A DNA stretch of 24,000 nucleotides, from positions 7,304 to 31,303 of the forward strand of contig DATKZT010000083.1 of NCBI GenBank assembly GCA_035527845.1. Direction: 5' to 3'. Numbering within the stretch: the stretch's first letter is position 1; every line of letters starts with the position of its first letter. The position numbers and the translations under genes are program-made. This document shows, in pieces, positions 1-24,000 of this stretch. Under the pieces are notes generated by a model, which did not search any database, was not told the origin of the DNA, and worked only from the letters and a program-made list of their open reading frames with translations. This stretch comes from Sedimentisphaerales bacterium. Its GTDB lineage: Bacteria; Planctomycetota; Phycisphaerae; Sedimentisphaerales; Anaerobacaceae.

Positions 1-1062
1 ACCTGTTTGTGCCTGTTGGTTCTGTCGGTTTCATTTGTCCGGACGCCGACAACATTGGCGGTGACCCCGGCTGACGCGGATGAATGGGACTCAGCTCGGC
101 CGATAGAGATCACCATTGATAGCCCCGCCACTAACACGTATCTACCGATCAATGACACACAATCACTGCATGCTTATGTCAGAGACTGCGACGAATATAG
201 GGTAGACGAGCAGTGGTATACCTATTGGGACGAGGTCAGGAGCGGCAATACATCGACTGATTACCATATTTGGTGGGAGGCAACCGAAGGAACCTGGAAC
301 GACATGTATGGCGTGTACGCGACCTACAAAGCTCCTGAGTACGAGTCAGGCAGTTCGATTAGGACTGTTACTATAACGGCACATGCTAACGATATCGACC
401 GCGGCGATGAGACCCCCACGGACGCAGGTTACGAAGAAGATGACGAAACTGATTCGATAACTCTAAAGATCTGGCAGATTGACGTCACCGGCCAAATAAG
501 CGGCACAACGAGTTCCAATTACGACGGCTTTGCTATGCCCACTGCTTATGGTGGTACTGACCTCGGCTGGGTCGAGCACGGTAATCCCACTGGCGCGACC
601 GGTTACTTTGGCAATATCCAACTCAAGGGCAGCAAATCATCTTCCCTGAACATAACGACCGGATTCAGTTGGTACAACTACGTCAAGGGAATAGTCCGGC
701 ATAAGACAACAACTAGTGAGCCTTCATGGGTCACCCCATATGACTTCAACGAGCCTGACTATATATTGGATTTTGGCCCGGCGGGTCCTAACCCTTGTGT
801 GGACAAGGACATGCGGCATCCTGATGGTGGTACTGATGTGAGCGAAATCTTTGCGCTCGACGCCCCAGGCTGGGATACAGGCACCGATAATGACAAGGAT
901 ATCCCGCCGCTGACCTATTATGATTTTTGTGCCGATTACAAGGCTTGGGTGGTATACAGTGGAGTCCCGGTTTCGAATGAGTGCCTCTGGGGGGTCGGAT
1001 TCGAGTTAGACGAAGTTTCCGGGGAGTGGAGCGATGTCTTCCACGCGCTCGACACCGAGTAG
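1..1062 (+). CDS. Hypothetical secreted protein, 5'-partial at window edge
   Basis: Frame 1 is open from base 1 to TAG at 1060-1062. The first residues (LCLLVLSVSFV) look like the h-region of a signal peptide whose start lies upstream of the window. It is Asp/Thr/Gly/Trp-rich like an extracellular beta-rich protein. No family recognised. Confidence 0.55.
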   Translation, partial: TCLCLLVLSVSFVRTPTTLAVTPADADEWDSARPIEITIDSPATNTYLPINDTQSLHAYVRDCDEYRVDEQWYTYWDEVRSGNTSTDYHIWWEATEGTWNDMYGVYATYKAPEYESGSSIRTVTITAHANDIDRGDETPTDAGYEEDDETDSITLKIWQIDVTGQISGTTSSNYDGFAMPTAYGGTDLGWVEHGNPTGATGYFGNIQLKGSKSSSLNITTGFSWYNYVKGIVRHKTTTSEPSWVTPYDFNEPDYILDFGPAGPNPCVDKDMRHPDGGTDVSEIFALDAPGWDTGTDNDKDIPPLTYYDFCADYKAWVVYSGVPVSNECLWGVGFELDEVSGEWSDVFHALDTE

Positions 1063-1249
1063 AGAAGCTCCTTTGCAAAAAGACAGCGCAGACGGTCTAG
1101 TGTATATTGATGCCGCATGTGCTCTTCTCCCGACAACTGAGAACAGATTGACTTGACTCCCGTAGTTTATTGCAGTACAAGAGATTCTAAGGACATCGGA
1201 AGTATTCCCACAGCCAGTGGCTGTTCTATGGTAACAGGAGATTGGATAT

Positions 1250-2632
1250 ATGAAGACCCAGAAAGCTACGATGCAATTCCACGTGCTAATTCTATCGCTA
1301 TGGGTGTTCTTTAACGCGCACCTGCCGACGTCCCTTTGTCAGGATTACTGGTACAAGCCGGCTGAGCCGCCGAAAGGCGCAAGCGCCGAGGAGATCGCCA
1401 ATACCAACCGGTTCAATCAAGAGCTAAGGCTCGCCAAAGAAGCTCCCGACAGAAACTCCAAGGTCGAGCACATGGCCAAGGCGCTTTCTTATGGACCTAA
1501 CCACCCGGACAACATAAAGATTGAATTCGAGATGGCGGTGGCGATGAGCCAGCACTGGGACCCGGAAAATCCTCAGCCGATGCGCCGTGAAGAGGCACTT
1601 GAGATTTACAAGAGAATACTCGCCACCTATAACCACATGGATTACTACAGCCCCGAACCTGTTAACAGGTCAAGCTGTAAGCAGTTCATGGTGCCTGAGT
1701 CGGCCGTTCACTTAGCCTGTCTGTACCGCGGGCTAAGGAGGGATACGCCCAAGGCGCGAGAGACGCTTCACTTTGGGATGGAATGCATGCAAAAAACCTA
1801 CGAGCGCCGCAAGAGCGACTGGGCGAACGCGCAGCCGCCCCGCGAGCCAAAACCCAATGATCGCTTCGGGGGGCCCTTCAAGAGGGCCAAATGGGAAAGC
1901 CGGATGGCGCACTGGCAGAAACGAAAAAAGGCGGCCGAAGCGGGCGACGTTTTCAGCAAACTGGAGATGGAGACAGCGAAAGCAGCGGTCAGACAGTACG
2001 GGTACACCTTCGGCCAACGACAGAAGGGCATGCAGGTCGCCCTTGCAATGGGAGAAATTATTCGCGACTTCCCGGATACGCCCATGGCGAAAATAGCGGC
2101 AGGCCACATTGAACGAGCCAAGGAAATGTCCATTAGCGAAGCCGAAGAAGAATTCATGTCACTGGAGGACCTTTATGAACGCCCGAGCACGCAGCCGAAA
2201 CCAGCGCCCAAATCCGTCTTCATTCCTGATGTCCGCAGCGCCCTGAAAGACGGTACACCCTTCGTCTTTGCCCTTGCCCCCGGAGAACGGATAAATTGTC
2301 ACCAAAACCTCGACTGCCAGGAAGCCTACAAGATGCTTATGGAGTTGGGTAAGGGCGATATTGCCTGGAACGGCTCCCTCCTGACGGTGCGCAAAGCCAA
2401 GGCCTTGACGCCAGCGCAGGAGTCGCACCGGCCGTTGAAGTGCACGCCCGGACGGTGGTGCAATTGGGATACGCTGCCGGAAAAAGTCGAGCTGCCCTAT
2501 TCGCTCCTCGTGGTGACAAATGAGGATGCTGATTATTTCGTTCAGATTGTCAAAATTGAGCCAGAGGGCATAACCATAACATACAGGAAGCTCCGTTCCG
2601 GGCAGGTGGAAGGCTATCTGCCGACGCCGTGA
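1250..2632 (+). CDS. Hypothetical secreted protein (N-terminal signal peptide)
   Basis: ATG at 1250 is preceded by AGGAG at 1236-1240. The N-terminus MKTQKATMQFHVLILSLWVFFNAHLPTSLC is signal-peptide-like. 460-aa ORF with ordinary amino-acid composition. No family recognised. Confidence 0.6.
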   Translation: MKTQKATMQFHVLILSLWVFFNAHLPTSLCQDYWYKPAEPPKGASAEEIANTNRFNQELRLAKEAPDRNSKVEHMAKALSYGPNHPDNIKIEFEMAVAMSQHWDPENPQPMRREEALEIYKRILATYNHMDYYSPEPVNRSSCKQFMVPESAVHLACLYRGLRRDTPKARETLHFGMECMQKTYERRKSDWANAQPPREPKPNDRFGGPFKRAKWESRMAHWQKRKKAAEAGDVFSKLEMETAKAAVRQYGYTFGQRQKGMQVALAMGEIIRDFPDTPMAKIAAGHIERAKEMSISEAEEEFMSLEDLYERPSTQPKPAPKSVFIPDVRSALKDGTPFVFALAPGERINCHQNLDCQEAYKMLMELGKGDIAWNGSLLTVRKAKALTPAQESHRPLKCTPGRWCNWDTLPEKVELPYSLLVVTNEDADYFVQIVKIEPEGITITYRKLRSGQVEGYLPTP

Positions 2633-2705
2633 ACAAGCGCCGACTGATAGTGTAGTATTGGAGGCACAGTCTTATGACTGGTAGGCGTACCGGTACCGCC
2701 CGCCC

Positions 2706-3860
2706 TCACGCGGCCTTCGTGAGAATTTCGATCAACTCGTCCGCCGTAAGGGCAATGGGGTTCCCCTTCATGCTGCTGGCCTTTTGCGCCTTGGCGACAG
2801 CAGCGGGAAAATCCTGCTGCTTCAATCCGAAGTCAGCAAGAGCAGGCACCTTCAGCACTTCACAGAGGCCTTGTACCCAGGCGACGCCGTCGGACGCGTT
2901 GGCGGTCGCAACGCCGGTTAGAATCTGTGCGACCTGGTCGTAACGTGCCAGTGCCGGCGAGTCAGGTGCGCGGGCCTGGAGTGCCAGGACGTTTGTCTCC
3001 ATGACGTGGGGCAGCAGACGCGCACAGATGACGCCGTGCGGCGCGTGAATCATCCCGCCCAAAGGACCGGCAAATCCGTGCACCGCGCCAAGCCCCGCGT
3101 TCGCCAGCGCCAATCCGCCGAACAAGCTGGCCAGTGACATATCCTCGCGCGCCGACGCGTCCCCGCCATTTTCGTATGCCCTGCGCAGAGAGCGGGCCGC
3201 GCGCGTGAGACCTTCCCGGCAGATGCCGTCCGTCAGTGGGTTGGCTTTGTTCGAAACATACGGCTCCATTACCTGTGTCAGGGCGTCGAGGCCGGTGCTC
3301 GCCGTCACCGCAGGCGGCATCGAATAAGTCAATACCGGGTCAACCACGGCCACGCGGGGCAGCATGAGGGGGCTTCGCATACTGACCTTGACGCGGTGTT
3401 CCGGCACGGCCAGCACCGCATTGCGGGTGACTTCCGCCCCGGTGCCTGCGGTGGTTGGAACGGCAATGTACGGTACAGGCGGTTCGGTGAGCGGCCGGCC
3501 CTTACCCACGACTTCAAGGTAGTCCTCCAGCTCTCCTTTATTGGTGAGCATTGCCGCAATTGCCTTGCCGGTATCGACCACACTGCCGCCGCCGATACCG
3601 ATGACAAGATTGCACCGGGCCCGCCTTGCCTGCTCTGCGCCGCTCCTGATAAGGTCGGTGGTTGGCTCGCAATCGACCTCGAAGGTCAGACATTCGAGAC
3701 CCTGCTGATTTAATTGTTCGATAATGGCTCCGGCGCCTTCGACTCTCGTGTCGGTGACAACCAGAGCGCGGGTACCCATCTTGGCTGCCAGGGGCGCAAT
3801 CTGCTGGGCGGCGCCGCTGCCGAATATGATTCGTCCGGCCGTTGCAAATTCGAAATTCAT
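2706..3860 (-). CDS. Iron-containing (group III) alcohol dehydrogenase family protein
   Basis: 384 aa. Has GIGGGSVVDTGKAIA (the Fe-ADH nucleotide-binding glycine motif), downstream His-rich metal-site segments (AVHGFAGPLGG, HGVICARLLPHV) and the typical N-terminus FEF..AGRIIFG.GA. AAGGAG SD lies 7 nt upstream of the ATG. Confidence 0.9.
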   Translation of the reverse strand: MNFEFATAGRIIFGSGAAQQIAPLAAKMGTRALVVTDTRVEGAGAIIEQLNQQGLECLTFEVDCEPTTDLIRSGAEQARRARCNLVIGIGGGSVVDTGKAIAAMLTNKGELEDYLEVVGKGRPLTEPPVPYIAVPTTAGTGAEVTRNAVLAVPEHRVKVSMRSPLMLPRVAVVDPVLTYSMPPAVTASTGLDALTQVMEPYVSNKANPLTDGICREGLTRAARSLRRAYENGGDASAREDMSLASLFGGLALANAGLGAVHGFAGPLGGMIHAPHGVICARLLPHVMETNVLALQARAPDSPALARYDQVAQILTGVATANASDGVAWVQGLCEVLKVPALADFGLKQQDFPAAVAKAQKASSMKGNPIALTADELIEILTKAA

Positions 3861-3942
3861 CGCTGCTCTCCTTAACTGACAGGCTCTAATTCTGCAACGC
3901 TATTTCATACGGGCTTTTCATAGAGCCAAACATCTAAAGTGT

Positions 3943-4107
3943 CAAATCCGAAATCCCTCGCAGTACGCCTCGCGTCGGAAACGATATCAAAATTCAATAT
4001 CCGCCTGACCAAAAGGACTGTCGCCGCCGACACGGCGTCGTCGTTTTGGATTTTGAATTTCCGTCATTTGAATTTGTTTAGGATTTCGATATTCGAATTT
4101 CGGATTT
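3943..4107. repeat. AT-rich imperfect inverted-repeat element in the ABM-ADH intergenic region
   Basis: AAATCCGAAAT (3944-3954) has a perfect reverse complement ATTTCGGATTT at 4097-4107. Further GGAT(A/T)TTGAA(T)TT-like copies occur in both orientations (3974-4000 reverse; 4048-4063 and 4081-4107 forward). They flank a GC-rich centre. Confidence 0.55.
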
Positions 4108-4182
4108 AACCGCTCTTATTATAAAGCGGCATAAACTCTTTTGAAGCGTGAAGTATCGTAGTGGTACCAATACAATCCACCT

Positions 4183-4491
4183 TTAGCCCCATCCGGCATC
4201 GTCCGGGAAAATGTTGGCACACTTGACGCTTCTTCGCCGCTCGGCCATCATCTCTGCCACAGCGTCGCGCCATTTCTGATAATGGGCCGTCTCCTTGTGC
4301 CGCGCCGGGTCGTCTGCGGTTCGGTAGACCTCGACCAGCACAAATCGCGTCGGGTCATCCTGCTGCTGAACAATATCGAATCTCGCCACGCCCGGCTCAC
4401 CCAGACTCGCACGCGAGTTCTCAATTGTCGCGGTCTTAAACGCCTCGACATCATCCGCCTTGACGTGTACGAAAACATAAACAACAAGCAT
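4183..4491 (-). CDS. Antibiotic-biosynthesis-monooxygenase (ABM) domain protein, YgiN-like
   Basis: The 102-aa product [19 protein letters not shown]...[28 protein letters not shown] matches the ABM ferredoxin-like pattern. I chose the ATG at 4489-4491 because a perfect AAGGAGG lies just upstream. The longer 145-aa ORF extension looks non-coding. Confidence 0.8.
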
Positions 4492-4761
4492 AACGTCCTC
4501 CTTACAGCATCTTGAATCCGGGGTGAATTCTATCAAAGGCGCAATGGACAGACAAGCCATATTTGCCCCGCCGCAGGCAGAGCACGCAGCAGGATTACCG
4601 GCGAGAGAACCAAAACGCATTTACTTTTTCGGGTAAGGAGCACAGGACACAATCGTGTGATGAGGCGGGCTCACATTTTTCCAAGGTCTATAACGATTCG
4701 GCTTGGAGAAACTCAACGATCAGTCGGTTTGAGTTAATCGGGTCTTGCCGACAGGTCATAT

Positions 4762-7700
4762 TCATGGGGAAATTGTAACTAATTTGGTCTCTTGCCTGTT
4801 GAGTTTTACCGTTACCGTTCCCTCAAGTAAAGGAGGGCCGGCATTGAATGAAAGACTGCCTTTCCTGTCCTGATATAAGCGGTATTCTATATTGTACGTT
4901 CCTTCGTGCAGTTTTAGGTCGGGTTGACGCCCTATGGAAATCTTTTCCGGACCCAGCCGAACCGTATGTTCGGCGTTTTCACCATACAATGTAAGCATTG
5001 GTACAGGTTCCCGGGTCTCTGCATCAGTCACTCGGCAACGCAGATAAACGTATTCACCCGTAATCCGTTCTTTGACTACAGAATCAAGTTCGAACCTGAC
5101 GACTGCGGCCGGTTCCAAAGATAAGGTTACAGATGTAATCTCACCGCCGTGAACCTTGACTGATTCAGATTCACCTGGTAAAAAGCCGGGTGTTTCAGCC
5201 CAAACAACGTAATTGCCGTCAGGCAGAGTAGAATATTCTGCCTGCCCGTTCCCATCAGTAGTCATGCCATATCGACTGCCTTCCGGCGCCAACTTTTTGC
5301 TACAAAACATAGCCTCCAAATCGTTTCGTATGTAAAAAACGCAGTCCGGGATGCCCTGTGAAGTGTCTGCATCAATCACATTTATCTGAAGCGTCCCATT
5401 CCCAGTATTGAATGCCACATTATCTATATGCTCCGATTCGCCCAGCTCAAACTCATCCGTAATACCCAAAGTGTCTCCATCACTTGATGACAATAACAGG
5501 TAGTGTCGCCCAGCCCGTAAGTTTGCACACCTGAATGTGCCATCCGAATCAACCCTTGCACTGGCTACATATTCCCATCTTTGCAGAAAAATGCCATCCT
5601 GAGATTCTTTCGGCGCCCAGCGCCGCGCTGTTACTATCTTCATTTGCTCGTTTTGCATAAGCTGAACCGGGATTTTTCCACTGACTGAACTGTCGCCAAG
5701 TGTGATCTCCAACTCAGTATTGCCCTCAACCGCGACCCTTCTCGTATCGTAAATCCATTGTCCGGGTTCCCGTTGGAACGTCTTCTGATTAGAGCCTGAA
5801 TCGTAGCTTGTAGAAATCGTATGCGTTCCCTTAGGTATTCCGGAAATCTGGAATCGCCCCTCACTGTCCGTATGACCCCATTTCATGGAATTATCAGGTA
5901 AATGTATTTCAACGTTTGCCTTTTCAAGCAGAGTTTGTCCCATTCTGACCGTACCCGTTAATCTAAAACCGACTTCATCGCCAAAATTCAACTCGACTGA
6001 CCGGCCCTGCTCAAGTTTAATCTCCTTATGTGCAAGATTCAGGTTTCCATTTTCAGTTGAAGAGTTCACATTGACGGAAATGTCCCCTGCCGGTAAATCA
6101 AAAAGGTCATAATAACCTTCCATGTCGGTGTAAGTATTCTTGCCGAGATTAGGCCACGGCGGGCGTACCAGCTTCCGCAGCTGCTCCGAAAATGCATGAG
6201 CACTGACTCCGGCACCAGCAATACCCCGGCCATTGGCATCAATTACCCTGCCAAAGACTTCAAGGCCGGACTGTAAAGTAATCTCTGCCATGCCCTCAGA
6301 GTTTTTGGACAAATCGAGGCTGGACCCAAGATATGGTGCAAAGGTTTCAGCCGTGATATAGATACATCGCTCTTGTGAGCCTACGCCGGAAAGAAGGAAT
6401 TCTCCTTTATGGTTAGTGACTGTAGTATCCCGATCATCCCAATGTTCAAAATCGCTGTCGTTTGACAGAATACGAATTCTCGCACCGGCAATTGGGGTGC
6501 TGTTGCAGTCAACAACTCTGCCCGCAATAGCAGTAGCAGGTTTGAGTCTGAATTCTGTTCGATTCGGGTCGTTGCTGGTTGGCCGTACAATAACCGGATC
6601 AATCGTTAACGGATCAAAGCCATTTGCGTAAACTGTCATCGAGTACTCGGCGCCGACTGGAATATTTTCTCTGCCCGTGTCAAAAAAACCCTCTGTCGAA
6701 TCAAAATTATGTCCTTCTCTGTTCCATGTCGCCGCATATCCCCCACCTGGCTTCGTGCCGTTTTTGCTGAAGGAAAGCTTGACGTTGAATCTCCTGATTG
6801 GTTCATCGGTCCGGTCATTTGCAACTCTTCCATATATCTTGCCGGCTCTATCGATTTCGATTATGCATTCCTCTTCCTGACCAATCTCAAGTTCGCGCAT
6901 CAGATTGGGTACAAAGTCTGCAAATACCTCGATAATTACCTTACCATCAGGTGGAGCACTGCGCAGCGTGAACTTGCCTTCAGAGTCAGAGGTTACTCTA
7001 TCTCGCCAGTCAGTCAGGCTGCTCAGCCCTTTGTATTTGCGAATGTTCACAGTTACGCCAGGGACGGGATTTCCCTGTTTATCAACTATTTTGCCATGCA
7101 ACGGCACAGGATTAGCCAAGCGGATATTTATTAATTTCTTAGATGGTTTATTATCATCCAGAGAAAACCGCTCTACGTACGGAGCATATTTATTGCTAAT
7201 AGCCCAGAGAACGAGTTCGCCGGTATCAACATTCTTTAACTCATACCTGCCCTCGTTATCGGTCTTCGTTTCTATACAGTTCCACATACGACGAGACGCT
7301 GTATTGCCGACATCGACATTAACAACAGGGTTTCCTTCTGCGTTGGTAACCTGACCATAGACTGTAACTCCAGGTTTTAGAACAATATCTTTCCATGCTG
7401 TCTCACCGGCATTAGCCGGTGAAAAATTGGTGGCGAGTGCGGGATAGTTTGGATGTGTCACCTGTAATTGATAACTGCCCCAACCAGGGTCTAAACCATC
7501 AATTTCAAATGTGCCATTTGCATCGGTAATCACAGGATGATTAGTGAACTGAAAAGTTCCTACGGTCGCCCCCTTCACCGGCCTGTCGTTCTGATCATAT
7601 ATGATACCTGCAACCTTTGAACCATGCGTAAGTTCGACCTTGTAGTTTTCATAAACCTTATCTTTGACTATGTCCAGTGTTATTCGGCGCGATGTGAAAC

Positions 7701-8925
7701 CTTTTGCAATAATATAGAAACACTGTTGATCCCGTGCCTCCATATCCAGAAACTCAAAGTGCCCGTTTGCATCAGTAAGAAAAGAAGCTTCCGGCTTCTT
7801 TCTTTGCCCATAAAACACTTCTGCACGTCTGATTGGCCTGGAACTCGACTTATTGACAACAATACCGGAGATACCTGTTTGAGGTTTTTGAGGTTTGTCT
7901 GAATGCTCACCAATACTCTCGCCTGTTCTGTGTTCCGGTGACAAAGAGCCAATATTCTTACCTGAAACGATTTCATGACGCTCATTTGCGCCCGTATCGG
8001 TCGCTGCATCGGCAAAAGATTCCTCAGCTTCACTTTGCCGCACCTCGTCGAGACTGTGTTCTTCTCGTTGTCCCCGGGCAATTATTCCTGTTTGGGAGAA
8101 TTCCGGTCCGGGGCTGGGCTTGGTAACATGCCTGTAAGTGACCACTGCCCCGACCCCTATAGCTACTGCCGCAGCCGCTGCAATTATCTTGGCGGTTACC
8201 CCGCTCATCACGGATGCAGCTGTTGCAGCACCCCCGCCTCCAGACGCAGTCGCCGCAATACCGGCAGCCGTGGAAACGCCGGAACCTTCTATAGCCAGTC
8301 CGGCAAGAGAAGCAATAACAGTTGCAGTGAACGCCTTGCCTGGTCCGGTATGGCTGATCGTTGCCTCGACCATTGTCGCGACCTGATCTTTCAGCATCTT
8401 GCGCCCGCGTGAAACCCGCGTTTTTGCCGCTTCGACGGATAACCCGAGCAGTTCTGCAACATGGCTCATTGAATGTTCCTGGCGATAGAAAAGGACAAGC
8501 GGCTCACGATATTTTTCGGGAATCCGGTCCAATGCCTGACGTATCACAGCGTGTTGCTCCTTATCGATAATTATTTCAATGGGTCTGAACTCCTCAGAAG
8601 AAATGTCCTCCATTCTGTCTATCGGCCTGGCCTGACTTACAATGTCACGCTGCTTATGTCTGAAGTAGTCCCGGATAACATTGTGCGTAATACTATACAA
8701 CCAGACCCGGAATTTTGTTAAATCCTCGAGTTGGGAAAGATTCACCCAGGCTTTTATAAAAGCCTCATGCGCCAGTTCTTCACTTTGCTCTAAATCTTCG
8801 GTGGCGCTGAAAGTTATTGCGCAAGCCAAAGACTGATATTTCTTGACGATAGCCTCGAAGGCAGTGGCGCTGCCTTTAACGGACGCCCGCAACAATTCAA
8901 CCTCGCTGGATGTGTTTTCCAACAT
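4762..8925 (-). CDS. ECF sigma-70 factor fused to a TM segment and a ~1000-aa extracytoplasmic array of CarboxypepD_reg-like (Ig-like beta-sandwich) repeats
   Basis: N-terminal region 2 (ELAHEAFIKAWVNL...FRVWLYSITHNVIRDYFRHKQR) and region 4 (IPEKYREPLVLFYRQEHSMSHVAELLGLSVEAAKTRVSRGRKML). An Ala/Gly-rich hydrophobic stretch follows (VTAKIIAAAAAVAIGVGAVVTY). After that come at least 9 repeats of the pattern (I/V)xG(R/I/Q)VxDxxGxP(V/I)xGAxV...TDxxGxFxLxxLPxG. Start set at the ATG at 8923-8925 (MLENTSS); the upstream 52 codons of the ORF look non-coding. Confidence 0.8.
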   Translation of the reverse strand: MLENTSSEVELLRASVKGSATAFEAIVKKYQSLACAITFSATEDLEQSEELAHEAFIKAWVNLSQLEDLTKFRVWLYSITHNVIRDYFRHKQRDIVSQARPIDRMEDISSEEFRPIEIIIDKEQHAVIRQALDRIPEKYREPLVLFYRQEHSMSHVAELLGLSVEAAKTRVSRGRKMLKDQVATMVEATISHTGPGKAFTATVIASLAGLAIEGSGVSTAAGIAATASGGGGAATAASVMSGVTAKIIAAAAAVAIGVGAVVTYRHVTKPSPGPEFSQTGIIARGQREEHSLDEVRQSEAEESFADAATDTGANERHEIVSGKNIGSLSPEHRTGESIGEHSDKPQKPQTGISGIVVNKSSSRPIRRAEVFYGQRKKPEASFLTDANGHFEFLDMEARDQQCFYIIAKGFTSRRITLDIVKDKVYENYKVELTHGSKVAGIIYDQNDRPVKGATVGTFQFTNHPVITDANGTFEIDGLDPGWGSYQLQVTHPNYPALATNFSPANAGETAWKDIVLKPGVTVYGQVTNAEGNPVVNVDVGNTASRRMWNCIETKTDNEGRYELKNVDTGELVLWAISNKYAPYVERFSLDDNKPSKKLINIRLANPVPLHGKIVDKQGNPVPGVTVNIRKYKGLSSLTDWRDRVTSDSEGKFTLRSAPPDGKVIIEVFADFVPNLMRELEIGQEEECIIEIDRAGKIYGRVANDRTDEPIRRFNVKLSFSKNGTKPGGGYAATWNREGHNFDSTEGFFDTGRENIPVGAEYSMTVYANGFDPLTIDPVIVRPTSNDPNRTEFRLKPATAIAGRVVDCNSTPIAGARIRILSNDSDFEHWDDRDTTVTNHKGEFLLSGVGSQERCIYITAETFAPYLGSSLDLSKNSEGMAEITLQSGLEVFGRVIDANGRGIAGAGVSAHAFSEQLRKLVRPPWPNLGKNTYTDMEGYYDLFDLPAGDISVNVNSSTENGNLNLAHKEIKLEQGRSVELNFGDEVGFRLTGTVRMGQTLLEKANVEIHLPDNSMKWGHTDSEGRFQISGIPKGTHTISTSYDSGSNQKTFQREPGQWIYDTRRVAVEGNTELEITLGDSSVSGKIPVQLMQNEQMKIVTARRWAPKESQDGIFLQRWEYVASARVDSDGTFRCANLRAGRHYLLLSSSDGDTLGITDEFELGESEHIDNVAFNTGNGTLQINVIDADTSQGIPDCVFYIRNDLEAMFCSKKLAPEGSRYGMTTDGNGQAEYSTLPDGNYVVWAETPGFLPGESESVKVHGGEITSVTLSLEPAAVVRFELDSVVKERITGEYVYLRCRVTDAETREPVPMLTLYGENAEHTVRLGPEKISIGRQPDLKLHEGTYNIEYRLYQDRKGSLSFNAGPPLLEGTVTVKLNRQETKLVTISP

Positions 8926-9006
8926 AATTGGGTCCTTCAGAAAGCGTATGTTAGCCTGCCGAGACAATAGACGCCAGAGGTAATAAAAGGTGACAAAAAT
9001 TCCGGT

Positions 9007-9051
9007 GAAAAATTGCGAAATGCCCGGATTACTTCCGAAAAATTGCGATTT
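9007..9051. promoter_or_regulatory. Pair of 12-nt direct repeats (GAAAAATTGCGA) spaced exactly 30 bp, upstream of the sigma-fusion gene
   Basis: GAAAAATTGCGAAAT at 9007-9021 and GAAAAATTGCGATTT at 9037-9051. They lie in the 193-bp gap between the coiled-coil gene stop (9119) and the sigma start (8925). A candidate regulator-binding site; function unknown. Confidence 0.3.
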
Positions 9052-9118
9052 GGTCAATTCTCGAAAAGGCGGGATAAGCAAAAACGCGAGCCGTGATGGG
9101 TGCTGCTGCGTTTGGCCG

Positions 9119-10543
9119 CTACGATTGAAACGAAGCCGCCTTGTATTGGGACCTGCTCAACTGCGTGAAACAATCCGCACACAACAGTTGGCCGGAATCA
9201 ACCTTGACCAGGCGGTGTGCCTGCACATCCTTCCTGCCGCAGCATTGGCAATCCTCAGCTCTAACCGCCGTGTCAAGGATTTCAATCAAATCGGCTTGAT
9301 ACTTTTCTATTTCTTCCGCTTTGGCCATCGCCTCGGCAAGTATTTCAGCCCGCTCGCCCGCCTGAGTTTCCAGAGCCGCCCTTTGCCGGGCCTCATTCTC
9401 TGCCTCGTGTTCAGCGCGTGCACATTCTTGCGCCAGCGCCTCTGCCGCAGCTTCTGCTTCTTCTCTTGCTTGCGCCTCGGCGTTCGCGGCCTTTTCCGCT
9501 TCGATTCTCGCCTCTGTTTCAGCCCTCGCAACCTGCTCGGCTTGTGCCCTCGCCGTTATTTCCTCCTGAACTTCGGCCTCGGCCGCGACCCTCTGCCGCG
9601 ACTCTGTCTCAGCCCTGTCTTGAGCATCCGCTGCCGCTTGCCGCGCAGCTTCAATTGCCGCCTGCATCCGTGCAATTTGTTGAGCATGAGCGGCGGCCTG
9701 CTGTGCCGCCTCGCTCTCCACCTTCGAACTTCTGTAGGCCGCATCTTGTGCCTTTGCTTCCGCCTGCGCCCTCGCCTGTGCGTGCGCCTCCGCGGCCGCT
9801 TCTGCCTTTGCTCTCGCCTGCGCCTCAGCCGTTGCAGCCTTTTCCGCGTCCACTCTTGCCTGCGCCTCAGCCCGCGCCCTTTGCTCGGCGCGCACCCTCG
9901 CGCTTGCATGTTCGGCAAGTTTCGCCTCAGCCGCACACCTCCTTTGCCCCTCAGCCTGCGCGGCCTTTTCAGCCTCCAGCCTTGCCTGCAGCTCAGCCTG
10001 CGCCCTCTGCTCCGCCTGCTCTCTCGCCTTCGCCGCTTGGGCAAGCTTCGCCTCCGCAGCCACACGCCTTTCAGCCTCCACCCTCACTTGGTTCTCAGCT
10101 TCGACCCGCGCCTGCGTTGCAGCTTTGACCTGCTGTTGGGCGTATGCCCTCGCTCTCGCTTCCTGCTGGGCCTTTGCCTCCGCCGCCACACGCTGACCCC
10201 GTTCCGCTTCCATCTGAAGCTCCGCTTTTACTCTGCCTTCCGAATGTTGCCAGCACTTTCGCTTTGCCCTTTCCAGAGCGTCCGCGTATGATTCCTGTTC
10301 ATCCTTCTTTTCTTCGATACACGGCTGGCACGGCCAATGCCGCTGCCGACAAGTCTGACATATCGGAACGGTCTTTCCAGTGGAAGCGACCCCGCAGATG
10401 CCTTCCACTGCCTTGGTGGTTAGCTCTTGAGATTTCACTTTGAATGGACCTCGCAAAATGGATTTTCCCGCCCGCCGCGCCTTACCGAGACCGGCTGAGC
10501 TTTTTTCGACATCCCCAATTATATTATACTCGTTTTGTCGCAA
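9119..10543 (-). CDS. Zinc-ribbon-flanked Ala/Glu/Arg/Gln-rich coiled-coil repeat protein
   Basis: The N-terminal Cys cluster CGVASTGKTVPICQTCRQRHWPCQPC and the C-terminal CQCCGRK...(17)...CADC flank about 330 aa of AEAxA-type helical low-complexity sequence. That sequence includes 3 recognisable ~44-aa repeats (RVAAEAKLAQ...ARLEAEKAAQAE / CAAEAKLAEH...ARVDAEKAATAE / RVAAEAEVQE...ARIEAEKAANAE). The start is uncertain: TTG at 10543, or GTG at about 10436 with GAGG upstream. Confidence 0.6.
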   Translation of the reverse strand: MRQNEYNIIGDVEKSSAGLGKARRAGKSILRGPFKVKSQELTTKAVEGICGVASTGKTVPICQTCRQRHWPCQPCIEEKKDEQESYADALERAKRKCWQHSEGRVKAELQMEAERGQRVAAEAKAQQEARARAYAQQQVKAATQARVEAENQVRVEAERRVAAEAKLAQAAKAREQAEQRAQAELQARLEAEKAAQAEGQRRCAAEAKLAEHASARVRAEQRARAEAQARVDAEKAATAEAQARAKAEAAAEAHAQARAQAEAKAQDAAYRSSKVESEAAQQAAAHAQQIARMQAAIEAARQAAADAQDRAETESRQRVAAEAEVQEEITARAQAEQVARAETEARIEAEKAANAEAQAREEAEAAAEALAQECARAEHEAENEARQRAALETQAGERAEILAEAMAKAEEIEKYQADLIEILDTAVRAEDCQCCGRKDVQAHRLVKVDSGQLLCADCFTQLSRSQYKAASFQS

Positions 10544-11045
10544 ATGTCAAGCCCGAACCGCCCTCGATTCGCGCACCGCTGATTATGGGACCGCACCCGC
10601 AGTGCAAATCACACGCCCCTCGGCCGATATTAAACCAGATACAGACACTATAACCCCGCAATCTCGCCCCACTAACGCACCAACGAACCCCAGACATTTC
10701 CTGATGGGAAAAGACAATCCGCCAAATATAATTGCACATGGTAAATGCCGCTTCCCCCTCGTAGCGACCCATCCTCCGTAGCCCCGAAAGGGCGTAGTAG
10801 GGAAGCGAAGATCCGCCAACATGTCCGTCATACCTTCAGCGCAGACGGAAGCCTCGTCCGAAGGAGGCCCCCCATTAATCAATAATCAATTATCCTTCAT
10901 TATTTCAAACACCCTCCCCCCGCCTCCACAATTTTGCCTTTTACATTTTCACTTATGATTTTCCCCCCTCCCTGACTCCAATCCGGGTGTTTTATGGTCC
11001 CTGTGATAAAGCGGGCTTTGAACGAGTCCTTCCTGTTTTCCACAA

Positions 11046-11077
11046 TAAAAAAGGCCGGGAGACTAATCCTCCCGGCC
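11046..11077 (-). terminator. Rho-independent terminator of the fusexin-like gene
   Basis: On the minus strand: GGCCGGGAG (11077-11069), a 7-nt loop, CTCCCGGCC (11061-11053), then TTTTTT (11052-11047). It lies 31 nt downstream of the stop at 11109. Confidence 0.75.
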
Positions 11078-11108
11078 CTCTGCCGTGTTATGAAACCTCA
11101 AATGCTTA

Positions 11109-12776
11109 TCACTCCGCCTCGGCGCCTGCAAGCCAGCACCTCGCCAGGTCGGCAAAATCGCGGAAATCGACCACTTTATCGCATGTGCTGTCACCAAGTA
11201 CGGAGACGCCTTCACCGGTTATGGATGCTTCATTTTTTTGTTGGAGCTCCCACGAATAATCGCTCCGGTGCTTTTTAGTGTCAAATTTAGCGACAACCTT
11301 ATCATATACTTTGCCGGTAGGTGATTTCAGGGTCACCAGACCCTCGTTTGAGGTATCCATGTTGTACTTGGTATAAATATCGAAAGAAAGCTCGGTTGAT
11401 TGATGTCGAGCCACCGTTCTTGCCTGCGCGCCAATTGCATTGAGTATATTCATATTAAAATCTGTACATGTAACAATATAATCTGTGTTCCCCGGCGTGT
11501 CGCCCATATTACGGATCATTACATGTAAGGTTCCTTCACGAGACATGGAGTTAAAGTCCTCCACGTAAGCGTAGTCAATGATGCCGACGGATTCATTTAC
11601 AGTGCTTTTGATACTGCCCCGCTCCAAAGTAAGGGAAACCAGGGAGTGGTTGATCTCGGTAATTCTGTGTTGAAGGATTTTTGCCATTCCCGAGGTGAAG
11701 TACATTGACTCTTCGAAGGGCTTCTTTTGATGGACCAGGTAAGTCGCATCAAAATTCGGATCTACCGTTAGTTTCTCCAAATCCGAGTTATGTTTTTGAT
11801 ACAACTGGTTATGCAGGCCGTCCCCGGCTTGAGATATCGTCCAGTTGCCTGCCTGCGTCCTGAATTTATAGAAGCTGACCCCGACCTTATCAAGCTCTCC
11901 CCCGTCCTTTGAAACCTCTTCTCTTGGCACCAACAGCATATTCTTCTGGTATTGCTGAACCATTGGATGATCAACAGGCTTTGAAGGAATATAAAGAATG
12001 TAGTTGTCAAGCTCCACTGCACCCGAGTATTCATCCAAATCGCCCAAAAGCGCTGCTTTTACTTTTATGTTGGTCTCCTCCGGGTCCGGCACATGAACTG
12101 TATCCGCCGGAGTAACTACGAACGTATAAATGTCCTCTCCCCTTATCATCTCAACTTTAACTTCATAATATTTTTTGTATTCACCAATCTCATAGCCGTC
12201 GAAATAAACCTCTCCCATTTTTAAACAGTGCGCGGTAGAGAAGGGGGCTTCGTTGGGATGCTCGCCGTAAAGTTCTTTTCCCCGCCACCAGGAACACGGC
12301 GAATCGATGATATCATGCACGCAAAATCCCTGGGAGTGTTCGACCTTTTCACCGTCAATATACGTCCATCCGCACGTCGGACAGTTCGAGTCCGGGCTGT
12401 CCATACACACAAAGCAGGGGCCCGTCGTATTCGGCTCTTTAAGCACTTGTTCATAAGGATAATAAGCGACCGTATGAAAGTAAGTTAACGGGTAATTTAG
12501 GATAGGCACGCTTTTGGTAATTGTAAGTTGTTCTAAATTTGGGTCGCCCGAGTTAAGCTCTAATACTAAACTTTGCGACAAGCCGTAGGATACTGGGAAC
12601 GTAACGACAATCCTGTCCTCGCAGGTTAGTCCACTAACGTCGCTATTCACGCAGTCCGTGATTTCTGTAGCTTGTATCCCTTGCGCATTGGCGGCGCACG
12701 GCAATATGATACACCCTGCAAATACCAACAGACACAAAAGAACCCACACTTTCGAATTGTTGCTCTTGTTCGACAT
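11109..12776 (-). CDS. HAP2/GCS1 (fusexin)-like secreted protein with a C-terminal dockerin-like motif
   Basis: AAGGAG SD lies 7 nt upstream of the ATG. The N-terminus MSNKSNNSKVWVLLCLLVFAGC fits a lipobox, with an alternative SPase I site after ANA. The ectodomain is collinear with HAP2 motifs as I recall them: LTCEDRIVVTFPV, TITKSVPILNYPLTY, CPTCGWTYIDGEKVEHSQGFC, STAHCLKMGEVYFDGYEIG, ALLGDLDEY, NMLLV...DGGELDKVGVSFYKFRTQ, GLHNQL, and the domain-III-like HVMIRNMGDT...DYIVTCTD. The C-terminus VVDFRDFADLARCWL is dockerin-like. No C-terminal TM helix. Confidence 0.75.
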   Translation of the reverse strand: MSNKSNNSKVWVLLCLLVFAGCIILPCAANAQGIQATEITDCVNSDVSGLTCEDRIVVTFPVSYGLSQSLVLELNSGDPNLEQLTITKSVPILNYPLTYFHTVAYYPYEQVLKEPNTTGPCFVCMDSPDSNCPTCGWTYIDGEKVEHSQGFCVHDIIDSPCSWWRGKELYGEHPNEAPFSTAHCLKMGEVYFDGYEIGEYKKYYEVKVEMIRGEDIYTFVVTPADTVHVPDPEETNIKVKAALLGDLDEYSGAVELDNYILYIPSKPVDHPMVQQYQKNMLLVPREEVSKDGGELDKVGVSFYKFRTQAGNWTISQAGDGLHNQLYQKHNSDLEKLTVDPNFDATYLVHQKKPFEESMYFTSGMAKILQHRITEINHSLVSLTLERGSIKSTVNESVGIIDYAYVEDFNSMSREGTLHVMIRNMGDTPGNTDYIVTCTDFNMNILNAIGAQARTVARHQSTELSFDIYTKYNMDTSNEGLVTLKSPTGKVYDKVVAKFDTKKHRSDYSWELQQKNEASITGEGVSVLGDSTCDKVVDFRDFADLARCWLAGAEAE

Positions 12777-13934
12777 GACAATCTCCTTTCTAACCGGTGT
12801 AATTAATGAATTTTGTTGATAAAAATTTTCTTACCCTTATTCCTGCCTCCTCAAGAAGGTTGTTGAAGTTATTGTTTTTCGCAAACCGGCGCGATTGCCT
12901 CCCGGACAATACGCACCGGCCGGCGGACTGCCCACGCCCGGGTTCTTGCGCTGTTTTGCTGAAATGCCTCTCGAAAATGGCTGGTGACGGGGCGCTGCCC
13001 CATATTCGCGTCTCCCAGAGTTCTCGCGTCCTCCGTACATCCAAAGACGCTCCTCCCCCCCAAATTCGCCGCCGCCCAAACCTTGGCCGTGGCTGATATA
13101 AGGAAACTCTATTTAGCGGGGGAAAACCGGTACTTCGGCCAAAAAAGATGCTCATCTCGCCTTCTCCCGCTCCTGTGTCCGCCGATACGAAAGGCGGGCG
13201 GGAACCGTTTCTTCTATACGCCAGACTCCGAAGCGGTCATTACAAATCTACCGCATCCACACCCGCTTGTCAAGCAAAATATCCCTTTACCCCGTTACAA
13301 ATATCCCGCCCACTCCCTCCCCCACATCTTACGTGCCTATAAGCCTGCCCCTGCGAACCCCGGAGGCACCGACCTCCCTTACGGAGGATTTCTAACCGGG
13401 TCCTATCCACCACCCGCTACCCACCGTTTACCCCGTTAGAAATAAGCCGCCTCTTGGCCCAACTCCCGGCCCCCGATCCACGAACCACCAAAAAGAATTT
13501 CCCTTTACTTCCGCCCCAAAATCGGGTATAATTCCCCCCCAAATGGAACAGCGTGGAATAATGCGGAAAAGCCAATTAATTACGACCCCAGCCCAAAATT
13601 CATCCCGTGAGATGATTCTTTACCCCATGAGATGCGTTAGGTATCTCATCGCACCTATCTCACCGGGATTGCCCATCTTGCCAAGTCATTACGAGTCACG
13701 AGCCACCAGCCACGAGTCACGAATTACAAGCCGCCTAAAACCCAGGAATCCTGCCCCGAAAGTCAAAATGTACGAAGGATTACGTATGAATTTATCAGCA
13801 AATTGTGCAAAACGAACCCAATTTCCAAAACAGCCAAAATCAACGCAAACCCTGTTCCCACAAAGGATTACGAAAATACAACCCCTTCGGCGGCACCCAA
13901 AAACGAACCCAAACGAACCCAAACGAACCCAAAG

Positions 13935-14208
13935 CAAACCCAATTTTTGGCTCATAAACGCCCCCCAAAGCCAAAACGAACCCAAACGAACCCAACTTGT
14001 CGCGGCGAAGCCTGCTTGCCACGGCGAAGTTTCATACGAAGCTGGGTGGCGAAGCCGGAACGAACCCAAAACAAACCCAATTTTTGGCCCATCAGGGGCC
14101 CCCAAAGCCAAAACGAACCCAAACGAACCCAACTTGTCGCGGCGAAGCCTGCCTGCCGCGGCGAAGTCCTCTACGAAGCCTGGGTGGCGAAGCCGGAACG
14201 AACCCAAT
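13935..14208. repeat. Two tandem copies of a 137-bp unit (~90% identical), rich in ACGAACCCA and GGCGAAGCC submotifs
   Basis: Unit 1 (13935-14071) and unit 2 (14072-14208) align base for base: CAAACCCAATTTTTGGC...CCAAAGCCAAAACGAACCCAAACGAACCCAACTTGTCGCGGCGAAGCCTGC.TGCC.CGGCGAAGT.....ACGAAGC.TGGGTGGCGAAGCCGGAACGAACCCA. Extra ACGAACCCA copies lie upstream (13899-13930, 13812-13820). All three forward frames are open, so this is not coding. Confidence 0.85.
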
Positions 14209-14260
14209 TTCGAAAGCTAAAGGATCTGAGCATGGGATGGCTACTGATGAATTGTGGAAA

Positions 14261-14333
14261 TGAGAGTGCTGGGGCTCGAACCCAGGACCTACGGCTTAAA
14301 AGGCCGTTGCTCTACCGGCTGAGCTACACTCCC
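14261..14333 (-). tRNA. tRNA-Lys (anticodon UUU), 73 nt, CCA not encoded
   Basis: The minus-strand sequence GGGAGTG TA GCTC AGCCGGTA GAGC A ACGGC CTTTTAA GCCGT AGGTC CTGGG TTCGAGC CCCAG CACTCTC A folds as a canonical cloverleaf. The 7-bp acceptor stem has one G-U pair. The D, anticodon and T stems all pair fully. Confidence 0.92.
14293..14333. repeat. attL: 41-bp direct repeat equal to nt 1-41 of the tRNA-Lys
   Basis: GGCTTAAAAGGCCGTTGCTCTACCGGCTGAGCTACACTCCC recurs at 21008-21048 with one mismatch (G at 14317 versus T at 21032), at an offset of 6715 bp. Confidence 0.85.
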
Positions 14334-14368
14334 CAACCGTATGAGTTATAAGGACTTATCTTCACGCC
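14334..14368. repeat. Left terminal inverted repeat of the element (partner 20974-21007)
   Basis: The reverse complement GGCGTGAAGATAAGTCCTTATAACTCATACGGTTG aligns with the plus strand at 20974-21007, GGCGTGAAGATAAAAGACTTACAACACGGGGTTG. The first 13 nt are identical, then CTTA(T/C)AAC, CGG and TTG match. Confidence 0.6.
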
Positions 14369-14373
14369 GTCAA
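14345..14373 (-). promoter_or_regulatory. Element-borne sigma70-type promoter driving the reconstituted tRNA-Lys
   Basis: Minus strand: TTGACG (14373-14368), 17 nt, TATAAC (14350-14345), ending 11 nt upstream of tRNA position 1. Confidence 0.55.
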
Positions 14374-14414
14374 ACACTTTTTACCTCAAAATCTCAAAAT
14401 ACGTCAGTTTTACG

Positions 14415-15587
14415 TCAAACAGCATTTATCAGCGCGTCCATTCCGCGGGCTGCTCTGGCGCGATCTTGTTCGGTGAGGCAGTCGTAAAACTTCGCAGTCG
14501 TGCTGAGGGATCGATGCCCCATTAGCCGTTGTGTTATGGCCATGTCCGAGTTTATCAAGGCCCAATTCTTGCCCGCGCATTTTCGCAGCGTGTGAATTGA
14601 CAATGATTCATCGGGCCCGGCCACAATGCCGGCCTTCCGGCAGTGTCTTTGAAACTCCCGATTCGCGTTGCGAAACGCCGCCTGCCAGCGCCATGTCCCT
14701 TTTGCCTTGCGGTGTGCTTGCCATTTTCGCTGCAACTCACTGCAGCGGCCCTGGTCAAGCACAATGTAAGGGCTCCGGAAACTTTGCACGCGAAGCCGCC
14801 GCAAAATCGTTATTGTCGATTCAGGCAGCCGCAATCGTCGCGTCCGTTCCCTCGGACTTTTCAGGCGAAACTCGGGCTCAGTATCCGTCCCTGACCGGCC
14901 CTGCAACAAAACTTCCCCCGTTTTCAAGTCCACGTCGCACCAACGCAGGGCCACCGCCTCAGCGAAGCGCAGGCCGCCCGTCCAGCACAGAGCATAAAAA
15001 GCCTGCCAGTGCAGCGACGGCGCAGCATCCAGAAGCCGCTTGAATTCATCCGGCGTGACGTAGTGCCAGTTGCGCGGATCGGGCAGCGCTTGCTTGACGC
15101 TCTCAAACGGATTGCGAATAACCCAGCCGAACGCCTGTGCCTGGCGAAACATCGTTCGGCAGTGCCGAAGGGTCCTGTGAATCGTCCAGCCTGACAGCTC
15201 TTGCCCCCGCACGGGCCGCAAACCCGAAATAAAATGCGCCGCTTCGTCGGGGCTGATGTCGGCGATTAGGCGTTCCGGCCCGAACCACTTTTGCAGGCGT
15301 GTCGCCGTGTTCCGATAGAGCTCGACGCTTGCCGGCCTGAGCGGCCGCGTTTGCAGGAACCTATCGCAGAGTACCTTCAGGCTTTCCGTCGGCTTGTCGC
15401 GCCTGGCCCCGCGCGAAAACTCATGCGCACGCTCTCTGGCGAGCTCCTCGGCCTGGGCCTTCAGACGAAACGATTTGCAATAGCGGCGTTGCTTTCCGGC
15501 GTGCGGATCATATTCCCCATACCACCGGACAATATAGGGTTTTTTTCTGTTCCGAGGTTCATAACCAATTGTGACTCTGGTGTTCAT
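14415..15587 (-). CDS. int: Tyrosine-type site-specific integrase
   Basis: 390 aa. The C-terminal catalytic region has GLRFAEAVALRW, HTLRKCAGKNWA and LMGHRSLSTTAKFY (the R...HxxR...Y signature). Sits next to the tRNA/att site. Confidence 0.9.
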   Translation of the reverse strand: MNTRVTIGYEPRNRKKPYIVRWYGEYDPHAGKQRRYCKSFRLKAQAEELARERAHEFSRGARRDKPTESLKVLCDRFLQTRPLRPASVELYRNTATRLQKWFGPERLIADISPDEAAHFISGLRPVRGQELSGWTIHRTLRHCRTMFRQAQAFGWVIRNPFESVKQALPDPRNWHYVTPDEFKRLLDAAPSLHWQAFYALCWTGGLRFAEAVALRWCDVDLKTGEVLLQGRSGTDTEPEFRLKSPRERTRRLRLPESTITILRRLRVQSFRSPYIVLDQGRCSELQRKWQAHRKAKGTWRWQAAFRNANREFQRHCRKAGIVAGPDESLSIHTLRKCAGKNWALINSDMAITQRLMGHRSLSTTAKFYDCLTEQDRARAARGMDALINAV

Positions 15588-15616
15588 GTTTCACGCTCCT
15601 TTCGGCTAAAAAATGA

Positions 15617-15880
15617 TTATCGGTTTGTCATTGCGTCAACAAACCTCTGCAATTCCGCTCTGCTGTAGAGCAGATTCTTGCCAATCTTTGTAGCATTCAG
15701 CTTTTTTTTCTCCCGGTAGTGTCGCAACGTCTTTGCAGCGTTTGCCTTTTGGCTGTCCAAACGCAGAAAAAGTATCGCCTCGTGTTCGGTCAGAACTTCA
15801 GGACACGGCGAAAAGCCTCCTTTGCCATCCGGCAGAATTGCCGGGACCGCAAAACCGATATTTGTCCCTGCGTTGTCCAC
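15617..15880 (-). CDS. xis: Excisionase-like / MerR-type helix-turn-helix DNA-binding protein
   Basis: 87 aa. LTEHEAILFLRLD...TLRHYREKKKLNATKIGKNLLYSRAELQRFV matches the HTH_17/excisionase pattern. Lies immediately upstream of int on the same strand. Confidence 0.6.
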   Translation of the reverse strand: MDNAGTNIGFAVPAILPDGKGGFSPCPEVLTEHEAILFLRLDSQKANAAKTLRHYREKKKLNATKIGKNLLYSRAELQRFVDAMTNR

Positions 15881-15943
15881 TTTATCCTCAAAAGGGACGG
15901 GCGGGCCTATCGGGAGGTTTGCCCACCCGTCCAGGAGGTTTAC

Positions 15944-17023
15944 TCAAGACCCCGCCGACGCCAGCAATCGTCTCACCTGGGCCTCGTTGAGCACCCCGCC
16001 GTACCGACCCCATGCAAACACGCTCGTCGCGTAAATCTGCTCGTCAAAACGCGGCGGATACACGCGGAGCGGCCTGCGATTCAGGTATTTGCACTTGCGC
16101 CCGGGCACTGCCAGATACCCCAGCGGCAGTTCGTCCGCGGTGTGCTCCGTACCGGCGCCGTTGGAATTCCACGTGTTGCTTGTGGTCAAGCCCAACGTGG
16201 TCACAAGTCGAATCTCTCGAATCAGAGTTTCTGGACCGCTATACACAACGCCTCGCCGCGCCTCGAGCGCGGCGGCGCACCTGTCGCGCCGGCTGAGGTT
16301 GCAAATCAGCACCAAAGGCGTTGCGCTCCCCGTGCGCATCCCAGCCGCCTTGAGGCCGTCGAACAGCGACATCACGCCGGCGTTTATGGTGTTCACATCC
16401 TTTTCCAACGTGGTCGAGCCCACCGCGTCATACGCGATATTCACGCCGTCAACCGTGCCGCCGAATATGCCGTCCGTCGCTGCCTCAATGAGGGCAAAGA
16501 ATACCTCCGCAAGTCTCTCCCACCACGCCAGGTTGTAGTCCTGCACGGCCTCTTCGATGTCCCACCAACGCTGGTCCTCGTACCAGACGCCCGGTATCTG
16601 AAGACCCGCGCCGTACTGGTCGAAGCGAACCGACTCGCTTACACCGGTCAGGCCATAAATAAGGGCCTTCTCGCCTGGCAGGACCTTCTTGAATGACAGG
16701 CCGTTCTTGACGTCCACGATGTCGAAACTGGACAATGTGGAGTTAGAAAGGTCCAGTGCGTCAAAGACGGACAGCCAGCTCATATCAACTTCGCCGGTCC
16801 CGACCTTGAATTTCTCAAAAAGCTGAGATACCTGGTCCGGAAACTGTGAAATCGTCGCAAGCTCCGCAAATTTCTTTGTGAGCGTGCGGGCGTCTCTTAA
16901 CGGCTTGTCGAAGTGGGCCTGCACGGCCCCCCAAAAAGCCTCGTAGCCCTGGGGCGTGAACTGAAAAGCGCCGTCGCGTATGCGCCCCATAGCCGACATC
17001 TTACTCTGGTCGAAAATCTTCAT
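15944..17023 (-). CDS. Putative major capsid protein (HK97-fold); assignment tentative
   Basis: 359 aa with a strong AAGGAG SD. The size, the position in a terminase-containing element and a loose resemblance to Mu gpT / lambda gpE-type capsid proteins support the call. No diagnostic motif was recognised by eye. Confidence 0.45.
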   Translation of the reverse strand: MKIFDQSKMSAMGRIRDGAFQFTPQGYEAFWGAVQAHFDKPLRDARTLTKKFAELATISQFPDQVSQLFEKFKVGTGEVDMSWLSVFDALDLSNSTLSSFDIVDVKNGLSFKKVLPGEKALIYGLTGVSESVRFDQYGAGLQIPGVWYEDQRWWDIEEAVQDYNLAWWERLAEVFFALIEAATDGIFGGTVDGVNIAYDAVGSTTLEKDVNTINAGVMSLFDGLKAAGMRTGSATPLVLICNLSRRDRCAAALEARRGVVYSGPETLIREIRLVTTLGLTTSNTWNSNGAGTEHTADELPLGYLAVPGRKCKYLNRRPLRVYPPRFDEQIYATSVFAWGRYGGVLNEAQVRRLLASAGS

Positions 17024-17027
17024 AATT

Positions 17028-17420
17028 CTACTCCTTTTTCCTTTGTTTCGTGCCCTTGCCGCCTGACGGCAGCTCCGTCTGTTCGTCGGTCGGTATCAAC
17101 GGATTATTCTCCGGGAGAGTCAACCCATCGAAATCGTCCGCGCCGCTGAAATCTCCCGGCTTGCCCCCGCTCTCCACGAAGGCCCAAAATTCGGGAATCA
17201 TATAGCACTGAATGGCCTGCGTGATCAGGTCACTTTGCGTGAGCCCGCTCCGCGCACACGCGGCATCCAAACGCCTCTTATCACTCCCCGTGATTTTCAC
17301 GGTCACGGCCGTGTCCTTCGGTTCAGGAATGGCCGCTAAGAGTTCATCTAACTTGGCGAGCCGTTGCTTTCGCGGCAGCAGTGATAATTCGCGTAGCTGC
17401 TTCGGCGTTATACCAGTCAT
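17028..17420 (-). CDS. Ribbon-helix-helix (CopG/Arc-like) domain protein
   Basis: Start chosen at the ATG at 17418-17420 (AAAGGA SD). VTVKITGSDKRRLDAACARSGLTQSDLITQAIQCYM fits the RHH beta-alpha-alpha pattern. The stop is 4 nt before the capsid-like start. Confidence 0.55.
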   Translation of the reverse strand: MTGITPKQLRELSLLPRKQRLAKLDELLAAIPEPKDTAVTVKITGSDKRRLDAACARSGLTQSDLITQAIQCYMIPEFWAFVESGGKPGDFSGADDFDGLTLPENNPLIPTDEQTELPSGGKGTKQRKKE

Positions 17421-17613
17421 GGCAAATCCTTTCAATAACATCCACAATGCACGGTCAAACAATATGCCAGCAAACTTGCCATAACGCGACTTGCATGTCA
17501 ATAGGCAATCTGAAATTTGTCTCTGTCTCTTGCCCCCAAAAGTGGCCCTAACCATTGCATCTGCAAGGACTTAGGTTTAGGCAAGAAATTTTTTACAATG
17601 GCCGAAAAAAGGG

Positions 17614-17642
17614 TTGACAGTTTCGATTCCCGATGTTATTTT
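17614..17642 (+). promoter_or_regulatory. Sigma70-type promoter (TTGACA-17-TATTTT) in the element's divergent control region
   Basis: TTGACA at 17614-17619, a 17-nt spacer, TATTTT at 17637-17642. The inverted repeat TTCTAC (17641-17646) / GTAGAA (17660-17665) overlaps the -10 box and start region and could be an operator. Confidence 0.5.
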
Positions 17643-17694
17643 CTACTTTTATGGAACATGTAGAATCGACTCGGTTTATCAATTCAGAACTAAC

Positions 17695-17764
17695 GGGCGG
17701 GAAAGCTCTGTCGGCAACGCTGAGCGGGCCTCTACATGGCCTCATTAACTCCCGCCCGCTTTTT
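17695..17764 (+). terminator. Structured leader or sRNA ending in a terminator-like stem plus U-run
   Basis: GGGCGGGA (17695-17702) pairs with TCCCGCCC (17750-17757), followed by GCTTTTT (17758-17764). The 47-nt interior can form two small hairpins (GCTC/GAGC and GGGCC/GGCCT). The GAGGTG SD of the next ORF follows directly. Confidence 0.4.
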
Positions 17765-17778
17765 CTGTGAGGTGCAAA

Positions 17779-18027
17779 ATGGCACACAAGACACAATCAC
17801 CTTCTGCCGAAGCCGTCATCAAAGGGCTCAGTCCGGATGAAAAACTGGCGCTGTATGCTGCTTGTGAGGCTGACCGAAGGAATTTGGGCACTATCGACTT
17901 TATTAAGCAGCTCGAGATGAAACAGATAGTGCAGATTTTGGATCTTTGGCCTATCGAACGTGTTTCTTTTTTGAGGATGGAGCTTGAGAAGATCGTAGCA
18001 GATGGACAAAGCGCAGCCCACGTCTAA
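17779..18027 (+). CDS. Hypothetical small protein (82 aa) of the element
   Basis: ATG at 17779 has GAGGTG 4 nt upstream. Helical-looking sequence (LSPDEKLALYAACEADRRNLGTIDFIKQLEMKQIVQILD). Convergent with TerL, overlapping its end by 4 nt. No family recognised. Confidence 0.4.
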   Translation: MAHKTQSPSAEAVIKGLSPDEKLALYAACEADRRNLGTIDFIKQLEMKQIVQILDLWPIERVSFLRMELEKIVADGQSAAHV

Positions 18028-19640
18028 TCTTCCAAGTCCCAGTCGCCGCCGACCTGCGGAGTCACCGTGTCGGAAGCACAACTGATTCCGGCCCGCACAA
18101 AATCAAGGGCGTGTCCGAGGTCGCCCACGCCGCCCGAACCGACAAGCATTTCTTGGACGGCACAGGCGACCGCGATTGCCAGGGCAACGGCCAGGTCGAT
18201 TTTCTTGCTCTGTCCGGACTTGACGATGCGCATCCCGCGGCCGGTTTCCTTGGCCGTGCAATTTTTCAGGTGTGTTCGCAGCTCCGCGCTTTCGTAAAGC
18301 TCCAGCTTGCCGCCGACAATCAGGGCTTGCAAGGTTTCGGTCATTGAAACGCAATTGCCCTGGGTCTGAGGATACTCCTGCATCGGCAAGCCCTTTTTGG
18401 CCAAAGCCTGAGCGCTCCGCGCGAACTGGTACGGGTCATACCCGACCTGGCCGATTAGATATTTCTGCCAAAGCTCCAGCAAATACGCCTCAACTGTCGT
18501 CTCAAGGTCAACAGCCTGGCCTTTTTGAGGAACGAAAAGCGCGTGGTCATAAACCGCCAAACTGCCCGGCCTGACGGATTGCCCGACAACCACGACGCCG
18601 CAACAATCATGCTTCAGGCCAATGTCCACACCCAACACAACCGGGCCATGACAGGTCCGGCCACGCAGCAGCCCCGGCTTTGTGCAGCTCTGAATCTGCT
18701 CGGCAGAAATGAACGCCGTTTCAGCGGCAACCCAGGCGTTCTCGTGAAAACGCAGGTAAGTCGATTCCGACAGCCGCCGCCTCTGACTTGCAAGGTATCT
18801 TTCCGTGACCCAGGGAATGTCCTCATAGTCCGTTCGCCACAGAAAATAAAAGCGTGCGTCCGCTTCGGCCTTGCCCTCGGCCATGTCCATCCCCTGCCGA
18901 TACCACCGCCAAAGGTGCGTGTCCTCTGAATCCTCGTAGCCGGCATAAGTCACAACCAGAATCAAGCTGTGCTTGCCCGGCACGTTGGTCATTTCGTCAA
19001 TTGCTCGCTTGGCCTCTGCCGACGTAAACCGCCACAATTCGTCGAAAATAACCAAGTCGGGATTAAGCCCGGGCGCTGTGGAATTGCACGGCAGGACCTT
19101 GATAACTCCGTCTGTGGTGCTGCACTTGATAGAATCGCCCGTGATAGTGCATGTCTTACGCAAGTACGGGTTTAATCTGACGGCCTTGCAGATTTTGGCA
19201 AAGACCACGAGCTGGCCTTGCTCCAGGTCTGGCCCCATTATGTAAATCTCGGCAAACTGCTTGCTGACCAGATACCACAGGGCCACTATCGCTGCAATCG
19301 TACTCTTGCCCGACTTTTTGGGCATACCCAGCAAAGCCAAAGTGGGCCTGAGATCGGGCGGGCAATAGAACAGGTCGGAAAAGATGTCTTGCTCCCAGCT
19401 GAGCAAGACTATCGGCTTGCGAGTTTCGGGCAAATAAAAGTGGGTCTCAGCAAAGCCGGCTATGTCGTTTGTGAATTCGTTAGGCCGCTTGACGAACAGT
19501 TCTTCGGCAGCAGCCAACGGCTTGGTTTTCCACCGGCTTGTCAGATTTGCAAGCTGTTTGGCCCGCTTTTCTGGGTCGCTTGCCAGATAGCTTTGGCGCG
19601 GCCGATAGCTGCTTGAGGATGCCTTTGATTTTCCTGCCAT
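18024..19640 (-). CDS. terL: Phage terminase large subunit (COG4626/Terminase_1-like)
   Basis: Walker A GMPKKSGKSTIAAIVALWYL and Walker B PDLVIFDELW. RNaseH-like nuclease motifs VLGVDIGLKHDCCGVVVVG and KKIDLAVALAIAV. Start set at the ATG at 19638-19640 (MAGKSKA, GGAG upstream); the ORF extends to 19709. Confidence 0.85.
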   Translation of the reverse strand: MAGKSKASSSSYRPRQSYLASDPEKRAKQLANLTSRWKTKPLAAAEELFVKRPNEFTNDIAGFAETHFYLPETRKPIVLLSWEQDIFSDLFYCPPDLRPTLALLGMPKKSGKSTIAAIVALWYLVSKQFAEIYIMGPDLEQGQLVVFAKICKAVRLNPYLRKTCTITGDSIKCSTTDGVIKVLPCNSTAPGLNPDLVIFDELWRFTSAEAKRAIDEMTNVPGKHSLILVVTYAGYEDSEDTHLWRWYRQGMDMAEGKAEADARFYFLWRTDYEDIPWVTERYLASQRRRLSESTYLRFHENAWVAAETAFISAEQIQSCTKPGLLRGRTCHGPVVLGVDIGLKHDCCGVVVVGQSVRPGSLAVYDHALFVPQKGQAVDLETTVEAYLLELWQKYLIGQVGYDPYQFARSAQALAKKGLPMQEYPQTQGNCVSMTETLQALIVGGKLELYESAELRTHLKNCTAKETGRGMRIVKSGQSKKIDLAVALAIAVACAVQEMLVGSGGVGDLGHALDFVRAGISCASDTVTPQVGGDWDLED

Positions 19641-19870
19641 TGTCTGTTTTCTCCAAAAACGCACTACGTTTGATTCTGAGGGCCAAACTCCATCCGACCG
19701 TACCCACAAGGGGCAGGGTCGGGCCCCCGTTCATCGTTCCTGGCAAGGCCCAGGTGGCTCGTGAGCTTTCCGGCAGAGCCCATTAACCGCACCGAAGCCC
19801 CCACTTTTTGAAGCTGACTGACGTATTTGCCGGACGTATTCACAAACCACCATTCGTAAGCGGCGCTCTG

Positions 19871-20704
19871 TCATAACTTTACACGCCTGTTGACAACGGC
19901 TTCAGAGGCCGTAGCTCCGCCCCCGGCAGCCACTCCGACGCCAACTTGAGTACTCGGAAAATCCTCGGACCCCCCGCATCCCTTTTTTCCGCCCCCAGAG
20001 CCGTTTTCTATTGTGGACTCATAGAGTCTCTTTTTTGCCTCTTGCCTTTTAGCTTCGAAGTCCGCAGCGGATAGCCGTTGCTTTGGCTTTCCCTTGTTCG
20101 CTATCTGCTCTTTGAATCGCTGGAGTTGGCGTCTGGATTCTTGCTCTCTGTCGCTAAGTAACGCCGCCGCCTGCCCATGAGCAGGCAAAGGCGGTGGCGT
20201 AATAGTCTCTCTTATAGTTGTGTTCTTAGTAGTACGACAATTCTGTCGTACTTGAAAACCATTTTTGTCGTACTTACCACGACAATTCTGTCGTACTTGC
20301 TCGCCTTCGGCGCCTTTGCTGCTATTAGTAGTACGACAATTCTGTCGTACTTGGTTTACTCTGTTCGATACTGCCTTTCCTCTGTACCATAGCTGCGCGG
20401 CTGCTCTTACGGCAGGGTGCGACTTGACCCAAATAGTACGGTATCTGCCTTTGGGGCATTTGACCTGTACCAGGCCGGCCTTGACTATTGTGGCGAACCA
20501 ACGCTGGATTGTCCGTTCGTCCACCATGAACGCTTCAGCGAGCGTTTCGTTGCTCTGCCAACAACCTTTTTCGCCAAAGCTGTAGAAATGGGCCAACAGC
20601 ACTTTTTCAGACAAGCCTATCGACCGCAAATTAAGAATATGGTTTGGCAACTTGAGGTAGCGTTCTTCCGGCTCTTTCGTTTTGCCTTCCTTCATGGCGG
20701 ACAC
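19871..20704 (-). CDS. Replication-initiator-like winged-helix protein (lambda O-like organisation with intragenic iterons)
   Basis: N-terminal HTH/wHTH: YLKLPNHILNLRSIGLSEKVLLAHFYSFGEKGCWQSNETLAEAFMVDERTIQRWFATIVKAGLV. The central region encodes QVRQNCR three times because it is built from DNA iterons. The C-terminus is basic and low-complexity. Confidence 0.65.
   Translation of the reverse strand: MSAMKEGKTKEPEERYLKLPNHILNLRSIGLSEKVLLAHFYSFGEKGCWQSNETLAEAFMVDERTIQRWFATIVKAGLVQVKCPKGRYRTIWVKSHPAVRAAAQLWYRGKAVSNRVNQVRQNCRTTNSSKGAEGEQVRQNCRGKYDKNGFQVRQNCRTTKNTTIRETITPPPLPAHGQAAALLSDREQESRRQLQRFKEQIANKGKPKQRLSAADFEAKRQEAKKRLYESTIENGSGGGKKGCGGSEDFPSTQVGVGVAAGGGATASEAVVNRRVKL
20227..20353. repeat. 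Iteron array: 3 palindromic sites plus 1 half-site inside the rep-like ORF (candidate ori or operator)
   Basis: TAGTAGTACGACAATTCTGTCGTACTTG occurs at 20227-20254 and, identically, at 20326-20353. ACGACAATTCTGTCGTACTTG occurs at 20279-20299. A half-site TGTCGTACTT lies at 20266-20275. Each full site is a dyad, GTACGACA-ATTC-TGTCGTAC. Confidence 0.85.
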
Positions 20705-20861
20705 TCCGTTCGCGTTCGATCTTCACTGAGGGCGGAGCGATGATTGCGAGCGAGTAGCCCCGGCCCTGTTCACGCTCGTACAACTTGAGCGTCACCTCTG
20801 CGCCCGAGACTGCATCCGTCAGCCTCACCGCGTCCCCGAATCTCAGTCTGGTCACATACAT
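20631..20861 (-). CDS. Small CsrA-like protein (tentative)
   Basis: MYVTRLRFGDAVRLTD....VTLKL......YSLAIIAPPSVKIERE resembles the CsrA pattern M.ILTR..GE...IGD.V.V.VL......V.IGI.AP..V.I.R.E. The SD is weak. The last ~24 codons overlap the rep start in another frame. Confidence 0.3.
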   Translation of the reverse strand: MYVTRLRFGDAVRLTDAVSGAEVTLKLYEREQGRGYSLAIIAPPSVKIERERSVRHEGRQNERAGRTLPQVAKPYS

Positions 20862-20973
20862 CCCATACGTCCCAAATACGTCTTTTCCTAACGGGTTTAG
20901 TGTGTGTGTGGTCTCGGCTTGCAGTAGGTAGTCAGAAGGGTTTCTGTTTTTACGTCAAATCCGAGGCCATAAA

Positions 20974-21007
20974 GGCGTGAAGATAAAAGACTTACAACAC
21001 GGGGTTG
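20974..21007. repeat. Right terminal inverted repeat of the element (partner 14334-14368)
   Basis: See the left-repeat entry. It abuts attR directly. Confidence 0.6.
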
Positions 21008-21048
21008 GGCTTAAAAGGCCGTTGCTCTACCTGCTGAGCTACACTCCC
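21008..21048 (-). pseudogene. attR: orphan 5' fragment (nt 1-41) of tRNA-Lys(UUU)
   Basis: Minus strand: GGGAGTGTAGCTCAGCAGGTAGAGCAACGGCCTTTTAAGCC, after which similarity to the tRNA is lost (CAACCCCGTG...). No T-arm or 3' acceptor strand follows. Confidence 0.85.
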
Positions 21049-21066
21049 GGCAGCCTGCAACGCACA

Positions 21067-21095
21067 ATAATAAGCCCTTGTGCCGACAGCGTCAA
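21067..21095 (-). promoter_or_regulatory. Presumed native tRNA-Lys promoter, now orphaned upstream of the 5' fragment
   Basis: Minus strand: TTGACG (21095-21090), 17 nt, TATTAT (21072-21067), ending 18 nt upstream of fragment position 1. Confidence 0.5.
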
Positions 21096-21161
21096 CAAGA
21101 CTTTGCACGATTCCGTCCGGGACGGCAGAAAAGGCGGGCCGCAGGAATCCGCAACCTGCCC

Positions 21162-21181
21162 AAAAAGCGCGGACGTGCGCT
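21162..21181 (-). terminator. Candidate rho-independent terminator of the multidomain gene
   Basis: Minus strand: AGCGC-ACGTCC-GCGCT followed by TTTTT, about 55 nt downstream of the stop at 21234. The stem is short (5 bp), so this is tentative. Confidence 0.4.
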
Positions 21182-21233
21182 CAAAATGCGCCGGCAGCAC
21201 GCTTCATTTCGCTTCGGCGAAGGCGCAGCGTCC

Positions 21234-23999
21234 TCACATCCCCTCCAGCCACTGTGAGCCCATTACGGCCAGGTCCTTGAAATTGATTGCGCCGTCCTCG
21301 TACAGGTCCGCCAGAGAGTCTATGGGTACGTATGCATCCCCGCCGTCGTTTACAATGTTCAGGATTTCACTTTCTGAAAGGGCGTAACCGTAGATTTTGA
21401 AGTCATCGATATTTCCCGTGAAGCCGTCGTGCAGACCGCTGGCATTTCCGGGCGCCCGGTCGGCTGATACGCCGAGATACAACAGGCCCGGTGTGGCCAT
21501 CACGCTGCCGCTGGAGTTGCCCTGTGATTTCGGCCAGCCGTTTACGTAGATGCGGAGGTTGCCGGCGTCTCTTACAAATGCATAGTGGGTCCATTCGGTG
21601 TGGCCTGACCAGTCCAGCCCGTAGGAGGTGCTCTGGCTGTCATCGCGGAACACGAAACTGCCGTTGTCGCTTGTCGTCTCGACCGCCAGAACACGCGGCC
21701 CGCCGGAAGTGGATACGTAGTCCCACTGCCTGAACTCCCACATGAACGCGCCGCTGTCGGGAGTCTCATCCACGTGGGCGTTCCTGATCCAGAGGGCGAC
21801 GGTTATCTCCTGAGAGATACCGCCGGCTGTGAAAATGGCGGGATCAAGCCAGATTCCGGCGGTTCCGAGGCCGGGCCAGAAATGGAAGGAGTTTCCTGTT
21901 CTTCCGGTCTCGCTGCGTGTGCCGACGTCCCCGCCGGTCCAGTAGACATCGATGAAGAAATAACCATGGTGGCCTTTGCCGCTGCTGTCGGTCACCATAG
22001 CCCCGGAAGAATCTTCGAACATAAAGTGCAGCAGAAGCTCATCGCTGTTCGGCTCGGTCGTTGGCATGTAATATCCGGCGTCGAGCCAGTCAAGGGCGAG
22101 GAGTCTCAGGTCTTTTTCATTTACCGCACAATCCCCGGTGATGTCGGCGGTGATAATTCCCTCGTCGGGTGGGAGAGAGGTTTCGCCTACATAAGAGCCG
22201 TCGGAGAAAAGGTATGCTTTTTCGGCCTGACCGCACAGACTCCAGTGATAGGAATTGCCGTCGGCCACGAAACCGCTGAAGTGGCGTGAGGGCAGGTCCC
22301 TTGGCGTCGGGTAGCTGTCCCAGCGAGATTCAATTCTCTTGTGGCCGTTGGACCAGTAGTGCGTCCATGTGCCGACATTGTTGACGTCGTCGTGGTTCCA
22401 ACTCCAGATTTTGGCTCCGTCGGGGCCGTAGAATGTCTCGATGCCTGTTTTCGTTCCGTTGACGTATGTTGCCTCGTGCTCTTTCGTGCCGTCTTGATAA
22501 TAGGAGGTGGATGTACCGTGCAGCAGATACCGGCCGTTCGGACAGGTGCGGGAGCTCCATTGTGCTTTCAGGGCGCCGCCGGGATAGTGCTCATTATAGT
22601 CGCTCACCGTCCCGCCGGTGGTCTCAGGGGTGATGTCACCATCTTCGGAGAATATCCACGCTTCGTTTAGTTCGTAATGCAGGCACGGATGCGTCATGGT
22701 TGTCAGAATATGGAGGACTCCGCTTGGCGCCTGTCGGATTGTGGAATAGCCGATGGTGCCGTAGTCGCGGTCGGATTCGTGAGGGAGAGTGACCGGCAGG
22801 TTCTTTATATGCCAGCTTGCTGCGTTGTTGTCTGAGATGGCGACGAGGCAGCCGTAGTCGTAAGTGCTTCCCGGTGGCTTGTAATCATCCTTGCGTTGAG
22901 CGTCGCTGCAAAAGGCGAGCTTTCCGTTGGCTAGGCGAATCAGGCAGGGTCTCTGATTGCTGCCCAAAGGTGAAAAGACGGTCGGACCTTCATCTGGCCA
23001 CGTGGCGCCCCAGTCATAGGACTTGTTCCACGGCATCCAGCCGCTGATGTCACTGTTCTTGCCGCCGAGCGAGAGCAGTTCACCTGAAGCGCCTATAGGC
23101 ACGATGGTCGAGTGGCGTCCGTTCGTTCTGCCGCCCATATCGTACCAGGTGACGCCGTTGTCGGAGCTTCGCCAGACTATGCTGTCTGCGCTGGCGCCGT
23201 CCGTGACCATGTATATCGTGGTGCTGTCTTGTCGCCAGCCGTTAACGACGGGCTGTGCGGTGAAACTTGTGGCGGGGATGGGGAATCCGGGGCGCTTAAG
23301 GGTCCATGCTGCGCCGTTGTCTGTCGAGGTTGACATTACGAAGGGGCGTTTCTCGTCACCTGCGATTCGTCCGCCGCCGAAGAAGCGGATGGTGCCGTCG
23401 TCTTCGGTCCACAGCAGGCCGCTCGTATCGTTCATTCGTTTCATATCGTAGAGTATTTCGGGCATATCCCACTGGTTGCTGCCGTAGCGGAGGCGGGCCT
23501 GGCAGAATCTGACTTCGGGGCCGTACTCGCTGCCGCCGGTGAACCAGACGGCCAGGGCATCGCCGTTGGGCAGCACCTCGAAGCCGGGGGAGTGATTATG
23601 CGCCGTGACTATGGGGTCGCAGCCCAGCATTGAGGCAAGGCCGGCGTCGGAATTATCCGGCGGGATAGGCATGGAGAAGCGCACAGTAAAGTATGGGACG
23701 CCCGGGTCTGGCCCCTGCAGCGCCGGCGCCGTGCTCTGCTTGAGAGCGGCCTGACAGAACGGCCCGGGCAAGACATCCGTTTCCTCGGGCGGGTCGTGCT
23801 CGAAGACCAGACGAAAGCCACACGGACCAGCTTCCGGAAGCTGCAACGGCTGGTATCTCGCATTCGTGGGCAAGGACCAGCGATTGATACCATCGTTGCG
23901 AATGACCTTGATTATTCCGTTGGCCGGCCCCACCGGGTCCTTAACCGGGCTGTGCGGATACTCGCCGTGCCAATCCCGAACCCATTCCCTGCCGGTCAT
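21234..23999 (-). CDS. Multidomain secreted protein, 5'-partial: FGE/SUMF1-type domain C-terminus, BNR/Asp-box beta-propeller (sialidase-like), MORN-like repeats, dockerin-like motif, LamG/ConA-like domain, C-terminal dockerin-like motif
   Basis: - FGE-domain end: EWVRDWHGEYPHSPVKDPVGPANGIIKVIRNDG...GFRLV. The domain is truncated by the window edge, so the gene probably continues past 24000.
- Asp-boxes: STDNGAAW, SSDNGVTW, SYDWGATW, SDNNAASW.
- MORN-like: YYQDGTKEHEATYVNGTKTGIETFYGPDG.
- LamG end: GNIDDFKIYGYALSESEI.
- Dockerin-like: DCAVNEKDLRLLALDWL and DGAINFKDLAVMGSQWL. Confidence 0.8.
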   Translation of the reverse strand: MTGREWVRDWHGEYPHSPVKDPVGPANGIIKVIRNDGINRWSLPTNARYQPLQLPEAGPCGFRLVFEHDPPEETDVLPGPFCQAALKQSTAPALQGPDPGVPYFTVRFSMPIPPDNSDAGLASMLGCDPIVTAHNHSPGFEVLPNGDALAVWFTGGSEYGPEVRFCQARLRYGSNQWDMPEILYDMKRMNDTSGLLWTEDDGTIRFFGGGRIAGDEKRPFVMSTSTDNGAAWTLKRPGFPIPATSFTAQPVVNGWRQDSTTIYMVTDGASADSIVWRSSDNGVTWYDMGGRTNGRHSTIVPIGASGELLSLGGKNSDISGWMPWNKSYDWGATWPDEGPTVFSPLGSNQRPCLIRLANGKLAFCSDAQRKDDYKPPGSTYDYGCLVAISDNNAASWHIKNLPVTLPHESDRDYGTIGYSTIRQAPSGVLHILTTMTHPCLHYELNEAWIFSEDGDITPETTGGTVSDYNEHYPGGALKAQWSSRTCPNGRYLLHGTSTSYYQDGTKEHEATYVNGTKTGIETFYGPDGAKIWSWNHDDVNNVGTWTHYWSNGHKRIESRWDSYPTPRDLPSRHFSGFVADGNSYHWSLCGQAEKAYLFSDGSYVGETSLPPDEGIITADITGDCAVNEKDLRLLALDWLDAGYYMPTTEPNSDELLLHFMFEDSSGAMVTDSSGKGHHGYFFIDVYWTGGDVGTRSETGRTGNSFHFWPGLGTAGIWLDPAIFTAGGISQEITVALWIRNAHVDETPDSGAFMWEFRQWDYVSTSGGPRVLAVETTSDNGSFVFRDDSQSTSYGLDWSGHTEWTHYAFVRDAGNLRIYVNGWPKSQGNSSGSVMATPGLLYLGVSADRAPGNASGLHDGFTGNIDDFKIYGYALSESEILNIVNDGGDAYVPIDSLADLYEDGAINFKDLAVMGSQWLEGM

Positions 24000-24000
24000 G

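What the first reader, a model, noticed from the sequence alone, without database searches (positions are those of the whole stretch)
11109..12776. HAP2/GCS1 gamete-fusogen (fusexin) homologue in a bacterial gene neighbourhood
The 555-aa ORF is collinear over essentially its whole length with the HAP2 ectodomain. The comparison is against Chlamydomonas (Cr) and Arabidopsis (At) sequences recalled from memory, not a search:
- LTCEDRIVVTFPV versus Cr LDCQEKVVVTLTV.
- TITKSVPILNYPLTY versus Cr SLTKSPLWASYPLQY.
- CPTCGWTYIDGEKVEHSQGFC versus Cr SPTCGWFSQGGVRVADSQGFCC.
- STAHCLKMGEVYFDGYEIG versus Cr VSAHCLTFDPQWYSGYELG. This is the core of the HAP2-GCS1 Pfam domain and is encoded at about nt 12147-12383.
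- ALLGDLDEY versus Cr KLLGDLAMY.
- NMLLV...DGGELDKVGVSFYKFRTQ versus Cr AWMLL...DGLACDKVGTGFSAFRYQ.
- GLHNQL versus At CLHNQL.
- A domain-III-like V.I.N.G....DY...V..C segment.

The Cys-rich segment (8 Cys in aa 121-184) fits the disulfide-stapled domain II. A short CSWWRGKELYG segment sits where HAP2 carries its fusion loops.

Fusexins are established in eukaryotes and viruses (class II fold) and have been reported in archaea (Fsx1). I know of no characterised bacterial member. The gene has a bacterial SD, a signal peptide and an intrinsic terminator. It is contiguous with an ECF sigma factor, a tRNA and an integrase, so eukaryotic contamination is unlikely. The motif identity looks closer to eukaryotic HAP2 than I would expect for a deep homologue. 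That raises the question of inter-domain transfer, in either direction.
Basis: partly seen in the sequence, partly recalled or inferred. Interest (0 to 1): 0.96.

Follow-up and report, generated by a model that had tools for sequence, protein, structure and literature searches.

The report
Bacterial HAP2/GCS1 homologue without membrane anchor
A Planctomycetota-type bacterial chromosome encodes a true sequence and fold homologue of HAP2, the protein that fuses eukaryotic gametes; it belongs to a large, apparently undescribed bacterial family that is much closer to eukaryotic HAP2 than the known archaeal fusexins are, but it lacks the membrane anchor a classical fusogen needs.

Summary
ORF 11109-12776 (-) encodes a 555-aa protein that matches Pfam PF10699 (HAP2-GCS1) at E=2e-61 over nearly the whole model. 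Its AlphaFold2 model (pLDDT 86) superposes on Chlamydomonas and Arabidopsis HAP2 ectodomains (Foldseek E=1e-39, TM 0.73-0.86).

It is not contamination. The gene has an SD and a terminator. It lies between a tRNA-Lys and an ECF sigma gene, and the same locus recurs in other assemblies. At least 130 relatives sit on bacterial contigs of up to 317 kb from Planctomycetota, Desulfobacterota, Nitrospirota, Spirochaetota and Gammaproteobacteria MAGs.

A profile of the family finds every solved eukaryotic HAP2 (E=1e-36 to 1e-54) but not archaeal Fsx1. In a neighbour-joining tree the bacterial proteins form one clan (87% bootstrap), apart from HAP2 of most eukaryotic supergroups.

The tip-organising Glu-Arg salt bridge (E109, R165) and an aromatic loop (W163, W164) are conserved. 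However, the family has a signal peptide and no C-terminal TM anchor. Instead it carries dockerin-like tags, Ig-like, collagen or TSP3 modules, or nothing. Some members lack the fusion loops or domain III.

My best reading is an exported, surface-tethered, trimerising membrane-binding module, not a classical fusogen. Function is untested. I found no paper describing the family.

The parts
11109..12776 (-). CDS of the 555-aa bacterial HAP2/GCS1-family protein (stop codon 11109-11111)
   Evidence: ORF list. PF10699 E=2e-61. AF2 model pLDDT 86.2, pTM 0.80. Foldseek best hits are eukaryotic HAP2.
12783..12788 (-). Shine-Dalgarno AAGGAG, 6 nt upstream of the ATG
   Evidence: Read directly from the sequence.
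12684..12776 (-). Sec-type signal peptide, aa 1-31 (n-region with K, hydrophobic core, A-N-A|QG)
   Evidence: Hydropathy scan gives aa 6-34 as the only hydrophobic segment. 103 of 137 family members have an N-terminal signal-like segment. Cleavage site inferred from the -3/-1 rule.
11268..12683 (-). Class II ectodomain, domains I-III (aa ~32-503)
   Evidence: AF2 secondary structure and confidence. TM-score 0.73-0.86 to CrHAP2 6dbs and 5mf1 and 0.66/0.80 to AtHAP2 5ow3. Domain limits are approximate.
12450..12452 (-). Codon of E109, the strand-b glutamate of the tip salt bridge (equivalent to CrHAP2 E126 and TcHAP2 E121)
   Evidence: Alignment to 6dbs and 5ow4. Invariant in 50 of 50 family members. 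Role taken from PMC5332557 and PMC6089408.
12228..12320 (-). cd connection at the domain II tip (aa 153-183): C161-S-W163-W164-R165-G-K-E-L-Y-G. It holds the candidate membrane-insertion loop and the salt-bridge arginine.
   Evidence: R165 aligns with TcHAP2 R176, the equivalent of CrHAP2 R185. R is found in 40 of the 40 members that have the segment, W164 in 32 of 40 and W163 in 21 of 40. The segment is deleted in 10 of the 50 aligned members and 14 of 76 overall.
11802..11906 (-). ij-loop / historical PF10699 signature (aa 291-325: DGGELDKVGVSFYKFRTQ...AGDGLHNQL), including Q324 (equivalent to CrHAP2 Q379)
   Evidence: K297, V298, G299, R306, N323, Q324 and L325 are invariant or nearly so. 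The three ij-loop cysteines found in eukaryotes are kept by 11-17 of 50 members but lost in this protein.
11268..11594 (-). Domain III, an Ig-like seven-stranded sandwich (aa ~395-503)
   Evidence: DSSP strands 398-501 with pLDDT above 90. Aligned to HAP2 domain III.
11229..11267 (-). Conserved short post-domain-III motif (aa 504-516: RSDYSWELQQKNE), in the position of the HAP2 stem
   Evidence: Y507, L511 and N515 are invariant or nearly so. Many family members end right after it.
11112..11201 (-). C-terminal dockerin-like tag (aa 526-555: VLGDSTCDKVVDFRDFADLARCWLAGAEAE), which stands in place of the TM anchor
   Evidence: Found in 27 (single) plus 7 (double) family members. The same kind of tag ends unrelated secreted proteins: window 21234-23999 (-) and L008 11771-13345. 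Pfam Dockerin_1 is not significant, so 'dockerin-like' rests on motif resemblance only.
11049..11081 (-). Intrinsic terminator (14-bp stem with 8 GC pairs, then a T-run), 28 nt after the stop codon

Best explanation
SHOWN. The gene encodes a genuine member of the HAP2/GCS1 (fusexin, class II) family on a bacterial chromosome, most probably Planctomycetota of the Phycisphaerae type. It belongs to a sizeable, purifying-selected bacterial family that is a sequence-level relative of eukaryotic HAP2.

INFERRED.
1. The protein is exported by its Sec signal peptide and stapled by three conserved disulfide pairs.
2. Because it has no TM helix, it is held at the cell surface non-covalently. The C-terminal dockerin-like tag would do this, and the organism also puts that tag on other secreted proteins.
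3. It assembles into trimers. It uses the conserved domain II tip to bind or insert into a lipid membrane or surface of another cell or vesicle. The tip consists of the E109-R165 salt bridge and the W163/W164 loop.
4. It therefore works as a surface-displayed membrane 'harpoon' or adhesin built from the gamete-fusogen fold. It is not a self-anchored fusogen that pulls two bilayers together through a TM-to-fusion-loop hairpin.

The gene stands alone with its own SD and terminator. It is not part of the neighbouring integrated element.
For: Family membership:
- PF10699 E=2e-61.
- The bacterial profile hits solved HAP2 at E=2e-54 to 2e-36.
- AF2 model pLDDT 86; Foldseek E=1.5e-39 and TM 0.73-0.86 to HAP2.

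Bacterial origin:
- SD and terminator, plus tRNA and ECF sigma neighbours.
- Identical locus in a second assembly and a 94.6%-identical strain.
- 119 close homologues, the named ones from MAGs of five phyla.
- Contigs of up to 317 kb carrying SAICAR synthase, PilM, rhomboid and similar genes.

Selection:
- dN/dS 0.36.
- 31 invariant columns in 50 sequences that are 36-76% identical to the window protein.

Tip conservation:
- E109 in 50 of 50, R165 in 40 of 40, W164 in 32 of 40, Q324 in 49 of 50.
- Their roles in HAP2 come from PMC5332557 and PMC6089408.

No TM anchor and varied surface modules.

The tag is shared with unrelated exoproteins.

Trimer: four full-length members (and one fragment) carry collagen G-X-Y runs; in the four, 42-53 uninterrupted triplets lie directly N-terminal to the ectodomain, which forces a trimer held at the domain I end with the tip pointing away.

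No conserved partner gene across 15 loci.
Against: - No experiment exists, and the function is inferred from homology and architecture only.
- The tag is not a recognised dockerin, and no cohesin-like partner was found.
- A Sec signal alone would leave the protein in the periplasm of a diderm, so surface exposure is assumed.
- 22 of 81 members end right after domain III with no tether at all. 14 of 76 lack the cd loop. One lineage lacks domain III. No single mechanism may therefore fit the whole family.
- GPI-anchored HAP2 and Fsx1 still fuse cells (PMC9259645), so a tethered form might fuse after all.
- Trimerisation was not modelled.
Confidence: 0.5

Rival explanations
1. It is a working membrane fusogen. 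It would be tethered to the producer's outer surface through the C-terminal tag, which sits where the TM anchor sits in HAP2. It would insert its WW loop into a second membrane, trimerise and fold back. The result would be fusion or hemifusion of outer membranes, outer-membrane vesicles or whole cells, giving bacterial cell-cell or vesicle fusion and exchange of material.
For: - Complete three-domain fold with domain III and a conserved post-domain-III motif.
- Conserved salt bridge and aromatic loop.
- The tag lies exactly at the position of the anchor.
- Fusexins keep fusing when the TM is replaced by a GPI anchor (PMC9259645).
- Two clan members (P0113, P0132) do carry a TM helix, a Cys-rich stretch and a polybasic tail.
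Against: - More than 95% of members have no lipid or TM anchor.
- A non-covalent tether is unlikely to transmit the force of hairpin closure.
- Collagen-fused members are anchored at the wrong (domain I) end for hairpin-driven fusion.
- Loop-less and domain-III-less relatives exist.
- The post-domain-III segment is only about 20-25 residues long.
- There is no conserved partner gene and no mobile-element context like that of Fsx1.
Confidence: 0.2
2. The fold has been repurposed for a job that has nothing to do with lipid membranes. Examples would be a structural exoprotein, a matrix or S-layer-associated protein, or a ligand- or glycan-binding adhesin of the periplasm or cell surface. On this view the conserved tip residues are kept for folding or for binding a specific ligand.
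For: - No anchor, and fusion to typical bacterial surface or matrix modules (Bact_surface_Ig-like, collagen, TSP3, MopE).
- The cd segment is unusually well conserved (WRGExLLGE...NSFSTAHC). In eukaryotic HAP2 the loops are hypervariable (PMC6089408). Strong conservation points to a specific binding site and away from a generic hydrophobic loop.
- 14 of 76 members delete the segment altogether.
- The second lineage keeps only domains I and II.
Against: - The salt bridge and the exposed Trp-Trp are what HAP2 uses to present membrane-insertion loops.
- No ligand-binding function is known for any class II fold outside membrane interaction and receptor binding.
- This view does not explain why the whole three-domain architecture is retained in most members.
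Confidence: 0.25
3. The gene is cargo of a phage, satellite or other mobile element, as archaeal fsx1 is. It would serve the element, for example in entry or spread of a membrane-containing particle.
For: - It lies about 1.5 kb from a tRNA-Lys that hosts an integrated element with an integrase, TerL and a replication initiator.
- The gene and the adjacent ECF sigma gene have lower GC3 (0.53 and 0.46) than the flanking genes (0.60-0.72).
- Its patchy distribution over five phyla implies horizontal spread.
Against: - The element is bounded by a 41-nt direct repeat at 14293-14333 and 21008-21048, and the gene is outside it.
- No PHROG match and no relative in 2.9 million IMG/VR contigs.
- Viral structures match far more weakly than HAP2.
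- Neighbourhoods in 15 loci are unrelated chromosomal genes.
Confidence: 0.03
4. It is an artefact: eukaryotic DNA mis-joined to a bacterial contig, or a recently acquired and decaying eukaryotic gene.
For: The family is otherwise eukaryotic, and the gene's GC content differs from that of its neighbours.
Against: - Intact ORF with a bacterial SD, signal peptide and terminator.
- The same junctions appear in a second assembly and in a diverged strain.
- More than 130 relatives sit on prokaryote-type contigs.
- dN/dS 0.36.
- Only 22-23% identity to any eukaryotic HAP2 structure, so this is not a recent eukaryotic copy.
Confidence: 0.01

Closest known systems
Eukaryotic HAP2/GCS1 gamete fusogen (Pfam PF10699; structures 5mf1, 6dbs, 6e18, 5ow3, 5ow4, 7s0k)
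   Same: - Sequence-level homology over the whole ectodomain (E=2e-61 to Pfam; profile E=1e-36 to 1e-54 to solved structures).
- The same three-domain class II fold (TM 0.73-0.86).
- The strand-b Glu / cd-loop Arg salt bridge, the ij-loop signature with the conserved Gln, four of the seven tip cysteines, the N-terminal disulfide, and a signal peptide.
   Different: - No single-pass TM anchor and no Cys-rich or polybasic cytoplasmic tail. A roughly 30-aa dockerin-like tag stands in their place.
- The cd connection is shorter and well conserved, where eukaryotic loops are hypervariable.
- The ij-loop disulfides are lost in this protein, although some relatives keep them.
- Only about 22% identity.
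- Encoded in bacteria as a stand-alone gene.
- Relatives are fused to bacterial surface modules, or lack the fusion loops or domain III.
Archaeal Fusexin1 (Fsx1; PDB 7p4l; Moi et al. 2022, PMC9259645)
   Same: A prokaryotic member of the fusexin superfamily with the class II three-domain core and a signal peptide (Foldseek E about 1e-17).
   Different: - Far more distant: TM only 0.46-0.53 at 12% identity, and the bacterial family profile does not detect it at E<=10.
- Fsx1 has a domain IV, a six-helix bundle, three C-terminal TMs and sits in integrated mobile elements of (halo)archaea.
- The present protein has none of these and lies outside the neighbouring element.
Viral class II fusion proteins (bunyavirus Gc, flavivirus E, alphavirus E1) and nematode EFF-1/AFF-1
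   Same: The same fold class, with fusion loops at the domain II tip and trimeric post-fusion hairpins.
   Different: - Structural similarity only (Foldseek E=1e-11 to 1e-17, TM 0.25-0.5, about 10% identity).
- All of them are TM-anchored.
- No viral context here.
Dockerin-tagged secreted proteins of Planctomycetota and other bacteria (Pfam PF00404 type I dockerin repeats)
   Same: A short C-terminal segment with an EF-hand-like D-x-(T/N)-x-D-x-x-V-D-x-x-D loop followed by a helix ending in W-L. It occurs once or twice and is shared by unrelated exoproteins of the same genomes.
   Different: Pfam Dockerin_1 does not reach significance on the tag. No cohesin partner has been identified. The window's version is a single repeat with two extra cysteines.

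Membership tests
HAP2/GCS1 (PF10699), fusexin superfamily | Significant match to the family profile above the curated threshold | tested here: met
   208.6 bits against a cut-off of 27.4, E=2e-61, covering profile positions 47-508 of 515. The reverse test also holds: the bacterial profile finds all six solved eukaryotic HAP2 sequences at E=2e-54 to 2e-36.
HAP2/GCS1 (PF10699), fusexin superfamily | Three-domain class II fold (beta-sandwich domain I, elongated domain II, Ig-like domain III) | tested here: met
   AF2 model with pLDDT 86.2 and pTM 0.80. Foldseek top hits are 6dbs, 6e18, 5mf1 and 5ow3, with E=1e-39 to 1e-33 and TM 0.66-0.86. This rests on a predicted structure, not a solved one.
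HAP2/GCS1 (PF10699), fusexin superfamily | Invariant Glu (strand b) - Arg (cd connection) salt bridge that organises the domain II tip | tested here: met
   E109 aligns with Cr E126 and Tc E121; R165 aligns with Tc R176, the equivalent of Cr R185. E is present in 50 of 50 and R in 40 of 40 members.
HAP2/GCS1 (PF10699), fusexin superfamily | Conserved disulfide pattern (seven invariant tip cysteines plus ij-loop disulfides) | tested here: inconclusive
   C124, C135, C152 and C184 align with Cr C136, C147, C164 and C210 and are conserved, as are C42 and C52. The second Cys of 'GFCC' and the three ij-loop cysteines are absent from this protein but present in 11-17 of 50 relatives.
HAP2/GCS1 (PF10699), fusexin superfamily | ij-loop signature segment with the conserved Gln (Cr Q379) | tested here: met
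   DKVGVSF...FR...GDGLHNQL: K297, V298, G299, R306, N323, Q324 and L325 are invariant or nearly so.
HAP2/GCS1 (PF10699), fusexin superfamily | Non-polar or aromatic membrane-insertion loop(s) in the cd connection | tested here: met
   S-W163-W164-R165-G is present in the window protein. W164 occurs in 32 of 40 and W163 in 21 of 40 members. Exposure and membrane insertion were not tested. 14 of 76 relatives lack the segment.
HAP2/GCS1 (PF10699), fusexin superfamily | Single-pass C-terminal TM anchor followed by a cytoplasmic tail | tested here: not met
   The only hydrophobic segment is the signal peptide. Among the bacterial-type clan sequences examined, only P0113 and P0132 have a TM helix after the ectodomain; the regex tabulation of 81 members counted one of them.
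HAP2/GCS1 (PF10699), fusexin superfamily | Trimerisation on membranes and membrane-fusion activity | not testable with these tools
   This needs liposome co-flotation, SEC-MALS and cell-cell fusion assays. The only indirect hint of a trimeric state is the collagen-fused relatives.
Archaeal Fusexin1 (Fsx1) | Sequence relationship to the Fsx1 family; domain IV and six-helix bundle; three C-terminal TMs; location in integrated mobile elements | tested here: not met
   7p4l is not detected by the family profile at E<=10. Structural TM is only 0.46-0.53. There are no TMs. The gene is outside the att-bounded element.
Viral class II fusion glycoproteins | Encoded by a virus, with a TM anchor and a companion protein | tested here: not met
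   No IMG/VR relatives and no PHROG match. The BFVD best hit has E=1e-16 and TM<=0.45.
Type I dockerin (PF00404), for the C-terminal tag | Significant match to the dockerin profile; duplicated Ca-binding F-hand; cohesin partner | tested here: not met
   hmmscan of the tag alone found nothing at E<=10. The window protein has a single repeat. No cohesin partner was found among neighbours. The resemblance is at motif level only.

The most novel reading that the evidence does not exclude
Bacteria, chiefly Planctomycetota, harbour the closest prokaryotic relatives of the eukaryotic gamete fusogen, far closer than archaeal Fsx1. Two readings would follow.
1. The bacterial and eukaryotic families are linked by an ancient inter-domain transfer around or before LECA. 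That would make a bacterial origin of HAP2 a live alternative to the 'virus, archaeon or eukaryote' scenarios.
2. At least the tethered or TM-anchored members actually merge membranes. That would give the first protein-mediated exoplasmic membrane fusion machinery in bacteria, acting on outer membranes, vesicles or periplasmic membrane invaginations.
Probability: 0.2. Interest if true: 0.95.

Novelty: new variant of a known kind. Interest (0 to 1): 0.84.

Why it matters
HAP2 is the only ancient, broadly conserved gamete fusogen. Its origin (viral, archaeal or eukaryotic) is an open question tied to the origin of sex and of eukaryotes. Until now the only prokaryotic relatives described were the very divergent archaeal Fsx1 proteins.

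A bacterial family that aligns with eukaryotic HAP2 at the sequence level gives three things:
- It adds a third domain of life to the HAP2 story.
- It provides much better-alignable prokaryotic sequences for asking where the bacterial-eukaryotic HAP2 tree is rooted.
- It offers small, signal-peptide-only, disulfide-poor ectodomains that should be easy to express for structural and biophysical work on pre- and post-fusion states.

The family also shows what the fold does when the TM anchor is removed. That could reveal a non-fusogenic ancestral or derived function, such as membrane harpoon or adhesin.

If some members do fuse membranes, that would be a new mechanism of bacterial cell-cell or vesicle exchange, in a phylum already known for eukaryote-like membrane biology.

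Tried and rejected
- **Chimera or contamination: rejected.** A second assembly is identical, a 94.6% strain keeps both flanks, and many bacterial contigs carry homologues.
- **Prophage or satellite cargo: rejected.** The 41-nt att repeat places the gene outside the element. There are no IMG/VR or PHROG relatives.
- **Lipoprotein anchor: considered and rejected.** 'FAGC' at aa 19-22 looks like a lipobox but is not conserved in close homologues, and the hydrophobic core continues to an AXA site.
- **Conserved operon partner or cohesin: none found.** All-against-all BLAST of ORFs from 18 sources (17 loci and the window) found none.
- **Pfam and NCBIfam on the C-terminal tag and the whole protein:** nothing beyond PF10699.
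- **Rfam on the window:** only the tRNA.
- **Rooting and direction of transfer: unresolved.**
  - Only a neighbour-joining tree with Kimura distances could be built; no ML software was available.
  - Fsx1 is too divergent to align as an outgroup.
  - The bacterial clan is supported at 87%, but its attachment point on the eukaryotic backbone is not resolved.
- **Placing the TM-anchored AT-rich sequences P0113 and P0132:** they fall inside the bacterial clan, but on a short alignment with weak support (34/100). Their organism could not be identified.
- **Literature:** six searches found no paper on bacterial HAP2. Subscription-only papers are not covered.


Full report
**1. The observation**

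The window holds a 555-codon ORF at 11109-12776 on the minus strand. Its features are bacterial:
- An AAGGAG Shine-Dalgarno lies 6 nt before the ATG.
- The only hydrophobic segment of the product is an N-terminal signal peptide (aa 6-34, ending A-N-A|QG).
- A 14-bp GC-rich hairpin with a T-run follows the stop codon at 11081-11049.

The product matches Pfam PF10699 (HAP2-GCS1, 'male gamete fusion factor') at E=2e-61. The score is 208.6 bits against a curated cut-off of 27.4. The match covers residues 82-547 on profile positions 47-508 of 515, and no other Pfam family matches. NCBIfam has nothing significant.

A plain phmmer search of PDB sequences finds only HAP2 ectodomains: T. cruzi 3.6e-18, Chlamydomonas about 1e-16, Arabidopsis 4e-16 and Cyanidioschyzon 4e-11.

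- There are seven, not eight, cysteines in aa 121-184.
- The historical Pfam signature is the ij loop, not the STAHCL strand (PMC5332557).

**2. Structure**

An AlphaFold2 model built on an alignment of 50 bacterial relatives is confident (mean pLDDT 86.2, pTM 0.80). Foldseek against the PDB ranks the hits as follows:

| Target | E-value | TM-score |
|---|---|---|
| Chlamydomonas HAP2 (6dbs, 6e18, 5mf1) | 1.5e-39 to 8e-33 | 0.69-0.86 |
| Arabidopsis HAP2 (5ow3) | 3e-36 | 0.66 / 0.80 |
| C. merolae HAP2 (7s0k) | 2e-30 | 0.48 / 0.54 |
| Archaeal Fsx1 (7p4l) | about 1e-17 | 0.45-0.53 |
| Bunyavirus Gc, Atlas virus Env, EFF-1, flavivirus and alphavirus proteins | 1e-15 and weaker | lower |

The viral structure library gives nothing better than E=1e-16 with TM<=0.45. 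The protein therefore has the class II three-domain fold, and within that fold it is a HAP2.

**3. It is bacterial and not an artefact**

The neighbours are prokaryotic:
- a tRNA-Lys(UUU) at 14261-14333;
- a tyrosine integrase;
- a terminase large subunit;
- an ECF sigma factor fused to eight CarboxypepD_reg domains;
- an ABM monooxygenase;
- an Fe-ADH.

The assembly evidence comes:
- The window is part of a 58.8-kb JGI contig.
- A MEGAHIT assembly held in ENA is 100% identical over 12,576 nt across the same junctions.
- A contig from another JGI sample is 94.6% identical over window 10974-13313, so it carries the gene with both flanks.

The word-indexed protein search found 119 close homologues (37-94% identical, E down to 0), all carrying PF10699. 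The named ones come from MAGs of Planctomycetota/Phycisphaerae, Anaerohalosphaera, Thermodesulfobacteriota and Nitrospira. NCBI calls one of them 'HAP2/GCS1 family protein [Phycisphaerae bacterium]'.

A pattern scan of 185,579 GTDB species genomes returned nine loci: Phycisphaerae, three Planctomycetota, Anaerohalosphaeraceae, the Olavius-associated Delta 1 symbiont, Desulfobacteria, Nitrospira and Spirochaetales.

Homologues lie on contigs of 317, 107, 70 and 68 kb. The 317-kb contig carries SAICAR synthase, PilM, rhomboid and peptidase M24 genes around the homologue. One Thermodesulfobacteriota contig has two tandem paralogues.

The closest named relatives (59-63% identical) are Planctomycetota. 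The C-terminal tag discussed in section 8 is shared with other Planctomycetota loci. I therefore take the window's organism to be a Planctomycetota bacterium of the Phycisphaerae type; this is an inference.

**4. Not mobile-element cargo**

A 41-nt direct repeat of the 5' half of the tRNA (14293-14333 and 21008-21048, 98% identical) brackets a 6.7-kb element. The element carries:
- an integrase;
- a capsid-like protein (weak hit);
- TerL;
- an HTH/replication-initiator gene.

The HAP2-like gene lies on the other side of the tRNA, outside the element. It has no PHROG match, and no relative was found in IMG/VR.

All-against-all comparison of ORFs from the fetched loci and the window found no conserved neighbour other than the HAP2 gene itself. 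It is a stand-alone gene.

Its GC3 (0.53) and that of the adjacent ECF sigma gene (0.46) are lower than those of the flanking genes (0.60-0.72). This is compatible with horizontal acquisition at some time.

**5. Relationship to eukaryotic HAP2 and to Fsx1**

An exhaustive HMMER search of 1.84 billion cluster representatives with the bacterial profile gave 1,109 hits at E<=1e-3 and 288 at E<=1e-30. The hits fall into two tiers:
- The top tier (about 800-320 bits) has the bacterial architecture.
- From about 320 bits downward (E=1e-90 to 1e-50) the hits have a signal peptide, a TM at about 530-620 and a tail.

The named ones in the lower tier are HAP2/GCS1 of Naegleria, Malawimonas, Balamuthia, Mesostigma, Paratrimastix, Andalucia and Pygsuia. 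Rhododendron and Nematostella HAP2 came from the other searches.

Against PDB sequences the bacterial profile scores T. cruzi 2e-54, Chlamydomonas 1e-52, Arabidopsis 4e-42 and C. merolae 2e-36. Archaeal Fsx1 (7p4l) is not reported even at E<=10. By sequence, the bacterial family belongs with HAP2 proper, and Fsx1 is much more remote.

The tree was neighbour-joining with Kimura distances on 488 columns and 156 sequences:
- The 59 bacterial-type sequences form one clan with 87/100 bootstrap support.
- Mean distances are 1.04 within bacteria, 1.54 within the other set and 1.93 between them.
- On the other side of the split, the first branch is a small group made of P0134, P0138, P0153 and P0137.

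Three members of that small group belong to a second bacterial lineage:
- P0134 and P0153 sit on dense prokaryote-type contigs.
- Relatives of that lineage come from Spirochaetales and Gammaproteobacteria MAGs.
- In P0134 and P0138 the lineage contains only domains I and II, fused in P0138 to MopE and DUF2341 modules.

In this analysis the bacterial proteins are not nested in any sampled eukaryotic supergroup. However, the tree is unrooted, the method is simple and the backbone is unresolved. The direction and date of the inter-domain transfer therefore stay open.

**6. An unexplained detail that bears on the transfer question**

Two short AT-rich contigs (28-30% GC) encode proteins P0113 and P0132. 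Their ectodomains are 45-55% identical to the bacterial family. After the shared 'YSWELQxKN' motif they continue into FGxGSCDCAFFD, a TM helix, a Cys-rich stretch and a polybasic/His-rich tail. That is the classical eukaryotic HAP2 C-terminus.

On the C-terminal half they fall inside the bacterial clan, with weak support.

P0137 is a TM-bearing protein on a 30.5%-GC contig with an A-rich, SD-less leader. It is the TM-bearing sequence that scores highest with the bacterial profile.

These sequences may be protist genes, which would imply further transfers or an unsampled donor lineage. Alternatively they may be TM-anchored bacterial versions. I could not decide between these.

**7. What is conserved**

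HAP2 orthologues share nine invariant tip residues: seven cysteines, a Glu in strand b and an Arg in the cd connection. The Glu and Arg form a salt bridge that presents the fusion loops. Mutating the Arg abolishes fusion and liposome binding in Chlamydomonas and fusion in Arabidopsis (PMC5332557, PMC6089408).

| Window residue | HAP2 equivalent | Conservation in the bacterial family |
|---|---|---|
| E109 | Cr E126, Tc E121 | 50 of 50 |
| R165 | Tc R176 (equivalent to Cr R185) | 40 of 40 that have the segment |
| W164 | (precedes the Arg) | 32 of 40 |
| W163 | (precedes the Arg) | 21 of 40 |
| Q324 | Cr Q379 in the ij loop | 49 of 50 |
| C42, C52, C124, C135, C152, C184 | includes four of the seven tip cysteines | conserved |

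The ij-loop cysteines are kept by 11-17 of 50 members but are lost in this protein.

Against the 94%-identical orthologue, dN/dS is 0.36 at dS 0.086. The gene is under purifying selection.

**8. What differs**

Almost no member has a TM anchor. Among the 81 members with a recognisable end of domain III, the C-termini are:

| C-terminal type | Members |
|---|---|
| One dockerin-like tag (GDSTCDxKVDFRDFAxLARCWLxG) | 27 |
| Two dockerin-like tags | 7 |
| Stop within 25 residues of domain III | 22 |
| 'WKNHGQYVSCV' module | 8 |
| Long extension (>150 aa; Ig-like etc.) | 7 |
| Other tails of 50-150 aa | 9 |
| TM helix | 1 |

Further points:
- The tag is not specific to HAP2. The same kind of motif sits at the very C-terminus of an unrelated BNR/LamG protein in this window (21234-23999) and of a neighbour of the L008 homologue.
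- Pfam's dockerin model does not score the tag significantly.
- Four full-length members have 42-53 uninterrupted G-X-Y triplets directly N-terminal to the ectodomain and no C-terminal tag. This makes an obligate trimeric stalk attached at the domain I end, with the tip pointing away.
- 14 of 76 members have the whole cd segment deleted.

**9. Mechanism**

Shown: this is a bacterial, exported HAP2-family ectodomain under selection, with the tip-organising residues and an aromatic loop but no membrane anchor.

Inferred, and my best reading at about 0.5: a surface-tethered, trimerising module that binds or inserts into a foreign membrane or surface. It would act as an adhesin or 'harpoon' built from the fusogen fold. 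The collagen-stalk variants, the variety of surface modules and the anchor-less members fit this better than hairpin-driven fusion does.

Rival 1, a real fusogen (about 0.2). It is not excluded, for these reasons:
- GPI-anchored Fsx1 and AtHAP2 still fuse cells (PMC9259645).
- The tag sits where the anchor should be.
- Two clan members carry TMs.

Rival 2, a non-membrane structural or ligand-binding role (about 0.25). It is supported by the following:
- The cd segment is unusually well conserved.
- Loop-less and domain-III-less relatives exist.

**10. Novelty**

Six full-text searches found no description of bacterial HAP2. Moi et al. 2022 state that fusogens of this kind had not been found in prokaryotes before Fsx1. 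They treat bacterial assignments of Fsx1-containing MAGs with caution, and they mention neither Planctomycetes nor PF10699 hits.

The family is visible in databases through automatic Pfam assignments and one NCBI name. The raw fact is therefore retrievable, but as far as I can tell it has not been analysed.

I rate it a new variant of a known kind: the HAP2 family in a new domain of life, with a new anchor-less architecture.

Noticed in passing
window 14293-21048: A 6.7-kb integrated satellite-like element is bracketed by a 41-nt direct repeat of the 5' half of tRNA-Lys(UUU) (14293-14333 and 21008-21048, 98% identical). It carries a tyrosine integrase (14415-15587), a capsid-like protein (15944-17023; weak PF25209, phrog_24071), TerL (18024-19709) and an HTH_36/replication initiator (19871-20704). 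Three 34-nt iteron-like repeats lie at 20221-20353. Integration at the 5' side of a tRNA, and a TerL in so small an element, are both unusual.
   Followed up: partly
window 12777-14260: The 1.5-kb stretch between the HAP2-like gene and the tRNA has no convincing gene. It is full of repeats: seven copies of a 10-nt unit (AACGAACCCA), a 121-nt segment duplicated at 13922-14042 and 14059-14179 (90% identical), and exact 28-nt repeats at 14042-14069 and 14180-14207. GC skew is strong. Rfam finds nothing there. The ENA contig L002 ends inside this region.
   Followed up: partly
window 4762-9081 (-): A single polypeptide of 1,439 aa (1,387 as called) combines an ECF sigma factor (regions 2 and 4), a hydrophobic/Ala-Gly-rich segment and eight CarboxypepD_reg domains. 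This is a sigma factor fused to a very large extracytoplasmic part. Its GC3 (0.46) is the lowest in the window.
   Followed up: no
window 9119-10543 (-): This 474-aa (439 as called) protein has CxxC pairs near both ends and a long Ala/Glu/Gln/Arg-rich repeat region with 42- and 126-nt periodicity. It has no significant Pfam or PHROG match (only very weak zinc-finger hits at E>0.4). A perfect consensus sigma-70 promoter (TTGACA-16-TATAAT) lies at 10550-10523. It sits directly downstream of the HAP2-like gene but is not conserved next to homologues elsewhere.
   Followed up: partly
window 21234-23999 (-); L008 11771-13345 (-): Unrelated secreted proteins end with the same kind of C-terminal tag as the HAP2-like protein (...DGAINFKDLAVMGSQWLEGM; ...VDGFVDIQDLSVLAENWLTGVSL). 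One is a BNR/LamG/Calx-beta protein and the other a 524-aa neighbour in L008. This looks like a general C-terminal sorting or attachment signal of these Planctomycetota, and the Pfam dockerin model does not capture it.
   Followed up: partly
L016 1-1712, L017 1-1190, L019 136-2004: AT-rich (28-30% GC) short contigs encode TM-anchored HAP2 proteins. P0132 and P0113 are 45-55% identical to the bacterial family and fall inside the bacterial clan, yet they carry the eukaryote-type TM, Cys-rich stretch and polybasic/His tail. P0137 is the TM-bearing sequence that scores highest with the bacterial profile. The source organisms are unknown. They could mark the eukaryotic partner lineage of the inter-domain transfer.
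   Followed up: partly
L015 44-1459; P0138, P0153, P0136 (L011), P0249: A second bacterial HAP2 lineage occurs in Spirochaetales and Gammaproteobacteria MAGs and in unnamed contigs. In P0134 and P0138 the Pfam match covers only domains I and II (profile 1-360 of 515), joined in P0138 to MopE and DUF2341 modules. It retains the WRGE loop and the eukaryote-type ij-loop cysteines.
   Followed up: partly
L014 10001-13595: Two HAP2-family paralogues lie in tandem on a Thermodesulfobacteriota contig. The second has C-terminal MopE-type metal-binding repeats. They are preceded by an 862-aa protein with TSP3 repeats.
   Followed up: no
L007 1181-2644: The family is present in 'Olavius sp. associated proteobacterium Delta 1', an extracellular sulfate-reducing symbiont of a gutless marine worm. 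That is a setting where a membrane- or host-surface-binding protein could matter.
   Followed up: no
window 4000-13000 versus the flanks: There is a compositional step. The HAP2-like gene (GC 0.47) and the ECF sigma fusion gene (GC 0.48) are clearly less GC-rich than the Fe-ADH gene, the element genes and the BNR/LamG gene (GC 0.56-0.63). This suggests a foreign island next to the tRNA.
   Followed up: partly

Follow-up and report, generated by a model that had tools for sequence, protein, structure and literature searches.

The window analysed, a stretch of 24,000 nucleotides of DNA, carries on its reverse strand a complete gene whose 555-aa product belongs, as a true bacterial member, to the HAP2/GCS1 family of class II fusogens but has no membrane-spanning anchor. 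Absence of the anchor was the rule across the bacterial clade. On sequence grounds, the C-terminal module of 28 residues is a single dockerin repeat of planctomycete type, made up of a Ca2+ loop and a helix. The features of the window that are used below are the following, with the basis of each in brackets where recorded.

11109..12776, reverse strand: complete HAP2/GCS1 gene, 555 aa (ORF list, Pfam, AF2, Foldseek)
12783..12787, reverse strand: Shine-Dalgarno sequence AGGAG, with the ATG 6 nt downstream (sequence reading)
12684..12776, reverse strand: Sec signal peptide, aa 1-31, predicted cleavage ANA/Q (hydropathy, homologue sites, AF2)
12711..12722, reverse strand: lipobox-like FAGC, aa 19-22, probably not used (rule match, family count)
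11271..12674, reverse strand: HAP2 ectodomain core, domains I-II-III, aa 35-502 (family profile against PDB, phmmer)
12228..12320, reverse strand: cd "fusion loop" region, aa 153-183, with W163, W164, R165 and G166 (alignment)
11196..11270, reverse strand: stem-like conserved segment DYSWELQQKNEAS...GVSV, aa 503-527 (family consensus, AF2)
11112..11195, reverse strand: single dockerin-type repeat, aa 528-555 (tail profile A2, alignment A2, AF2)
11049..11081, reverse strand: intrinsic terminator, 14-pair stem with 8 GC pairs and a T-run, 28 nt past TGA-TAA
21246..21296, reverse strand: dockerin-type repeat at the extreme C-terminus of a LamG/BNR protein, DGAINFKDLAVMGSQWL-EGM and stop, ending ...WLEGM (motif search)
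22083..22133, reverse strand: internal dockerin-type repeat of the same LamG/BNR protein, DCAVNEKDLRLLALDWL, separated from the C-terminal copy by the LamG domain (motif search)

Identity, fold and fusion-loop tip

The Pfam profile PF10699 matched aa 82-547 with E 2e-61 and 208.6 bits (gathering score 27.4), covering profile positions 47-508 of 515. The AF2 model of the 555-aa protein (pLDDT 88.5, pTM 0.84) had the class II three-domain fold according to Foldseek, which gave E 2.5e-40 and TM 0.74/0.80 for Chlamydomonas HAP2 6dbs_A and a TMt of 0.87 for 5mf1, the TM range over post-fusion HAP2 protomers being 0.74-0.87. The family profile searched against PDB sequences matched Arabidopsis 5ow3 at E 5.9e-79 (query positions 33-531), 5ow4 at 2.4e-62, and 5mf1, 6dbs and 6e18 at about 1e-61. 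The single sequence matched five HAP2 chains at 3.6e-18 to 4.2e-16 and C. merolae 7s0k at 3.9e-11 in phmmer. The original prediction of a "fusexin-like" protein without a C-terminal TM helix was right about the class II fusogen homology and the missing helix, but the label was too loose, as the protein is HAP2/GCS1 proper. A viral origin was rejected, the best BFVD match (about E 3.5e-17, 10-13% identity) being far weaker than that to HAP2.

In alignments, aa 153-183 fell on the loop region of HAP2 from Chlamydomonas and T. cruzi. In CrHAP2, R185, salt-bridged to E126, and Q379 organise the fusion loops (PMC5332557). The corresponding R-E-Q tip network was found, by alignment only, as R165-E109-Q324, with residue roles taken from PMC5332557. 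Where the cd loop was present, R165 was conserved in 74/75 members, an aromatic residue at position 164 in 73/75 and G166 in 73/75, while the tip partners E109 and Q324 were kept in 91/92 and 90/93 family members, respectively. Domain III was followed by the stem-like segment, with the family-wide consensus KYSWxLQxKNEAS; AF2 gave this segment pLDDT 89-91 as far as about aa 520 and placed a strand at 519-522.

Compared with eukaryotic HAP2 (Chlamydomonas 5MF1/6DBS, Arabidopsis 5OW3, T. cruzi 5OW4), domains I-III were common in sequence and fold, as were the R-E-Q tip network, the cd-loop aromatics, the disulfide richness, the N-terminal signal peptide and the stem-like segment after domain III. 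In contrast, the bacterial protein lacked the pre-TM Cys motif, the TM helix and the Cys-rich, positively charged cytoplasmic tail, and it differed in its bacterial host, its shorter cd loop and the single dockerin-type repeat at its end. The positively charged cytoplasmic tail of Arabidopsis HAP2 is required, according to PMC2841615.

Anchorless C-terminus and its dockerin-type tail

The C-terminus of the ORF reads ...GDSTCDKVVDFRDFADLARCWLAGAEAE before the stop, and nt 11109-11189 are its final 26 codons plus the stop codon, a TGA directly followed by TAA. The last 100 aa reached a Kyte-Doolittle maximum of 0.43, with no hydrophobic segment past aa 34, and the protein ended 7 aa past CWL, with neither a C-terminal TM nor a Cys-containing, positively charged tail behind it. 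All three frames downstream of the ORF ran into stops within about 15 codons, with no TM-like stretch before the terminator, and the same stop position was found in at least 23 homologues (55-94% identity). The predicted absence of a C-terminal TM helix was borne out by the hydropathy scan, the double stop, the terminator and the lack of any downstream continuation; a continuation or frameshift restoring a TM, named in advance as the observation that would overturn it, was looked for and was absent. The terminator lies at 11081-11049; it had earlier been placed at 11077.

The tail repeat has the loop D529-x-T531-x-D533-x3-D537-x2-D540, in which sequence reading found the Ca2+-ligand pattern at loop positions 1, 3, 5, 9 and 12, followed by a helix at 538-552 (AF2) and accompanied by Cys532 and Cys547. 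The consensus of the family tails in alignment A2 was GDxxCDxxVDxxDxAxLAxxWLxG. The family-tail profile A2 searched against PDB had dockerins as its top matches, at E 2.4e-6 (2y3n_B), 1.2e-5 (5nrm_B) and down to 3e-3. With type I dockerins (PF00404; 2Y3N_B, 5NRM_B, 1DAQ) the tail shared the 12-residue Ca2+ loop with Asp/Thr at 1, 3, 5, 9 and 12 and the helix after it, and with these and non-cellulosomal dockerin-like modules it shared the C-terminal position on a secreted protein. It differed from type I dockerins in having one repeat of two, in scoring below threshold in Pfam, in the lack of any cohesin in the eight genomic contexts compared, and in a Trp-Leu ending and Cys pair that are planctomycete-specific.

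In Pfam the window tail alone gave no match at E<=10 and did not reach the Dockerin_1 (PF00404) threshold; among family members (cutoff 22.9), P0051 scored 26.2 bits, P0096 20.1 and six others about 14. The window protein had one repeat (aa 528-551) instead of the two tandem loop-helix repeats, each of ~22 residues, of a dockerin, and two-repeat versions occurred in the subfamily of P0036, P0039, P0040, P0045, P0056 and P0061. The tail shared 13/19 residues with planctomycete two-repeat dockerin fragments, 7-8/19 with tails of unrelated proteins and 4/19 with P0113. A tail-profile search of a 5.8-billion-protein database returned 8 short fragments, two of them with PF00404, a word-prefiltered result that gives no count of carriers. 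The suggested dockerin/EF-hand-like nature of the tail was therefore upheld by the profile, by P0051 and P0096 and by the 13/19 residues, but what is present is half a dockerin without a Pfam match.

The tail motif, D-x(2,3)-[VIL]-[DN]-x2-D-[FLIM]-x(5,6)-W-[L..], was searched in a six-frame translation of the window and occurred exactly 3 times, always within real ORFs. Besides the HAP2 copy at 11130-11180, the two copies that had been reported in the unrelated protein at 21234-23999 were recovered at 22083-22133 and 21246-21296 in this secreted LamG/BNR protein. In 5000 composition-preserving shuffles of the window proteins, the mean was 0.0012 matches and there was never more than one.

N-terminus: signal peptide and possible lipid anchor

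The N-terminus reads MSNKSNNSKVWVLLCLLVFAGCIILPCAANA followed by QG, the predicted cleavage lying between the two, and sequence reading agreed with the earlier description of nt 12687-12776 as a K-rich n-region, h-region and FAGC. The signal peptide consisted of an n-region with K4 and K9, an h-region of 16 residues (V10-L25) and the c-region PCAANA. A Kyte-Doolittle scan over 19 residues gave one hydrophobic segment, at aa 6-34 with a peak of 2.72, and AF2 pLDDT was below 50 at aa 25-31. The SPase I site that had been offered as the alternative to lipidation was of textbook form (P-x-x-A-N-A/Q) and lay after the lipobox-like Cys; a small-x-small site of the SPase I type stood before domain I in 77/78 homologues.

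A lipoprotein, in which SPase II cuts FAG/C before Cys22 and the protein hangs by its domain I end, opposite to eukaryotic HAP2, is an unlikely alternative. FAGC together with K4/K9 and a hydrophobic stretch of 9-12 residues satisfied the PROSITE-style lipobox rule, and a lipid anchor may be in use because the window's subclade, including the three closest homologues P0001-P0003, kept the relaxed lipobox. The strict [LVI][ASTVI][GAS]C consensus, however, was broken by F at -3, and Cys22 sat in the middle of the 16-residue h-region and was followed by hydrophobic IILPC with no polar linker, while the canonical c-region P-C-A-A-N-A/Q came downstream. The lipobox rule was fitted by 8/78 family N-termini against the 77/78 with an SPase I-type site, and the close relatives P0007 and P0015 had no such Cys. 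Of the proposed N-terminal lipid anchor, the rule match thus held, but it was not a family feature.

Family architecture and proposed mechanism

About 120 bacterial homologue clusters at 90% identity were found in Planctomycetota, Desulfobacterota, Nitrospira and Spirochaetales MAGs, and GTDB had nine species representatives with the family, all bacterial MAGs. The members were laid out as a signal peptide, a conserved core and an interchangeable C-terminal module, which by subfamily was dockerin, Ig-like, TSP3, MopE, PEP-CTERM-like or none. Bact_surface_Ig-like arrays were C-terminal in 26 members, and N-terminal collagen triple-helix repeats in five made for a trimer-compatible architecture. 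The idea of a module grafted onto the fusogen agreed with these findings, the core carrying different tails by subfamily and eukaryote-type HAP2s having a Cys motif and TM in that place. The cd loop was deleted in about 18/93 members and about 15/92 had no tail whatever, so neither membrane insertion nor tethering is universally required.

The bacterial HAP2 is predicted to be secreted, has no anchor and ends in one dockerin repeat, so the textbook action of HAP2 is not possible. With modest confidence, the protein is regarded as a Sec-secreted, membrane-inserting HAP2 ectodomain tethered indirectly via its half-dockerin, membrane fusion itself being only proposed. It would be exported, cleaved by SPase I after ANA31 and folded outside the cytoplasm with about six disulfides, after which the tip would insert into a lipid bilayer and the protein would trimerise, as the recombinant soluble HAP2 ectodomain does. 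The half-dockerin would be unable to fold alone, and the C-terminus would be held non-covalently and in a Ca2+-dependent manner by another half-dockerin, a cohesin-like surface component or the tails of fellow trimer protomers. Tip insertion combined with such a tether would therefore make the protein an indirectly tethered membrane-binding adhesin or "harpoon" and not a self-anchored fusogen; with a membrane-bound partner, it would be one half of a two-component fusogen.

The protein could instead be a non-fusogenic surface protein, with the HAP2 fold as a binding or lattice head on Ig-like, collagen or dockerin modules and no membrane insertion, but this seems improbable. The Ig-like arrays (26), collagen repeats (5) and TSP3/MopE modules are typical adhesin architecture, the clade has no TM anchor and the cd loop is missing from some members, as counted above. 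On the other side, where the loop was present its organisers (R165, the aromatic at 164, E109, Q324) were near-invariant and the stem-like segment was conserved, which is hard to explain without a HAP2-like tip function and fold-back.

A stronger claim than the indirectly tethered ectodomain is that the anchorless HAP2 of Planctomycetota and a few other phyla is a working two-component fusogen for cell-cell, OMV or prey/host membrane fusion, and that the clade together with P0113 and P0121 records recent inter-domain exchange of a gamete fusogen; this is considered quite unlikely. The ectodomain would harpoon the target bilayer, and fold-back would drag a dockerin-bound, membrane-resident partner to the insertion site. 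Against the indirect tether, neither the window nor the 7 homologous contexts yielded a cohesin or other conserved partner, and HAP2 had no shared neighbours across 8 contexts compared by Pfam content, with L001, L003, L005 and L007 also compared by all-against-all BLASTP.

TM-bearing relatives and origin of the tail

Eukaryote-type TM-bearing HAP2s were among the 70 cluster representatives that an exhaustive search gave at E<=1e-30, of which the top ~45 read as bacterial-type. These top ~45 (>=34% identity) had no TM after the core except in the AT-rich P0113 and P0121. At 25-32% identity, nearly every representative, including Naegleria gruberi HAP2, had one TM (at about aa 480-600) with Cys-rich or polybasic tails, and the Cys motif, TM helix and basic tail were kept in nearly all eukaryote-type relatives.

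It is doubtful that the tail is a degenerate remnant of the ancestral HAP2 membrane-proximal Cys motif, left over from a transfer from eukaryote to bacterium that was followed by deletion of the TM and cytoplasmic tail. P0113 and P0121 (28-30% GC) had bacterial-like cores at 50-66% identity, behind which came ...GSCDCAFFDIACKFIKFCWL, a TM helix and, last, a polybasic tail rich in Cys. Their first and last Cys and their CWL were collinear with C532...C547-W-L (15-residue spacing), the bacterial protein terminated where their TM started, and the motif C-x-C-x-FF[DN]-x2-C-x5-CW next to the TM was general among eukaryote-type HAP2. Against this, the residues shared with P0113 (4/19) were fewer than those shared with unrelated tails (7-8/19) or with the planctomycete dockerin repeat (13/19), canonical dockerins of one or two repeats that lacked the second Cys occurred in other subfamilies, and the tail profile matched dockerin structures and not HAP2.

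A neighbour-joining tree with 200 bootstraps did not settle the placement of the TM-bearing P0113 and P0121. The bacterial sequences plus P0113 and P0121 were split from the eukaryote-type sequences in 105/200 replicates, P0113 and P0121 were sisters in 8/200, and no direction of HAP2 transfer is claimed from this tree.

Genomic context

The HAP2 gene is chromosomal and stands alone. A tRNA and a phage integrase lay near it in the window, with a prophage-like element on the contig, and 41-nt direct repeats bounded an integrated element at 14293-21048, across the tRNA from the HAP2 gene. Location of HAP2 inside this mobile element was ruled out, as the gene lies outside 14293-21048. The seven homologous contexts had ordinary bacterial genes throughout. 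An Rfam scan of the long region upstream of the gene found the tRNA only, and no riboswitch or ncRNA.

An artefact (a pseudogene cut short, a TM lost to a frameshift or a contig of eukaryotic contamination), which could be suspected from the former view of HAP2 as restricted to eukaryotes, from a gene GC of 0.47 below the locus mean of 0.53 and from the carriers all being uncultured MAGs, is effectively refuted by the identical protein on independent contigs from two samples, the Shine-Dalgarno sequence and terminator, the bacterial genes, tRNA and prophage-like element on the same contig and a gene GC equal to that of the locus in 5/6 other bacterial contexts checked, and a frameshift or truncation hiding a TM in particular is excluded because the stop was shared by the homologues and no downstream frame held a TM.

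Comparison with other class II proteins and significance

Eukaryotes have HAP2 as their ancestral gamete fusogen, which in plants and protists fuses sperm with egg; whether it arose in viruses, archaea or eukaryotes is debated. To our knowledge, descriptions of prokaryotic relatives have until now been confined to the archaeal Fsx1 proteins, which are TM-anchored and very divergent and have a fourth domain. The present family is a sizeable bacterial clade on ordinary chromosomal contigs and stands far nearer to eukaryotic HAP2 than Fsx1 does. Fsx1 (7P4L; Moi et al. 2022, PMC9259645) and the bacterial protein are both prokaryotic class II/HAP2-like ectodomains with a signal peptide. Fsx1 has three C-terminal TMs and is located in integrated mobile elements (PMC9259645), whereas the bacterial HAP2 has no TMs and its gene lies outside the nearby element. 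Foldseek gave Fsx1 as a distant fold match (E 2.6e-18, TM 0.45, 11% identity), and the family profile searched against PDB sequences did not match it at E<=1.

Flavivirus sE and alphavirus E1* are likewise soluble anchorless class II ectodomains. Recombinant soluble HAP2e, anchorless and monomeric, inserts into liposomes and trimerises (PMC5332557), and the same behaviour is proposed for the bacterial protein. Those soluble ectodomains are laboratory truncations unable to fuse membranes, whereas the bacterial anchorless form is natural and conserved and carries a putative tethering module. The systematic swap of the membrane anchor for surface-attachment modules is a natural experiment on a class II fusogen without a TM.

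With this family it becomes testable when, and in which direction, HAP2 passed between domains, and the most important material for this comes from the TM-bearing relatives whose cores are bacterial-like. A recent inter-domain exchange, if true, would bear on the source of the fusion protein in eukaryotic sex. A full-text literature search found no paper on bacterial HAP2, and the family sequences are visible in public annotation yet unstudied. Some members are already labelled "HAP2/GCS1 family protein" by public annotation pipelines.

Identification of the HAP2 gene

The gene stands alone as one transcription unit, with the following features:
11109-12776, minus strand, complete HAP2 ORF of 555 codons
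6 nt 5' of the HAP2 ATG, minus strand, Shine-Dalgarno sequence AGGAG
11081-11049, minus strand, terminator with a 14-pair hairpin and a T-run, 28 nt past TGA-TAA

The ORF ended with the double stop TGA-TAA. Pfam PF10699 matched aa 82-547 of the protein with 208.6 bits (cutoff 27.4, E 2e-61). As a single query, the protein matched five solved HAP2 ectodomains (3.6e-18 to 4.2e-16) and C. merolae HAP2 (7s0k, 3.9e-11), while a profile from 95 family members matched Arabidopsis HAP2 (5ow3) at 5.9e-79, spanning domains I-III, and did not match the archaeal fusexin Fsx1 at E<=1. The AlphaFold2 model built from the 95-member alignment (mean pLDDT 88.5, pTM 0.84) resembled the post-fusion hairpin of Chlamydomonas HAP2 protomers (TM-score 0.74-0.87) and not the extended prefusion form 7s0k (TM-score 0.48). 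Fsx1 (E 2.6e-18, TM-score 0.45) and viral class II proteins were far weaker structural matches than HAP2. The label of the original prediction, fusexin-like, was right in naming a relative of class II fusogens and too weak, since the PF10699 and 5ow3 matches place the protein in HAP2/GCS1.

According to Fedry et al. 2017 (PMC5332557), the tip that Chlamydomonas HAP2 inserts into membranes is organised by residues R185, E126 and Q379. Their counterparts were R165 (74/75 sequences having the cd loop), E109 (91/92) and Q324 (90/93), respectively; position 164 was aromatic in 73/75 of the loop-bearing sequences, and the tip of the window protein read C161-S-W-W-R-G. The cd "fusion loop" (window aa 155-179 in family alignment A1) was wholly deleted in ~18/93 bacterial HAP2s, for example the homologues P0057 (SQGFCGGGVAHC) and P0064 (SQGFCSEATAHC), and such members are predicted to be unable to use the canonical membrane-insertion element.

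Distribution and bacterial provenance

The window contained bacterial genes (tRNA-Lys, phage integrase, terminase, ECF sigma factor and Fe-ADH). A word-indexed search returned 119 bacterial-type HAP2 clusters, with named members from Planctomycetota/Phycisphaerae, Anaerohalosphaera, Thermodesulfobacteriota and Nitrospira MAGs, and for one cluster automatic annotation had already given the name "HAP2/GCS1 family protein". Of 185,579 GTDB species representatives, just nine carried the gene, each of them a MAG, so the bacterial gene is rare and patchy; they were Phycisphaerae or Planctomycetota (five), plus Anaerohalosphaeraceae, an Olavius-associated deltaproteobacterium, Desulfobacteria, Nitrospira and Spirochaetales. 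Ordinary bacterial genes surrounded HAP2 in seven other genomic contexts, in most of which the GC of the gene equalled that of the locus. No common neighbour was found among these contexts and the window, with a BLASTP cross-check covering four of them. The window HAP2 gene is bacterial and a member of a family.

No description of a bacterial HAP2 was found in the literature searched. Moi et al. 2022 (PMC9259645) treated archaeal Fsx1 only, a divergent protein that has three transmembrane helices and lies within mobile elements, whereas the window HAP2 has no such anchor and lies outside the neighbouring element. The window gene encodes a naturally anchorless bacterial HAP2 of a conserved kind whose surface modules are interchangeable; such proteins are present in databases and apparently undescribed in the literature searched. 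One Thermodesulfobacteriota MAG contig (L009) carried tandem HAP2 paralogues at 10001-11626 and 11730-13595, one short-tailed and one with MopE-like repeats, with an 862-aa TSP_3-repeat protein ahead of both.

Absence of the C-terminal anchor

The final 26 codons and stop of the ORF (11109-11189) encoded STCDKVVDFRDFADLARCWLAGAEAE*. A 19-residue hydropathy scan showed aa 6-34 as the sole hydrophobic segment, with a maximum of 0.43 over the last 100 residues, and no transmembrane-like stretch was present 3' of the stop in any frame ahead of multiple stops and the terminator. The protein recurred 100% identical on independent contigs from two samples, and at least 23 homologues (55-94% identity) shared its stop position. 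The C-terminal transmembrane helix is thus genuinely missing, as originally predicted, and its absence is no artefact of assembly or frameshift; a continuation or frameshift restoring the helix is ruled out by the downstream stops and terminator and by the shared stop.

A hydrophobic helix after the core (domains I-II-III) was found in 1/119 homologues, P0113. When 1.84 billion cluster representatives were scanned exhaustively with HMMER, 438 matched at E<=1e-3, 247 of them reached E<=1e-10 and 70 reached E<=1e-30. The top ~45 representatives (at least 34% identity) had no transmembrane helix past the core, except P0113 and P0121, while nearly all full-length matches at or below ~32% identity, Naegleria gruberi HAP2 among them, had one at aa ~480-600 and, beyond it, a Cys-rich and/or polybasic stretch. 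Within the bacterial clade, anchorlessness is the norm. Where the eukaryote-type proteins carry a common Cys motif before the helix (roughly C-x2-3-C-P-x-F-F-[DN]-[IV]-x-C-[FY]-[IV]-x3-C-W), the bacterial proteins instead have a conserved stem-like segment, K-Y-S-W-x-L-Q-x-K-N-E-A-S.

Interchangeable modules come after this segment. Domain III had an intact end in 92 homologues. Of these, 30 had the dockerin-like motif in strict form (lying 4-7 residues from the C-terminus in 26 and leaving 21-26 residues beyond it in the other four), ~12 more had variants of it and ~15 ended directly after the stem. Bact_surface_Ig-like arrays occurred in 26 homologues, and other tails were TSP3, MopE-like or Cys-rich. 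Five members (P0063, P0077, P0079, P0094 and P0119) had long N-terminal collagen triple-helix repeats (PF01391), a trimerising element, ahead of domain I. The deep-branching P0127 ended in CVPEAGSLPMLLSSGALLGELNRRRSRR, which is similar to a PEP-CTERM/exosortase sorting signal and, as such, would offer another way of surface attachment.

The two exceptions, P0113 (L008) and P0121 (L022), lay on metagenomic contigs of 1.2-1.7 kb with 28-30% GC and joined bacterial-like cores to a canonical eukaryote-type C-terminus (pre-transmembrane Cys motif GSCDCAFFDIACKFIKFCW, helix, Cys-rich stretch and poly-K/H/R tail). P0113 was 66% identical to bacterial P0038 and only 50% to P0121, while the stem and transmembrane C-termini of the two were nearly identical, judged by eye from the sequences. 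They are mosaic, which hints at recombination or inter-domain exchange. Neighbour-joining split the bacterial sequences plus P0113/P0121 from the eukaryote-type ones in 105/200 bootstraps, and these trees gave no placement for P0113 and P0121. A eukaryote-type HAP2 with a transmembrane helix, P0152 (NCBI MCQ2815805.1, 29% identity to the window protein), lay on an 11 kb contig binned as "MAG: archaeon"; this contig either comes from a protist or virus and was mis-binned, or is worth a look.

Dockerin-type tail

Six-frame translation of the window gave three copies of the tail motif, each in a real ORF, against 0.0012 expected from shuffles. One was the HAP2 tail and two flanked the LamG domain of the unrelated secreted protein at 21234-23999, where the original prediction had placed them. 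Alignment of 27 tails gave the consensus G-D-x-x-C-D-x-x-V-D-x-x-D-x-A-x-L-A-x-x-W-L-x-G, a putative 12-residue Ca2+ loop (ligands at 1, 3, 5, 9 and 12) with a helix after it. The predicted ligands of the window tail were D529, T531, D533, D537 and D540, and AlphaFold placed its helix at 538-552.

Dockerins were the best matches of the tail profile among all PDB sequences (2y3n_B 2.4e-6, 5nrm_B 1.2e-5, 1daq_A 3e-3), with calmodulin EF-hands ranking below them. Pfam Dockerin_1 gave no match to the window tail; the tail of P0051 scored 26.2 bits (over threshold), that of P0096 20.1 bits (near threshold) and six others a weak ~14 bits. Planctomycete two-repeat dockerin fragments matched closely, and one of them, P0259, ended ...DGDGIVDFRDFAVLAENWLAEL*, with 13/19 residues as in the window tail. 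From the profile matches, the Pfam scores of relatives and the likeness to P0259, the window tail reads as one repeat of a host-type dockerin, which these organisms also have in other, unrelated secreted proteins. The predicted grafting of a module is thus supported. A dockerin domain requires two repeats, and because the window tail has one, a full dockerin domain is not supported.

The evidence also allows the tail to be a remnant of the ancestral HAP2 stem, since the first and last Cys and the CWL of P0113 and P0121 are collinear with window C532...C547-W-L; residue identity, however, favours the dockerin origin (13/19 with P0259 vs 4/19 with P0113).

N-terminal processing

The predicted signal peptide of the window protein was composed as follows:
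M1-K9, n-region
V10-L25, h-region
P26-C-A-A-N-A31, c-region, with predicted cleavage before Q32

The FAGC at aa 19-22 satisfied the PROSITE-style lipobox rule, as had been noted from the sequence, and failed the strict consensus through F at -3; its Cys sat midway along the hydrophobic core, with IILP after it. The rule fitted 8/78 family N-termini (the window protein, its three nearest relatives and four others), and the lipobox is weak. The alternative ANA/Q site proposed with it had a textbook c-region, and a small-x-small site just ahead of domain I was present in 77/78 N-termini. Processing by SPase I is probable, lipoprotein processing by SPase II appears unlikely, and an uncleaved signal-anchor would be quite improbable.

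Possible mode of action

The gene encodes a predicted exported HAP2 ectodomain with intact tip, conserved stem and no transmembrane helix, and its putative single Ca2+-loop/helix tail is common to other secreted proteins. As a soluble monomer, the HAP2 ectodomain can insert into liposomes and form trimers (PMC5332557), and by analogy the bacterial protein may insert into a membrane and trimerise outside the cell. The half-dockerin would be unable to fold alone and would need to pair; its partner could be another half-dockerin or cohesin-like surface protein or, after trimer formation, the other protomers' tails. The stem was packed on the body up to ~aa 520 with high confidence in the model; given this packing and the post-fusion-like form, fold-back would bring cargo held by the tail toward the inserted tip. 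Such a mechanism would be compatible with a tethered adhesin or "harpoon" and, with a membrane-bound partner, with a two-component fusogen. Co-option of the HAP2 fold for adhesion or structure alone is a serious rival, given the loop deletions, the tailless members and the lack of an evident partner gene in the window and the seven contexts.

Genomic neighbourhood

An integrated phage-like or satellite element of 6.7 kb occupied 14293-21048, and the HAP2 gene lay outside it. Its two ends carried a direct repeat of 41 nt (14293-14333 and 21008-21048, 98% identical) that is the 5' half of tRNA-Lys(UUU) (14261-14333, minus strand); duplication of the 5' instead of the 3' half of a tRNA is unusual. 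The element contained:
14415-15587, integrase
15944-17023, capsid-like gene
18024-19709, TerL
19871-20704, HTH_36 protein
20221-20353, four iteron-like repeats TGTCGTACTTG

The ~1.5 kb from the HAP2 start to the tRNA (12777-14260) had no convincing ORF and no Rfam match. It held runs of the decamer AACGAACCCA, had a GC skew of -0.34, and included a 137-nt tandem duplication at 13922-14207, upstream of HAP2. Two small ORFs from other metagenomes, P0260 and P0262, had a decamer-repeat-like translation (…KTNPKQSQFKPN…) fused to the HAP2 3' end (…GVSVLGDSTCD.KVDFRDF…CWL…), and on these fusions a similar repeat seems elsewhere to adjoin HAP2 genes or to interrupt them.

Directly downstream of HAP2, the gene at 9119-10543 (minus strand) encoded a 474-aa coiled-coil protein rich in Ala, Glu and Gln, which had CxxC pairs at both termini and no Pfam match; the gene had a 126-nt internal repeat and a perfect sigma-70 promoter (TTGACA-16-TATAAT, 10550-10523). 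The gene at 4762-9081 (minus strand) encoded a 1439-aa fusion of an ECF sigma factor (regions 2 and 4) and ~eight CarboxypepD_reg repeats. GC was low in this gene (0.476) and in the HAP2 gene (0.466), with most neighbours mostly at 0.51-0.63.
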